DNA from: Eledone cirrhosa
Taxonomy: Eukaryota
Reading direction: 5' to 3'
NCBI GenBank assembly: GCA_964016885.1
Contig: OZ024743.1
Coordinates: forward strand, 232,624,001 to 232,688,000
Length of the DNA stretch: 64,000 nucleotides
The translations under genes and the position numbers were made by a program. The notes beneath the pieces were generated by a model. The model did no database searches. It saw only the letters and a list, made by a program, of their open reading frames with translations, and was not told the DNA's origin. Positions 1 to 64,000 of the stretch are shown here, piece by piece; position 1 is the first letter of the stretch, and the number at the start of each line of letters is the position of its first letter.

Positions 1-205
1 TAATATAGACGTATATATACATTTCTAAGTTGCCCCCTAGAATATATATTTTTTAAATATCGGAATCAAGTGCTCTTGCTGAGCTCATGCTGGAGCACTA
101 CCATTAATGCATTACAGAAACACACCAAACAAATACAAAATTTATTAAATAGAAAGAAAACTGTTACTGTTCTAAAATCTGTTCTTGTATTCGCATAAAA
201 AAATA

Positions 206-252
206 ACGGCAGACGCCAATGTTTCTGGGTGATAACTCTCCATCAGTCCCGT
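206..252 (-). ncRNA. Degenerate type I hammerhead-like motif
   Basis: Minus strand reads acggga-CTGATGG-agagttatcaccca-GAAAC-attggc-GTC-tgccgt. Stem I pairs at 5/6 positions. The core has A9>G and stem II is poor. Confidence 0.4.
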
Positions 253-374
253 ATACTGCTTACCTGACAACACAAGAGCAAGAATGACAAGGTCATTCCA
301 CTCACATTTAAAGAGGCTGTTTCCATAATTGCAAACGAATGGAATACTATTATCAATATTCGAAAAATTCAGAT

Positions 375-770
<396 letters not shown>

Positions 771-1117
771 ATGAAAATAGAAAGAAAACAAGAAGTGACC
801 AGAGATGATATTGCTGCAACAACTTGAAAGTGTTTACATTGCATTAGTTTTGTGAAACTCATTAGCGCCATACAAGTCGATGTATAATTAAAAAGCAATG
901 AGCTGAAAGGAAACAAAACAAAAACAACAAAGAACAACAAAATCGAAAAACCATTTTCTTGTAGTAATTGGTTTCATTCCTTGCTGGTAGATCGAATTTA
1001 TAATCGAATCAAATGTCGTTTCACCAAGATTTATAAATCAATCAAAGATGTTTTGAAATAAGAAAATTTATCTTTCAGTTAAATGAAATATGTTTGTAAT
1101 AATATATAATTCACCGT

Positions 1118-1348
1118 CATATATATTTATATATATATATATATATATATAACACATGTGTCTGTTTGTGTGTGTGTGCGTGCATGTGTCTGTGTGTGTG
1201 TCTTTGTGTTTGTGTGTGTGTGTGTGTGTGTGTATGTATATAGATAGATAAATATTGATGCAGGTGTGGAGGTTTATGTGTAAATTTTCTAACTAATATG
1301 ATGATAACAAGTCTGATATATTTTCAATTTCGGGTAAGAAATGGATAG

Positions 1349-1437
<89 letters not shown>

Positions 1438-1595
1438 CACATACATATACATATATATATATACATATATATATGTATATATGTATATATTTGTGTATAT
1501 ATATATATATATATACATACATATATATATGTGCGTGAATGTGTATGCGTGTGTGTGTATCCGTGTGTGTGTGTCTGTGTCTGTGTGTATGTGTT
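1118..1595. repeat. (TA)n/(TG)n compound microsatellites
   Basis: Direct inspection. Confidence 0.9.
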
Positions 1596-1833
1596 TACTA
1601 TTTTAAATTTACCTATGAAGCGGCTTACTATATATAGAGTGTATTTACTATATATAGAGTGTATATTGAGAATATTCAAACCTATACAGACTCACATACA
1701 AACACAGAGAAGCACTGCAATATCAAACTCCATCATCCACGAATGGCAAGCCAAGGAGAGTGTGGTCTAGAAAGTGTAGCTATTACAGCGATGCTCCAGT
1801 ATGGCAACGGCCCATGGATTCGAATAGGCTAAA

Positions 1834-2024
1834 TAATTGTTTCTACTTTTGGTACAAGGCCAGCAATTACACAGTGCATTACTGGTACTTTATTCTATCG
1901 ACCCAGTAAAGATGAAAGGCAATGTTAACCTCGGCGGGATTTTAACTCAGAATGGCAAGGGCCGTAACTCTATGCATCAAAGTATGGCGTCCGACCCTCT
2001 ACTGATACTGCCAATCCACCGCCC
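1834..2024 (-). mobile_element. tRNA-derived SINE (family A), full length, with TSD
   Basis: Head gggcggtggattggcagtatc, B-box-like segment, core gcctttcatc...gtcgata...agtaccag and tail gtagaaacaatta. TSD taggctaaataa at 1825-1836 and 2025-2036. Confidence 0.9.
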
Positions 2025-2046
2025 TAGGCTAAATAAAGTATGTATA

Positions 2047-2230
2047 TAATTGTTTCTACTTTTGGCACAAGGCCAGCAATTATCCAGTACATTACTGGTA
2101 CTTTATTTTATCGACCCCGTAAGGATGAAAGGCAAAGTTAACCTCGGCGGGATTTGAACACAGACGATAAAGGGACGTAACTATGCTGGAAAGCATGGCG
2201 TCCGACTCTCTACTGATACTGCCAATCCAC
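2047..2230 (-). mobile_element. SINE family A copy with TSD
   Basis: Same consensus as 1834-2024. TSD gtatataat on both sides. Confidence 0.9.
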
Positions 2231-2437
2231 GTATATAATGCTGTGCGCTAAGGAGTTGAAGTATATCTACATACATACCTGTATTTTTATAAATATACAG
2301 TTATCATAATATTGGTGTATATATATATATATACATATCAACTAGAAATTGATTGACATATTTATATATTGTGCATGTCATATACATATGGATATGGCGC
2401 ATGTCTCTCAGACATGACACTCTTAATTTAATTTTGG

Positions 2438-2497
<60 letters not shown>

Positions 2498-2659
2498 GTA
2501 TATGTATGTGTGTGTGTGTGTGTGCGTGTGTGTGTTTTAAAATGCGAATGCATATTTCTCTATATTCGTAGTAGTTTTATACAAATACATTTAATTTAGC
2601 AAACTAAAGAAAAAGGATTTTTTTTCCTCAGGAAACAGAAAACTAAATACAGCATATTG

Positions 2660-2676
2660 CTTCTCTCTCTCTCTCT

Positions 2677-2762
<86 letters not shown>

Positions 2763-2800
2763 TCTCTCTCTGTATATATATATATATATATATATATAGA
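2660..2800. repeat. (CT)n(TA)n microsatellite
   Basis: Direct inspection. Confidence 0.95.
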
Positions 2801-3029
2801 TATAGGTAAAGTAAGATATTTAGTCGTATGTAGCTAATATAGGAGAATACAGATTGCCAAATAGTTTTACAAAAAAATCAATGAGTTTATGTAGTTATCG
2901 ATGGAAGATATAAGAGATATTCTTAAAGTTAAAAAAACCCCAGAAAGATTGATGTAAACACAAAGCATATCCGACCAGAGAGAATGAAAAGATAAAGTTT
3001 TTATTTCATTTATTGCTTTACTATTGTTT

Positions 3030-3225
3030 CGTCTTGCGGTCGTGCCCTTGGCAGTGGAGACTTCTGGTGTCCTTGGCCCTAGGGCTACCTCCCTATTCAC
3101 CACCATAGGCGCGAAGCTGGCCAGACGCTGGTGTGAGCCTCGCGAGATGGAATGGCTCTTCCACCGCTTCTCCCTTACCCCCTCCAGGGAAACGCCTTCT
3201 CCATCCTGTCCGCCGGGTTGTGGGG
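3030..3225 (+). mobile_element. 3' remnant of a CRE-like non-LTR retrotransposon (end of restriction-like endonuclease domain)
   Basis: GC-rich island translating VPLAVETSGVLGPRATSLFTTIGAKLARRWCEPREMEWLFHRFSL, then after a frameshift LQGNAFSILSA. This matches the P.AVET.G..G / RLS..LQRGNA.SIL terminus recalled for CRE-clade ORFs. Confidence 0.7.
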
Positions 3226-3624
3226 AGGCCAGCACGTGGGACCCCATTTGCTCACCATATGGATTAAGACATATAACCTCTCTTTTTCTTTTATTTACTC
3301 TTTTACAACCGATTATTACATGGTTTGGTTTAAATTCAAGATGGAATATATATGAGTAAAACATGTGTATAAAGTAAGGCAATGCTTCGTCAGAAGAAAT
3401 AAAAAAAAAATACGCTGAGGACAAGATGTAGGGTATTGGATGTTACATTTCAACATGTACACACAACAGGTTATATTAAAATGTATGTTCATACTAAAAT
3501 AGTATGTTCTTCGATGCCACTGCTAGACCGAACGGAAGACGATTGTCATCAAAACACATAGCGTAATGAGGCTGTATGCTTGCAAACGAATCGAATATTA
3601 TTATCATTATTCGATATAAAACGT

Positions 3625-3676
<52 letters not shown>

Positions 3677-4375
3677 TTAAAACATCATTATTTATTCATT
3701 TACAACGAACTGATATTTTTATATGTCCGGGAAATATGACAATTATAATCGAAATTAGTTTCAAATTGCTATTCAGAATACAATTAGTGAATACCTCATC
3801 TTGTATTTTAGGCATGGAAAATTCATACATACACACTGGGGGGAGAGGGAGAGATGGAGGAAAGAGGGGGGAGAGAGTAGAAGAGAGAGAGAGCTAGGGA
3901 AGAGAGATAGAGAGAGTCGGCAGGTGAGAGTATGCATTTCTCTTTCTCCCTCTACGTCTTTCTTTGCAGACACACCTACACACATACATATATACATAAA
4001 TATATACATATATACATATATACGTAAATACATACATATATACATACATACATACATACATACGTACGTACATACATATGTGTTTCTTAAGGGAGATAGG
4101 TAGGTGAGACAGAGGGGGTAACACCTGTGTATATAAACATCTCTCTTTTTCTCTATCACCTTTACCTATTTTCTAGCTATTTCTCAATTACATAGGAAAT
4201 ACTAACCACGTACAGCAATATATACATTACACACACAAGATATACATACATATATACTTACACACACACACACACACATATATATATATGTATATATATG
4301 TGCGCGTGTGTGTGTGTGTGTGTGTGTATGTGTCTGTGTGCGCGTGTGTGTGTGTGTGCGTGTGTGTGTGTGTGA

Positions 4376-4536
4376 AATCCGTTATAACAAAATTCACGGG
4401 GTATGAAAAGAAATTCGTTGTAACGAAAAATTCTTTATAACGAGATCGATCTAACATCAAGCCTGTGGCTGGGGATTGAAAAAGATTTCGTTATAGTGAA
4501 AAATTCGCTCTCATGATATTCGTGATAACGAAATTT
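4376..4536. mobile_element. Degenerate Tc1/mariner(Tigger)-like MITE
   Basis: About six variants of the palindromic unit ttcgttataacgaa in 160 bp. Termini are eroded. Confidence 0.55.
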
Positions 4537-4586
4537 TTCCTGATGAGTCCCAGGTTCAATCGGGAGTAACCACAGTAAGTAAGGAA
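4535..4586 (+). ncRNA. Degenerate hammerhead motif
   Basis: CTGATGA-gtccc-aggttcaatc-ggga-GTAAC (mutated GAAAC). Stem II tccc/ggga. Confidence 0.4.
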
Positions 4587-4744
4587 CTCAATACATTAGT
4601 AGAGTGTAAACATAATAATTAATATGGAAATGGCTTCTCCAAGACATAATGAGGAAATGGCTTTCCTGATGATTACTTTTGAATTATAGTCATGTAGAAG
4701 TCATTTCTACATTGTATATATGTACATATATATATAGGAAAATA

Positions 4745-4806
4745 TTTGACCCCGACAGCAGAGCTCAAGTCATTTCGACGGCTTGAGCTCTGCCGTCGGG
4801 GTCAAA
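4745..4806. repeat. Short fold-back palindrome in (TA)n-flanked insert
   Basis: tttgaccccgacagcagagctcaagtc / ggcttgagctctgccgtcggggtcaaa. Confidence 0.9.
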
Positions 4807-4835
4807 CATCTGGTTCCTTAGCACACCTCCTTCGT

Positions 4836-4870
<35 letters not shown>

Positions 4871-4956
4871 AAAGAAAGTTGGTTGATTGAAAGTCTGCCG
4901 ACCTTTTCATAACAGATGCCAAACACTCCACGGTTTATGTTTATCCGGAGTTTTAT

Positions 4957-5513
4957 TATAGTAATAAACAAGAAAGACGGTCTCACTTATCCATCCCTAT
5001 TTATTTCATTATACGTATTTCGAAGACGTATGTTATTTGTTTAACATCAACCCTACGTGTTCTCATCAGATATAAGTCCACACGCGATGTAAAAATCCGT
5101 TGATATGCCGCCGGTCTTACAAGCTATTCACTTCAGCGACTGGCACGCATATGCCCAAACAAATTTCTAACTGTAGTCCTTATATGGGTGGGAGATATTT
5201 CAGTTGGCGTTCCTGTTTCGATATTTCAGTTGACGTTGCTGTTTGTGAACTGGCTAGCGTTTCAAGTTACCAGCTTGGCCGTTTAATTCTAAGTGAAGCA
5301 TGTATGAACCGTTAGTTCATTTTTTTTTCAGTGGCTGAAGTGAATAGCTCGTACGACCGGCAGCATATCAACAGATTTTTACATCTCGTGTGAACTTTTA
5401 GCTGATGAAAACAAGTAGGGCTGATGTTATATAAATGCCATACGTCTTCGAAATACATATAATAAAATGAATAGGGATGGGCAAGTGGAACCGTCTTTCT
5501 TGTTTATTACTAT
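4957..5513. mobile_element. Inverted-repeat PLE pseudo-LTR-like insert with a hammerhead in each arm
   Basis: Arms about 4957-5142 and 5329-5513 are diverged reverse complements. Each carries CTGATGA...cttcGAAAtac. The insert ends in (TA)n. Confidence 0.8.
5004..5075 (-). ncRNA. Type I hammerhead ribozyme with palindromic stem III
   Basis: ttatat-CTGATGA-gaacacgta...tacgtcttc-GAA-atacgtat-A-atgaaa. Stem II pairs at 8/9 positions and ATACGTAT is self-complementary. A second copy lies on + at about 5396-5466. Confidence 0.7.
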
Positions 5514-5521
5514 ATATATAT

Positions 5522-5753
5522 ATACGAGATAATATAAATTAATATATTTGATAAACACAAATACCAACATATTCATGTTTGTATTGTAAATGACCAAGTT
5601 AGATAGATTGAAATATACTAATAATAATATATATACTAATAGTAATATTATTATTAGTATATTTCAATCTAGCTAACTTGGTCATTTACAATACAAACAT
5701 GAATATGTTGGTATTTGTGTTTATCAAATATATTAATTTATATTATCTTGTAT
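5522..5753. repeat. About 230-bp fold-back palindrome in (TA)n
   Basis: Arms of about 108 bp are nearly perfect reverse complements. The downstream tail tacacggctcagaaa..ctctttctttgag recurs at 34814-34885. Confidence 0.9.
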
Positions 5754-5830
5754 TACACGGCTCAGAAATACTCTTTCTTTGAGCTATTTCATTGTAAAAG
5801 ACTGCCTGAGATTTGAACTCATTATTATTG

Positions 5831-5911
<81 letters not shown>

Positions 5912-5917
<6 letters not shown>

Positions 5918-6043
5918 GAGTTAGGATCCCGACGGCTAAGCTCCGGCCGATTCGACAGCTAGATCCGAACTTACTACTGGCTTAGTTCGGATCTAGCTGT
6001 CGAAACGGCCGGAGTTCAGCCGTCGGGGTCCTGACTCTTCCCT
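5912..6043. repeat. About 130-bp fold-back palindrome
   Basis: cgacagctagatccgaact / agttcggatctagctgtcg inner arms. Shares gccgtcggggtc with 4745-4806. Confidence 0.9.
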
Positions 6044-6128
6044 ATTACCCACACTACTACCCTAAGTATCGAGTACTCTGGTGCGTTATGGTCCACCTGG
6101 TTTCTTACCACACCTTCTTCGTTATATA

Positions 6129-6160
<32 letters not shown>

Positions 6161-6161
<1 letters not shown>

Positions 6162-9100
6162 CACTGATGAGGGACTCATTTTATTACATGTTATCCATGC
6201 GCTACCTGCAGTATTTTTCTCCATATTTTATTACATATATTTACCCAAACTGCGATTCTGTGTTTTTCTCTCTCTCTCTTACTGTTCCCCCATTCTCTCT
6301 GTTTCTCCTACTTTCTTTCGCCCCCTCTGTCATGTCAGTTAGCTCTTCCTCACACTTTCACTCACTCACTGTTTCTCCTCTCTTCGCTTCATCCTGTACA
6401 CGACGAAAGCTATATTTTTCTCTCTTCTCACATGGCCCTCGTTCGTGTCAGGTCTTTTTTCTAAAGCGCTCATATATTCACCTAGCTTATGCTAAACAGA
6501 ATAATTATGAAGCTTGTTTCATTCCCCTATGGTTAGCTATACTCTTCGTTGTTCTCCTGTCTCACTCGCTTTACGCGTTTTAATTGTCCTAATAACTTAT
6601 TTTAGTTATTATTGCACCGACGTGAGGTATATGATTTTTAATGCAATGAAATATCTATGATCGTCGGCAAATCACTGATGAGGGACTCATTTTATTACAT
6701 GTTATCCATGCGCTACCTGCAGTATTTTTCTCCATATTTTATTACATATATTTACCCAAACTGCGATTCTGTGTTTTTCTCTCTCTCTCTTACTGTTCCC
6801 CCATTCTCTCTGTTTCTCCTACTTTCTTTCGCCCCCTCTGTCATGTCAGTTAGCTCTTCCTCACACTTTCATTCACTCACTGTTTCTCCTCTCTTCGCGT
6901 CATCCTGTACACGACGAAAGCTATATTTTTCTCTCTTCTCACATGGCCCTCGTTCGTGTCAGGTCTTTTTTCTAAAGCGCTCATATATTCACCTAGCTTA
7001 TGCTAAACAGAATAATTATGAAGCTTGTTTCATTCCCCTACGGTTAGCTATACTCTTCGTTGTTCTCCTGTCTCACTCGCTTTACGCGTTTTAATTGTCC
7101 TAATAACTTATTTTAGTTATTATTGCACCGACGTGAGGTATATGATTTTTAATGCAATGAAATATCTATGATCGTCGGCAAATCACTGATGAGGGACTCA
7201 TTTTATTACATGTTATCCATGCGCTACCTGCAGTATTTTTCTCCATATTTTATTACATATATTTACCCAAACTGCGATTCTGTGTTTTTCTCTCTCTCTC
7301 TTACTGTTCCCCCATTCTCTCTGTTTCTCCTACTTTCTTTCGCCCCCTCTGTCATGTCAGTTAGCTCTTCCTCACACTTTCACTCACTCACTGTTTCTCC
7401 TCTCTTCGCTTCATCCTGTACACGACGAAAGTTATATTTTTCTCTCTTCTCACATGGCCCTCGTTCGTGTCAGGTCTTTTTTCTAAAGCGCTCATATATT
7501 CACCTAGCTTATGCTAAACAGAATAATTATGAAGCTTGTTTCATTCCCCTACGGTTAGCTATACTCTTCGTTGTTCTCCTGTCTCACTCGCTTTACGCGT
7601 TTTAATTGTCCTAATAACTTATTTTAGTTATTATTGCACCGACGTGAGGTATATGATTTTTAATGCAATGAAATATCTATGATCGTCGGCAAATCACTGA
7701 TGAGGGACTCATTTTATTACATGTTATCCATGCGCTACCTGCAGTATTTTTCTCCATATTTTATTACATATATTTACCCAAACTGCGATTCTGTGTTTTT
7801 CTCTCTCTCTCTTACTGTTCCCCCATTCTCTCTGTTTCTCCTACTTTCTTTCGCCCCCTCTGTCATGTCAGTTAGCTCTTCCTCACACTTTCACTCACTC
7901 ACTGTTTCTCCTCTCTTCGCTTCATCCTGTACACGACGAAAGCTATATTTTTCTCTCTTCTCACATGGCCCTCGTTCGTGTCAGGTCTTTTTTCTAAAGC
8001 GCTCATATATTCACCTAGCTTATGCTAAACAGAATAATTATGAAGCTTGTTTCATTCCCCTATGGTTAGCTATACTCTTCGTTGTTCTCCTGTCTCACTC
8101 GCTTTACGCGTTTTAATTGTCCTAATAACTTATTTTAGTTATTATTGCACCGACGTGAGGTATATGATTTTTAATGCAATGAAATATCTATGATCGTCGG
8201 CAAATCACTGATGAGGGACTCATTTTATTACATGTTATCCATGCGCTACCTGCAGTATTTTTCTCCATATTTTATTACATATATTTACCCAAACTGCGAT
8301 TCTGTGTTTTTCTCTCTCTCTCTTACTGTTCCCCCATTCTCTCTGTTTCTCCTACTTTCTTTCGCCCCCTCTGTCATGTCAGTTAGCTCTTCCTCACACT
8401 TTCATTCACTCACTGTTTCTCCTCTCTTCGCGTCATCCTGTACACGACGAAAGCTATATTTTTCTCTCTTCTCACATGGCCCTCGTTCGTGTCAGGTCTT
8501 TTTTCTAAAGCGCTCATATATTCACCTAGCTTATGCTAAACAGAATAATTATGAAGCTTGTTTCATTCCCCTACGGTTAGCTATACTCTTCGTTGTTCTC
8601 CTGTCTCACTCGCTTTACGCGTTTTAATTGTCCTAATAACTTATTTTAGTTATTATTGCACCGACGTGAGGTATATGATTTTTAATGCAATGAAATATCT
8701 ATGATCGTCGGCAAATCACTGATGAGGGACTCATTTTATTACATGTTATCCATGCGCTACCTGCAGTATTTTTCTCCATATTTTATTACATATATTTACC
8801 CAAACTGCGATTCTGTGTTTTTCTCTCTCTCTCTTACTGTTCCCCCATTCTCTCTGTTTCTCCTACTTTCTTTCGCCCCCTCTGTCATGTCAGTTAGCTC
8901 TTCCTCACACTTTCACTCACTCACTGTTTCTCCTCTCTTCGCTTCATCCTGTACACGACGAAAGTTATATTTTTCTCTCTTCTCACATGGCCCTCGTTCG
9001 TGTCAGGTCTTTTTTCTAAAGCGCTCATATATTCACCTAGCTTATGCTAAACAGAATAATTATGAAGCTTGTTTCATTCCCCTACGGTTAGCTATACTCT

Positions 9101-10788
9101 TCGTTGTTCTCCTGTCTCACTCGCTTTACGCGTTTTAATTGTCCTAATAACTTATTTTAGTTATTATTGCACCGACGTGAGGTATATGATTTTTAATGCA
9201 ATGAAATATCTATGATCGTCGGCAAATCACTGATGAGGGACTCATTTTATTACATGTTATCCATGCGCTACCTGCAGTATTTTTCTCCATATTTTATTAC
9301 ATATATTTACCCAAACTGCGATTCTGTGTTTTTCTCTCTCTCTCTTACTGTTCCCCCATTCTCTCTGTTTCTCCTACTTTCTTTCGCCCCCTCTGTCATG
9401 TCAGTTAGCTCTTCCTCACACTTTCACTCACTCACTGTTTCTCCTCTCTTCGCTTCATCCTGTACACGACGAAAGCTATATTTTTCTCTCTTCTCACATG
9501 GCCCTCGTTCGTGTCAGGTCTTTTTTCTAAAGCGCTCATATATTCACCTAGCTTATGCTAAACAGAATAATTATGAAGCTTGTTTCATTCCCCTATGGTT
9601 AGCTATACTCTTCGTTGTTCTCCTGTCTCACTCGCTTTACGCGTTTTAATTGTCCTAATAACTTATTTTAGTTATTATTGCACCGACGTGAGGTATATGA
9701 TTTTTAATGCAATGAAATATCTATGATCGTCGGCAAATCACTGATGAGGGACTCATTTTATTACATGTTATCCATGCGCTACCTGCAGTATTTTTCTCCA
9801 TATTTTATTACATATATTTACCCAAACTGCGATTCTGTGTTTTTCTCTCTCTCTCTTACTGTTCCCCCATTCTCTCTGTTTCTCCTACTTTCTTTCGCCC
9901 CCTCTGTCATGTCAGTTAGCTCTTCCTCACACTTTCATTCACTCACTGTTTCTCCTCTCTTCGCGTCATCCTGTACACGACGAAAGCTATATTTTTCTCT
10001 CTTCTCACATGGCCCTCGTTCGTGTCAGGTCTTTTTTCTAAAGCGCTCATATATTCACCTAGCTTATGCTAAACAGAATAATTATGAAGCTTGTTTCATT
10101 CCCCTACGGTTAGCTATACTCTTCGTTGTTCTCCTGTCTCACTCGCTTTACGCGTTTTAATTGTCCTAATAACTTATTTTAGTTATTATTGCACCGACGT
10201 GAGGTATATGATTTTTAATGCAATGAAATATCTATGATCGTCGGCAAATCACTGATGAGGGACTCATTTTATTACATGTTATCCATGCGCTACCTGCAGT
10301 ATTTTTCTCCATATTTTATTACATATATTTACCCAAACTGCGATTCTGTGTTTTTCTCTCTCTCTCTTACTGTTCCCCCATTCTCTCTGTTTCTCCTACT
10401 TTCTTTCGCCCCCTCTGTCATGTCAGTTAGCTCTTCCTCACACTTTCACTCACTCACTGTTTCTCCTCTCTTCGCTTCATCCTGTACACGACGAAAGTTA
10501 TATTTTTCTCTCTTCTCACATGGCCCTCGTTCGTGTCAGGTCTTTTTTCTAAAGCGCTCATATATTCACCTAGCTTATGCTAAACAGAATAATTATGAAG
10601 CTTGTTTCATTCCCCTACGGTTAGCTATACTCTTCGTTGTTCTCCTGTCTCACTCGCTTTACGCGTTTTAATTGTCCTAATAACTTATTTTAGTTATTAT
10701 TGCACCGACGTGAGGTATATGATTTTTAATGCAATGAAATATCTATGATCGTCGGCAAATCACTGATGAGGGACTCATTTTATTACAT
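6161..10788 (+). mobile_element. Tandem array of 9 x 511-bp units plus 29-bp terminal redundancy, inserted in (TA)n; retrozyme/PLE pseudo-LTR-like
   Basis: Unit starts at 6161, 6672, 7183, 7694, 8205, 8716, 9227, 9738 and 10249, with partial unit 10760-10788 (tcactgatgagggactcattttattacat). (TA)n on both sides. Each unit contains CTGATGAG and GAAA motifs. The tandem structure is certain; the mobile-element call is inferred. Confidence 0.8.
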
Positions 10789-10815
10789 ATATATATATAT
10801 ATATATATATATCTA

Positions 10816-10886
10816 TTACTGGGGGTAATGTCAAATATTTAGTGTACAGCTGAAATAGACCTGCTTGCATGTATTGAGTGTTCAAG

Positions 10887-10918
<32 letters not shown>

Positions 10919-11126
10919 CATAATCGGAGAAAGCTAATAGCGATACTCCGGCCAAATTCCAACTCACTCAACAAACATTAGGAATTACCTGGGTATATTC
11001 CTAATTAAACGTTCGGGGTGCTAACTAATTGTATTGTGTGGAAAATTGGCTGTATCATTTCATATGAGATATACCAAATATATCCCTTCCCAGACGGACG
11101 TCTCGTTTCATTATAATATTTCTACA

Positions 11127-11163
<37 letters not shown>

Positions 11164-11233
11164 TTGAACACTCAACACGTGCAAGCAGGTCTATTTCAGC
11201 CACACACTAAATATTTGACATTAACCCCAGTAA
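10816..11233. repeat. 73-bp inverted repeat pair enclosing a (TA)n-flanked nested insert
   Basis: 10816-10888 versus 11161-11233 are reverse complements. An unrelated segment of about 215 bp lies between the TA tracts. Confidence 0.85.
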
Positions 11234-11607
11234 CGTCTTCTTTTAAGCAGAAGATACCAGCCTTCATTCCCTGCCAAACCTCTACACCCTAGCCTCACCC
11301 GAGATAACTTAGTATATGCCTTTATACCTTCCTTGATTCTATGAAGAGCCCACTCGAAGACAGCGTTGAATTTGACAATGGCATAGTTCTTCAACAACTA
11401 CATTGCATCATAACTAACCAGATCACATGAAACGTTCATGTAATCCACATCATAAATAGTTGTTACAAATACTGGGCCACCCCATCACTGTTTGTCTCTG
11501 CTAATAACGCATATCTTTGTGTTTGCGTATATTAGCCCATAATATACACATCATCTGATTAATGTTTATATGTATATATTACTTTCGTAAACGAAAAGAG
11601 TACGCTT

Positions 11608-11715
<108 letters not shown>

Positions 11716-11894
11716 CGTGTGTGTGTAATATATAATCATATACATATAAATATATATGTATCTATACATATACATACACTCACGCATATGTGTGTCCGTG
11801 TATGTGTGGTTTCATGTGAAAAATGTTTGTGCCGTGCTGATTATATAACACAATTAGCTCACACTAATCACTAATGAAACACATGTAATAAATA

Positions 11895-11976
11895 TCCATT
11901 TATGGTTTGAAAAAAAAAACATTATATACATATATATATATATATGTATATAATGTTTTTTTTTCAAACCATAAAT

Positions 11977-11979
<3 letters not shown>
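11895..11979. repeat. 85-bp palindrome centred on (TA)n
   Basis: tccatttatggtttgaaaaaaaaaacattatatac / gtatataatgtttttttttcaaaccataaatgga. Confidence 0.9.
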
Positions 11980-12050
<71 letters not shown>

Positions 12051-12116
12051 GTGAGGTTTTTTTTACAAAATGAAAAATAACCGAAGTGTCCTACACGAGT
12101 GAAAGTATGAAGAAAA

Positions 12117-12360
12117 AAAGATGAAATCGAAAATGCAACTGAAGTCTTATTTTTTAAAAAATATATATATTTATTTGGTTCCTTTACCGGTTTCGCAGTT
12201 CTTCTGCTTTTCAAAAGTAGAGTTGAGATGGAGGGTCTGTGGTTTTTCTCCATCTCAACTCTACTTTTGAAAAGCAGAAGAACTGCGAAACCTGTAAAGG
12301 AACCAAATAAATATATATATATTTTTTTAAATAAGACTCCCGCTGCATTTTCGATTTCAT

Positions 12361-12364
<4 letters not shown>
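12117..12364. repeat. About 250-bp fold-back palindrome between (TA)n tracts
   Basis: Arms of about 118 bp with a loop near 12234-12248. Each arm contains gcag-aagaa-ctgc-GAAAc, resembling the stem II/GAAA half of a hammerhead. Confidence 0.9.
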
Positions 12365-12455
<91 letters not shown>

Positions 12456-12770
12456 AGTGTGTGTTTATGTAATTTTCAAAACACAAATCAATCAAAATAT
12501 ATCTGGATGCCTTTATTAGTTTTTGTAATGGATAAATTGCACAACATTAAAAATGCTGGCTTTTAAAAATGTATCAGACTCGAAAGACGTGTAAAAACAT
12601 CAGCACACGCAAACAAATAAAAGAGACTAAAAAACGAATATTGAAGCCATTATTGGTTTTTAAAGGAAGTTATCATTGTACGCTGTTGCAGGAAATATTT
12701 TTTATATCATTGATTGTGTTGTTATTATTATTGTGTTCTTATTATTATTGTTAATGGATTATTATTAGTT

Positions 12771-13430
12771 CGGGCGGTGGATTGACAGTATTGGAAGAAC
12801 GCCGGTTAATATACTTTACGGCATAGAGATACGACCCTTCATGGTCTAAGTTCAAATCTTGCCTAGGTTACTTTAACTTTCATCCTTACGGTGTCGATAA
12901 AATAAAGTACCAGTAATGCACTGGGGTCGAATTAATTGACTTTCCCCTCTCCCAAATTACTGGCCTTGTGCCTATAGTAGAAATCCTTATTATTGTCAAT
13001 GGATTATTATTGTTGCTAGTAATTATTGTTGCTAGTAATGCACTGGGGTCGATTTAATCGAATTTCCTCTCATCCAAAATTGCTGGCCTTATGCCTAGAT
13101 TAGAAACCATTATCAGTGTTAGTATTGAAGGCAAATGGCTTAATGGTTAGGTTACTAAACTTACAATCTTAAGATCGTGAGATCAATTCGCGGTGGTGTA
13201 TTGCGATCTTAAGCAAAACACTTTATAAAGAGAATTGATAAAATGTCGGATGACATAAGATAATTTTCAGGCCTTTTACGATCTGTGTTCAAATCCTACC
13301 GAGGTCAAATATACCTTTCAGCCTGCCACGGTCGAGAAACTATAGTATTACTCAAGCACTGGGGTTGATATAATCGACTTACCCCTCCCTTGAAATTGTT
13401 GACGTAATACCTAAATTAGAGACTATTAAT
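12771..13430 (+). mobile_element. Cluster of older SINE family A copies/fragments and one different tRNA-type SINE head
   Basis: Copies at about 12771-12990, 13030-13110 and 13240-13425 carry the extra ggggtcgatt..atcgact..cccct segment. A separate head lies at about 13128-13205. Confidence 0.75.
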
Positions 13431-13620
13431 AATTGTTTCTACTTTTGGCACAAGGCCAGTAATTACCCAGTGCGTTACTAGTACTTTATTTTATCGACCC
13501 CGTAAGGATGAAAGGCAAAGTTTACCTCGGTGGGATTTGAACTCAGACGATAAAGGACTGTAACTCTATGCTGCAAAGCATGGTGTCCAACTCTCTACCG
13601 ATACTGCCAATCTAACACCC
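13430..13620 (-). mobile_element. SINE family A copy with TSD
   Basis: Consensus match. TSD agactattaataat. Confidence 0.9.
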
Positions 13621-13935
13621 TAGACTATTAATAATGTTAGTTTTTCGTCATGTAATTATTACTTTCTCTTTTAAATTTGTTCTTCATGTTATTTCTGCTG
13701 CCCTCTTTCACAATTTCTATTTTTTAACTTATTTTGCTTTACATTTATTGTTTCTGCAAGTTTTAAAGGTCGGATAGTATTTGTTCCGACTCTTTTCTCT
13801 ATACGTTCAAATCTCTCCTTTCACCCTTTATGTGGGTCGATAAAATATAGTAGCAAAGTAAGGTCGATGGAATTGATTTTAACCCCACCCAACTTACTGT
13901 TTTTTGTGTTAAAATTAAAAAGCATTATTACTTCA

Positions 13936-14325
13936 CGGACAGTGGATTGGCAGTATCGGTAGAGGGTCGGACATGCTTTCCAGCATAGTTACGTCCCTTT
14001 ACGATCTGAGTTCAAATCCCGCCGAGGTTGACTTTGCCTTTCATCCTTACGGGGTCGATAAAATAAAAGTACCAGTAATGCACTGGGTAATTGCTGGCCT
14101 TGTGCCTAAAGTAGAAACAATTATTACTTTCACGGACAGTGGATTGGCAGTATCGGTAGAGAGTCGGACACAATGCTTTGCAGCATAGTTACGTCCGTTT
14201 ACGGTCTGAGTTCAAATCTCGCCGAGGTTAACTTTTGCCTTTCATCCTTACGAGGTCGATAAAATAAAGTACCAGTAATGTACCGGAATAATTGCGGGCC
14301 TTGTGCCAAAAATAGAAACAATTAT
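13936..14325 (+). mobile_element. Head-to-tail dimer of SINE family A
   Basis: Copies at 13936-14122 and 14134-14325. Both are preceded by attact(t)tcac and share the unusual start ggacagtggattggc. Confidence 0.9.
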
Positions 14326-14778
14326 TACATTCACATTTATTTTTTTATCAAACAATGTAGTCTTTTTATGAGAGGAAATTGGGAAGCGGGTTGGCGATCC
14401 GGTAACTATTTGTAGTAGATTTAACAAACTTGTAGCAGATCTCATTTTGACACATTTACCTGTGTTCATTCTTGTGGTTACTGCTGTTGTTGTCTTTGAT
14501 GATTTTATTATTGTTATTGTTTAGCCCCAGATCAGCAGTAACTGGGCAATCTTATGATCAAATTCTTTCCTGTTATAACAACCTCTTTATTAGCAGAGTA
14601 TCTAGGCCGACAATGACGGGGAATTGAGAAGTTCACTTCTCAGCAGTTTCATTTAAGATTTAATCAAACTAAGCTCGACTGCCTGGAAATGAAATTTGCT
14701 AGACAGAAACTGTACGGAGGGACCGTTAGCGGGTTTTTTTCTGTTAGAGTAGGTTGCTAATTTTATTGTTCTGATGTT

Positions 14779-14806
14779 GATCACCATCACCATCATCACC
14801 ATCATC

Positions 14807-14838
<32 letters not shown>

Positions 14839-15410
14839 CATCATCATCACCATCATCATCATCATTATCATCATCATCATCATCTTTACTGTCATCATCA
14901 TCGTCAACATCATTTTTATTATCATCATCTTAATGATGCTGATAATGAGTGTCCTGATAACAGCAATTACATCATCTTTATCATCATAATCATCGCCATT
15001 ATCATCAGCATCATTATCATCATCACCATCCTCATCCTCGTCATCATTTTTATCATAATCATCATAAACATCATTTTTAATATCATCATCAGCAGCAGCA
15101 GCAACAGCACCATCATCACCATCTTCATCGTCCATATCATTATAAACATCTCCTTTATCATCATAATCATGACCATTATCATCAGCATCATTATCATCAT
15201 CATCATCATCCTCATCATTTTTATCATCATCTTCAACATCATTTTTATTATCACCACTACCATCAACTTTATCATCATTCTCACCATCATCATCATCATC
15301 ATCATCACCAACATCATCATCATCTTTACTGTCATCATTATCGTCAACATCATTTTTATTACCATCATCTTAATGATGCTGATAATGAGTGTCCTGATAC
15401 CAGCAATTAA
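14779..15410. repeat. Degenerate (ATC)n trinucleotide repeat with internal duplication
   Basis: An 88-bp block (catctttactgtc...cagcaatta) occurs at 14881 and 15321. Confidence 0.9.
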
Positions 15411-15664
15411 TTTTTTTCTTCCAATCATATTATAAATATAATTAAATATAAAGTTTGAAATTATTTTTGTTAAGCAGCATTATTAAATATTACAATATTA
15501 TTTTAAAAATTGAGTTTTTCTCCACCGCCCTCAGGGTGCTGTTTTCAATTCTCATAACAGCAGTTGAAATATTTGTATTTTTGTAATGTCACATATATAT
15601 ATATATATATATATAATATAACATAATATATGGAGAGGCTGAGTGTGTGTGTTATATACACATA

Positions 15665-15721
<57 letters not shown>

Positions 15722-15747
15722 GGCCTCTACAGGACTAGAATTGTTTC

Positions 15748-15831
<84 letters not shown>

Positions 15832-16310
15832 AAATAGTGATAATGAGAATTTTCTCGAGGGGAGAGTGCTTTAATCAATGAATAATTGAAATCTGGAGTC
15901 AAATATGGTTGTACAGGGAAACAATTTACTTCGAGATCACGTGGTTTTTGGTTCCTTCCGGAATGTTGCTGCGTAGCAACATGGGCAAGTGTGTGCCACT
16001 ATAGCTATGCGTCAACTTCTCTCGTGTGAGTAGAATTTGTGTGGATGACAGTCGTTTATCTATCTCTGTGTGTGCGTTTATGTATGTGTCTGAATATGCT
16101 TTTGCATGTGTGTGCCTGTTGAAATTTGTTTAACTTCTTTGCAGAATTGAAGCAATTCTCTGAAAAAGTAACAGACAATATATATTGTTTTCGGACAAGA
16201 CAGTTTCAGGGACATACAAATGTGTGATGTAGCGTGTGTATGAATGGACATGCGTTTTTCGCTAGAGATTGTATGAATGTATGTGGATATATACATATAT
16301 TATATATGTA

Positions 16311-16351
<41 letters not shown>

Positions 16352-16559
16352 CGTTTCTGAATTTGTTTAGCAAGATTCTTTATCTGAAAACGTGTGTTGA
16401 AACCGATATTGTTATACTTTGGGAGGGTCAAGTTTCCAATAAGAAACACACGCACCAGTTGCTTTCACTTCAATTTATTATAATAAATTTATAAATTTAG
16501 GAATTTATAAATTTCCGGTTGGTGGGTTGGTTCCACAACCAGATAGTTGTTTATATATT

Positions 16560-16602
16560 GTCAAAGTTCTTTCGTCACATATTCTGTGACATCTTCAGTG
16601 AC
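16560..16602 (-). ncRNA. Minimal type I hammerhead ribozyme (PLE)
   Basis: gtca-CTGAAGA-t-gtcaca-gaata-tgtgac-GAA-ag-aa-ct-T-tgac. Stem I 4 bp, stem II 6 bp, vestigial stem III. Confidence 0.8.
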
Positions 16603-16802
16603 TGGGGTTCTTTTCTTTGTTTTTGTGCCTCTCCTTTGTTCTGTCCTACGCCATCTTGTTTCTGTGTGTGTGTTGTGTGCTCAGTCTGCGCATGCGCCAC
16701 ATCCGGGTGTCTGTGTGTGTTTATATTCGTTTATTTATTTGTTTATTTACATGTTACTGGTTAGTTGTTTGTTCTATGTGCGTGTGTGTTTTCATTTTGT
16801 CC

Positions 16803-17491
16803 TTAATTGTAAGTTGTGATGTTGCTGTTCCACTCATGTCTTCTATTTAATTTTGGTTGTGATTCTTTTATCTTTATTGCCTCTGTGATTTGTCTAAACA
16901 TTGCGTCATTTCTGTGTGTAGATTCTATTTTTATTTCTATGTTCTCTAATTTACCCTTATGTTCTATTTTAGCATGTTGGTAGAGTACAGATGATTCATT
17001 ACTATCTTGAAGGTCTCGCCAGTCTTCATTTATCCGTTCCCCTATACTACGAGCTGTCTCACCTATGTACACTATATTTTTATCTCCACATTGTCCTTCA
17101 GTACATCTTATGCTATATACTACATTTCTAGTTTTACAGTTTATATGGGGGCTTAATTTACAGGTTATACATTTCTTAACTATACAGGGGTCTTTGAAAA
17201 GGGTATGTCTTGCTAATAAGTGTTTTTATGGAGGTACCTGGTCTTTCTACTATCTTAATATTGAGTTTATGTTTATCTAGGGCCCTTCTAAATTTGTAAG
17301 CTAATTCACCTCTAGGGGATGTATCGATGAACATTACACTCTGGTATTTATTGCTATCATACCATGAGTTTATTCTATTAGCCTTATTCCTAGTTCTTTC
17401 TATTCTATTCCAAAATTTGCTCCTATACAAGGGGCAGGTCCCATTTGTGTCATTATTTACCATTTTTTCGCATTTGGTTCTGGCTCCTCTA
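16803..17491 (-). pseudogene. PLE ORF 3' part (linker + GIY-YIG endonuclease), inverted copy, frameshifted
   Basis: Cys-rich linker, then NVVYSIRC...YIGETARSIGERINE...SVLYQHAKIEH...RQITEAIKI...PKLNRRHEW. Confidence 0.9.
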
Positions 17492-18410
17492 AAACAAATC
17501 CTCCATTCCCATTATGCCAAACCCATGACTTCCAAATATCTGATCCACCGAAACTCAGCTGTTTCGGACCATACCAAAATCAACATACTGATTGTGGATT
17601 TGGTACGGGTGATGAGAAACGTGTCCCGCATGTGCAACCCGAAGAACTAGAGAAACACATACAACACTTCATCCACCGTATGCAGTTCTCTGGTTACAAT
17701 CAGAGAGATAAAATCAGAGTGTATAGAGAAGCCAGAACCAAATGGAAAAAAATGGTAAATAATGACACAAATGGGACCTGCCCCTTGTATAGGAGCAAAT
17801 TTTGGAATAGAATAGAAAGAACTAGGAATAAGGCTAATAGAATAAACTCATGGTATGATAGCAATAAATACCAGAGTGTAATGTTCATCGATACAACCCC
17901 TAGAGGTGAATTAGCTTACAAATTTAGAAGGGCCCTAGATAAACATAAACTCAATATTAAGATAGTAGAAAGACCAGGTACCTCCATAAAAACACTTATT
18001 AGCAAGACATACCCTTTTCAAAGACCCCCTGTATAGTTAAGAAATGTATAACCTGTAAATTAAGCCCCCATATAAACTGTAAAACTAGAAATGTAGTATA
18101 TAGCATAAGATGTACTGATGGACAATGTAGAGATAAAAATATAGTGTACATAGATGAGACAGCTCGTAGTATAGGGGAACGGATAAATGAAGACTGGCGA
18201 GACCTTCAAGATAGTAAAGAATCATCTGTACTCTACCAACATGCTAAAATAGAACAAGGATAAATTAGAGAACATAGAAATAAAAATAGAATCTACACAC
18301 AGAAAAGACGCAATGTTTAGACAAATCACAGAGGCAATAAACATAAAAGAATTACAACCAAAATTAAATAGAAAACATGAGTGGAACAGCAACATCACAA
18401 CTTACAATTA
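17492..18410 (+). pseudogene. PLE ORF 3' part (RT thumb, linker, GIY-YIG), frameshifted
   Basis: HYAKPMTSKYLIHRNSA...RVMRNVS...FIHRMQFSGY...PLYRSKFW...FIDTTPRGEL...KIVERPGTSIK, then a decayed GIY-YIG (YIDETARS). Frameshifts near 17635, 18025 and 18258. Confidence 0.9.
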
Positions 18411-18612
18411 AGGACAAAATGAAAACACACACGCACATAGAACAAACAACCAACCAGTAACATGTAAATAAACAAATAAATAAACGAATATAAACACACA
18501 CAGACACCCGGATGTGGCGCATGCGCAGACTGAGCACACAACACACACACAGAAACAAGATGGCGTAGGACAGAACAAAGGAGAGGCACAAAAACAAATA
18601 AAAGAATCCCCA

Positions 18613-18655
18613 GTCACTGAAGAGATCACAGAATATGTGACGAAAGAACTTTGAC
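18613..18655 (+). ncRNA. Minimal type I hammerhead ribozyme (PLE)
   Basis: gtca-CTGAAGA-gatcaca-gaata-tgtgac-GAA-ag-aa-ct-T-tgac. Predicted cleavage 3' of 18651. Confidence 0.78.
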
Positions 18656-18939
18656 AATATATAAACAACCATCTGGTTGTGGAACCAACCAACCAACCGG
18701 AAATTTATAAATTCCTAAATTTATAAATTTATTATAATAAATTGAAGTGAAAGCAACTGGTGCGTGTGTTTCTTATTGGCAACTTGACCCTCCCAAAGTA
18801 TAACAATATATATATATATATATATATATATTTAACGAAGGGTATAAATAAGAAATAGTTATTGTTAGATGGATTAACAAAGTTGTTAGATGTAATAACA
18901 AGAATAAAAATTTAGTTTATATATGGTTTACTTCACATG

Positions 18940-19440
18940 AATCAATTAAAAAGTACAATAAAACAGTTAACAAGAGTTGCGAAGGTTGACAATGTTATTT
19001 TGTTGTTCATATGAAAACAGCGAGCGACGAGATAAAGTTTGTTGGTGGTTAAAATGTTGTTGCAGTCGTCATAGTAGTTTTCCTCGTGAGTCTGAGACCA
19101 TAGTGAGTGGGAGATATAGTAATGGTCTGTAATTGATTGTAGACCACTGTGACTTGTAGATAGCGGAATATCTGTACATAGTTTGTTGTGTATCGTAGAG
19201 CTCCAATCTATCTGTTTCTGTAGACCACTGGGTTCTGTTGATAGTGGTGAATCTTTCACATAGCTTGTTCTGTAGTGGGGTTTTCCGATGTCTCTATGTA
19301 AACGTGGGTGGATAAAGGTTTTATATACCTGTCGCTTCCTGTCTCCCACCTTCAGGGGATAGCCAACGCATCAACCTGTTCACACCAAAAGGGTGGTGAC
19401 CTAGAATTTGACGTTTAGGTGTCACCTAAGGTTCAAGACA
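18940..19440 (-). mobile_element. Possible decayed LINE 3' fragment between (TA)n tracts
   Basis: Minus ORF begins ...VYKTFIHPRL..., resembling the YKTFIRP.LEY post-RT motif. An internal imperfect repeat tgtagaccactg...gatag occurs twice. Confidence 0.3.
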
Positions 19441-19456
19441 TGGACCTATTTCTCAA

Positions 19457-20034
<578 letters not shown>

Positions 20035-20055
20035 TATTGGTGCTCTGAAATAGCG

Positions 20056-20256
20056 ATGTATACATGAATGTATGTATAGTATATTTGGCAATATACCGTA
20101 TGTTCAATTAAAAACATTTAGAAGACCATACGCTATTAGTTTTAAAGTAGTGACATAGTCACTACTTTAAAACTGATAGCGTATGCTCTTCTAAATGTTT
20201 TTAATCAGACATACGTTATATTGCCAAATATACTATACATACATTCATGTATACAT
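20056..20256. repeat. 200-bp fold-back palindrome
   Basis: Centre aaagtagtgac-ata-gtcactacttt, with arms of about 99 bp. Confidence 0.9.
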
Positions 20257-20257
20257 G

Positions 20258-20585
20258 TACGATATATTTACGATTAAACATTTGAAACCCTATAGCTATG
20301 AATTTTGAAGGTGATGACTGACGTTTTATCTACCTCGTTTCAGCAGAAACAATGGGAATCAACCGCCAGTTATTTCTGGTTCACTGACCGTTGTCAAGGC
20401 TACGTGTCCCAATCCCTGCTTCTTACTGGACCTCAAAATAATCCGAAACGATATAACTTTTTCGCCTATGTATATGGGCTGATTAGCCTGACTTGCCAGC
20501 TCAGTCTAAATTGAATGGAACAAGATAGGTGACGTCAGTCATCACCTTTAAAATTCATATCTAAAGGTTTCGTAAACATATCGTA
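20258..20585. repeat. Inverted repeat pair (about 55-65 bp) with 205-bp spacer
   Basis: tacgatatatttacg..gaaacc..atgaattttgaaggtgatgactgacgt / acgtcagtcatcacctttaaaattcat..ggtttcgtaaacatatcgta. Confidence 0.8.
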
Positions 20586-20929
20586 TATTATTTGATATGC
20601 AACCCTCACATATAAATATATATGTATATATATATAAACACTTCATTTTATGTTCCAGTACACACGGCTGAGAATGAGTACCAACAGTTGCTATGATTTA
20701 AGCCTGCGGTGGACTAGTATCCTCTCCGGGTAGAGGAGTCTTAGCTAAACGCCAATGTATATTAGGATATGCACCGCTCAGATGAACTTCCGGGTTTGAC
20801 ACAGGCTTTAACTTTATACACACTCACACAGCATTTAGAAATCTAAATTAAACCTAAAGTTGGTACAACTACAGTTTTTAATACATGTCTGTATGCCTGG
20901 ATGTCTGCATTTTGACATTATGACGTAGC

Positions 20930-21310
<381 letters not shown>

Positions 21311-21659
21311 CATGCGGCTTTGACCGGGAGAGTCATTTAGACAGAATTGGGGGGGGGGGGGAGGCTGCACAGTCCCACTTTCCGCCATGGCGATTGGACT
21401 GCATGCCCTGCTTTCCAGGTTACCCTTCCCCACTGTATATATAGCGTGTGTATATATAGTGTGTAACGTTTTTCGAAATATTTACTTCTGCGTTCACAGA
21501 TTGATTTTTTTTATTTTAGTTTCAGAAGATCACGTTGAGGGTGAAAGTAGCGATTCTTTGGTTAAACTTTAATCTGTTATTTTAATATATATTTATAATT
21601 ATATATTCGTGTACAGATATGTTTGCATACACAATAACAAAATATAAACAAACGTATTT

Positions 21660-21691
21660 ATTTCACGAGGAACGCCGGGCCATTCTGCTAG
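21660..21691 (+). mobile_element. Helitron-like 3' terminus
   Basis: cacgaggaacgccgggccattctgCTAG|T: a decayed GC hairpin about 10 nt upstream of CTAG, followed by T. Confidence 0.45.
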
Positions 21692-21854
21692 TTAAATCTT
21701 TAAAAATGTAAACATATTTTTTTACACAGAAAAATAGAGCGATTATTTTTTTATATATAACATCTGGCTGTTCATGGGAAAGCAATATAAAAATAAAAAT
21801 CGACTTCAACAGATATTCTGGGGATGCCCAGCAGGGCCGAAATCCAATAAAACG

Positions 21855-21857
<3 letters not shown>

Positions 21858-21928
<71 letters not shown>
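21858..21928. repeat. (TAG)n microsatellite
   Basis: Direct inspection. Confidence 0.95.
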
Positions 21929-22408
21929 TTTCTAAAATAATTTCCTTCCGCTGGTATCTATATCTATTGCCATATCCATAACCAAGTGAATTTTTTTTCT
22001 CCGATTTATTTCACGTCACTAGACCCATCCAACCCACCCTAGTATCCTCAAACAATTTTTTTAAGAAAAAAAATGAAAAACTTCTTTGTTTTATATATAG
22101 TGCATGTTTACCTTCGTCTTGCGTTAGGAGGTGGTACGTAATAATAGAGAAATTTTTCTGGGAGATTATTTAATAGTTTGAGTGGAGAATTAGAGCCAGC
22201 AGAAACAGCAGAAAGATATATGTATACAGGTAATGAAGTATGACAGAACCCGGAGAAAATTTGATAAACGAGTCAAACTAATAATTGACTTTCCTGAAAT
22301 ACGTTAGATTACATACATTGAAGTCCGAATTTTTGTTCTTGTTTCTTTATTATGTGTAAGCATGTACCTACCTAACTATCTGTCGAACTATCTAACAATC
22401 TATCAATC

Positions 22409-22542
<134 letters not shown>

Positions 22543-23610
22543 GTGTGTGACATAGATAGATAGGTAGATATAGAAATATATATGTGTGAGTATATATATA
22601 TATATAGAGGCATATATGAGTGTGGTCAGAGAGAGAAAGAGAGAGGGGGGAGAAGAAAATAGGCAATGCATACAGCTTCATACAATATTACCTAACCAAG
22701 CGCAGAAACAAAAATACATGAGTTCCCACAGACACTTATGCATACAGAACCATAAAGATTAGCTAGATACTGTCACAGCTAAAAGAATAAAACAGTTTAA
22801 ATGTCTCTATTATTACCAACTATCAGATTATTCATCGTGTTCCTTGCAAAATACTTGCAACAATTTCGATTTATTTCATCATCCTCACTATTTAAATATG
22901 TGTAGCACATTTCTTTTGCTAGTTTAAAGACTGCATTTGTTCTAAAGGATCATTCTTGACAAATCTGTCTACTTCACAAATAACCAAAGAATCACATCAC
23001 TTTCTGACTTTTAAAGTGCGCAACTATTAGCTCTATAAGTACAGTAAAGGAAACACCCAATATCTGATGACCTTTGGAGCCATTTCGAAGCCTGGAACAA
23101 TAAGTTTGTTTCCTTCATCCTGGCATAACTACGAATGTCAAAAAGCACCTGGCACGTTTGAAGAACAAACTGGAAATATATATGCACATGCATAACTACA
23201 AGGGACTTATGCACCATGGTGTTCCACGACACGGAACACACATTGTGCAAGAATACATTAAAAAGATTGGGAGAAAACAAAAATGGTCTAGAATAAACTT
23301 TGACCTCAAATTACATTAAATATATATGGACATACATGGACAACAAATTTGTAGACAAACAACCATCCAGAACAAAAACCTTAGTGGAGGCTATTGAAAA
23401 CGTGTGTATTTTAAAAAATAATCACAGAAATATTGCCAGGCTTTATATCCAAAGGACCTATGAAATAATTTACGATGAAGTCCATATCTGAAAATTGCTT
23501 TCTTGAAGACAATTGGTGCTTTAAAGTGAGTAGTATATTCTATTATAATTTGATGTTATACTCATGTTTGTTAAAAATTACAAGGGGGTTTAAAATTCTA
23601 ACTATGATTG

Positions 23611-23671
<61 letters not shown>

Positions 23672-23675
23672 GTAG

Positions 23676-23796
23676 TAGTTCCATAACAGTTAGTTCACCA
23701 TACCGAGAACAAATTTTTCACTTTAAGCGGATCCTCAGCACGGTCTTAAGGTGAAACATTTGTTCTCGGTATGGTGAACTAACTTTTGTGGAACTA
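23676..23796. repeat. 120-bp fold-back palindrome in (TA)n-flanked insert
   Basis: agttagttcaccataccgagaacaaat / atttgttctcggtatggtgaactaact. Confidence 0.9.
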
Positions 23797-23868
23797 TTTC
23801 TACGAAACTCGTCCATTGGAGTGAGTGCTCTACTACTACGGATATAACCCTCGAGTGTTCTATTATAT

Positions 23869-23899
<31 letters not shown>

Positions 23900-24091
23900 A
23901 GAAGAAAAAAGTGGAGGTGTTACATAGGAGATTTATCGCTCAATCTTGGTTAAAACTTTTTTTCAAGCAGCCGACTCGTGATCTGGGTTGGCACCGCAGA
24001 CCAACTCCAAGCCTGTCCGATCCACAGACCAAGGTTAACACAACAAATATCACATCAAATCTGTGGACGAACCGGCCAGACTCAGACAAGC

Positions 24092-24144
<53 letters not shown>

Positions 24145-24145
<1 letters not shown>

Positions 24146-24325
24146 GAAGTCATCGGATATATATAGTTGTGATGGAGGTATAGTCAATATTGGGCCTTTG
24201 AAACCTTAGATAGTGTTTCTGCTCCGAAATACCAATGAAAGTTGGAAGTTGGAAGATCACTGATGAAGGACTAATTTTATTCATATGTAACCCATGTGCA
24301 ACCACGCAGCTCTCCATTTTTCTAA

Positions 24326-24330
<5 letters not shown>
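24145..24330 (+). mobile_element. Diverged single-copy relative of the 511-bp unit, in (TA)n
   Basis: atcactgatgaaggactaattttattcatatgtaacccatgtgcaacc aligns with atcactgatgagggactcattttattacatgttatccatgcgctacc. The upstream gaggtata...gaaatac arrangement is also shared. Confidence 0.7.
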
Positions 24331-24401
<71 letters not shown>

Positions 24402-24426
24402 TATATATATATTTATATATATATAT

Positions 24427-24478
<52 letters not shown>

Positions 24479-24714
24479 CATATATATATACACATATATA
24501 TGTGTGTGAGTGTGTGTGGAGAGAGAGAGGGGGGAGAGAAGGGGGGGGGGGAGAAGGTGAAATTGGAAATATATTTAAGGGTCTGTTTTTCTTTTTTTTT
24601 TCCTTTCTTTGATTCGTCAAAGTGACATTATTGAAAAAATGAGAAAGACAATTCTTTTAAAAAAAAGAGTTTTATAATGTATATAAAGTATAACTGGTTT
24701 CGATGTATTATTCG

Positions 24715-24903
24715 ATGGATTGGTAGTATCGGTAGAGGGTCCGAAGCCATGCTTTGCAGCAATGAGTTACGGCCTTTTATGGTCTGAGTTCAAATCCCGC
24801 CGAGTTTAACTTTGACTTTCATCCTTACGGGGTCGATAAAATAAAGTAGCAGTAATACACTGGGGTGATTGCTGGCCTTGTGCTAAAAGTAGAAACAATT
24901 ATT
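24715..24903 (+). mobile_element. SINE family A copy
   Basis: Consensus match from head to gtagaaacaatta. Confidence 0.9.
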
Positions 24904-25064
24904 AAAATTAATCTTATCAATTAATGTTGAATTAAAAAGAATTAATAAGAATTAAAAACTAAAAATTAAATTTTAAATTAAATGTTGAGGCGAGTTTTAT
25001 TCATCTTCCCTGTTGAGAAGGAGACTGGAAATATTATATATAAATATATATGTAAATATATATT

Positions 25065-25101
<37 letters not shown>

Positions 25102-25410
25102 ATATAGGGTATGTTAGTACGTATATATGGCTACATGTGTTTATCTATATATCTGTCATTTTTGTTATTAGTAAAAAGCATGGGCGACAGATTGTTATGC
25201 TAATAATTGGAAAGGAATACAACGGCGTATGAAGGCGTGAGTTATGTGAGTTGTCAAGAGAGCGAGAGCGAGAAGTGATAGTGAGAAAGATAGAGGAATA
25301 AAACGATTGTTAAAAAGAGAGGTGGAGAAATGGGGGGGAGAGATGGGAGAGAGAAAGACGGGCGAGTAGAGCATATTCAAACGATATGAAACAACAAGAG
25401 AGCACAAGAG

Positions 25411-25472
<62 letters not shown>

Positions 25473-25627
25473 AAGAAAAAAGAAACAAAGAAACAAAGAA
25501 ACAATGAAAACGAAAGCAGAGGACAGACGTAACGTTGATTGATGTGGAAAGAAATTGTGATAAAAAACAAAATATCAAAAAACTCAGATAGAAAGACAGA
25601 CATAGAGAGAGAGGGGGGGGGGGGGAC

Positions 25628-26865
25628 AGGTAAGTATAGGTATGTAGGTAGATGGATAAGTAAGTTGGGAAGGAGGTAGGTAGATAGGTTGCGAGGTAGG
25701 TAGGGAAGTAGGTGGGTAGGTAGATAGATAGATTTCTTTAGATAGGTAGGTAAGATGGTAGGTAGGTAGATAGCTATGTAGGTAGGTAGATAACTATGTA
25801 GATAGGTAGGTACATAGGTAGGTAGGTATGTTGGTAGGTAGGTAGATAGCTATGTAGGTAGGTAGATAGGTAGGTAGGTAGGTAGGTAGGTAGATAGCTA
25901 TGTAGATAGGTAGGTAGATAGGTAGGTAGGTAGGTAGGTAGGTAGGTAGGTAGGTAGGTAGGTAGGTAGGTAGGTATGTAGATAGGTAGGCATGTAGGTA
26001 GGTATATAGGTAGGTAGGTAGGTAGGTAGGTAGGTAGGTAGGTATATAGGTAGGTAGGTAGGTAGGTAGGTATATAGGTAGGTAGGTAGTAGGTAGGTAG
26101 GTAGGTAGGTAGGTAGGTAGGTAGGTAGGTAAATAGCTATGTAGATAGGTAATAGGTAGATATGTAGGTAGGTAGGTAGGTAGGTAGGTAGGTAGGTAGA
26201 TAGGTAGGTAGGTATGTAGGTAGGTAAATAGCTATGTAGATAGGTAATAGGTAGATATGTAGGTAGGTAGGTAGGTAGGTAGGTAGGTAGGTAGGTAGGT
26301 AGGTAGGTAGGTAGGTAGGTATGTAGGTAGGTAGATAGCTATGTAGATAGGTAATAGGTAGGTAGGTTGATATGTAGGTAGGTAGATAGGTAGGTAGGTA
26401 GGTAGGTAGGCTGGTAGGTAGGTAGGTAGGTAGGTAGGTAGGTAGGTAGGTAGGTAGGTAGGTAGGTAGATATGTAGATAGGTAACTTTCTTTTTATTTG
26501 CCACCAGGGCATCAAAAAGTGGGACAAGTACAATGGGGGGAGTTTACTCAATAAGGAGGAGGCAATAACAAGATATAAAAAATAAAATATAAAATATAAC
26601 CAAAATAAATTTAATTGGGTAGGTAGGTAGGTGTGTAGGTAGATAGATATGTAGGTAAGTAGATAGGTAGGTAGGTAGGTAGGTAGGTAGGCATGTAGAT
26701 AGGTAGGTAGGTGTGTAGGTAGATAGATATGTAGGTAAGTAGATAGGTAGGTAGGTAGGTAGGTAGGTAGGTAGGTAGGTAGGTAAATAGATGGGTAGGT
26801 AGGTAAGTAGGTAGGTATGTAGGTAGGTAGGTAGGTAGGTAGGTAGGTAGGTAGGTAGGTAGGTA
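25628..26865. repeat. (TAGG)n tetranucleotide satellite, interrupted by about 130 bp of unique sequence at 26484-26615
   Basis: Direct inspection. Confidence 0.95.
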
Positions 26866-27004
26866 CCAATGAGAAGAAAGTACAAAGCAAGAAAGAAATA
26901 AAGGAGGGAGAAAACTGAAAATAAAATAGAAATTTTATAAATAATTTAGCGGGCAATTAATGTTCATCATTGATTGACCAACAGTTAAAAATATAAATAT
27001 AAAT

Positions 27005-27272
27005 ATAATTTCTGAAAGTTTCTGAAAGTTCGTTCGTCACATATTTTTTCTGTGACATCTTCATCTAAATTATTTATAAAAATATAAATATTTAGTGAAT
27101 TGAAGCGAAAACCAAATCAAACGATGAGTGTGTTTGATATTCTTTTTAGCAATATTAGGACATGACTCTCCCTAACTATAACAATATCTGTTTCAACACA
27201 CGATTTCATATAAAAAACCTTGCAAAATAAATACATCGCCGTCAAAGAAACGTAAATTAATAAAATATATAT
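27005..27272. mobile_element. Old rearranged fragment of the 16.3-18.8 kb PLE family (inverted hammerhead + 3' tail)
   Basis: Minus strand atgaagatgtcacag...tgtgacgaacgaacttt (decayed HHR). Plus strand tgactctccctaactataacaatatctgtttcaacacacg matches the PLE 3' end. Confidence 0.75.
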
Positions 27273-27276
27273 ATTA

Positions 27277-27495
27277 GTTTCTGATTTAAGCTTAAACCCA
27301 ACAATTTTAGGGGAAGAGAAAATCGATTAAATCGACTGCACTGCATTACTGGTACTTTATTTTATCGACCCCGTATGGATGAAAGGAAAAGCTAAACTCG
27401 ATAAGATTTGAACTCAGAACGTAAAGGAAGAGGAGTAACTCTATGCCATAAATCATGCTGTCCGACGTTCTGCTGATACTACCAATCCACCGCCC
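27277..27495 (-). mobile_element. SINE family A copy (older subtype)
   Basis: Consensus match ending ccaatccaccgccc. Confidence 0.85.
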
Positions 27496-27749
27496 GTCAT
27501 AAACAAATTAATATTGAAGGAAAGAATAAGAAGTCAGTCCGCAGTGACTTACGATATATTAACGTACATGAATATTTAAAGGGGAGAGAATCAATATAGA
27601 AAATATCCTCATATATTCTGTTTTACTATATCCTGTTGTGATCATATATTTCGTAAACTGTTCAACTTCAACTATTATATTTTTAATTATTTACAAAGTA
27701 GTTTAGAGTGCAGAATCATCTCACCTGTCCTGTAATTACTGCTGTATGT

Positions 27750-27823
<74 letters not shown>

Positions 27824-27995
27824 GTGCGTGTGCGCGCGCGCGTGTGTGTGTGTGGCCGTGCGTATTTCTTCGTTGATTTTGTTTTTTGTGTTTTTCTATT
27901 TTAGTTCATATTGAGAAAAATAACAACTGAAATATTTGACAGGTCTAGTTGGTGCTGTTGTTATTGCGTAATCTCTAATAGAGGGTAAAATAGAG

Positions 27996-28585
27996 TACAT
28001 GCCAAACTGTACAGGCAACACCATCAAAGCAATCAACGGCAGTGATATCAACCAAGTCAAGGATTTCAAGTATCTTGACTCCTGGATAATGGACTCTGAG
28101 AAGGATTTCGCAACCAGAAAGGCCCAAGCATGGTCATCTTGCAACAAGATGGATCGAGTGTGGCGCTCAAATCTTTCCAATCACACCAAGATCAGACTCT
28201 TCCAATCTTGCTATATGGAAGTGAACCATGGACGCTTTCATCCAAACAACAAAAGCACCTTGATGGCACTTACACTCGCATGCTTCAACGCATTCAGGAC
28301 ATAAGCTGGGGACATCTGCCTTTGAGAGAGATATATGCCGGCCTCCCACGCATATCTGTCGTTGTACGTAAAAGGAGAGTAAGATTTGCTGGCCACTGCC
28401 ATCGTGCCATCTACAATGATGTGTCCCCATTAGTGCTTTGGAAACCACAAGCAGTGATTAATAACAGGGGGCGCAATTTCTCCTACTCCGATGTCATCAC
28501 CAGAGATTCTGATAATGAACGACAGACCCACGTGGAGATCAATTGTTGAGTCCATTTCGACTGAGGCCGCCGGATGATGATGATG
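27996..28585 (+). mobile_element. 5'-truncated RTE-clade LINE with (GAT)n tail and TSD
   Basis: VKDFKYLDSWI...RKAQAWSSCNKMDRVWRS...LLYGSEPWTL...LDGTYTRML...RVRFAGHCHR, with a frameshift. Tail (gat)4. TSD aatagag at 27989-27995 and 28586-28592. Confidence 0.9.
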
Positions 28586-29494
28586 AATAGAGCAGGCATA
28601 TGATCAAAGGCGTTCTAACCATGAACATCCCATCTTTATGTATCAGAAATAATGTATCTGGTGTTAACTCATTTCATGACACCTAATTTTACGACTGGAG
28701 TGTATGGTTTCGGGAATATTTTGCTGCCATTTCTAGCATATCAAGAAGCTTCATATACGACGACTGGAGAAGAGAATTTTGCAAATCGTAATTTTCTAAC
28801 CAACTCCTCTTTTTTAGCCAACGGGCTTGGTGTTACGCAAAGAATATTTCCGGATATTTAACCAGCATCAGTGAGGTTTCTTCCTTAGGATCTGGTGTTC
28901 TCAAACGGTCACTGACATAGTTGTGGCATGATCACAGATTAAAACATGCATAGCAAGTCGTATATATGTTTTTTTAATATATAATAATATTGTATATGCC
29001 TCCATATATTCCTCTATTTTGAACCTCGCTATGTTAGTGCTACTGCTAAGTATGTATGTATGCATTTATGTAAGTATGTGTGTAAGTAAGTATATATGTA
29101 TGCATGTATGCATTTATGTATGTAAGTATGTATGCATGTATGTATGTATGTATATAGATTTATATGTATGTTCTTCTGTTTTCATAATTTCACTAGACCA
29201 CCTGTGGTCCGTTGGGTCACTTAAAAGTATATTTTTTTTAAATCATGTTCAGTTAAAAAATAATTTTTTAGTAATTAAAATATAGACAGATATGTATATA
29301 ATGAAATTGGAAGGCCCATATGTATGTGTGTGTGTGTGTGTGTGAGTGTGTGTATGTGTGTGCGCGCATGTGTGTGTGTATATATATATATATATATGTA
29401 GGTGTCTGTGACCTATATACACAGGTCAGACACACAACACATACACACATACATACACACACGCACACACCCACACATATATATATTCACACAA

Positions 29495-29549
<55 letters not shown>

Positions 29550-29753
29550 TACACACAAACTTAGAAAACCTTTCTATTTAGCAGGAAATATTCGCTACAC
29601 ACATCCTGTCCTAACACAAGTTATATTATATATATCACTTAATATTCAGTCATCAAAATTTAGCAAAATACAGTAATGCTGTATTCGATCCTTTGAAGTC
29701 ACTTGTTATAATTTCTTTCAACAACACCACTAGATATCTCTCTCTCTCTATCC

Positions 29754-29815
<62 letters not shown>

Positions 29816-31000
29816 CTCTCTTTTAATCTACTCTCTCACAACCACTATCTCTTTCTCTTTTTCTTTCTCTCTCTCTCTCTATTTATGAAGATACCTTGAA
29901 AAACCACATATCTCGGGAACCCATGCTCTTCCTTTCAATGTATTTTCCGATTATGCGACATTTTGGCTGTATTAAATTACAGACAAAAATACAATCACAG
30001 AGTTTAGTAGTATATAGATACATTTTTACCAATAGAGAGAGGGTCGGTTTCTAGCATAGACTCAAGTCTCTCTTATTGGAATTTAAACAACATCAACTAG
30101 GTAGATATGCATGCATGCACGCGGGTGTGTGCACGTATGGATATTATTGTATGTATGGATGTGTATGTTTTGAGTTATATGTCTGCATGTGCATATGTTT
30201 TGTATCTGTACATGTGTACAAGCAGTTATTGCGTATGTATGTATAAATATTTTATCAATACCTTATCGTTATTCAAACTGAATTCAAACCGAAATCCAAA
30301 TATTTTACGTTTAGCATTCGCTATTACATCTGTTGAACTAACACTAACATTTAACGCTGCAAGCTATGTAAGGTAACATGAGTAACACAAATAGTTCTCT
30401 TGTTCTTCCAAAATAAATTTAAATGATATTCCAAGGCTTTAAACCAAGTCTGAGATTATGCTTTCTATCAGCAACATGAAGCGATTAAAGAATTACTGGG
30501 AAGACATTTCGCAATGCCTTAATTACTTTGCAGGTAAGTAGCTTTGTTAATAGACATCTTTCGCGGGCATATGAATGCAGAAGTGATCATCTTCTACAGA
30601 TATAGAAAACCATTCTGAAGCTACCATAACGATAAAAATAACATAATTTGCTGAAAACAACCGTGTTAACTGCAACAGTAGTATTTCCAGCCCCATCAGC
30701 ATTACTCTCAAAAAAGAACCTCACAAATGTTTTGTATAGATAGACGAACAATAACTCAGAAATATGTGAAATTTAAGTTATTTTCAACAGAAATTTGTAG
30801 AGAGCTTTGTAAATTATATAAAATTTGACTAATACTATTAAACACTAATATTAACGATACAGTAATTGGGATCTATGTATATATATATATATATATATTA
30901 CAGCAGGACTCCTACGGATGTTTTAATGATACGGTTGCCAGACCTGTCATAAAACCCAGCGTAAAATGCACACGCACACACATCTATATCATATCGTATA

Positions 31001-31040
<40 letters not shown>

Positions 31041-31897
31041 TGCAAGGATTTTGACATGAAATCGTGTGTCTAAACAAATATTGTTTTGCTTGGGGAGGGT
31101 CATATTGTTATAATAATATTGCCAGAATTATTAACAGAACACACTCACTGTTTGGTTGGTTTTCGCTTCTGTATCTTTTATATCAGTTAATTTATACGGT
31201 CCTCAATGTTTACCATTGCCTGACCAACGGTCAGTCAATGGTAAACATCGTCAGTGGTGCTATTATGTTTCCTCTTGTTGTATTGTATGTCTACGCCATC
31301 TTTATTTAATCTGTCTATTTATTTATTTATTTATTGTTTTATTGTTTGCTAAACAGAAAAAAATGAATGGAATAACAACAACACCCAAACAAACAATACT
31401 GACCTAAGAGAAATATAAATAAATAAATAAATATATACACGAGCACAATAACAACAAACACATATAAGCACACACTAGTAAACTAAGATAGAATACAATA
31501 ACCAAAACAGTCACTCTAACGCGAACACACATCAAACACTATACACACACGCAAACGCAGGCGCAGAGAAGAAGACAAAAATAAATAAATAAATAAATAG
31601 ACAGATTAAATAAAGTTGGCGTAGACATGCAATACAACAGGAAGAAACATAATAGCACCACTGACGATGTTGCAGATGTGCAACGAAAGAACTGTGTTAG
31701 ACTATATATATGTGTTTGTGTCTATATTATATCTGTATTTTTTACCGTTGGTCTGTCAATGGTAAACTTTGAGGACCGAATAAATTAACTGATATAAAAG
31801 ATACAGAAGCGAAAACCAACCAAACAGTGAGTGTGTTCTGTTATTAATTCTGGCAATATTATTATAACAATATGACCCTCCCCAAGTATAACAATAT
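31041..31897. mobile_element. Non-coding fold-back PLE pseudo-LTR insert related to the 16.3-18.8 kb element
   Basis: Arms about 31078-31330 and 31580-31897 are reverse complements. The 3' end tgaccctccccaagtataacaatat|(TA)n is nearly identical to 18785-18809. Carries an HHR. Confidence 0.85.
31657..31698 (+). ncRNA. Minimal hammerhead motif, probably inactivated
   Basis: acca-CTGACGA-t-gttgca-gatg-tgcaac-GAA-ag-aa-ct-G-tgtt. Same layout as 18613-18655 with a different stem II. Position 17 is G. Confidence 0.7.
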
Positions 31898-31993
31898 ATA
31901 TATATATATATATAGCAGATGATTCAGGAAATTTCGAGCATGTGCACCCCAACGCCTATGGCAATAATGACAGGCGATCATTATAAATAATAG

Positions 31994-32104
31994 TTCAAAT
32001 CCCGCCGAGGTTAAATTTGCCTTTCATCCTTACGAGGTCGATAAAATAAAGTACCAGTAATGCACTGGGTAATTGCTGGCCTTGTGACAATAGTAGAAAC
32101 AATT
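31994..32104 (+). mobile_element. 5'-truncated SINE family A with TSD
   Basis: TSD attataaataatagtt on both sides. Confidence 0.88.
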
Positions 32105-32377
32105 ATAAATAATAGTTGAGAAAATCGTGTAAATTACCCTTGGGGACGAAACGATGTGCACAGAGGCACCTTTGGCCACAAGAGAATGTTATTATTAGCA
32201 CAACATTGTATGTGTCAAGCAGAATGGAAGGTATAACTAAACGTGTCAGTCTAAGTTGGCCACATAATTAATTAAATTATACATTTCTAGGCTAGAACCA
32301 TCCTTTATATTAAATTTAAGGTAAATTTAAAGTAAATATAACGACATTCTTTATTTAGAAAATTTCTCTGTAGTAAA

Positions 32378-32650
32378 TAATTGTTTCTACTTTTGGCACA
32401 AGGCCATCAATTACTCAGTACATTACTGGTACTTTATTTTATCAACTCCGTAAGGATGAAAGGTAAAGTTAACCTCGGCGGGATGAACTCAGACTGTAAA
32501 GGGCCATAACTCTTTGCTGCAAAGCATGGCGTCTGACCCTCTACCGATACTACCAATCCACCCCTTCTACCGATACTGCCAATCTACCGCCCCTGTAGAA
32601 AATAATTGTTTCTGCTTTTGGCACAAGGCCAGCAATTACCCAGTGCATTG
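32378..32650 (-). mobile_element. SINE family A copy with duplicated head segment plus a second tail fragment
   Basis: Copy at 32378-32593 (ctaccgatact.ccaat repeated) and fragment at 32603-32650. Flanking repeat ctgtag.aaataatt. Confidence 0.85.
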
Positions 32651-32769
32651 AAAATAATGATATGGTGTTATCTTCAGCTCAGAAGATAATACTCTCATAA
32701 AGTCAATCTTATATGTTTTTCTGTGTACAGAGTAATACTTGAAAGTGTTAACGCTTCATTCTTTTCAAT

Positions 32770-33780
32770 GTCATTTGCCTTTCATTCTTACGGTGTGGAT
32801 AAAATGAAGTACCAGTAACGCACTGGTGTCAATTCAATCGTCTTCCTCTCCCCCAAAAGTGTTGGCCTTGTGCTTAAATAAGAAACCATATATTAGAATG
32901 GTTTAGAACAGTGAATTAGTAAAGTCGTTTGAGCGTCAGACAGTTGCTTTTCTACATATATTTAAGCTCTTTACTGCCCGAGTTCAAATCCTGAACTTAA
33001 TGAACCAGTCAAGCACTGAAGATCGATGTAATTGCTGGACTAGTGCCTATACTTGAAATCCTTGTTTGGTTAGCGTTTGATTGGCAGTATCGGTAGAGAA
33101 TCTCACACCATGCTTTACATCAGAGAGTTACGTCCCTTTACGGTCTGAGTTCAAATCCCGCCGAGGTTAACTTTCCCTTTCATCCTTACGGAGTGGATAA
33201 AATAAAGCACCAGCAATGCACTGGGATAATTGCTGGCCTTGTGCCAAAGTAGAAACAATTATTAGGTTAGCAGTGTCGGTAGAGCATCAAACACCATGCT
33301 TAGCAGCATAGAGTTATGTCCCTTTACGTTATGTGTTCAAATCCCACTGAGGTTAGCTTTGCCTTTCATCCTTACAATACCAGTAATGAACTAGGATCGA
33401 TTAAATCGACTTTCCTATCCCCTTCAAATTGCTGGCCTTGTGCCTAAAGTAGAAATTATTATTAAACTGATATTCTATTTGTTGGCCACGAAAGTATAAA
33501 AGGAAAATTTTCCTCGCCAAGATTTGAATACAGAGCCTACAAAGCGAGAACAAATACCATAATGTATTATATCTGAGGCTTTAGCAATTGAAACAATACA
33601 CCACTATTTCATCGGTAGAGGGTCGGACGCCATGCTTTCCAGCATAGTTACGTCCCTTTATCGTCTGAGTTCAAATCCCGTCGAGGTTAACTTTGCCTTT
33701 CATCCTTATGGAGTCGATAAAATAAAGTACCAGTAATGTACTGTGTAATTGCTGGCCTTGTGCCAAAAGTAGAAACAACT
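32770..33780 (+). mobile_element. Dense cluster of about 5-6 SINE family A copies/fragments
   Basis: Copies at about 32770-32890, 32900-33060, 33080-33262, 33265-33462 and 33610-33780. Confidence 0.85.
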
Positions 33781-34167
33781 ATTTCAGAAAATTCCTATAC
33801 CGTTAATTAAGAAATTGGAGTCACAATTTGGTAGATATTTATTATTTATATGGATACTTTTCATTTCTTGCTGTTCTACAACAAATATAGGTATATAATG
33901 GCCTTATATTCACAAATGTTGACATGTATATTTTAGGAATATGAAATTGTTTCTATACAAAAGGCCTTGTTGGGACATCTGTTGTAGGTGAAATGAATGG
34001 AGACTTTGGTGTATGTGGTTCCAAAATTATAAATCTACAAATTGCAAATTTATTGATGCACATACAATGGGGTAACACTCAAAGAAACACATACGGTTAT
34101 ATATACAGATAAAATTTTCTCGCAACCATACACACACACACATATATATATACATATACACACACTA

Positions 34168-34201
<34 letters not shown>

Positions 34202-34255
34202 ACGCACACGCACACACACACACATAGATGTGTCTTTGCACATATAAGCTCGCAC

Positions 34256-34631
34256 ATTTGTATACAGTTATGTTCGAAGCTGAATTCTAATTCTATTATA
34301 TTATAAGTTGAGCCAACTTATAGACCTTCATATGCAAATGAGATTAATCACCTCATTTAAACAGACGAAAAAGCTATATATTTTCGCGTGTTTTCAATGT
34401 CCGGCAGTTGCAAGCGGGAGAGATCGTACTGCCGAGGACCAGTTAAGTTCGAAATGCATCGATGATTGTCCTCCTTGCTTCTGTCGGACACCGCCTGGTG
34501 GCGTTAGCTGCCAGTGTTATTCATAGCTATCGCTTTCTAAATGTTTATTTATAAACATACCGTATTGCTTTAGAAATACGAAATTCAAATATATATTTGT
34601 ATACAGCTATGTTTGAAGTAAAATTCTAATT
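34256..34631 (+). mobile_element. 339-bp hammerhead-containing unit with 37-bp terminal redundancy
   Basis: atttgtatacag.tatgtt.gaag...aattctaatt at 34256-34292 and 34595-34631. Internal HHR. Followed by (TA)n. Confidence 0.65.
34423..34466 (+). ncRNA. Minimal hammerhead motif with palindromic stem III (one core substitution)
   Basis: atcgta-CTGCCGA-ggac-cagttaa-gttc-GAA-atgcat-C-gatgat. ATGCAT is self-complementary. Core A6>C. Confidence 0.6.
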
Positions 34632-34895
34632 ATATATATATATGTGTGTGTATGTATATAATTATATCGGTTTGTTTTATTGTTTTAAATTTAGTCTGGT
34701 AAGCCCTATTGTTAATAGTTAGTATTTTTTTCACCCTAGCGTATCTGGTCCCTCACCATTTGAACATATATATGTTTATATCTGTGTTTATCTCTCTTCT
34801 ATATTCTATTATATTACACGGCTCAGAAAAACCTCTTTCTTTGAGGTATTTAATTGTAGGAGACTATTTTGAGTTTCTAACTCAATATATACATT

Positions 34896-34967
<72 letters not shown>

Positions 34968-34978
34968 TGTATGTATGT

Positions 34979-35424
34979 ATGAAATTTCATTTCACACTGT
35001 TAGTACGGTTGATACTTAAATATAAGTATGTATACGTACATACATATATGTATACAGACGTACAGTATTATGTATATACATACATACATGCACACACATA
35101 TATATATGTACGTATGGGTTTACCGAACATTTATTATAATGCTCGGTTTGTTTGTAAACAAACAGCCCGAATTATTAGCGGTACAGTGTTCAGCTACCAT
35201 CGTTGCCCTTTTGTTTAACACTGACAAAGGAACGATGAACTAGTTTCTAGCTTATTAGCTGTCATCAGCACCGTATACCTTTCTGTCAGTTGATTGAACG
35301 TTTGAAAGTATATACTTTCCTTATGCATATTAACGGTTGAGCAGCCTAATTTGCATATCGAGTGAGTTAGTCGGCCAGGCGTACCGAAAACGATAAATGG
35401 AAAAAATGAAATTTCATTTCTCAC
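34979..35424 (-). mobile_element. 427-bp hammerhead-containing unit with 19-bp terminal redundancy between microsatellites
   Basis: atgaaatttcatttc(a/t)cac at 34979-34997 and 35406-35424. Internal HHR on the minus strand. Confidence 0.65.
35232..35274 (-). ncRNA. Minimal type I hammerhead ribozyme with palindromic stem III
   Basis: acggtg-CTGATGA-c-agct-aata-agct-a-GAA-actagt-T-catcgt. Stem I pairs at 6/6 (one G-U), stem II 4 bp, ACTAGT self-complementary, GUU triplet. Confidence 0.8.
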
Positions 35425-35447
35425 ATGTATGCATGTATACATATATA

Positions 35448-35502
<55 letters not shown>

Positions 35503-36451
35503 GGGGGGGCGCATGCGTGTACTGGTGTACGTATATATGTATGTTTGGGCGTGTACATCGATGCGTCGAACAAATATACCTTCTTGTATTTCGATTCACT
35601 TTCGATTAGTTTTCTCATTTTATGCTATAGAGTAAACCCATCCATCCGATAAATATAGATCGATGAAATGTAAACGGCCAAAATGCTGGAGACGGTTGCT
35701 TCTGACAGAACCCGCTGGAAGGAGTGTTTAAAGATTCTTCCTCCACGGCCCTCTCATGAAGAAGAAGAAGACTCAATATAATCCAATATACATGTTGAAG
35801 AACTCACCACAGAGTAGCCGCAATCTAATGACATGAGAACAAAACCAGAATGGGAAACAAATTCGCCAATATGGTTGAGAGAACAGAAAAATCCACTTCA
35901 ATACCTGACTGATGAGATGGGAGACGAAGTGCTTACACTCAAAGCATAAAAAAAAATGAAAAACGGAATTTACAGCTGAGAACTATGCAGATGTACTTGT
36001 TCTTTAACAAGGTTGCGGGTCATGGAAGTTTTCTCGGGTGTTTTAATGATATGGGACCTAGTCTTACCATGAAATTAAACATTTTGCACAAAAATACTAC
36101 GTGCCATTCGGTCGGGAATCCAACCCACAACCTTAACCCTGTGACTCCAACATCCTAACCACTTTGTCACGCCCTTCACATGCGGTCTAATGACATGAAA
36201 CCAATAGTAGAATAGTTGTAAACATGAAGCAGGGAACAGAGAAATCGACCTCCCTCATAACTATTTTATCGACCTTGGTAGGATGTGAGGCATTACAGTA
36301 TGATAGTTTAGGAGATACCATGGTGGTATGCAAAGCGAACACTTTTCCACTAAGATCCCCCCCCCTCTCCCACGGAACCGTAACAATTATGACAAGGTAT
36401 GTTATTTGAAGGCAACTCATCATCCTTGCTGCCATATCATTAATAGATATA

Positions 36452-36647
36452 CAGACCTGTCAACTCTCCCCGTCCGACAGGGAGATCTTCCACCCACCAT
36501 GGGGTGGGTGAGAGATGTCTTCTCTTATGAAAATGGGTATAGCTTGCATTATGTAAATGCTCCCCATTTAGCCTCATTTCTCCCCGTTTTGGGGGCACAT
36601 ATTTTCATGGTACTCCCAGTTTGGGTTTTTAGAGGTTGGCAGGTCTG
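36452..36647. mobile_element. 196-bp hAT-like MITE
   Basis: TIRs cagacctgtcaac / gttggcaggtctg. The flanking 8-mers tagatata / gtgatata match at 6/8. Confidence 0.65.
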
Positions 36648-37757
36648 GTGATATACTCCCCATATATTTTGTTACACGCTGATGCAACCGGTTAATCCCT
36701 ACCCCACTCATAGCTCACACAGAACACTAAGTCGTGATACTTTTCTTATACACCACATTTTATATAACGGTATATAAAAAAAAATCGCTTTGAGTTCAAA
36801 TCTCGACAATATCAACTTTACTTTTCATCCTTTCGAGGTCAGTAAATAACAATTGCAGTCCAGGTGATGGGTTTTGCAATGATTTAAATGCTCAAGACAC
36901 GTCGCTTTTTTTTTCTAGACGGCGCCACAACGACACCGTCATGAGTTAAGATATGTTTGCTTTTTTGTAGTATCGAGTGGAGAATTAATCATTCATAACT
37001 CAATGTAAAGCATAGGATAAAAGTTCGAATCTGGCTGAAGCTAATGTATTTTATCTTGTATGTATGAAACGAATGAGTTGGCCTATTATTTATAATAATC
37101 TACAGGATAAGCAATGTACTTCAAAAATAGACTCTGTGTCTCACAGTGACGATTAACACAATTTCGGAGAAGATAATTATTTTCAATACCGAAACCTATA
37201 TTTTATGTGGATTCGAACCTTCACCTTATGCTTTCATCTATAAACAATAATTAATTATGTGTACATCACTCCTACAAAGAAAACTAAAGTAGGAAAAATT
37301 GAAGTATTTTATAAAATCTAAAGAAGTAAGAGAGTGAGTGTATAATAGCATGACTTGGGAAGGCTTCACGCTGAATCGCAAATTAAAATTACGAAGGTTT
37401 TTTAGCTTTGGTCACAGCTGAGACTTGACTACGTGGTAGAATAATTCTGTTGCATAATAGATATTACTTTCATCTTTACCAAACAAAGATTCCTCATTAG
37501 AGTCAATGAATTTCCTCGGTATCGAAAATAACATCTAATTGTATTTAATATCAAGGGCGGTGCTACAGCATGGCCTCAACCGGATGGCTGGAATAGGTAA
37601 GAGAGTAAAAGAATATGTCCCATCTGTAGGGTATCATTTAAATGCACACCTAGAGACGAGTTAAATTATCTCATTTGCTAACTGTGTTGTTGTTGGTATT
37701 ATATTATGTTTGCTGTTGCAGGTGAGGCTTAAATGGTAAGATCTATTGCCAAAGCAC

Positions 37758-37873
37758 TGAGTTCAAATCCCGCCGAGGTTAACTTTGCCTTTCATCCATA
37801 CGGGGTCGATAAAATAAAGTACCAGTAATGTACTGGGTAATTGCTGGCCTTGTGCCAATAGTAGAAACAATTA
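37758..37873 (+). mobile_element. 5'-truncated SINE family A
   Basis: ctgagttcaaatcccgccgagg...gtagaaacaatta. Confidence 0.9.
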
Positions 37874-38619
37874 TAGTTATAGTCACATTCTATTTTATAT
37901 TCAAAACAATTGTATCAGAGATTATATTATCAAATACGCCTTTTTTGTAATACTACAACTGTGATCTAAGGTAACTATTTTAACAGGTCATGTGTCTGGT
38001 ATTTCCACACTGGCTTGATATTTAAAACCGGTGGAATTTAGCTATTAAAACCAAAATTTAGATTTCTTTCAATTTTAAATGTATGAGAATGATAATTATA
38101 AAAACATCTGCAGTGATATAGAAATTCACAAAACAAAAATCTCGTTACTACTTTACATTCTTTTAATTTATACGTTTATTTATTTATCAGTTAGTTATAT
38201 TCATTATATATAGATTATCATGTTTTGTAAATTTTCTAATTGAATATTTTTTTTTAAATATGCATTTTATATCATTATTCACGTAAACATGTATATGTAT
38301 AGAGAAAATGTTTATATCAGAGAATGGTATACAAAGCCACAAATTAATCAATGTATTCTAGACGAAAAGCAATAAAAAAAAGTCAGTATCAAAAATTCAA
38401 TAAATTTAACATTAAACAAATATGGGAAATCTGTAATATTTCACTTTTAAGTTGTTTGTTTTCCTACAGCAAGAAATGTACAATCTTGTGTACATTTACA
38501 GAGTTAATAGTGTATATTTACCTCTATCAATAAACCACTATTAGACAAGATATTGCACTTCGGATCCATCAATGACTAAAGGTTAAACCTAAATTACTAT
38601 ACCCGAAGAATGCTTCTGT

Positions 38620-38890
38620 TTAACAACGATGATACCACTCCGTCGGTTACAATGACGAGTAGTCCAGTTGATACGATCAACAGAACATCCTGCTCGTGAA
38701 ATTAACGTGCGAGTGGCTGAGCATTCCACAAACACGCGTATCCTTAACGTAGTTCTCAAAGGGATTCAGCATGACACAGAATGTGACAAGGCCGGCCCTT
38801 CGAACTATAGGTACAACTCATTTTTGCCAGCTGAGTGTACTGGAGGAACGTGAAATAAAGTGTCTTGCTCAAGGATTCAACGCGCCGTCC
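38620..38890 (-). mobile_element. SINE of a second family (body and tail)
   Basis: Minus strand cgcgttg..tccttgagcaagacactttatttcacgtt.ctccagt.cactcagctggcaaaaatgagttgtacc, a conserved SINE-core-like segment. Confidence 0.7.
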
Positions 38891-38894
38891 AACG

Positions 38895-39575
38895 CGCATT
38901 CTCCATAAGCTTAAATGTAGATTCCCAAACCACGCTATCGGCCTATATCGCGACGACGGTCTTTCTTTGGCACACCATTGCAGCAGATACGCCCTAGACA
39001 GGTTTCGTAAGGATTTAATAGACACCCTTAACATCCTAGCTCTTAATATAACAGCAGACACGAACATTTACTAGCGCAGACTTACTTGAGGTCAACTTAT
39101 CAACGGGTACACATAAGCCTTACAATAAGCTGAATGAAACACTAAAATATATGTACAGAGGAACCCGCCAACCACCTACGGTTTTTAGTAATCTAGTACC
39201 TAATATTATCCGTAGAATCTCGAACTTGTTGTCTAATAGAGAGATATTTGAGAAGACAGCGCTGTACTCCAACAAGGCCCTCTTAGATATACGTCAACCT
39301 AAGAATGATTTCTAGTATAGGCATAAGGCCAGTAATTTGGTGGAAGAGGAAAGTCGATTAAATCAATCCCGGTACGTTACTGGTACTTTATTTTATCGAC
39401 CCCGTAAAGGATGAAAGGCAAAGTTAACCTCAGCGGGATTTGAACTCAGAGAGTAAAGGGCCGTAACTCTATGCTGCAAAGCATGGTGTCTGACTCTCTA
39501 CCGATACCGCCAATCCACCGCCCAAGACGTCAATCTAAGAATAGAAATAGAAAAAGGAAAATAATCTTGTTCACC
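38895..39575 (+). pseudogene. Decayed RT of a second Penelope-like clade, interrupted by a SINE
   Basis: IGLYRDDGL (RT catalytic motif)...RFRKDLI...LNITADTN...LSTGTHKPYNKLNETLKY...PPTVF.NL...RRISNLLSNREIFEK...RNRKRKIILF, with in-frame stops. Confidence 0.8.
39305..39523 (-). mobile_element. SINE family A inserted in the PLE remnant, with TSD
   Basis: TSD acgtcaa(c/t)ctaagaat. Confidence 0.9.
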
Positions 39576-39609
39576 ACCACCCCCACACTTAATTGTAGGT
39601 AAGAGATTT

Positions 39610-40190
39610 TGGCGGTGGTGGTAGTTGTGGTGGTGGTGATTGTGGTGTAGTGTTGGTGATGGTGGTAGTGTTCAGGGTAGTAGTGTGGTGGTGGTGGTGG
39701 TGGTGGATGTGGTGATGTTCGTGGCAGTGGTGGTGGTAGTGGTGGTGGTGGTGGTGGTGGTGGTGTTCGTGGTGGTGGTGGTGGTGGTGGTGGTGGTAGT
39801 GGTGATGGTAGTGTTCGTGGTGGTGGTGGTTGTTGTGGTAGTGTTCGTGGTGGTGATGGTAGTGGTTGTGATGGTGGTGTTGGTGGAGGAGGTGGTGGAA
39901 GTGGTGGTGGTAGTGTGGTGATGGTGATGGTGGTGGTGGAGGTGGAGGTAGTGATGGCGGAGGTGGTGGTGATGGTGGAGGTGGTGGTGGAGGTAGTGGA
40001 GGTGGTGTGGTGATGGTGGTGGTGGTGGTGGTAGAGTTCGTGGTGGTGATGGTAGTGGTTGTGATGGTGTGGTGGTGGTGGTGGAGTGAGTGGTGGTGGT
40101 GTGGTGATGGTGGTGGGGGAGGTAGTCGGGGAGATAGTGGAGGTGGTGGTGGTGACGGTGATGGTGGTGGTGGAGGTGGTGGTGGTGGTG
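39610..40190. repeat. Degenerate (GGT)n repeat
   Basis: Direct inspection. Confidence 0.95.
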
Positions 40191-40506
40191 CTGTTATAGA
40201 TGTTAAGTCACGACTGACATATGCAGCGAACGTATTTGAATGTCCTATGATCTTCGGACTAAATTTTGTTAGATTATGTGTGTGTAAATATATATGTATA
40301 AGAGTATATATATATGTATGTGGCTGTGTGTAGCTGTGTATGTGTCTGTGTATGCTATTCTGTCTATACGACATTAAAAAATATACATTTCTATACATGG
40401 ATAAATCAAGACGTATATCATACAAGTGTCACACATACACATACCACAAACTCACACATATCACCATACAGACACGCGCACATATAGACACTCAGACATA
40501 CACAAG

Positions 40507-40589
<83 letters not shown>

Positions 40590-40742
40590 GCAATTTTACC
40601 CGCCTTAGATATATATATATGAATAAATATATATATATATATATATATATAATGTATGTATATATGTATGCATATATGTATGCATATATGTATGTATATA
40701 TGTATGTATATATGTATGTATATATGTATGTATATATGTATG

Positions 40743-40799
<57 letters not shown>

Positions 40800-40882
40800 A
40801 TAATAATAAATTTGAAGACTAAAATCCAAAGAGAGCTCGATAAGGATAAATATATATCAAATATATAAGAACCGTAGAGCAA

Positions 40883-41024
40883 ATATTTATTAAAAATAAC
40901 AGATTAAAGTTTAAGCAAAGAATCGCTGTTTTCCCCCTTAACGGGATCTTCTTAGTTAGTCTCAGAAGATCCCGTTAAGGGTGAAAGCAGCGATTCTTTG
41001 CTTAAACTTTAATCTGTTATTTTA

Positions 41025-41032
<8 letters not shown>
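40883..41032. repeat. 150-bp fold-back palindrome adjoining (TA)n
   Basis: Centre gggatcttct-tagttagtctc-agaagatccc. A single-arm homologue lies at 21517-21590. Confidence 0.9.
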
Positions 41033-41106
<74 letters not shown>

Positions 41107-41128
41107 TGTATATATGTATACTATATAT

Positions 41129-42303
41129 GTTGGTGTCTCTGGAAGGTTACTACAGTGGATCAAATGTTTCCTGACAGGCAGAACCCAGCATGTTGTAGTC
41201 GAAGGAGTAAAATCAAGCCCTGCCAAAGTCAGCAGTGGCGTCCCACAACGCACTGTGTTGGGTCCACTTCTTTTCATCGTCTACATTAATGACATTACTG
41301 ACATCATCAAACACAGCAACATCAGAATCTTCGCAGATGATTCCAAGCTCCAAAGGGTCATCAATGAGGTGGGTGACCGGACTTGCCTTCAGTCAGACCT
41401 ACTGGCTGTTATCCAATGGGCAGAAATGAATAATATGCTGTTGAATGAGGATAAATTTGAACTAATCCACTTTGGAAAAAAGGATGCCCTGAAACTACCA
41501 TACTCTCTTCCTTCGGGTGAAACTCTAATGGCTTCCAATAACATCAGAGACCTGGGAGTAATTGTGGACAACAATATAAGCTGGGCCACTCATATAAACA
41601 CCAAAGTTGATATGGCCCGCAGAATGTGTTCCTGGATTCTCAGAACATTCCAGTCGAGAGATATCCACACTGTTGTCCTTCTCTTCTCTACCTTTGCGCC
41701 CCCCACCTTGAATACTGTTGTCCACTGTGGTCATCCCACACGAAACAAAGTATCATGAAAGTTGAAGCAGAACAAAGGTCAATTACAAAAAAGATAGTTG
41801 GCATGACAGGCCGTGACTATTGGGGTCGATTAGAAAAGCTCAAACTTTATTCTCTTCAACGTCGCCGTGAGCGTTACATTATCTGCATGATGTGGAAAAT
41901 ATACCATCAGCTTAGCCCAAATTATGTTGGCATCACCTTTAGTGTACACCCGAGGCTTGGGCCCCGTGCTATTCGCTCACGACAGAAATCCCACTCGCAT
42001 CACATAACAACAATACGGCAACAATTATTTCACCTTAATTGGCCCTGCACTCTTTAACATTACACCAAAACACATCAAAGCAGAGACAGACCCCATCCAG
42101 TTCAAGAAGACTTTGGATAAATTCCTTCAAGAAATCCCGGATAGGCCTCCTACACCCGGATATGCCTCCGTAAAAAATAACTCTCTGCTCGAGTGGGCCA
42201 TGGTGCCCAAACACTGATTTGTAAGACTTCGCCAGGTGGTGGTATTAAGTTAGACAAGGCCTTGGCCAATACTGGCCGAAACCTATCAAAGTTATCAAAG
42301 TTA
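41129..42303 (+). mobile_element. 5'-truncated CR1/L2-group LINE (RT C-terminal half), one frameshift, in (TA)n
   Basis: SGVPQRTVLGPLLF, FADDSK, KFELIHFG, RDLGV; frameshift near 41700; then PHLEYCCPLWS, LYSLQRRRERY. Tail (tatcaaagt)2. Confidence 0.93.
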
Positions 42304-42311
42304 TATATCTA

Positions 42312-42349
<38 letters not shown>

Positions 42350-42431
42350 AAAGTTCTATTTAAATTGTTGGGATACAACAAGCAAATATTTGTATAACTG
42401 ATATAAAGCACTCAACAAGTATTTGGAGTAA

Positions 42432-42798
42432 ATATACGATATTAACAAATGGAAACTATATTTATAAAACCATATTTATTTCATTATACATATTTCAAGG
42501 ATACCAAGTTAAATTGTGGTGTGCTTTCGTTAGACAAAATATAATATAGATCAGTTTTACAAATAAATAGTGACATACCCTTAAAAAATGCAACCATTAC
42601 TGTTGGAAGCTCCCGGGAGCTTCCAACAGTAATGGTTGCATTTTTTGAAGGGTATGTCAATATTTATTAGTAAAACTGATCTATATTATATTTTGTCTGA
42701 CGAAAGCACACCATAATTTAACTTGGTATCCTTGAAATATGTATAATGAAATAAATATGGTTTTATAAATATAGTTTCCATTTGTTAATATCGTATAT
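42432..42798. repeat. 367-bp spacerless palindrome adjoining (TA)n
   Basis: Centre ...ttggaagctccc|gggagcttccaa... at 42614/42615. Arms of about 183 bp with few mismatches. Confidence 0.95.
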
Positions 42799-42830
42799 AT
42801 ATATATAAATATATATATATAGATATATAC

Positions 42831-42865
<35 letters not shown>

Positions 42866-42886
42866 TATATACACACATATATATAT

Positions 42887-42919
<33 letters not shown>

Positions 42920-43269
42920 AAAACATCACCGACCTACACATAGACCTACACACAGACACAACCAAGCTTGCAAAGAGTAGAAGAGAAATTACTATTTTAA
43001 TAATTTAGAAATGCCAATTGGCCATGTGTGTATGCGCATGTGTTGCATTTCTGAGTCTGTGTGTGTGTGTGCGCGCGTGTGTGTGTCCATGTGCATGTGT
43101 GCGTGTGTACGTATATGAACATCTGTATGTCTGTGTATTGCACATGGGTTCATTTTCTGAGTGTGTGTGTATGTATGTGTGTGGGGGGGTGGGGGTGAGT
43201 GTGTGTGTCTGTGTGCATGTGTATGTGTGTGCGTGTGAGCATCTGTATGTGTGTGTATGCGCATGTGTT

Positions 43270-46200
43270 GTTTTTCTGAGTATGTGTATCTGTGTGTGTC
43301 AGTATGTGTATCTGTGTGTGTCAGTGTCTCTATGTGTATCTGTGTGTGTCAGTGTCTCTATGTGTATCTATGTATAAGTGTCTGTATGTGTATCTGTGTG
43401 TGTCAGTGTCAGTATGTGTATCTGTGTGTCAGTGTCAGTATGTGTATCTGTGTGTGTCAGTGTCAGTATGTGTATCTCTGTGTATCAGTGTCTGTGTGTG
43501 TATCTGTGTGTGTCAGTGTCTCTATGTGTATCTATGTGTGTCAGTGTCAGTATGTGTATCTATGTGTGTCAGTGTCTGTATGTGTATCTGTGTGTGTCAG
43601 TGTCAGTATGTGTATCTCTGTGTATCAGTGTCTGTATGTGTATCTCTGTGTATCAGTGTCTGTATCTGTATCTGTGTGTGTCAGTGTCAGTATGTGTATC
43701 TGTGTGTGTCAGTGTCTGTATGTGTATCTATATGTGTCAGTGTCAGTATGTGTATCTGTGTGTGTCCGTGTCAGTATGTGTATCTGTGTTTGTCAGTGTC
43801 AGTATGTGTATCTATGTGTGTCAGTGTCAGTATGTGTGTCTGTGTGTGTCAGTGTCAGTATGTGTATATGTGTGTGTCAGTGCAGTATGTGTATCTATGT
43901 GTCAGTGTCAGTATGTGTATCTGTGTGTCAGTGTCAGTATGTGTATCTGTGTGTGTCAGTGTCAGTATGTGTATCTATGTGTCAGTGTCAGTATGTGTAT
44001 CTGTGTGTCAGTGTCAGTATGTGTATCTATGTGTGTCAGTGTCAGTATGTGTGTCTGTGTGTGTCAGTGTCAGTATGTGTATATGTGTGTGTCAGTGTCT
44101 GTATGTGTATCTGTGTGTGTCAGTGTCAGTATGTGTATCTGTGTGTGTGTCAGTGTCAGCATGTGTATCTATGTGTGTCAGTGTCAGTATGTGTATCTGT
44201 GTGTGTCAGTGTCTGTATGTGTATCTCTGTCTGTCAGTGTCAGTATGTGTATCTATGTGTGTCAGTGTCAGTATGTGTGTCTGTGTGTGTCAGTGTCAGT
44301 ATGTGTATATGTGTGTGTCAGTGTCTGTATGTGTATCTCTGTCTGTCAGTGTCAGTATGTGTATCTATGTGTGTCAGTGTCAGTATGTGTGTCTGTGTGT
44401 GTCAGTGTCAGTATGTGTATATATGTGTGTCAGTGTCTGTATGTGTATCTCTGTCTGTCAGTGTCAGTATGTGTATCTATGTGTGTCAGTGTCAGTATGT
44501 GTGTCTGTGTGTGTCAGTGTCAGTATGTGTATCTATGTGTGTATCAGTGTCTGTATGTGTATCTGTGTGTGTCAGTGTTAGTATGTGTATCTGTGTGTGT
44601 CAGTGTATGTATGTGTATCTGTGTGTCAGTGTCAGTATGTGTATCTATGTGTCAGTGTCAGTATGTGTATCTGTGTGTCAGTGTCAGTATGTGTATCTAT
44701 GTGTGTCAGTGTCAGTATGTGTGTCTGTGTGTGTCAGTGTCAGTATGTGTATATGTGTGTGTCAGTGTCTGTATGTGTATTTGTGTGTGTCAGTGTCAGT
44801 ATGTGTATCTGTGTGTGTGTCAGTGTCTGTATGTGTATCTATGTGTGTCAGTGTCAGTATGTATATCTGTGTGTGTCAGTGTCAGTATGTGTATATATGT
44901 GTGTCAGTGTCTGTATGTGTATCTCTGTGTGTCAGTGTCAGTATGTGTATCTATGTGTGTCAGTGTCAGTATGTGAATCTGTGTGTCAGTGTCTGTATGT
45001 GTATCTGTGGGTGTCAGTGTCTGTATGTGTATCTATGTGTGTCGGTGTCTGTATGTGTATCTGTATGTGTCAGTGTCTGTGTGTGTATCTATGTGTGTCA
45101 GTGTCTGTATGTGTATCTGTGTGTGTCAGTGTCTGTATGTGTATCTGTGTGTGTCAGTGTCTGTATGTGTATCTGTGTGTGTCAGTGTCTGTATGTGTAT
45201 CTATGTGTGTCAGTGTCTGTATGTGTATCTGTGTGTGTCAGTGTCTGTATGTGTATCTGTGTGTGTCAGTGTCTCTATGTGTATCTGTGTGTGTCTATGT
45301 GTGTCAGTGTCAGTATGTGTATCTGTGTGTCAGTGTCAGAATGTGTATCTGTGTGTGTCAGTGTCAGTATGTGTATCTATGTGTGTCAGTGTCTGTATGT
45401 GTATCTATGTGTCAGTGTCAGTATGTGTATCTGTGTGTGTCAGTGTCTGTATGTGTATCTGTGTGTGTCAGTGTCTGTATGTGTATCTGTGTGTGTCATT
45501 GTCTGTATGTGTATCTATGTGTGTCAGTGTCAGTATATGTATCTGTGTGTCAGTGTCAGTATGTGTATCTGTGTGTGTCTGTGTCAGTATGTGTATCTGT
45601 GTGTGTCAGTGTCAGTATGTGTATATATGTGTCAGTATATGTATGTGTATCTGTATGTGTCAGTGTCTGTATGTGTATCTATGTGTGTCAGTGTCAGTAT
45701 GTGTATCTATGTGTGTCTCAGTGTCTGTATCTGTGTGTGTCAGTGTCTGTACGTGTATCTGTGTGTCAGTGTCTGTATGTGTATCTATGTGTGTCAGTGT
45801 CTGTATGTGTATCTGTGTGTGTCAGTGTCTGTATGTGTATATGTGTGTGTCAGTGTCAGTATGTGTATCTGTGTGTGTCAGTGTCTCTGTGTGTATCTAT
45901 GTATCAGTGTCTGTATGTGTATCTGTGTGTGTCAGTGTCAGTATGTGTATCTGTGTGTGTCAGTGTCAGTATGTGTATCTATGTGTCAGTGTCAGTATGT
46001 GTATCTCTGTGTATCAGTGTCTGTATGTGTATCTGTGTGTGTCAGTATGTGTATCTGTGTGTGTCAGTGTCTGTATGTGTATCTGTGTGTGTCAGTGTCA
46101 GTATATGTATGTGTGTGTCAGTGTCAGTATGTGTATCTGTGTGTGTCAGTGTCAGTATGTGTATCTGTGTGTGTCAGTGTCAGTATGTGTATATATGTGT

Positions 46201-49200
46201 CAGTATATGTATGTGTATCTGTGTGTGTCAGTGTCAGTATGTGTATATGTGTGTGTCAGTGTCTGTATGTGTATCTGTGTGTGTCAGTGTCAGTATGTGT
46301 ATCTGTGTGTGTGTCAGTGTCAGCATGTGTATCTATGTGTGTCAGTGTCAGTATGTGTATCTGTGTGTGTCAGTGTCAGTATGTGTATCTGTGTGTGTCA
46401 GTGTCAGTATGTGTATCTATGTGTGTCAGTGTCAGTATGTGTATCTCTGTGTGTCAGTGTCAGTATGTGTATCTGTGTGTCAGTGTCTGTATGTGTATCT
46501 GTGTGTGTCAGTGTCTGTATGTGTATCTATGTGTGTCAGTGTCTGTATGTGTATCTGTGTGTGTCAGTGTCTGTATGTGTATCTGTGTGTGTCAGTGTCT
46601 CTATGTGTATCTATGTGTGTCAGTGTCTGTATGTGTATCTGTGTGTGTCAGTGTCTGTATGTGTATCTGTGTGTCAGTGTCTGTATGTGTATCTGTGTGT
46701 GTCTATGTGTGTCAGTGTCAGTATGTGTATCTGTGTGTCAGTGTCAGAATGTGTATCTGTGTGTGTCAGTGTCAGTATGTGTATCTATGTGTGTCAGTGT
46801 CTGTATGTGTATCTATGTGTCAGTGTCAGTATGTGTATCTGTTTGTGTCAGTGTCTGTATGTGTATCTGTGTGTCAGTGTCTGTATGTGTATCTGTGTGT
46901 GTCAGTGTCTGTATGTGTATCTGTGTGTGTCAGTGTCTGTATGTGTATCTATGTGTGTCAGTGTCAGTATATGTATGTGTGTGTCAGTGTCAGTATGTGT
47001 ATCTGTGTGTGTCTGTGTCAGTATGTGTATCTGTGTGTGTCAGTGTCAGTATGTGTATATATGTGTCAGTATATGTATGTGTATCTGTATGTGTCAGTGA
47101 CTGTATGTGTATCTATGTGTGTCAGTGTCAGTATGTGTATCTATGTGTGTGTCAGTGTCTGTATCTGTGTGTGTCAGTGTCTGTATGTGTATCTGTGTGT
47201 CAGTGTCTGTATGTGTATCTATGTGTGTCAGTGTCTGTATGTGTATATGTGTGTGTCAGTGTCTGTATGTGTATATGTGTGTGTCAGTGTCAGTATGTGT
47301 ATCTGTGTGTGTCAGTGTCTCTATATGTATCTATGTATCAGTGTATGTATGTGTATCTGTGTGTGTCAGTGTCAGTATGTGTATCTGTGTGTGTCAGTGT
47401 CAGTATGTGTATCTATGTGTCAGTGTCAGTATGTGTATCTCTGTGTATCAGTGTCTGTATGTGTATCTGTGTGTGTCAGTATGTGTATCTGTGTGTGTCA
47501 GTGTCTCTATGTGTATCTGTGTATGTCTATGTGTGTCAGTGTCAGTATATGTATGTGTGTGTCAGTGTCAGTATGTGTATCTGTGTGTGTCAGTGTCTGT
47601 ATGTGTATCTATGTGTGTCAGTGTCTGTATGTATATATATGTGTGTGTCAGTGTCTGTATGTGTATATGTGTGTGTCAGTGTCAGTATGTGTATATATGT
47701 GTCAGTATATGTATGTGTATCTGTGTGTGTCAGTGTCAGTATGTGTATATGTGTGTGTCAGTGTCTGTATGTGTATCTATGTGTGTCAGTGTCAGTATGT
47801 GTATCTCTGTGTGTCAGTGTCAGTATGTGTATCTGTGTGTCAGTGTCTGTATGTGTATCTGTGTGTGTCAGTGTCTGTATGTGTATCTATGTGTGTCAGT
47901 GTCTGTATGTGTATCTGTGTGTGTCAGTGTCTGTATGTGTATCTATGTGTGTCAGTGTCTGTATGTGTATCTATGTGTGCCAGTGTCTGTATGTGTATCT
48001 GTGTGTGTGTCAGTGTCAGTATGTGTATCTGAGTGTGTCAGTGTCAGTATGTGTATCTGTGTGTGTCAGTGCCAGTATGTGTATCTGTGTGTGTCAGTGT
48101 CAGTATGTGTATCTGTGTGTGTCAGTGTCAGTATGTGTATCTGTATGTGTCAGTGTCTGTATGTGTATCTATGTGTGTCAGTGTCTGTATGTGTATCTGT
48201 GTGTGTCAGTGTCAGTATGTGTATGTGTATCTGTATATGTCAGTGTCTGTATGTGTATCTATGTGTGTCAGTGTCAGTATGTGTATCTATGTGTGTGTCA
48301 GTGTCTTTATCTGTGTGTGTCAGTGTCTGTATGTGTATCTGTGTGTCAGTGTCTGTATGTGTATCTATGTGTGTCAGTGTCTGTATGTGTATATGTGTGT
48401 GTCAGTGTCTGTATGTGTATCTGTGTGTCAGTGTCAGTATGTGTATCTATGTGTGTCAGTGTCTGTATGTGTATCTATGTGTGTCAGTGTCTGTATGTGT
48501 ATCTGTGTGTGTCAGTGTCTGTATGTGTATCTATGTGTGTCAGTGTCAGTCTGTGTATCTGTGTGTGTCAGTGTCAGTATATGTATGTGTATCTGTATGT
48601 GTCAGTGTCTGTATGTGTATCTATGTGTGTCAGTGTCAGTATGTGTATCTATGTGTGTCAGTGTCAGTATGTGTATATATGTGTCAGTATATGTATGTGT
48701 ATCTGTGTGTGTCAGTGTCTGTATGTGTATCTGTGTGTCAGTGTCTGTATGTGTATCTATGTGTGTCAGTGTCTGTATGTTATCTATGTGTGTCAGTGTC
48801 TGTATGTGTATCTATATGTGTCAGTGTCAGTATGTGTATCTATGTGTGTGTCAGTGTCTGTATGTGTATCTGTGTGTGTCAGTGTCTGTATGTGTATCTG
48901 TGTGTCAGTGTCTGTATGTGTATCTATGTGTATCAGTGTCTGTATGTTATCTATGTGTGTCAGTGTCTGTATGTGTATCTATGTGTGTCAGTGTCAGTAT
49001 GTGTATCTATGTGTGTGTCAGTGTCTGTATGTGTATCTGTTTGTGTCAGTGTCTGTATGTGTATCTGTGTGTCAGTGTCTGTATGTGTATCTATGTGTGT
49101 CAGTGTCAGTATGTGTATCTATGTGTGTCAGTGTCTGTATGTGTATCTGTGTGTGTCAGTGTCTGTATGTGTATCTATGTGTGTCAGTGTCTGTATGTGT

Positions 49201-52200
49201 ATCTGTGTGTGTCAGTGTCTGTATGTGTATCTATGTGTGTCAGTGTCAGTATGTATATCTATGTGTGTCAGTGTCTGTATGTGTATCTATGTGTGTCAGT
49301 GTCTGTATGTGTATCTGTGTGTGTGTCAGTGTCTGTATATGTATCTGCGTGTCAGTGTCTGTATGTGTATCTATGTGTGTCAATGTCAGTATGTGTATCT
49401 ATGTGTCAGTGTCTGTATGTGTATCTGTGTGTCAGTGTCAGTATGTGTATCTGTGTGTGTCAGTGTCTGTATGTGTGTCTATGTGTGTCAGTGTCAGTAT
49501 GTGTATCTGTGTGTGTCAGTGTCTGTATGTGTATATGTGTGTCAGTGTCTGTATGTGTAACTATTTGTGTCAGTGTCAGCATGTGTTTCTATGTGTCAGT
49601 GTCAGTATGTATATCTGTGTGTGTCAGTGTCAGTATGTGTATCTATGTGTCAGTGTCAGTATGTATCTCTGTGTGTGTCAGTGTCTGTATGTGTATCTGA
49701 GTGTGTCAGTGTATGTATGTGTATATGTGTGTCAGTGTCTGTATGTGTATCTATGTGTGTCAGTGTCTGTATGTGTATCTACGTGTCAGTGTCAGTCTGT
49801 GTATCTGTGTGTGTCAGTGTCTGTATGTGTATCTCTGTGTGTCAGTGTCAGTATATGTATCTGTGTGTGTCGGTGTCTGTATGTTTATCAATGTGTGTCA
49901 GTGTCTGTATGTTTATCAATGTGTGTCAGTGTCAGTATGTGTATCTCTGTGTGTCAGTGTCTGTATGTGTATCTCTGTGTGTCAGTGTCTGTATGTGTAT
50001 CTATGTGTGTCAGTCTCAGTATGTGTATCTGTGTGTGTCAGTGTCTGTATGTGTATCTATGTGTGTCAGTGTCAGTATGTGTATCTGTGTGTGTCAGTGT
50101 CTGTATGTGTATCTATGTGTGTCAATGTCTGTATGTGTATCTGTGTGTGTCAGTGTCTGTATGTGTATCTATGTGTGTCAGTATCTGTATGTGTATCTGT
50201 GTGTCAGTGTCAGTATGTGTATCTATGTGTCAGTGTCTGTATCTGTATCTGTGTGTGTCAGTGTCTGTATCTGTATCTGTGTGTGTCAGTGTCAGTATGT
50301 GTATCTGTGTGTGTGTCAGTGTCAGTATGTGTATATATGTGTCAGTGTCAGTATGTGTACCTATGTGTGTCAGTGTCTGTATGTGTATCTCTGTGTGTGT
50401 CAGTGTCAGTATGTGTATCTATGTGTGTCAGTATCTGTACGTGTATCTGTGTGTATCACTCTCAGTGTGTGTATCTGTGTGTGTGAGTGTCTGTATGTGT
50501 ATCTATGTGTGTGTCAGTGTCAGTATGTGTATCTAGGTGTGTCAGTGTCAGTATGTGTATCTGTGTGTGTCAGTGTCTGTATGTGTGTCAGTGTATGTAT
50601 GTGTATCTGTGTGTGTCAGTGTCTGTATGTGTATCTATGTGTGTCAGTGTCTGTATGTGTATCTGTGTGTGTCAGTGTCAGTATGTGTATGTTTATCTGT
50701 ATGTGTCAGTGTCTGTATGTGTATCTATGTGTGTCAGTGTCAGTATGTGTATCTATGTGTGTGTCAGTGTCTGTATCTGTGTGTGTCAGTGTCTGTATGT
50801 GTATCGGTGTGTCAGTGTCTGTATGTGTATCTATGTGTGTCAGTGTCTGTATGTGTATCTGTGTGTGTCAGTGTCTGTATGTGTATCTGTGCGTCAGTGT
50901 CAGTATGTGTATCTATGTGTGTCAGTGTATGTATGTGTATCTCTGTGTGTCAGTGTCTGTATGTGTATCTATGTGTGTCAGTCTCAGTATGTGTATCTAT
51001 GTGTGTCAGTATCTGTATGTGTATCTGTGTGTCAGTGTCAGTATGTGTATCTATGTGTCAGTGTCTGTATCTGTATCTGTGTGTGTCAGTGTCTGTATCT
51101 GTATATGTGTGTGTCAGTGTCAGTATGTGTATCTGTGTGTGTGTCAGTGTCAGTATGTGTATATATGTGTCAGTGTCAGTATGTGTAACTATGTGTGTCA
51201 GTGTCTGTATGTGTATCTCTGTGTGTGTCAGTGTCAGTATGTGTATCTCTGTGTGTCAGTGTCTGTATGTGTATCTGTGTGTGTGTCAGTGTCAGTATGT
51301 GTATCTATGGGTGTCAGTGTCTGTATGTGTATCTGTGTGTGTCAGTGTCAGTATCAATATTTGTGTGTGTGTCAGTGTCAGTATGTGTATCTATGTGTGT
51401 CAGTGTCTGTATGTGTATCTGTGTGTGTCAGTGTCAGTATCAATATTTGTGTGTGTGTCAGTGTCAGTATGTGTATCTATGTGTGTCAGTGTCTGTATGT
51501 GTATCTATGTGTCAGTGTCAGTATGTGTATCTATGGGTGTCAGTGTCAGTATGTGTATCTGTGTGTGTCAGTGTCAGTATGAATATCTGTGTGTGTGTCA
51601 GTGTCAGTATGTGTATATGTGTGTGTCAGTGTCTGTATGTGTATATATGTGTGTCAGTGTCTGTATTTGTATCAATGTGTGTCAGTGTCTGTATGTGTAT
51701 CTGTGTGTGTCTGTGTCTGTATGTGTATCTATGTGTGTCAGTGTCAGTATGTGTATCTGTGTGTGTGTGTCAGTGTCTGTATGTGTATCTGTGTGTGTCA
51801 GTGTCTGTATGTGTATCTGTGTGTGTCAGTGTCTGTATGTGTATCTGTGTGTGTGTGTCTGTATGTGTATCTATGTGTGTCAGTGTCTGTATGTGTATCT
51901 GTGTGTGTCAGTGTCTGTATGTGTATCTGTGTGTGTCGGTGTCTGTATGTGTATCTATGTGTGTCAGTGTCTGTATGTGTATCTGTGTGTGTCTGTGTCT
52001 GTATGTGTATCTATGTGTGTCAGTGTCTGTATGTGTATCTGTGTGTGTCAGTGTCTGTATGTGTATCTATGTGTGTCAGTGTCTGTATGTGTATCTGTGT
52101 GTGTCAGTGTCAGTATGTGTATCTGTGTGTGTCAGTGTCTGTATGTGTATCTATGTGTGTCAGTGTCTGTATGTGTATATGTGTGTGTCAGTGTCAGTAT

Positions 52201-55200
52201 GTGTATCTGTGTGTGTCAGTGTCTGTATGTGTATCTGTGTGTGTCAGTGTCTGTATGTGTATCTCTGTGTGTCAGTGTCTGTATCTGTATCTGTGTGTGT
52301 GTCAGTATGTGTATCTATGTGTGTTAGTGTCAGTATGTGTATCTGTTTGTGTGCCAGTGTCAGTATGTGTATCTATGTGTGTGTCAGTGTCTGTATGTGT
52401 AACTATGTGTGTCAGTGTCAGTATGTGTATCTGTGTCAGTGTCTGTATGTGTATCTATGTGTGTCAGTGTCTATATGTGTATCTCTGTGTGTCAGTGTCA
52501 GCATGTGTATCTATGTGTGTCAGTGTCTGTATGTGTATCTGTGCGTGTCAGTGTCTGCATGTGTATCTGTGTCAGTGTCTGTATGTGTATCTATGTGTGT
52601 GTCAGGGTCTGTATGTGTATCTATGTGTGTCAGTTTCAGTATGTGTATCTGTGTGTGTCAGTGTCAGTATGTGTATCTGTGTGTGTCAGTGTCAGTATGT
52701 GTATCTATGTGTGTCAGTGTCAGTATGTGTATCTCTGTGTGTCAGTGTCTGTGTGTGTATCTGTGTGTGTCAGTGTCTGTATGTGTATCTGTGTGTGTCA
52801 ATGTCAGTATGTGTATTTGTGTGTGTCAGTGTCAGTATGTGTATCTCTGTGTGTCAGTGTCTGCATGTGTATCTATGTGTGTGTCAGTGTATGTATGTGT
52901 ATCTATGAGTCAGTGTCTGTATGTGTATCTGTGTGTCAGTGTCTGTATGTGTAACTATGTGTGTCAGTGTCTGTATGTTTATCTATGTGTGTGTCAGTGT
53001 ATGTATGTGTATCTATGAGTCAGTGTCTGTATGTGTATCTATGTGTCAGTGTCAGAATGTGTATCTGTGTGTGTCAGTGTCTGTATGTGTATCTATGTGT
53101 CAGTGTCAGTATGTGTATCCGTGTGTGTCAGTGTCTGCATGTGTATCTATGTGTGTCAGTGTCTGTATGTGTATCTATGTTTGTCAATGTCTGTATGTGT
53201 ATTTGTGTGTGTCAGTGTCTGTATGTGTATATGTGTGTGTCAGTGTCTGTATGTGTATCTATGTGTGTCAGTATCTGTACGTGTATCTGTGTGTATCACT
53301 CTCAGTGTGTGTATCTGTGTGTCTGAGTGTCTGTATGTGTATCTATGTGTGTGTCAGTGTCAGTATGTGTATCTAGGTGTGTCAGTGTCAGTATGTGTAT
53401 CTGTGTGTGTCAGTGTCTGTATGTGTATCTATGTGTGTCAGTGTCAGTATGTGTGTCTGTGTGTGTCAGTGTATGTATGTGTATCTGTGTGTGTCAGTGT
53501 CTGTATGTGTATCTATGTGTGTCAGTGTCTGTATGTGTATCTGTGTGTGTCAGTGTCAGTATGTGTATGTGTATCTATATGTGTCAGTGTCTGTATGTGT
53601 ATCTATGTGTGTCAGTGTCAGTATGTGTATCTATGTGTGTGTCAGTGTCTGTATCTGTGTGTGTCAGTGTCTGTATGTGTATCGGTGTGTCAGTGTCTGT
53701 ATGTGTATCTATGTGTGTCAGTGTCTGTATGTGTATCTGTGTGTGTCAGTGTCTGTATGTGTATCTGTGTGTCAGTGTCAGTATGTGTATCTATGTGTGT
53801 CAGTGTATGTATGTGTATCTATGTGTGTCAGTGTCTGTATGTGTATCTGTGTGTGTCAGTGTCTGTATGTGTATCTATGTGTGTCAGTGTCAGTCTGTGT
53901 ATCTGTGTGTGTCAGTGTCAGTATATGTATGTGTATCTGTATGTGTCAGTGTCTGTATGAGTATCTATGTGTGTCAGTGTCAGTATGTGTATCTATGTGT
54001 GTCAGTGTCAGTATGTGTATATATGTGTCAGTATATGTATGTGTATCTGTGTGTGTCAGTGTCTGTATGTGTATCTGTGTGTCAGTGTCTGTATGTGTAT
54101 CTATGTGTGTCAGTGTCTGTATGTTATCTATGTGTGTCAGTGTCTGTATGTGTATCTATGTGTGTCAGTGTCAGTATGTGTATCTATGTGTGTGTCAGTG
54201 TCTGTATGTGTATCTGTGTGTGTCAGTGTCTGTATGTGTATTTGTGTGTCAGTGTTTGTATGTGTATCTATGTGTGTCAGTGTCTGTATGTTATCTATGT
54301 GTGTCAGTGTCTGTATGTGTATCTATGTGTGTCAGTGTCAGTATGTGTATCTATGTGTGTGTCAGTGTCTGTATGTGTATCTGTGTGTGTCAGTGTCTGT
54401 ATGTGTATCTGTGTGTCAGTGTCTGTATGTGTATCTATGTGTGTCAGTGTCAGTATGTGTATCTATCTGTGTCAGTGTCTGTATGTGTATCTGTGTGTGT
54501 CAGTGTCTGTATGTGTATCTAAGAGTGTCAGTGTCTGTATGTGTATCTGTGTGTGTCAGTGTCTGTATGTGTATCTATGTGTGTCAGTGTCAGTATGTAT
54601 ATCTAAGTGTGTCAGTGTCTGTATGTGTATCTATGTGTGTCAGTGTCTGTATGTGTATCTGTGTGTGTGTCAGTGTCTGTATGTGTATCTGTGTGTCAGT
54701 GTCTGTATGTGTATATATGTGTGTCAGTGTCAGTATGTGTATCTATGTGTCAGTGTCTGTATGTGTATCTGTGTGTCAGTGTCAGTATGTGTATCTGTGT
54801 GTGTCAGTGTCTGTATGTGTGTCTATGTGTGTCAGTGTCAGTATGTGTATCTGTGTGTGTCAGTGTCTGTATGTGTATATGTGTGTCAGTGTCTGTATGT
54901 GTAACTATGTGTGTCAGTGTCAGCATGTGTATCTATGTGTCAGTGTCAGTATGTATATATGTGTGTGTCAGTATCAGTATGTGTATCTATGTGTCGGTGT
55001 CAGTATGTATCTCTGTGTGTGTCAGTGTCTGTATGTGTATCTGAGTGTGTCAGTGTCTGTATGTGTATATGTGTGTCAGTGTCTGTATGTGTATCTATGT
55101 GTGTCAGTGTCTGTATGTGTATCTACGTGTCAGTGTCAGTCTGTGTATCTGTGTGTGTCAGTGTCTGTATGTGTATCTCTGTGTGTCAGTGTCAGTATAT

Positions 55201-58200
55201 GTATCTGTGTGTGTCGGTGTCTGTATGTTTATCAATGTGTGTCAGTGTCTGTATGTTTATCAATGTGTGTCAGTGTCAGTATGTGTATCTCTGTGTGTCA
55301 GTGTCTGTATGTGTATCTCTGTGTGTCAGTGTCTGTATGTGTATCTATGTGTGTCAGTCTCAGTATGTGTATCTGTGTGTGTCAGTGTCTGTATGTGTAT
55401 CTATGTGTGTCAGTGTCAGTATGTGTATCTGTGTGTGTCAATGTCTGTATGTGTATCTGTGTGTGTCAGTGTCTGTATGTGTATCTGTGTGTCAGTGTCA
55501 GTATGTGTATCTATGTGTCAGTGTCTGTATCTGTATCTGTGTGTGTCAGTGTCTGTATCTGTATCTGTGTGTGTCAGTGTCAGTATGTGTAACTGTGTGT
55601 GTGTCAGTGTCAGTATGTGTATATATGTGTCAGTGTCAGTATGTGTAACTATGTGTGTCAGTGTCTGTATGTGTATCTCTGTGTGTGTCAGTGTCAGTAT
55701 GTGTATCTCTGTGTGTCAGTGTCTGTATGTGTATCCGTGTGTGTGTCAGTGTCAGTATGTGTATCTATGGGTGTCAGTGTCTGTATGTGTATCTGTGTGT
55801 GTCAGTGTCAGTATCAATATTTGTGTGTGTGTCAGTGTCAGTATGTGTATCTATGTGTGTCAGTGTCAGTATGTGTATCTCTGTGTGTGTCAGTGTCTGT
55901 ATGTGTATCTATGTGTCAGTGTCAGTATGTGTATCTATGGGTGTCAGTGTCAGTATGTGTATCTGTGTGTGTCAGTGTCAGTATGAATATCTGTGTGTGT
56001 GTCAGTGTCAGTATGTGTATCTATGTGTGTCAGTGTCAGTATGTGTATCTGTGTGTGTCAGTGTCTGTATGTGTATCTATGTGTGTCAGTGTCTGTATGT
56101 ATATATATGTGTGTGTCAGTGTCTGTATGTGTATATGTGTGTGTCAGTGTCTGTATGTGTATATATGTGTGTCAGTGTCTGTATGTGTATCAATGTGTGT
56201 CAGTGTCTGTATGTGTATCTGTGTGTGTCTGTGTCTGTATGTGTATCTATGTGTGTCAGTGTCAGTATGTGTATCTGTGTGTGTGTGTCAGTGTCTGTAT
56301 GTGTATCTGTGTGTTTCAGTGTCTGTATGTGTATCTGTGTGTGTCAGTGTCTGTATGTGTATCTGTGTGTGTGTGTGTCTGTATGTGTATCTATGTGTGT
56401 CAGTGTCTGTATGTGTATATGTGTGTGTCAGTGTCTGTATGTGTATCTGTGTGTGTCTGTGTCTGTATGTGTATCTATGTGTGTCAGTGTCTGTATGTGT
56501 ATCTGTGTGTGTTTGTGTCTGTATGTGTATCTATATGTGTCAGTGTCTGTATGTGTATCTGTGTGTGTCAGTGTCTGTATGTGTATCTATGTGTGTCAGT
56601 GTCTGAATGTGTATCTGTGTGTGTCAGTGTCAGTATGTGTATCTGTGTGTGTCAGTGTCTGTATGTGTATCTATGTGTGTCAGTGTCTGTATGTGTATCT
56701 GTGTGTGTCAGTGTCAGTATGTGTATCTGTGTGTGTCAGTGTCTGTATGTGTATCTGTGTGTGTCAGTGTCTGTATGTGTATCTGTGTGTGTCAGTGTCT
56801 GTATCTGTATCTGTGTGTGTGTCAGTGTCAGTATGTGTATCTATGTGTGTTAATGTCAGTATGTGTATCTGTTTGTGTGTCAGTGTCAGTATGTGTATCT
56901 ATGTGTGTGTCAGTGTCTGTATGTGTATCTATGTGTGTCAGTGTCTGTATGTGTATCTGTGTGTGTCAGTGTCTGTATGTGTATCTGTGTCAGTGTCAGT
57001 ATGTGTATCTCTGTGTGTCAGTGTCAGTATGTGTATCTGTGTGTGTCAGTGTCTGCATGTGTATCTCTGTGTGTCAGTGTCTGCATGTGTATCTATGTGT
57101 GTCAGTGTCTGTATGTTTATCAATGTGTGTCAGTGTCTGTATGTTTATCAATGTGTGTCAGTGTCAGTATGTGTATCTCTGTGTGTCAGTGTCTGTATGT
57201 GTATCTCTGTGTGTCAGTGTCTGTATGTGTATCTATGTGTGTCAGTGTCTGTATGTGTATCTGTGTGTGTCAGTCTCAGTATGTGTATCTGTGTGTGTCA
57301 GTGTCTGTATGTGTATCTATGTGTGTCAGTGTCAGTATGTGTATCTGTGTGTCAGTGTCTGTATGTGTATCTCTGTGTGTCAGTGTCTGTATGTGTATCT
57401 CTGTGTGTCAGTGTCTGTATGTGTATCTATGTGTGTCAGTGTCTGTATGTGTATCTGTGTGTGTCAGTCTCAGTATGTGTATGTGTGTGTCAGTGTCTGT
57501 ATGTGTATCTATGTGTGTCAGTGTCAGTATGTGTATCTCTGTGTGTCAGTGTCTGTATGTGTATCTATGTGTGTCAGTGTCTGTATGTGTATCTATGTGT
57601 GTCAGTCTCAGTATGTGTATCTGTGTGTGTCAGTGTCTGTATGTGTATCTATGTGTGTCAGTGTTAGTATGTGTATCTGTGTGTGTCAATGTCTGTATGT
57701 GTATCTATGTGTGTCAGTATCTGTATGTGTATCTGTGTGTCAGTGTCAGTATGTGTATCTATGTGTCAGTGTCTGTATCTGTATCTGTGTGTGTCAGTGT
57801 CTGTATCTGTATCTGTGTGTGTCAGTGTCAGTATGTGTATCTGTGTGTGTGTCAGTGTCAGTATGTGTATATATGTGTCAGTGTCAGTATGTGTAACTAT
57901 GTGTGTCAGTGTCTGTATGTGTATCTCTGTGTGTGTCAGTGTCAGTATGTGTATCTCTGTGTGTCAGTGTCTGCATGTGTATCTATGTGTGTGTCAGTGT
58001 ATGTATGTGTATCTATGAGTCAGTGTCTGTATGTGTATCTGTGTGTCAGTGTCTGTATGTGTAACTATGTGTGTCAGTGTCTGTATGTTTATCTATGTGT
58101 GTGTCAGTGTATGTATGTGTATCTATGAGTCAGTGTCTGTATGTGTATCTATGTGTCAGTGTCAGAATGTGTATCTGTGTGTGTCAGTGTCTGTATGTGT

Positions 58201-61200
58201 ATCTATGTGTCAGTGTCAGTATGTGTATCCGTGTGTGTCAGTGTCTGTATGTGTATCTATGTGTGTCAGTGTCTGTATGTGTATCTATGTTTGTCAATGT
58301 CTGTATGTGTATTTGTGTGTGTCAGTGTCTGTATGTGTATATGTGTGTGTCAGTGTCTGTATGTGTATCTATGTGTGTCAGTATCTGTACGTGTATCTGT
58401 GTGTATCACTCTCAGTGTGTGTATCTGTGTGTCTGAGTGTCTGTATGTGTATCTATGTGTGTGTCAGTGTCAGTATGTGTATCTAGGTGTGTCAGTGTCA
58501 GTATGTGTATCTGTGTGTGTCAGTGTCTGTATGTGTATCTATGTGTGTCAGTGTCAGTATGTGTGTCTGTGTGTGTCAGTGTATGTATGTGTATCTGTGT
58601 GTGTCAGTGTCTGTATGTGTATCTATGTGTGTCAGTGTCTGTATGTGTATCTGTGTGTGTCAGTGTCAGTATGTGTATGTGTATCTATATGTGTCAGTGT
58701 CTGTATGTGTATCTATGTGTGTCAGTGTCAGTATGTGTATCTATGTGTGTGTCAGTGTCTGTATCTGTGTGTGTCAGTGTCTGTATGTGTATCGGTGTGT
58801 CAGTGTCTGTATGTGTATCTATGTGTGTCAGTGTCTGTATGTGTATCTGTGTGTGTCAGTGTCTGTATGTGTATCTGTGTGTCAGTGTCAGTATGTGTAT
58901 CTATGTGTGTCAGTGTATGTATGTGTATCTATGTGTGTCAGTGTCTGTATGTGTATCTGTGTGTGTCAGTGTCTGTATGTGTATCTATGTGTGTCAGTGT
59001 CAGTCTGTGTATCTGTGTGTGTCAGTGTCAGTATATGTATGTGTATCTGTATGTGTCAGTGTCTGTATGAGTATCTATGTGTGTCAGTGTCAGTATGTGT
59101 ATCTATGTGTGTCAGTGTCAGTATGTGTATATATGTGTCAGTATATGTATGTGTATCTGTGTGTGTCAGTGTCTGTATGTGTATCTGTGTGTCAGTGTCT
59201 GTATGTGTATCTATGTGTGTCAGTGTCTGTATGTTATCTATGTGTGTCAGTGTCTGTATGTGTATCTATGTGTGTCAGTGTCAGTATGTGTATCTATGTG
59301 TGTGTCAGTGTCTGTATGTGTATCTGTGTGTGTCAGTGTCTGTATGTGTATTTGTGTGTCAGTGTTTGTATGTGTATCTATGTGTGTCAGTGTCTGTATG
59401 TTATCTATGTGTGTCAGTGTCTGTATGTGTATCTATGTGTGTCAGTGTCAGTATGTGTATCTATGTGTGTGTCAGTGTCTGTATGTGTATCTGTGTGTGT
59501 CAGTGTCTGTATGTGTATCTGTGTGTCAGTGTCTGTATGTGTATCTATGTGTGTCAGTGTCAGTATGTGTATCTATCTGTGTCAGTGTCTGTATGTGTAT
59601 CTGTGTGTGTCAGTGTCTGTATGTGTATCTAAGAGTGTCAGTGTCTGTATGTGTATCTGTGTGTGTCAGTGTCTGTATGTGTATCTATGTGTGTCAGTGT
59701 CAGTATGTATATCTAAGTGTGTCAGTGTCTGTATGTGTATCTATGTGTGTCAGTGTCTGTATGTGTATCTGTGTGTGTGTCAGTGTCTGTATGTGTATCT
59801 GTGTGTCAGTGTCTGTATGTGTATATATGTGTGTCAGTGTCAGTATGTGTGTCTATGTGTCAGTGTCTGTATGTGTATCTGTGTGTCAGTGTCAGTATGT
59901 GTATCTGTGTGTGTCAGTGTCTGTATGTGTGTCTATGTGTGTCAGTGTCAGTATGTGTATCTGTGTGTGTCAGTGTCTGTATGTGTATATGTGTGTCAGT
60001 GTCTGTATGTGTAACTATGTGTGTCAGTGTCAGCATGTGTATCTATGTGTCAGTGTCAGTATGTATATATGTGTGTGTCAGTATCAGTATGTGTATCTAT
60101 GTGTCGGTGTCAGTATGTATCTCTGTGTGTGTCAGTGTCTGTATGTGTATCTGAGTGTGTCAGTGTCTGTATGTGTATATGTGTGTCAGTGTCTGTATGT
60201 GTATCTATGTGTGTCAGTGTCTGTATGTGTATCTACGTGTCAGTGTCAGTCTGTGTATCTGTGTGTGTCAGTGTCTGTATGTGTATCTCTGTGTGTCAGT
60301 GTCAGTATATGTATCTGTGTGTGTCGGTGTCTGTATGTTTATCAATGTGTGTCAGTGTCTGTATGTTTATCAATGTGTGTCAGTGTCAGTATGTGTATCT
60401 CTGTGTGTCAGTGTCTGTATGTGTATCTCTGTGTGTCAGTGTCTGTATGTGTATCTATGTGTGTCAGTCTCAGTATGTGTATCTGTGTGTGTCAGTGTCT
60501 GTATGTGTATCTATGTGTGTCAGTGTCAGTATGTGTATCTGTGTGTGTCAATGTCTGTATGTGTATCTGTGTGTGTCAGTGTCTGTATGTGTATCTGTGT
60601 GTCAGTGTCAGTATGTGTATCTATGTGTCAGTGTCTGTATCTGTATCTGTGTGTGTCAGTGTCTGTATCTGTATCTGTGTGTGTCAGTGTCAGTATGTGT
60701 ATCTGTGTGTGTGTCAGTGTCAGTATGTGTATATATGTGTCAGTGTCAGTAAGTGTAACTATGTGTGTCAGTGTCTGTATGTGTATCTCTGTGTGTGTCA
60801 GTGTCAGTATGTGTATCTCTGTGTGTCAGTGTCTGTATGTGTATCCGTGTGTGTGTCAGTGTCAGTATGTGTATCTATGGGTGTCAGTGTCTGTATGTGT
60901 ATCTGTGTGTGTCAGTGTCAGTATCAATATTTGTGTGTGTGTCAGTGTCAGTATGTGTATCTATGTGTGTCAGTGTCAGTATGTGTATCTCTGTGTGTGT
61001 CAGTGTCTGTATGTGTATCTATGTGTCAGTGTCAGTATGTGTATCTATGGGTGTCAGTGTCAGTATGTGTATCTGTGTGTGTCAGTGTCAGTATGAATAT
61101 CTGTGTGTGTGTCAGTGTCAGTATGTGTATCTATGTGTGTCAGTGTCAGTATGTGTATCTGTGTGTGTCAGTGTCTGTATGTGTATCTATGTGTGTCAGT

Positions 61201-64000
61201 GTCTGTATGTATATATATGTGTGTGTCAGTGTCTGTATGTGTATATGTGTGTGTCAGTGTCTGTATGTGTATATATGTGTGTCAGTGTCTGTATGTGTAT
61301 CAATGTGTGTCAGTGTCTGTATGTGTATCTGTGTGTGTCTGTGTCTGTATGTGTATCTATGTGTGTCAGTGTCAGTATGTGTATCTGTGTGTGTGTGTCA
61401 GTGTCTGTATGTGTATCTGTGTGTTTCAGTGTCTGTATGTGTATCTGTGTGTGTCAGTGTCTGTATGTGTATCTGTGTGTGTGTGTGTCTGTATGTGTAT
61501 CTATGTGTGTCAGTGTCTGTATGTGTATATGTGTGTGTCAGTGTCTGTATGTGTATCTGTGTGTGTCTGTGTCTGTATGTGTATCTATGTGTGTCAGTGT
61601 CTGTATGTGTATCTGTGTGTGTTTGTGTCTGTATGTGTATCTATATGTGTCAGTGTCTGTATGTGTATCTGTGTGTGTCAGTGTCTGTATGTGTATCTAT
61701 GTGTGTCAGTGTCTGAATGTGTATCTGTGTGTGTCAGTGTCAGTATGTGTATCTGTGTGTGTCAGTGTCTGTATGTGTATCTATGTGTGTCAGTGTCTGT
61801 ATGTGTATCTGTGTGTGTCAGTGTCAGTATGTGTATCTGTGTGTGTCAGTGTCTGTATGTGTATCTGTGTGTGTCAGTGTCTGTATGTGTATCTGTGTGT
61901 GTCAGTGTCTGTATCTGTATCTGTGTGTGTGTCAGTGTCAGTATGTGTATCTATGTGTGTTAATGTCAGTATGTGTATCTGTTTGTGTGTCAGTGTCAGT
62001 ATGTGTATCTATGTGTGTGTCAGTGTCTGTATGTGTATCTATGTGTGTCAGTGTCTGTATGTGTATCTGTGTGTGTCAGTGTCTGTATGTGTATCTGTGT
62101 CAGTGTCAGTATGTGTATCTCTGTGTGTCAGTGTCAGTATGTGTATCTGTGTGTGTCAGTGTCTGCATGTGTATCTCTGTGTGTCAGTGTCTGCATGTGT
62201 ATCTATGTGTGTCAGTGTCTGTATGTTTATCTATGTGTGTGTCAGTGTATGTATGTGTATCTATGAGTCAGTGTCTGTATGTGTATCTATGTGTCAGTGT
62301 CAGAATGTGTATCTGTGTGTGTCAGTGTCTGTATGTGTATCTATGTGTCAGTGTCAGTATGTGTATCCGTGTGTGTCAGTGTCTGTATGTGTATCTATGT
62401 GTGTCAGTGTCTGTATGTGTATCTATGTTTGTCAATGTCTGTATGTGTATTTGTGTGTGTCAGTGTCTGTATGTGTATATGTGTGTGTCAGTGTCTGTAT
62501 GTGTATCTATGTGTGTCAGTATCTGTACGTGTATCTGTGTGTATCACTCTCAGTGTGTGTATCTGTGTGTCTGAGTGTCTGTATGTGTATCTATGTGTGT
62601 GTCAGTGTCAGTATGTGTATCTAGGTGTGTCAGTGTCAGTATGTGTATCTGTGTGTGTCAGTGTCTGTATGTGTATCTATGTGTGTCAGTGTCAGTATGT
62701 GTGTCTGTGTGTGTCAGTGTATGTATGTGTATATGTGTGTGTCAGTGTCTGTATGTGTATCTATGTGTGTCAGTGTCTGTATGTGTATCTGTGTGTGTCA
62801 GTGTCAGTATGTGTATGTGTATCTATATGTGTCAGTGTCTGTATGTGTATCTATGTGTGTCAGTGTCAGTATGTGTATCTATGTGTGTGTCAGTGTCTGT
62901 ATCTGTGTGTGTCAGTGTCTGTATGTGTATCGGTGTGTCAGTGTCTGTATGTGTATCTATGTGTGTCAGTGTCTGTATGTGTATCTGTGTGTGTCAGTGT
63001 CTGTATGTGTATCTGTGTGTCAGTGTCAGTATGTGTATCTATGTGTGTCAGTGTATGTATTTGTATCTATGTGTGTCAGTGTCTGTATGTGTATCTGTGT
63101 GTGTCAGTGTCTGTATGTGTATCTATGTGTGTCAGTGTCAGTCTGTGTATCTGTGTGTGTCAGTGTCAGTATATGTATGTGTATCTGTATGTGTCAGTGT
63201 CTGTATGTGTATCTATGTGTGTCAGTGTCAGTATGTGTATCTATGTGTGTCAGTGTCAGTATGTGTATATATGTGTCAGTATATGTATGTGTATCTGTGT
63301 GTGTCAGTGTCTGTATGTGTATCTGTGTGTCAGTGTCTGTATGTGTATCTATGTGTGTCAGTGTCTGTATGTTATCTATGTGTGTCAGTGTCTGTATGTG
63401 TATCTATGTGTGTCAGTGTCAGTATGTGTATCTATGTGTGTGTTAGTGTCTGTATGTGTATCTGTGTGTGTCAGTGTCTGTATGTGTATTTGTGTGTCAG
63501 TGTTTGTATGTGTATCTATGTGTGTCAGTGTCTGTATGTTATCTATGTGTGTCAGTGTCTGTATGTGTATCTATGTGTGTCAGTGTCAGTATGTGTATCT
63601 ATGTGTGTGTCAGTGTCTGTATGTGTATCTGTGTGTGTCAGTGTCTGTATGTGTATCTGTGTGTCAGTGTCTGTATGTGTATCTATGTGTGTCAGTGTCA
63701 GTATGTGTATCTATCTGTGTCAGTGTCTGTATGTGTATCTGTGTGTGTCAGTGTCTGTATGTGTATCTAAGAGTGTCAGTGTCTGTATGTGTATCTGTGT
63801 GTGTCAGTGTCTGTATGTGTATCTATGTGTGTCAGTGTCAGTATGTATATCTAAGTGTGTCAGTGTCTGTATGTGTATCTATGTGTGTCAGTGTCTGTAT
63901 GTGTATCTGTGTGTGTGTCAGTGTCTGTATGTGTATCTGTGTGTCAGTGTCTGTATGTGTATATATGTGTGTCAGTGTCAGTATGTGTATCTATGTGTCA
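43270..64000. repeat. >20.7-kb satellite, unit about 28 bp GTGTCAGTGTC(A/T)GTATGTGTATCT(G/A)TGT (26/28/30-bp variants), with higher-order duplications
   Basis: Direct inspection. The array runs off the window end. Rare-variant landmarks recur at multi-kb spacings. Confidence 0.97.

Follow-up and report, generated by a model that had tools for sequence, protein, structure and literature searches.

A likely Naiad-related retrozyme with a predicted split hammerhead at each unit junction, arrayed as three exact copies of a 1533-bp trimer in Eledone cirrhosa

How does a short array of nine 511-bp units come to read A-B-C three times over without a mismatch? This question is raised by a locus on contig OZ024743.1 of Eledone cirrhosa, within a window (the whole stretch of DNA that was analysed) of 64,000 nucleotides. 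Cut from position 6161, the nine head-to-tail units (GC about 39%) vary at 4 of 511 columns (unit positions 201, 228, 250, and 370), and these columns define three haplotypes: CTCT in units 1, 4, and 7 (A), TGCC in units 2, 5, and 8 (B), and CTTC in units 3, 6, and 9 (C). The features of the array and its surroundings are as follows.

6160..10788, + strand: whole array, 9 x 511 bp plus 29-30 bp of terminal redundancy, extending exactly at lags 511, 1533, and 3066
6161..7693, + strand: trimer copy 1 (A 6161-6671, B 6672-7182, C 7183-7693)
6530, 6872, 6899, and 7432, + strand: diagnostic sites in trimer copy 1
7694..9226, + strand: trimer copy 2, equal in sequence to copy 1
9227..10759, + strand: trimer copy 3, equal in sequence to copy 1
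10760..10788, + strand: 29-bp overhang repeating the array start and completing the ninth predicted ribozyme
6123..6161, no strand: left (TA)n tract, inferred insertion target
10787..10816, no strand: right (TA)n tract
6178..6236, + strand: 12-nt A/T-rich motif, two copies 47 nt apart (unit positions 18-29 and 65-76)
24145..24331, + strand: single, diverged sequence related to the junction region and bounded by two (TA)n tracts (local score 94, against a mean of 33 and a maximum of 56 in 300 shuffles)
16410-18805: broken GIY-YIG Penelope-like element (PLE)

When the array is compared with itself, 0 mismatches are found at lag 1533 and 0 at lag 3066, versus 22 at lag 511, and the trimer copies are identical over 3,095 aligned positions. 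The monomers A, B, and C differ pairwise by 3, 2, and 3 per 511 sites, and each carries private alleles only, which fits independent ageing followed by a single copying event. Given three copies of each haplotype, perfect period 3 is found in 6 of 1680 possible orders. The first-pass annotation had proposed a perfect period 3 of four SNPs, and the motifs that it quoted (cctaTgg in units 1/4/7, ttcaTtca and ttcgcGtc in 2/5/8, gaaagTtata in 3/6/9) match the haplotypes in the nine-unit alignment. Its recent triplication of a slightly diverged trimer is likewise supported: the trimer copies show 0 differences, whereas the monomers differ from one another at 2-3 sites. Its span of 6161..10759 holds for the nine units, but the exact repeat runs from 6160 to 10788, 29-30 bp further. 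Tandem Repeats Finder, with a period limit of 500 that lies below the 511-bp unit, does not list the array, and no second (ABC)n locus occurs within the 64-kb window.

The overhang measures 29 bp, or 30 bp counting the shared A at 6160, close in size to the 30-40 bp tail carried by PLE insertions (PMC8557442, in part; here and below, "in part" marks a source available in excerpt). Since (TA)n tracts are common in the window (83 tracts, 5.8% of positions 1-43,300), the (TA)n flanks are weak evidence of targeting. The array end falls at the first 12-nt motif, and the end of the 24-kb relative inside the second. By analogy with a PLE whose reverse transcription starts at two internal sites (PMC11167929, in part), the two motifs are a candidate pair of start sites.

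Amplification at the DNA level could account for such an array through rolling replication of a 1533-bp extrachromosomal circle, or through unequal exchange in place, from ABC to three copies of ABC; in that case the ribozyme described below would have come in with an earlier insertion and taken no part. Higher-order repeats ordinarily arise in this way, an active helper element becomes unnecessary, and a 28-mer satellite in the window contains a 5110-bp block that was recently duplicated, with exact runs of up to 1602 bp. From a lone ABC, however, the first doubling needs exchange within the 29-bp overhang, whereas exchanges offset by one or two units have 540-1051 bp of homology available. 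Simulations starting from ABC plus 29 bp, which exclude gene conversion and mismatch rejection and which cover unequal exchange rather than the DNA circle, gave the exact product in 712 of 74,410 and 252 of 75,015 nine-mers. With mutation added, it appeared in 54 of 85,662 qualifying states, which are not independent. These yields (0.3-1.0%, and 0-0.7% per setting with mutation) stand against unequal exchange, as do array ends free of hybrid or odd units and internal joins that lack (TA)n. With three copies and no hybrid units, the locus is also not the long array, kept up by repeated exchange, of a satellite higher-order repeat. Local unequal exchange is thus disfavoured in simple simulations, and DNA-level amplification as a whole appears unlikely.

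An assembly or library artefact, with fewer trimer copies at the true locus, had also been considered in the first-pass annotation. The perfect identity would suit it, and assembly errors are known from tandem repeats (PMC9977147, in part). Copy number could indeed be altered in this way, but the C-to-A adjacency could hardly be created, as it needs phasing of alleles 631 bp apart, which is impossible from a lone ABC plus 29 bp, and the longest exact run out of phase in the array is 510 bp. Furthermore, the window contains no N and resolves a 20-kb satellite whose 5-kb blocks are nearly identical, a sign that the reads were long and accurate. An artefact is therefore very improbable.

The unit itself is non-coding, as befits a retrozyme. 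Its 150-codon open frame has no Pfam match, none of 272 candidates scored as a homologue, and a frame of this length is reached in 5% of 2000 shuffles. A coding role was rejected, as three of the four SNPs are synonymous but with P = 0.11 and homologues are absent. No tRNA genes were found. Each junction between units, on the other hand, is predicted to hold a self-cutting hammerhead RNA in an unusual strand order, with the following elements.

6611..6681, + strand: predicted split hammerhead, first of nine identical copies at +511 steps
6611-6616 and 6642-6647, + strand: stem II strands IIa and IIb
6617-6622 with 6662-6667, + strand: I-II helix, 6 Watson-Crick pairs
6625-6630 and 6651-6656, + strand: stem III strands IIIa and IIIb
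6632-6637 and 6669-6674, + strand: stem I strands Ia and Ib
6631, 6648-6651, and 6675-6681, + strand: single-stranded elements H17, GAAA, and core
6631..6632, + strand: predicted self-cleavage site (after AUA), by structural analogy only
after 7142, 7653, 8164, 8675, 9186, 9697, 10208, and 10719, + strand: further predicted cut sites, by structural analogy only
6590..6611, + strand: 8-bp hairpin upstream of the ribozyme, every 511 bp (pair probability 0.96-1.0)

The blocks stand in the order S-G-C, and the 5' strand of stem II is detached from the core and placed upstream, where it opens the motif that the core closes. In this order the junction satisfies CUGAnGA, GAAA, U16.1-A15.1, and H17; each of the four helices is 6/6 paired at 9/9 junctions, and the ribozyme contains none of the four SNPs. 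With a hammerhead descriptor made after the sequence had been inspected, S-G-C order with 6-bp stems I and III occurred in 0 of 20,000 unit shuffles. When the core was fixed, stems I/III reached 5/5 bp in 3 of 20,000 shuffles and 6/6 in none. In a separate null, the 40 nt upstream were shuffled 100,000 times, and 61 of these shuffles gave a stem II and an I-II helix of 6+6 bp. Other readings of the junction were rejected. Type I, II, and III structures do not form, a type-CSG assignment fails because the core comes last, and a stem II directly after the core has 1 pair only in that register, its 6-bp partner lying upstream at 6611-6616. GAAA is absent after the core, and a scan at 9/9 junctions yields the S-G-C order only. 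A self-complementary duplex between adjacent junctions was discarded, being equalled by 70 of 1000 shuffles.

For positions 6000-7900, Rfam returned 14 matches (E up to 10); none is a ribozyme, and every one lies on the (TA)n flank. At gathering score, positions 1-43,500 gave 0 matches. This blank carries little weight because the minimal type I hammerhead in the PLE remnant went undetected as well. Within the 64 kb, one diverged relative and one broken PLE occur. The 24-kb relative keeps the core and GAAA but has a broken stem I, and gives no match in a relaxed S-G-C search. An S-G-C match with its core at 4540 was rejected for overlapping helices. Matches in type I order at 42697 and 35268 have a weak or absent stem II.

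According to a by-eye comparison with the supplement text of PMC8557442, the 3' ends of the Octopus records Naiad_Obim and Naiad_Ovul (record names here being assigned by table order) contain the same five helices in the same order. By hand count, the four ribozyme helices comprise 22 pairs, and 17 of them have changed on both sides between these records and the unit (II 5/6, I 6/6, III 4/5, I-II helix 2/5), and by eye the 12-nt stretch 6595-6606, which holds the upstream hairpin loop, is identical. Naiads also have a (TA)n target and a short tail (PMC8557442, in part), to which the flanks and overhang of the array may correspond. The published listing gives (TA)n insertion for Naiad_Ovul, together with an 'HHR_half_core' that it leaves unexplained. 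The 511-bp unit is therefore likely to be a non-autonomous, Naiad-related retrozyme. Unlike the unit, the Octopus records have a G10.1-C11.1 pair and 13-14 nt spacing. A Naiad encodes an endonuclease and reverse transcriptase ORF, whereas no ORF with an N-terminal GIY-YIG and a reverse transcriptase was found in the unit, which is a non-autonomous partner at most. The unit body is C/T-rich, unlike the displayed Octopus Naiad 3' UTR, suggesting that the unit belongs to another family or that only the ribozyme domain is common. Five other Naiad records (Parc, Nbra-3, Hpol, Smim, and Hcon) contain complete type-CSG hammerheads by eye. Among 7 of the 8 half-core ends (Dst-4 left out), 4 are complete CSG and one (Ovul) is split; Esco is S-G-C with stems I and III and an ambiguous stem II, and Dst-3 is ambiguous. 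Of the Naiads lacking the half-core label, Hcon is CSG and Obim is split, while Omin, Adux, Sdum, and the record before Obim have no hammerhead in the few hundred bases displayed.

Whether the junction cuts is an axis separate from the origin of the array. The structure may have been conserved without cutting, as a hammerhead-derived site for PLE-protein binding or start-site choice, or may cut only with protein. The chain is interrupted between A9 and 10.1, and both strands tie the far ends of the I-II helix and stem III, a link that is hard to fit (Eckert et al., in part); moreover, the PAc hammerhead was cleaved only with protein (PMC11167929, in part). However, the core, GAAA, U16.1-A15.1, and a non-G at 17 are kept here and in both Octopus records despite the turnover of the helices, and activity is reported for a type-CSG ribozyme that has a 2-nt link in this position (PMC10085705, in part). 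A junction that does not cut, or that cuts only with protein, is less likely than not.

For the triple copy itself, the reading tentatively preferred here is that a Penelope-type reverse transcriptase copied a 1533-nt circular RNA through three full turns, the product being inserted in (TA)n. An older tandem array elsewhere would have aged, with neighbouring units gaining 1-2 private changes each, and its read-through RNA would have been cut at some junctions only, as the ribozyme competes with other folds. In nested-only folding of a 511-nt context, the ribozyme helices form with a probability of about 0.01, and opening the ribozyme-ready state costs 11.5-13.7 kcal/mol in the full unit versus 5.7 in a short context, which predicts incomplete cutting. 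The B-unit T-to-G change strengthens the helix that blocks the B ribozyme (-14.1 vs. -8.3 kcal/mol), but in full context the energies of all three junctions lie within about 1-1.5 kcal/mol of one another; this single SNP as the determinant of trimer length is a weak lead. A trimer-length piece would then have been ligated to a circle. The enzyme may have started internally, 69 nt past a predicted cut site, where an A/T-rich motif lay next to nicked (TA)n DNA. It would then have displaced its own cDNA through three error-free turns and come to a halt within the ribozyme, with 41 nt left to a predicted cut site. In animals, circular RNAs are made from tandem hammerhead repeats, and in axolotl, dimers and trimers persist where ribozymes are weak (PMC7229834, in part). 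Counting against the trimer circle, the excerpted literature describes monomer circles and multimer bands rather than circular multimers. Of the two origins offered in the first-pass annotation, rolling copying of a trimeric circle and the unequal exchange disfavoured above, the RNA-circle option gains independent support from the predicted hammerhead at each junction, the Naiad-like 3' ends, the (TA)n site, and the overhang; the element and its ribozyme had been missed.

Also against the trimer circle, the window's one PLE remnant is a broken element with no detectable sequence in common with the unit, and cephalopod Naiads were inactivated long ago (Craig et al., in part), so that an active helper is hypothetical. 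A search with a fragment of this PLE gave 2 matches, without a clade. A linear template fits the data almost as well: a source array that already had the form (ABC)n would yield a long transcript, and this would be reverse transcribed in one pass that began internally and ended close to the ribozyme-cut 5' end, or the enzyme would jump repeatedly between linear trimers. Template jumps need not give exact joins, and both internal C-to-A joins are exact here. The left end of the array, 41 nt from the predicted cut site, would be natural for a linear 5' end. In addition, unprocessed, multicopy linear RNA is the main template of one PLE in vitro, for which the ribozyme is dispensable and the start site has no homology to the target (PMC11167929, in part). 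Non-autonomous Chlamys PLEs insert as multicopy head-to-tail arrays (Craig et al., in part), and the excerpt of PMC9977147 has no passage on multicopy insertions. Nevertheless, a linear template only shifts the origin of period 3 to another locus, none of which lies in the window, and it is regarded as possible but unlikely.

If the trimer circle is correct, there is an RNA route to higher-order repeats, and phased alleles in a short array would be a direct genomic read-out of template size and turn number, rendering the proposed rolling reverse transcription of retrozyme circles testable. The period-3 pattern alone would be ordinary if it came from DNA exchange. The split junction, if true, breaks the assumed contiguity of core and stem II and places non-circular permutations in animal genomes. 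The apparent lack of hammerheads in Naiads could be explained by type I descriptors being blind to split and CSG forms, in which case type I-based retrozyme surveys would miss a whole class. Taken together, it is conceivable, though short of probable, that Naiads carry non-circularly permuted hammerheads (CSG in nematodes and a spider, and in cephalopods an active split form that falls outside the six permutations considered possible), that the split form powers a retrozyme whose multimeric RNA circles write higher-order repeats in one step, and that the array is a fossil of three turns round a trimer circle.

The junction layout is not among the six hammerhead permutations of Eckert et al. 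(2023); it corresponds to a circularly permuted CSG form whose opening falls between A9 and 10.1. Published type-SGC and type-CSG forms come from metatranscriptomes and metagenomes rather than from genomes of known animals, and they keep the core and the stem II strand together in a block C assumed to be unbreakable, which is separated here (PMC10085705, in part). In the published SGC rows, a C precedes GAAA (G10.1-C11.1 pair) and the cut site is separated from GAAA by 13-14 nt, in contrast to A10.1-U11.1 and 16 nt here (PMC10085705, in part). Animal non-LTR retrozymes consist of non-coding tandem units of a few hundred bp with GC under 45% and one hammerhead per unit, a layout shared by the array with its predicted ribozyme. 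They occur with PLEs in the same genome and are proposed to arise by rolling reverse transcription of circles (PMC7229834; bioRxiv 10.64898/2026.07.22.740005; both in part). The unit falls within their head-to-tail size class (about 150-1000 bp) and GC range; they are defined, however, by a type I (CGS) hammerhead, which the unit lacks. In the available text of preprint 10.64898/2026.07.22.740005, 'higher-order' and 'trimer' each give 0 matches, so period-3 phasing does not appear there under these terms. Like satellite higher-order repeats, the array has multimer copies that are more alike than their monomers; unlike them, it has no gradient of decayed units, three multimer copies only, and sharp, element-like ends set in a microsatellite.

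The nine 511-bp units that begin at 6161 differ at exactly four columns (201, 228, 250, and 370), which define three unit haplotypes (A, B, and C). The exact ABC-ABC-ABC order claimed in the first-pass annotation is borne out: there are no mismatches at lags of 1533 (one trimer) and 3066, vs. 22 at a lag of 511, and only 6 of the 1680 orderings of these haplotypes have a period of three. The array is a real feature of this animal-like, microsatellite-rich sequence, which contains no N. An assembly artefact could have altered its copy number, but could not have created the C-to-A join, and is very improbable. The exact repeat extends from 6160 to 10788 (9 x 511 + 29-30 bp), and at each end it passes directly into (TA)n, with an AT dinucleotide in common. 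Each monomer carries one or two private alleles, none common to two monomers; three of the four variable sites are C-to-T on the plus strand. The trimer copies show no change over 3,095 compared positions, which, with the private-allele pattern, indicates a two-stage history: the monomers aged apart (~0.5%), and the trimer was then copied unchanged.

The 511-bp unit was rejected as protein-coding. Its 150-codon open frame matches no Pfam family, none of 272 candidates is homologous to it, a frame at least this long is reached in 5% of 2000 shuffles, and three of the four SNPs are synonymous in it (P = 0.11). An Rfam search of the unit gave no match.

According to the available part of PMC10085705, Eckert et al. 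define six hammerhead permutations in which the core and stem II strand (block C) are assumed inseparable; the SGC and CSG block orders were validated from metatranscriptomes and metagenomes, and none was found there in genomes of known organisms. At the unit junction, CUGAUGA has no GAAA downstream of it, and the remaining hammerhead parts lie upstream:

6611-6616 with 6642-6647: stem II partner pair, 6 bp, opening the motif
6617-6622 with 6662-6667: G+C-rich 6-bp helix right after the stem II strand, in the place of the stem I-II joining helix
6625-6631: stem III strand and predicted AUA cut site
6632-6637: stem I strand
6648-6656: GAAA and stem III partner
6669-6681: stem I partner and core

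No stem II forms immediately 3' of the core. The S-G-C order with two 6-bp stems arose in 0 of 20,000 shuffled units, 5/5 bp with the core held fixed in 3 of 20,000 (6/6 in none), and stem II plus I-II helix at 6+6 bp in 61 of 100,000, nulls that overstate the hammerhead case because the descriptor was built after the sequence was seen; comparison with Naiads, a group of Penelope-like elements (PLEs), serves as the independent test. All four helices are intact at 9/9 junctions, with no SNPs inside them, and the hammerhead-like structure is very likely conserved. In the predicted fold, the motif corresponds to a CSG circle with its opening between A9 and 10.1, which places it outside both the SGC and CSG types. 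It nevertheless likely works like these hammerheads.

The junction ribozyme is somewhat more likely to be active than not. Against activity stand an A-U pair at 10.1-11.1, a spacing of 16 nt, a tight double link from the I-II helix to stem III, and a helix probability of ~0.01 under nested-only folding in the 511-nt context. In a minimal RNA, the nested helices are the best predicted structure. The cost of opening the ribozyme-ready state, estimated with programs that cannot score pseudoknotted stems I and II jointly with the rest, rises from 5.7 kcal/mol in short context to 11.5-13.7 in long context, so that slow, partial cutting is expected. The T-to-G allele of B at 6899 (unit position 228) brings to a full 9 bp a helix that B forms against its own ribozyme strand at the B end (-14.1 vs. 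-8.3 kcal/mol). The net difference among junctions is only ~1-1.5 kcal/mol, and this allele might bias where multimers are cut.

The sole relative within the window (24145-24331) lies between (TA)n tracts and scores 94 (shuffled maximum 56 in 300). It retains the core and GAAA, and stems II and III find partners upstream (4 and 5 bp, respectively); no stem I was found after a cut site. It is probably decayed. Other elements of the window are as follows:

5914-6030, 4961-5510, 10816-11233, 12100-12350, 31082-31893: fold-back elements, inverted arms 87-95% alike or near-perfect, often (TA)n-bounded; two closely flank the array
1830-2230, 12758-13637, 13904-14345, 24713-24905, 27269-27497, 31992-33786, 37757-37910, 39300-39528: ~200-bp dispersed family, 70-95% alike, some copies head to tail, resembling a tRNA-derived SINE
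16410-18805: broken PLE with GIY-YIG region in two inverted 1084-bp arms (97.8% identical), each with one minimal type I hammerhead (cores 16598 minus, 18617 plus), stem II changed in the second
27972-28549 and 41006-42057: broken LINE-like reverse transcriptase fragments; Pfam RVT_1 at 41111-41755 (E 1.8e-07), no Pfam match at 27972-28549
43200-64000: 20 kb of a 28-bp satellite in which large blocks were duplicated recently (5110, 4138, and 5344 bp apart, identical for up to 1602 bp at a stretch)

Rolling reverse transcription of a trimer circle would yield ABC x3, and copying of a trimer template gives a period of three by construction. This is the route that we tentatively favor, as possible rather than probable, on the rarity of exchange in simulation, the position of the right end, its likeness to PLE start sites, the circular RNAs and multimers of such repeats, and the PLE link. 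A DNA circle or local exchange is unlikely; it would dispense with a helper, and the satellite of the same window offers a precedent. In simulation, sister exchange starting from ABC + 29 bp reached exact ABCx3 in 712 of 74,410 nine-mers (252 of 75,015 with 20-bp minimum homology), and a mutation/gain/loss model arrived at a perfect three-type period in 54 of 85,662 qualifying states, which are non-independent and span 12 settings. The right array end falls on the first of two 12-nt motif copies, 69 nt past a predicted cut site, and the 24-kb relative terminates within the second, 47 nt further. These two ends resemble the pair of internal start sites by which the PLE tail is defined in the available part of PMC11167929. 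That source also names unprocessed RNA as the main PLE template, which fits a linear transcript of a pre-existing (ABC)n array; such a template accounts well for the left array end and is rather doubtful overall. For the trimer circle, the available part of PMC7229834 describes circular RNAs from animal tandem hammerhead repeats, with dimers and trimers left by weak ribozymes, and Li et al. (bioRxiv 10.64898/2026.07.22.740005, in part) tie such repeats to PLEs. What weighs most heavily against an RNA route of any kind is that cephalopod Naiads are stated to be long inactive (PMC8557442, available part).

Higher-order repeats and retrozymes are each known as kinds. In the literature searched, and in the parts of it available, phased multimer arrays of retrozymes, permuted hammerheads in Naiads, and a hammerhead core split from stem II are unreported. 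The weight of the finding lies mostly in the ribozyme and its Naiad link, less in the periodicity itself.

Naiads prefer (TA)n targets, have a tail of 30-40 bp, and are described as lacking canonical hammerheads, though in eight a "half core" is present and GAAA lies 35-50 nt from it on either side (Craig et al.; PMC8557442, available part). Their 3' ends (the displayed part of supplement File S5, record names from table order, seven of the eight half-core records among them) were compared by eye. Complete type-CSG hammerheads, each with stems I-III plus the I-II helix, occur in Parc, Nbra-3, Hcon, Hpol, and Smim; the authors label four of these five "HHR_half_core". Esco has the S-G-C order with stem II unclear, and nothing clear was seen in the 3' text displayed for Dst-3, Omin, Adux, Sdum, and the record before Obim. 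The Octopus records Naiad_Obim and Naiad_Ovul have a 12-nt stretch in common with 6595-6606 and, like the array junction, an upstream hairpin and four helices in identical order; a hand count gives 17 of 22 pairs with both sides altered relative to that junction. The array's host is likely an octopus or a relative of one. Unlike the array junction, the displayed Octopus ends have the canonical G10.1-C11.1 pair and a GUA site, and their spacing is 13 nt, as in published SGC forms, whereas that of the array is 16 nt.

Follow-up and report, generated by a model that had tools for sequence, protein, structure and literature searches.

The junction between neighbouring 511-bp tandem units in the window (the whole 64,000-nt stretch of DNA analysed here) probably encodes a multi-pseudoknotted hammerhead in the order Site, GAAA, CUGAUGA (SGC), likely the 3′-end ribozyme of a non-autonomous Naiad-type Penelope-like element (PLE), with its cut predicted after A6631. 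Judged on the sequence, the pseudoknotted hammerhead reading is strongly supported, and self-cleavage at the predicted site (6631/6632) is likely.

The units form a tandem array of subfamily A of a non-coding retroelement, at 6160..10788 of the forward strand, on which all features given below also lie. The array consists of nine full 511-bp units and a 3′ stub. CTGATGA is spaced every 511 nt from 6164 through 10763, and the nine units are near-identical, with only four variable columns. The array is 5′-truncated and flanked on both sides by (TA)n, pointing to one insertion in (TA)n. The scrambled hammerhead motif is present in all nine complete unit junctions. The sole frame of the unit is a low-complexity one of 150 aa, and an EN-RT ORF (GIY-YIG and RT) is missing; thus, the unit is at most a non-autonomous Naiad derivative. 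The window is rich in microsatellites. It also contains a second PLE-like element with type-I-order hammerheads in (TA)n at 16406-18809. A Pfam search of three PLE-like fragments gave nothing useful.

The fold was derived by comparing subfamilies, with two alignments. A2 comprises 16 copies of young subfamilies, hand-picked to span the subfamilies (34 pairs) from the 86 distinct contexts, of 197, that pass a filter on stems I and III. A3 comprises eight young copies and seven copies of the older subfamily G (22 pairs). Seven helices emerge inside 6586-6686, counting the single pair G6682-U6647. Block S (6626..6637) holds the stem III strand GGTAT (6626-6630), A6631 at position H17 and the stem I strand TGATTT (6632-6637). 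Block G (6642..6655) holds the 3′ strand of helix IIa (6642-6646), U11.1 (6647), G12-A13-A14 (6648-6650) and the stem III strand ATATC (6651-6655). The third segment (6662..6686) begins with the 3′ strand of the stem III extension (6662-6667) and continues as block C, with the stem I strand AAATCA (6669-6674), CUGAUGA (6675-6681), G10.1 (6682) and the 3′ strand of helix IIb (6683-6686). The 5′ strand of the extension, CCGACG (6617..6622), pairs with CGTCGG (6662-6667); five of these six pairs change on both sides and 95.6% are paired in A3.

Stem II is the unusual part of the fold. In the inferred fold, it shrinks to one pair, G6682-U6647 (10.1-11.1), beyond which a four-way junction opens; the strands that complete this junction come from upstream, at 6586-6616. 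According to subfamily, this pair is G·U, A-U or G-C; it is kept in 15/16 young rows and 21/24 subfamily-G rows, and the helix beyond it is built from the upstream strands. Helix IIa, with the 5′ strand TTGCA (6612..6616) and its partner at 6642-6646, replaces the 5′ strand of stem II. Double-sided changes affect one of its four pairs in A2 and two of five in A3, the fifth pair being formed in only 6/15 rows. Hairpin H (6590..6611), with 8 bp and a 6-nt loop, is an arm of the four-way junction; three of its eight pairs change on both sides and 93.8% are paired (A2). Helix IIb has the 5′ strand GTCC (6586..6589) and its partner at 6683-6686; it is paired in 16/16 young copies and invariant. In subfamily G, a different 6-bp helix takes its place (132/148 cells paired). 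The junction of pair 10.1-11.1 with helices IIb, H and IIa has zero unpaired bases in subfamilies A and G. RNAfold predicts hairpin H in all four copies folded and the nested helices in the monomer of these copies, with nested folding energies that are ordinary (z from -0.9 to -2.3). A stem II in the classic place was also tried and rejected: even with a one-base insertion or with the other GAAA of the unit, pairing never exceeds one pair.

A kink-turn consists of a 3-nt bulge followed by tandem G·A and A·G pairs between two helices. Where stem III meets its extension, a loop with UGA as the non-bulged strand (6623..6625) facing a 3-nt bulge and GAU (6656-6661) presumably fits this consensus. 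In A2, GA is found on the 6623-6625 side in 15/16 rows and on the opposite side in 16/16. The complete arrangement, a 3-nt bulge with tandem GA/GA between stem III and the extension, occurs in 15/16 rows of A2 and in 5/7 subfamily-G rows of A3. The decayed older families E and F have the same block order and different stems, with a plain bulge of 5-7 nt at this position and no kink-turn consensus. As these families show a bulge where the young rows show a kink-turn-type loop, the kept feature seems to be a bend.

The hammerhead core, namely C3 U4 G5 A6 N7 G8 A9 (6675-6681) and G12 A13 A14 (6648-6650), is invariant in 16/16 young rows, which are motif-selected. In a check without motif selection, G5 is altered in 149 copies versus 14,903 intact ones; the altered copies are scattered and of mixed letter, and form no evident subfamily among the matches listed. 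Of the first 100 matches listed for the pattern that covers blocks G and C, 13 have C at N7. At H17, the subfamilies have A or C, with 23 C, one T and one A among the 25 copies of subfamily G. The pair U16.1-A15.1 is invariant (15/15 rows of A3). An exception in the core is found in subfamily G, where U4 is replaced by C in 9/25 copies; a natural viroid hammerhead with U4C reportedly still cleaves. Stems I and III flank the predicted cut and show double-sided changes at 6/6 and 4/5 pairs, respectively (A3).

Within the unit, the blocks follow each other as Site, GAAA and CUGAUGA, which is none of the circular orders CGS, GSC and SCG. The first-pass annotation had already recognized that its order UH-GAAA-CUGAUGA is no circular permutation of types I-III. 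The pairings that it listed for stem I, stem III and the extension, as well as GAA and CTGATGA, are all present in the sequence, in 9/9 junctions. Its cleavage site is correctly placed, since A6631 occupies the H17 position in an AUA triplet, and a cut after about 6631, as it predicted, would fit the SGC fold. Its view that no good stem II is visible has to be abandoned: a stem II region exists, with partner strands at 6586-6616, outside the coordinates that it covered. An Rfam scan of the window, with E up to 1, gave no hammerhead family among 121 matches.

Covariation supports the helices. In A2, 98.0% of 544 cells are paired, a fraction inflated for stems I and III because rows were picked after the stem I/III filter, and 11/34 pairs are changed on both sides. 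This paired fraction is reached in 0/500 shuffles, a control that overstates significance because the alignment rows are related; slid controls give 25-47%. In A3, 92.4% of 330 cells are paired and 17/22 pairs show double-sided change, with slid controls at 31-46%. The number of double-change pairs taken alone is matched by 13/500 (A2) and 78/500 (A3) shuffles. The inflation due to filtering spares the paired changes between subfamilies, the unit bodies of which align at just 67-84%, and the unfiltered count for subfamily G, in which all 25 copies are 86-91% paired per helix. Helix IIb is invariant among the young subfamilies, and few independent changes lie behind helix IIa. A descriptor of the fold, run on 211.6 Mb of dinucleotide shuffles of window positions 1-43000, found the core six times and the full seven-helix fold zero times; on 20,000 shuffles of the motif it gave no match. 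As this descriptor was designed after the sequence had been seen, covariation is a stronger test than the shuffled-DNA counts. Covariation was also the check that the first-pass annotation had proposed, and stems I and III, the extension, helix IIa and hairpin H do change in pairs in A2 and A3. From its suggestion of a pseudoknotted or multimer-dependent ribozyme assembling across units, the pseudoknot stands, in view of covariation and of the SGC precedent; assembly across units is not required, because a 101-nt stretch of a single unit contains every pairing partner.

The same annotation had seen a solo relative at 24176-24266 that keeps the block order. This is refuted by a closer look at 24176-24328, where the copy proper (24226..24328) is a 5′-truncated member of subfamily B with blocks G and C and the tail only, and with a 7-nt duplication; a ribozyme fold is impossible there. 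It matches subfamily B only from GAAA onward (92% over 103 columns). The upstream GAGGTATA is an out-of-register 8-mer (E 0.67), and the descriptor has no match at this place.

The family is abundant in the genome, which measures 3.0 Gb. The pattern for blocks G and C has 14,903 genome matches versus 2 for the reversed control. A 171-nt junction query yields 1,153 first-look candidates; the 40 that were scored show 98-100% identity and are spread over many contigs. Unit lengths differ by subfamily (494, 511, ∼514, 531, 617-637, 672 and 683-756 bp). For subfamily G, there are 330 candidates with 73-88% identity to the query. Of two sequencing runs whose contigs were inspected, one has the family in abundance and the other scarcely covers it, and a metagenome scan with the motif pattern gave no match. 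Among the runs listed as containing the sequence, there is no RNA run. A recurrent match, GAAAGTAAC...CTGATGAGGGAC, turned out to be LINE coding sequence and not a ribozyme, and three more single pattern matches are unrelated.

Copies of the family have fixed 3′ ends. The 3′ tail of the element (6687..6750) is followed by (TA)n, copies ending near 6745-6750 or at an AU-rich look-alike near 6700; the equivalent of this earlier site is used by the window array (10788) and by several other copies. Among 22 loci outside the window, 15 distinct insertions show their 3′ end, and in every one of them it falls at unit position 67-84. Beyond this point, the copies run into a dinucleotide repeat, mostly (TA)n. 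Their 5′ ends are scattered over the unit, and many dispersed copies are partial tandems. Such ends, together with partial tandems, are a signature of target-primed retroposition, described for PLEs in PMC8557442. The predicted cut lies 70-120 nt upstream of the 3′ ends, which thus do not coincide with it. Among the matches listed for subfamily J, the 5′ junctions of 24 distinct loci show no clear pile-up at the cut (four loci); nine of the 24 lie at a TA microhomology 7 nt past the cut.

The likely relatives of this 3′ end are found among Naiad elements. As stated in PMC8557442, Naiads prefer (TA)n as a target and lack canonical hammerheads, an absence taken there to suggest that hammerheads may merely parasitise PLEs. 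In the same paper, some Naiads are labelled HHR_core or HHR_half_core (eight of them HHR_half_core), with no structure given. The 3′ ends of 18 of the 54 Naiad consensi in File S5 of PMC8557442 were inspected by eye, the records being named via the header after each and the order of the metadata sheet. The S-G-C order is present in eight of these 18 ends, and five have the same junction as the unit described here. The Obim and Ovul ends share its layout block for block, including the hairpin with a TATTTT loop and a kink-type loop ∼75 nt before the end. The 2_Movir and Plae ends show the same junction with unrelated stem sequences; that of Plae combines AGAGG/CCTCT, an 8-bp hairpin, GGCCCC/GGGGCC and a GUA site. 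The Esco end is a looser version of the same junction. Positions 10.1 and 11.1 are unpaired in Obim, Ovul, Esco, 2_Movir and Plae. In Ptep, Lpol and Sdum, the S-G-C order comes with stems I and III of 6-10 bp and with other solutions for stem II; the Sdum end reads UUGAAAA, a compensated swap of C3-G8 to U3-A8. By eye, the motif is absent from the other ten of the 18 ends (three oyster elements, Skow-1, 1_Movir, Asuum, Smim, incomplete Omin, Adux and Dcar), four of them labelled incomplete or broken. In the Smim end, CUGAnGA precedes GAAA, as it does in the nematode snippets of PMC8557442.

On this evidence, it is reasonably probable that many Naiads (in box jellyfish, acanthocephalans, chelicerates and cephalopods) carry a working non-circular hammerhead, and that one lineage has a stem II built as a four-way junction together with a kink-turn in stem III. 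By the same reading, and with the same confidence, this topology with a fourth, upstream block would lie outside the scheme of six permutations.

An autonomous partner was sought in the genome with two variants of an RT motif and a single query of 95 aa. This search found no intact Naiad and broken remnants only (0, 13 and 0 matches of the RT motif patterns). The 95-aa query, taken from a Naiad remnant, has 145 genome matches, the longest open frame being 223 aa. By eye, these remnants resemble the published Octopus Naiad, which suggests that the host is an octopus-like cephalopod. In a two-strand nhmmer scan of 76 loci, some overlapping, the motif was not linked to Naiad remnants, and its two informative matches are separate insertions. 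The non-coding family is very young, in contrast to the decayed Naiad remnants of the same genome.

In the mechanism proposed here, stems I and III would be arranged as in any hammerhead, and the 5′ side of stem II would be supplied by sequence upstream of the cut site, not by sequence behind CUGAUGA. The kink-turn-type loop (a plain bulge in the older families) would bend stem III back, allowing short linkers to close. Read-through transcripts of partial tandems would be cut in cis, once per unit, giving unit-length RNAs, as has already been proposed for other PLEs and for retrozymes. A Naiad RT/GIY-YIG protein acting in trans would nick (TA)n, and copying would begin at the AU-rich sites 70-120 nt downstream of the cut, which would yield fixed 3′ ends, truncated 5′ ends and new tandems. 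Internal initiation of this kind is reported for a Poseidon element in the accessible part of PMC11167929.

The fold may be real and yet have as its main role to be recognized by the retroelement protein, cleaving little or only in a protein-dependent way. This explanation, judged unlikely, stays alive because the Poseidon hammerhead, according to PMC11167929, cleaves only with protein and is dispensable for insertion in vitro. The position of the 3′ ends 70-120 nt past the cut, 5′ ends that do not mark the cut, the minimal stem II and U4C in part of subfamily G also agree with it. Yet the constant positions are the catalytic ones, N7 and H17 vary within hammerhead rules, and, by eye, the C3-G8 pair of the Sdum end is swapped for U3-A8 with compensation. 

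The ribozyme could also be as described and be mobilised at present by another (TA)n-targeting PLE clade (Neptune- or Hydra-like), not by Naiad. Copies on different chromosomes are 98-100% identical, yet the Naiad remnants found are all decayed, and (TA)n at 16406-18809 harbours a PLE-like element whose hammerheads have the type I order. The motif layout is nevertheless that of Naiad 3′ ends and differs from the type I motifs that tables list for Hydra and Penelope, and the Naiad search was confined to the two RT motif variants and the 95-aa query; such a change of partner is considered quite unlikely. Even less probable is a domain-swapped dimer, in which the same helices would form between neighbouring units or two molecules and cleavage would need a tandem, as in minimal Penelope hammerheads. 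Covariation is blind to cis versus trans, many copies are partial tandems, and dimer cleavage is reported for small PLE hammerheads; against this, 101 nt suffice to contain every partner, RNAfold predicts the nested helices in the monomer, and Naiad_Ovul has the motif and no pLTR listed in PMC8557442. Finally, a decayed ordinary hammerhead beside a chance CTGATGA, as the first-pass annotation had considered, here passively amplified as a satellite, has no Rfam hammerhead match and no stem II in the classic place to its credit, and is rejected with near certainty in view of seven helices kept via paired changes in several subfamilies, zero full folds in 211.6 Mb of shuffles and dispersed copies with retroposition signatures.

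The favoured reading, a pseudoknotted self-cleaving hammerhead at the 3′ end of a Naiad-type element, has several consequences. If the wider reading, of working hammerheads in many Naiads, is true, this would be the first non-circular hammerhead in eukaryotic genomes, with at least 15,000 copies in one animal, and it would explain why Naiads seemed devoid of hammerheads. Should Naiads have retained a rearranged ribozyme, self-cleavage would seem to be something that PLEs require in general. A non-circular RNA permutation would move from rare environmental RNAs to abundant animal repeats. The assumption, found in PMC10085705, that CUGAnGA cannot be separated from its stem II strand would be broken. 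Since descriptors of types I-III and Rfam miss the SGC form, animal genomes probably hold many more such ribozymes.

Among known systems, type SGC (Site, GAAA, CUGAnGA) is a named non-circular permutation, which came from a metatranscriptome-seeded search (Eckert et al. 2023, PMC10085705). That study predicted 583 type-SGC RNAs, which came from metatranscriptome contigs near hairpin ribozymes; cleavage at the expected site was demonstrated for five, at 0.007-0.19 per min. Thus, the scrambled order is not impossible, type SGC being a known, if rare, permutation. The present motif shares with HRIMA-1 and its variants, as described there, the block order, the intact core and the pseudoknotted stems I and III. 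Both also have a short linker between stem I and that strand of stem II which precedes GAAA, 4 nt long here and typically 3 nt in type SGC. Type SGC has a stem II helix next to CUGAnGA, and an extra helix joins the other sides of its stems I and II. In the present motif, stem II amounts to one pair, the strands GGAC and TGCAA both finding their partners upstream and not in a stem II helix; the extra helix is not seen, and IIb, H and the extension may play its part. Two further differences are the kink-turn-type loop in stem III and the host, an animal retroelement. No eukaryotic host of type SGC is named in the sections of PMC10085705 consulted or turned up by a term search of its supplement; its alignment files may contain eukaryotic SGC matches. 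In the literature searched, with subscription journals mostly outside its coverage, no description of an SGC hammerhead in Naiads or animals was found. What appears new, on the strength of sequence comparison, is an SGC hammerhead with an upstream-built stem II in an animal retroelement; the SGC order itself was already known.

From non-LTR retrozymes, reportedly the work of Cervera and de la Pena, the present family differs in its SGC order, which is not type I, and in its units of 494-756 bp. It resembles them in having non-coding tandem units with one hammerhead each (Li et al. bioRxiv 10.64898/2026.07.22.740005). According to that preprint, non-LTR retrozymes derive from PLE pseudo-LTRs and are defined by type I hammerheads. 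With Naiad PLEs (Craig et al. 2021, PMC8557442), the family has in common (TA)n targets, partial tandems, 5′ truncation and a motif near the 3′ end; unlike them, its unit lacks an EN-RT ORF. The type I hammerheads of Penelope/Poseidon, Neptune and Hydra PLEs have the circularly permuted order CUGAnGA-GAAA-site, without core pseudoknots. They are nevertheless like the present motif in that their site lies near the 3′ end of the element, and in rows of File S2 of PMC8557442 a weak or pyrimidine-pyrimidine position 10.1-11.1 is tolerated in them too.

A short distance upstream of the 511-bp array (6160-10788) is a palindromic, MITE-like long hairpin (5916-6040), and sequence like that of the hairpin also occurs at unrelated loci. 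One short repeat with a (TA)n end, at 6060-6160 in the window and also at L013, L015 and L078, is the 5′ neighbour of the element in several independent insertions of the family. Because this repeat recurs on the 5′ side, the tail of another repeat is a frequent landing place of the 511-bp family.

Elsewhere in the genome, some copies of the predicted scrambled hammerhead (order cut site, GAAA, CUGAnGA) depart from the form seen in the window. In a subfamily A array of ∼90 kb (G000:C1:81,547,000-81,637,000; L097-L120), the first pair of stem I is broken in many units, and these broken pairs reflect decay following local amplification. Among the older relatives forming subfamily G (L192-L216), 9 of 25 copies carry U4C at the second core position (CCGAUGA), with additional CpG-type decay in some of them. 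A lone copy of a further subfamily, on the minus strand of L141 (2650-2758), has the same order of parts with other stem sequences.

Hammerhead cores in type I order (CUGAnGA, GAAA, site) also occur in the window. Two, each with a 6-bp stem II, lie at 16598 (minus strand) and 18617 (plus strand) inside an inverted-repeat, Penelope-like remnant within (TA)n (16406-18809); a GIY-YIG-like frame recognized there by eye (16803-17225, minus strand) gave no match in a Pfam search. In a further inverted pair (31071-31904), one core of this order lies at 31661 (plus strand), while the core at 31254 (minus strand) is truncated. CTGATGA is also found at 5069 (minus strand) and 5402 (plus strand) in a 186-nt inverted repeat (4957-5514). 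The remaining features are LINE-type reverse transcriptase frame fragments, identified by eye (28100-28549 and 41006-42057), and a 28-bp satellite of ∼743 copies with strong strand skew (43296-63998).

The oyster Naiad elements Naiad_CGi, Sglo and Olur share a 3′ UTR of another kind, which is highly conserved and seems to be structured, in their published consensus ends (File S5, PMC8557442). This 3′ UTR contains no CUGAnGA and may be another RNA element.

Follow-up and report, generated by a model that had tools for sequence, protein, structure and literature searches.

Two probable retrozyme-like inserts with Penelope-type tails at both ends in the genome of Eledone cirrhosa

Two non-coding inserts in the genome of Eledone cirrhosa are likely to be old, decayed and distantly related solo copies of a retrozyme-like element, each carrying at both of its ends the known tail of Penelope-like elements (PLEs). 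They lie in a 64,000-nucleotide stretch of contig OZ024743.1, referred to below as the window. Unit 1 (34256-34631, + strand) consists of one 339-bp monomer and a 37-nt tail, and unit 2 (34979-35424, − strand) of a 427-bp monomer, about 328 bp without an internal microsatellite, and a 19-nt repeat. At the level of class, we are confident that these are non-autonomous, tail-bearing elements mobilised by PLEs. More specifically, we propose that they are diverged copies of a non-LTR retrozyme, inserted in trans into (TA)n by a PLE, likely from a ligated RNA circle that was reverse-transcribed through one full turn and the tail. We assign this reading a probability of roughly one half. Within the PLE-mobilised reading the circle is slightly favoured over a tandem RNA, at about even odds.

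Both the PLE-tail layout and the idea of a circle have been published already (PMC4209133, PMC7229834). Monomers that carry the tail at each end are the kind of evidence that bears on whether PLEs use a circular template or an uncleaved tandem RNA; the present two copies, which are old and damaged, do not settle it alone. The family itself may be undescribed. A literature search for cephalopod retrozymes, or for the arrangement of octamer and TATA described below in such elements, found no description; hammerheads go unmentioned in the main text of the Octopus vulgaris repeat annotation (PMC13282606), and the available portion of PMC10886601 holds nothing relevant to cephalopod retrozymes.

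Results

Terminal repeats and the tail

The initial annotation had described terminal redundancies of 37 bp and 19 bp, and these are borne out. The two copies in unit 1, at 34256-34292 and 34595-34631 on the + strand, are spaced by 339 bp and differ at 5 positions (32/37 identical). Those in unit 2, on the − strand, are spaced by 427 bp, with the 5′ copy at 35406-35424 and the 3′ copy at 34979-34997, and have a single mismatch (18/19 identical). The score of either repeat was reached by 0/300 shuffles.

The 3′ copy in unit 1 is followed by (TA)n. The last 113 nt of the unit align end to end with a relative at 20033-20150 (0/5000 shuffles), and both sequences stop at (TA)n. The match can be seen with the tail alone (3 and 1 of 5000 shuffles) and becomes modest when the TA-rich start is removed from the tail (89 and 141 of 5000). 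Because the relative ends at the same place, the repeated end of unit 1 appears to be element sequence and not a target duplication. A target-site origin of the direct repeats, named in advance as a finding that would overturn the initial annotation, is therefore not what we see in unit 1, whose repeat is common to a relative at another locus.

For unit 2 the evidence is weaker. Its 3′ repeat copy, a putative tail end, resembles the end of the 3′ tail of unit 1 (28/5000 shuffles), and its 5′ copy aligns in register with the final 21 nt of the 5′ tail of unit 1 (49/5000). A fixed 3′ end with an optional tail downstream of a hammerhead is thus found in the comparison of unit 1 with 20033-20150 and less clearly in unit 2; the end position is common to unit 1 and its 20 kb relative, and probably to unit 2 as well. 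The 3′ boundary of unit 2 is ambiguous. Its 3′ repeat lies about 118 nt from the conserved body, and the intervening sequence is mostly microsatellite; a relative of its 3′ half (3505-3620) runs into a microsatellite immediately past the 3′ hairpins and shows no match to the last 42 nt of unit 2 (778/1000 shuffles). The microsatellite-like tract inside unit 2 (35017-35115), which makes up about 100 of its 427 nt, is either a later expansion or the true 3′ flank.

One-sided extensions are found in all 5 of the 5 inverted-repeat inserts measured in the window, with lengths of 57, 85, 82, 25 and 45 nt, each ending at (TA)n. The relative at 20033-20150 provides one of these, since its inverted arm is without the last 25 nt. 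By analogy, we take the extension to be the known PLE tail. This tail is described as a 30-40 bp extension, usually at one end only (10.1101/2021.04.23.441226; PMC3846280), and its one-sidedness and length are in print together with (TA)n targeting (10.1101/2021.04.23.441226). In vitro, according to PMC11167929, it corresponds to the sequence between two internal start sites of the reverse transcriptase (RT) downstream of the hammerhead.

The two units are otherwise as the initial annotation had portrayed them, non-coding and adjacent to microsatellites. We found neither coding homology nor an ORF remnant in units 1 and 2, and an ORF for RT and GIY-YIG is absent from both; unit 1 also had no match in a phage collection. 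Their GC contents are 0.37 (unit 1, 339 nt) and 0.35 (unit 2, 427 nt). Microsatellites flank both, in keeping with insertion into a (TA)n or AT-rich target. The sequence between them (34715-34895, + strand) belongs to neither; it is a separate insert of another (TA)n-targeting family, identical at 136/177 positions to 5650-5833.

The hammerhead motifs

A hammerhead had been placed in each unit by the initial annotation, at 34423-34466 (+) and at 35232-35274 (−), and a scan for type I hammerheads returned motifs at exactly these intervals, confirming them to the base. The term minimal hammerhead (min-HHR) that had been applied to them suits them less well: the geometry, with a 6-bp helix I, a 4-bp helix II and no bulge after A9, is nearer to the canonical retrozyme type than to the PLE min-HHR as described in PMC4209133. 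Hammerhead 1 has its core at 34429 and a predicted cut after 34460. It combines a 4-bp helix II, GAAA and a palindromic helix III (ATGCAT) with a core that reads CTGCCGA, in which C stands at the invariant A6, and position 1.1-2.1 is unpaired. A6 is a required position of the hammerhead core, and the motif is likely to be inactive. Hammerhead 2 has an intact core at 35268, a predicted cut after 35238 (GUU), a 6-bp helix I and a palindromic helix III (ACTAGT), with a C.A mismatch at 10.1-11.1 that closes helix II. Judged by their sequences, both ribozymes are lesioned and, because helix III is palindromic, each would need a partner copy.

With a strict descriptor, set at the stringency of the unit 1 motif, 2 sites are found in 1-43200 and none in 60 block-wise dinucleotide shuffles; these strict descriptors were composed post hoc, after the hits were known. 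A loose descriptor, which allows up to two lesions and requires no palindrome, finds 7 sites in the real sequence; the shuffles average 0.83, and 32 of the 60 contain at least one match. Support of an independent kind is suggested by folding, which prolongs helix I into a long hairpin in both units: 34398-34490 (+) in unit 1, with the predicted transcript start near its 5′ end, and 35217-35290 (−) in unit 2. The fold of 34395-34495 has a z of −4.17 (1/200 shuffles) and that of 35205-35300 a z of −2.16 (4/200). In neither unit is the hammerhead fold the one of lowest predicted energy (−25.9 vs −41.2 and −12.8 vs −22.1 kcal/mol). Rfam, which is uninformative for hammerheads as short as these, gave no hammerhead hit over the whole window at gathering scores and only microsatellite-driven miRNA matches over 33800-35800 at E≤10.

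Relatedness of the two units and their relatives in the window

The two units had been called unrelated in the initial annotation. With ribozyme and tail removed, they nevertheless align colinearly, the score being reached by 2/2000 shuffles upstream, 15/2000 downstream and 0/2000 when the two are summed; cross and reverse controls gave 1554, 1147, 61 and 170 of 2000. A local alignment also brings the two ribozyme cores into register (1/1000 shuffles). This link was obtained by Smith-Waterman alignment with shuffles. The homology is weak in nhmmer (E 0.15 and 0.052), a profile built from unit 1 and its 20 kb relative did not recover unit 2 at E≤10, and BLASTN at word size 7 gave no link between the two.

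Units 1 and 2 have in common an octamer, a TATA-like hairpin and the 3′ hairpins, in nearly equal spacing. The octamer ATGCAAAT, a predicted promoter element, lies at 34332-34339 (+) in unit 1 and at 35349-35356 (−) in unit 2, and these are its only 2 occurrences on both strands of 1-43300. Its distance from the 5′ end is 76 nt in unit 1 and 68 nt in unit 2. In unit 1 a hairpin with a TATA-like loop follows (34367-34385, +; TATATA at 34375), 43 nt past the octamer and 23 nt before the ribozyme hairpin; the corresponding distances for the TATA-like palindrome of unit 2 (35304-35319, −; TATATA from 35314) are 42 and 24 nt. Octamer and TATA-like element together are predicted, from these motifs only, to form a promoter. 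Two hairpins near the 3′ end of unit 1 (34541-34580, +), a candidate recognition region for the RT, are common to unit 2 (35123-35164, −) and to relatives, among them 3505-3620. A consensus fold contains only the first of the two hairpins of unit 1, with a two-sided change at 1/7 pairs, and the covariation (1 of 7 and 2 of 8 pairs) is too sparse to carry weight.

At least three further relatives are present in the window. The one at 20256-20597 (−) is recovered with unit 1 alone (nhmmer E 1.5e-12) and comprises a 5′-truncated direct copy, at about 20256-20515, with a decayed ribozyme, together with an inverted 3′ fragment at 20516-20597 (+). We considered whether its first 80 nt might be the 5′ end of unit 1 and rejected this, as the stretch is the inverted 3′ fragment; the profile built from unit 1 and the 20 kb relative was contaminated by it too. 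The second relative (20033-20256, −) is made up of the 3′ fragment 20033-20150 and an inverted arm at 20162-20256. Inverted, 5′-truncated partners thus occur in relatives (20516-20597, 20162-20256) and are absent at units 1 and 2. The third, 3505-3620 (+), is related to the 3′ half of unit 2 (0/2000 shuffles; nhmmer E 0.0022) and ends at (TG)n right past the 3′ hairpins; it does not extend to promoter, ribozyme or tail (651, 757 and 778 of 1000 shuffles). A promoter-block profile matched only its 3 training sequences, and within the 64-kb window the family forms no tandem array, and none of its copies exceeds about 70% identity. On the strength of the alignments, the two units appear to be distant, diverged members of one lineage, and not, as had been supposed, representatives of several independent families.

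PLEs and other repeats in the window

The window is dense in repeats: (TA)n tracts are numerous, a SINE-like family occurs at 15 or more sites, and LINE fragments and, from 43.3 kb, a 28-bp satellite are also present. It contains the 5′-truncated, frameshifted 3′ end of a coding, GIY-YIG-like PLE (16349-18809), present as direct and inverted copies with bulged hammerheads at 16558-16604 (−) and 18611-18657 (+) and a one-sided tail of 57 nt. Tails related to this one are found at 27160-27235 and 31034-31102. The GIY-YIG-like fragment itself (16806-17225) has Atlas scores of 0.96-0.97, with PF01541 on 15% of the members of one cluster, and no Pfam or homolog-search match. A PLE therefore co-occurs with the two units, in the form of this fragment followed by a hammerhead-bearing 3′ end. 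Neither unit matches the pseudo-LTR (pLTR) of this PLE (78 and 285 of 300 shuffles), and no similarity was found to the inserts at 42 kb, 31 kb and 5.6 kb. The best of 12 such comparisons, between unit 1 and the reverse of the 511-bp unit described below, was reached by 8/300 shuffles and is non-significant after correction.

Other inserts have tails as well. A young palindromic insert at 42346-42801, with arms identical at 171/176 positions, carries one hammerhead-like motif with a long loop 2 in each arm and a one-sided tail of 85 nt. The other (TA)n-targeting family is represented at 5522-5833 by an inverted pair with a one-sided tail of 82 nt and at 34715-34895 by the 77% identical copy between the units, and (TA)n(GA)n follows both. 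Next to (TA)n, further inserts with a palindromic or inverted-repeat structure, probably of PLE type, lie at 5916-6039, 10821-11228, 12118-12363, 31040-31897 and 40883-41032.

The initial annotation had likened the layout of the units to that of a 511-bp array, as n units plus a short overlap. The array, at 6161-10788 between (TA)n tracts, does consist of 9 exact units and an exact overlap of 29 nt. Only 4 sites in it vary, in a strict period-3 pattern, (ABC)x3 + 29 nt. The pattern fits three turns round a trimeric circle, as far as can be judged from sequence; amplification at the level of DNA or an assembly artefact is a possible alternative origin. The scan found no type I hammerhead in the 511-bp unit, and the overlap holds one core-like heptamer, 27 nt past a GAAA.

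The remaining repeats are of other kinds. The SINE-like family, about 190 bp long, is abundant over 1830-39518 (for example 33028-33786), often as head-to-tail pairs. ARAGORN detects no tRNA in it; we take it to resemble the tRNA-derived SINEs of octopus. Broken fragments of non-LTR retrotransposon RT lie at 41006-42230 and 27972-28549, and the first of these matches RVT_1 and octopod proteins; for the fragment 41135-41755 the best named relatives are from Octopus sinensis (64% identity) and, over a shorter stretch, Argonauta hians (66%). The satellite, at 43296-63998, spans 20.7 kb, in which a GT-rich unit of 28 bp is repeated about 743 times, and shows a BLAST periodicity near 5.1 kb.

Discussion

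The template of the copies

Each copy spans the ribozyme cleavage site intact and also contains sequence upstream of the predicted start site. Both features support a template that exceeded one linear unit, and because of them a linear monomer cut by the hammerheads is excluded as the template. Priming at the tail of a monomer that both ribozymes had cut would yield only the 171 nt downstream of the cut (unit 1), and a transcript from the predicted promoter of a solo unit would lack the octamer and the TATA. Two templates fit, namely a ligated circle and an uncleaved tandem transcript, and they are indistinguishable from these copies. The earlier statement that such RNAs are retrotransposed by slightly more than one turn is thus upheld as regards the length of the template, the extra length of which could come from a turn of a circle or from tandem RNA. 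The initial annotation had also suggested a search for circularly permuted start points. In our small sample (unit 1, the 20 kb relative and probably unit 2) the 3′ ends look fixed and not permuted; this comparison does not discriminate, because internal initiation by a PLE fixes the 3′ end on a circle and on tandem RNA alike.

A sequence of events that would produce such copies can be outlined as follows. A tandem source locus elsewhere would be transcribed from the unit's own octamer and TATA-like promoter. Neighbouring hammerheads, given their palindromic helix III, would then pair and cut, and the monomer would be ligated, along the lines set out in PMC4209133 and PMC7229834. If the PLE enzyme studied in PMC11167929 is a guide, an RT/GIY-YIG protein would nick AT-rich DNA, and cDNA synthesis would be initiated within the RNA, at a constant position 170-260 nt past the ribozyme cut. 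To judge by the anatomy of the units, the copy would run through the still intact cleavage junction, then through the promoter, and end within the tail, the segment enclosed by the two presumed PLE start sites, to give a unit plus 19-37 nt. Both solo copies have decayed since, and would be inactive as lone monomers.

The strongest rival retains the same elements and the same PLE enzyme and dispenses with the circle: the template would be a linear, uncleaved read-through of a head-to-tail array, and the copy would be truncated within the upstream tail. We regard this as a serious contender, if somewhat improbable as a complete account, and truncated tandem, pseudo-LTR-like copies are about as likely as circles. 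Partial tandems truncated at the 5′ end are a standard PLE product (PMC8969392). In the only full in vitro PLE system, that of anole, uncleaved RNA is reported as the dominant substrate (PMC11167929), and in Xenopus 8/9 retrozyme dimers are reported as uncleaved (10.64898/2026.07.22.740005). Relatives in the window are 5′-truncated at other points, and the two tail copies of unit 1 differ at 5/37 positions, which heterogeneous array units would permit. On the other hand, the end points of both units, and of the 511-bp array, fall in the tail and not at random, although these cases were chosen for showing a repeat. In addition, hammerheads of canonical type in units of similar size form circles in other animals (PMC7229834), and a circle was proposed for PLEs in 2014 (PMC4209133) and is proposed in PMC7229834 too.

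We consider it improbable that the units are solo pseudo-LTRs, that is, 3′ ends of old coding PLE families, with terminal repeats, that of unit 2 above all, that arose as target-site or local duplications. According to PMC4209133, the majority of genomic min-HHRs occur singly and derive from truncated PLEs, and some are paired 100-700 bp apart on opposite strands; a TATATATA box is reported in pLTRs (PMC3846280). The roughly 118 nt, mostly microsatellite, that separate the 3′ repeat of unit 2 from its conserved body would also suit this explanation. Against it, the repeat of unit 1 recurs in a relative at another locus and that of unit 2 is in register with the end of the unit 1 tail. Moreover, a coding PLE has its tail and then an ORF, whereas here the tail leads directly to promoter and ribozyme, no ORF remnant is found, and the hammerhead geometry is unlike the bulged type of the coding PLE in the window. 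A chance origin of the motifs and repeats in AT-rich DNA dense in repeats is largely refuted and very improbable: loose descriptors do give about 0.8 matches in each 43 kb of shuffled sequence, Rfam gives no hit and the strict descriptors postdate the hits, but the strict motif and the repeats are matched in 0/60 and 0/300 shuffles, helix I is extended in both motifs and the sequence around the motif shows independent colinear homology.

In a more ambitious version, which at present we think rather unlikely, PLE RT copies RNA circles in whole turns plus a tail, the circles coming from an ancient lineage of octopod retrozymes that are self-promoting and composed of octamer, TATA, hammerhead hairpin and two 3′ hairpins. 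The layout of n units plus a tail, including the (ABC)x3 + 29-nt array, would then be a genomic footprint joining the two-start-site mechanism of PLEs to circular templates, and rolling-circle reverse transcription would become countable directly in genome assemblies. A genome rich in such inserts could test the template by a count of 5′ end points. It is in this genome-wide use, and in the promoter-like architecture common to both units, that the remaining interest of the observations lies.

Comparison with known systems

The units resemble animal non-LTR retrozymes in several respects. They are non-coding, measure about 330 nt and have a GC content below 45% (PMC7229834; 10.64898/2026.07.22.740005). 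The retrozyme units of mussel, coral and axolotl, which form circles, are given as 170-400 nt long with <45% GC and a canonical type I hammerhead, and the 6-bp helix I and 4-bp helix II are also shared (PMC7229834). Co-occurrence with PLEs and dispersed solo monomers, which are common and of pLTR ancestry, are likewise described for them (10.64898/2026.07.22.740005). In the available text of these two sources we found no description of a tail at the ends of the monomer or of an octamer and TATA-like arrangement. Units 1 and 2 differ further in having damaged ribozymes and in being known here as solo genomic copies, with no array in the 64-kb window. Tandem source arrays and circular RNA are defining traits of non-LTR retrozymes.

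With the pseudo-LTR and tail of PLEs such as Penelope/Poseidon and Neptune, as reported in PMC11167929, PMC3846280 and PMC8557442, the units share the fixed 3′ end downstream of a hammerhead, the optional extension of 30-40 nt, the insertion into (TA)n, the inverted, 5′-truncated partners (in relatives) and the TATA-like box. They are unlike it in that an RT/GIY-YIG ORF is missing and one non-coding unit carries the tail at each of its two ends. The plant-type LTR retrozyme, with a type III hammerhead in true LTRs and a 4-bp target duplication (10.64898/2026.07.22.740005), does not fit, the hammerheads here being of type I and the repeats only 19-37 nt long with no ribozyme inside. Non-autonomous elements of Chlamys such as MRC1 (PMC8557442) are also short, are mobilised by PLEs and make pLTRs and head-to-tail inserts. 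They are green-algal and mostly without hammerheads, and their 3′ end matches that of an autonomous partner, a match not found for the units here.

Like the PLE min-HHR of PMC4209133, the hammerheads of the units are of type I, have a palindromic helix III that needs a dimer, and lie solo or in opposite-strand pairs within hundreds of bases, as is often reported for that class. Unlike it, they have a short helix II and lack the bulge after A9 (between 9 and 10.1), and unit 2 lacks the G10.1-C11.1 pair. The units accordingly are neither autonomous PLEs nor plant LTR retrozymes, and their ribozymes do not have min-HHR geometry. The bulged base and long helix II of the min-HHR are found instead in the coding PLE at 16558-16604.

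Newt satellite 2 reportedly has a promoter that includes an octamer. Like the units, it is a hammerhead repeat, and it has an internal snRNA-type Pol II promoter (Coats et al. 1994, as cited in PMC2220036); it differs, according to the same citation, in its large tandem arrays and in that its transcription has been shown. The TATA box reported in the pLTRs of rotifers (PMC3846280) offers a second precedent for an internal promoter of the kind predicted here.
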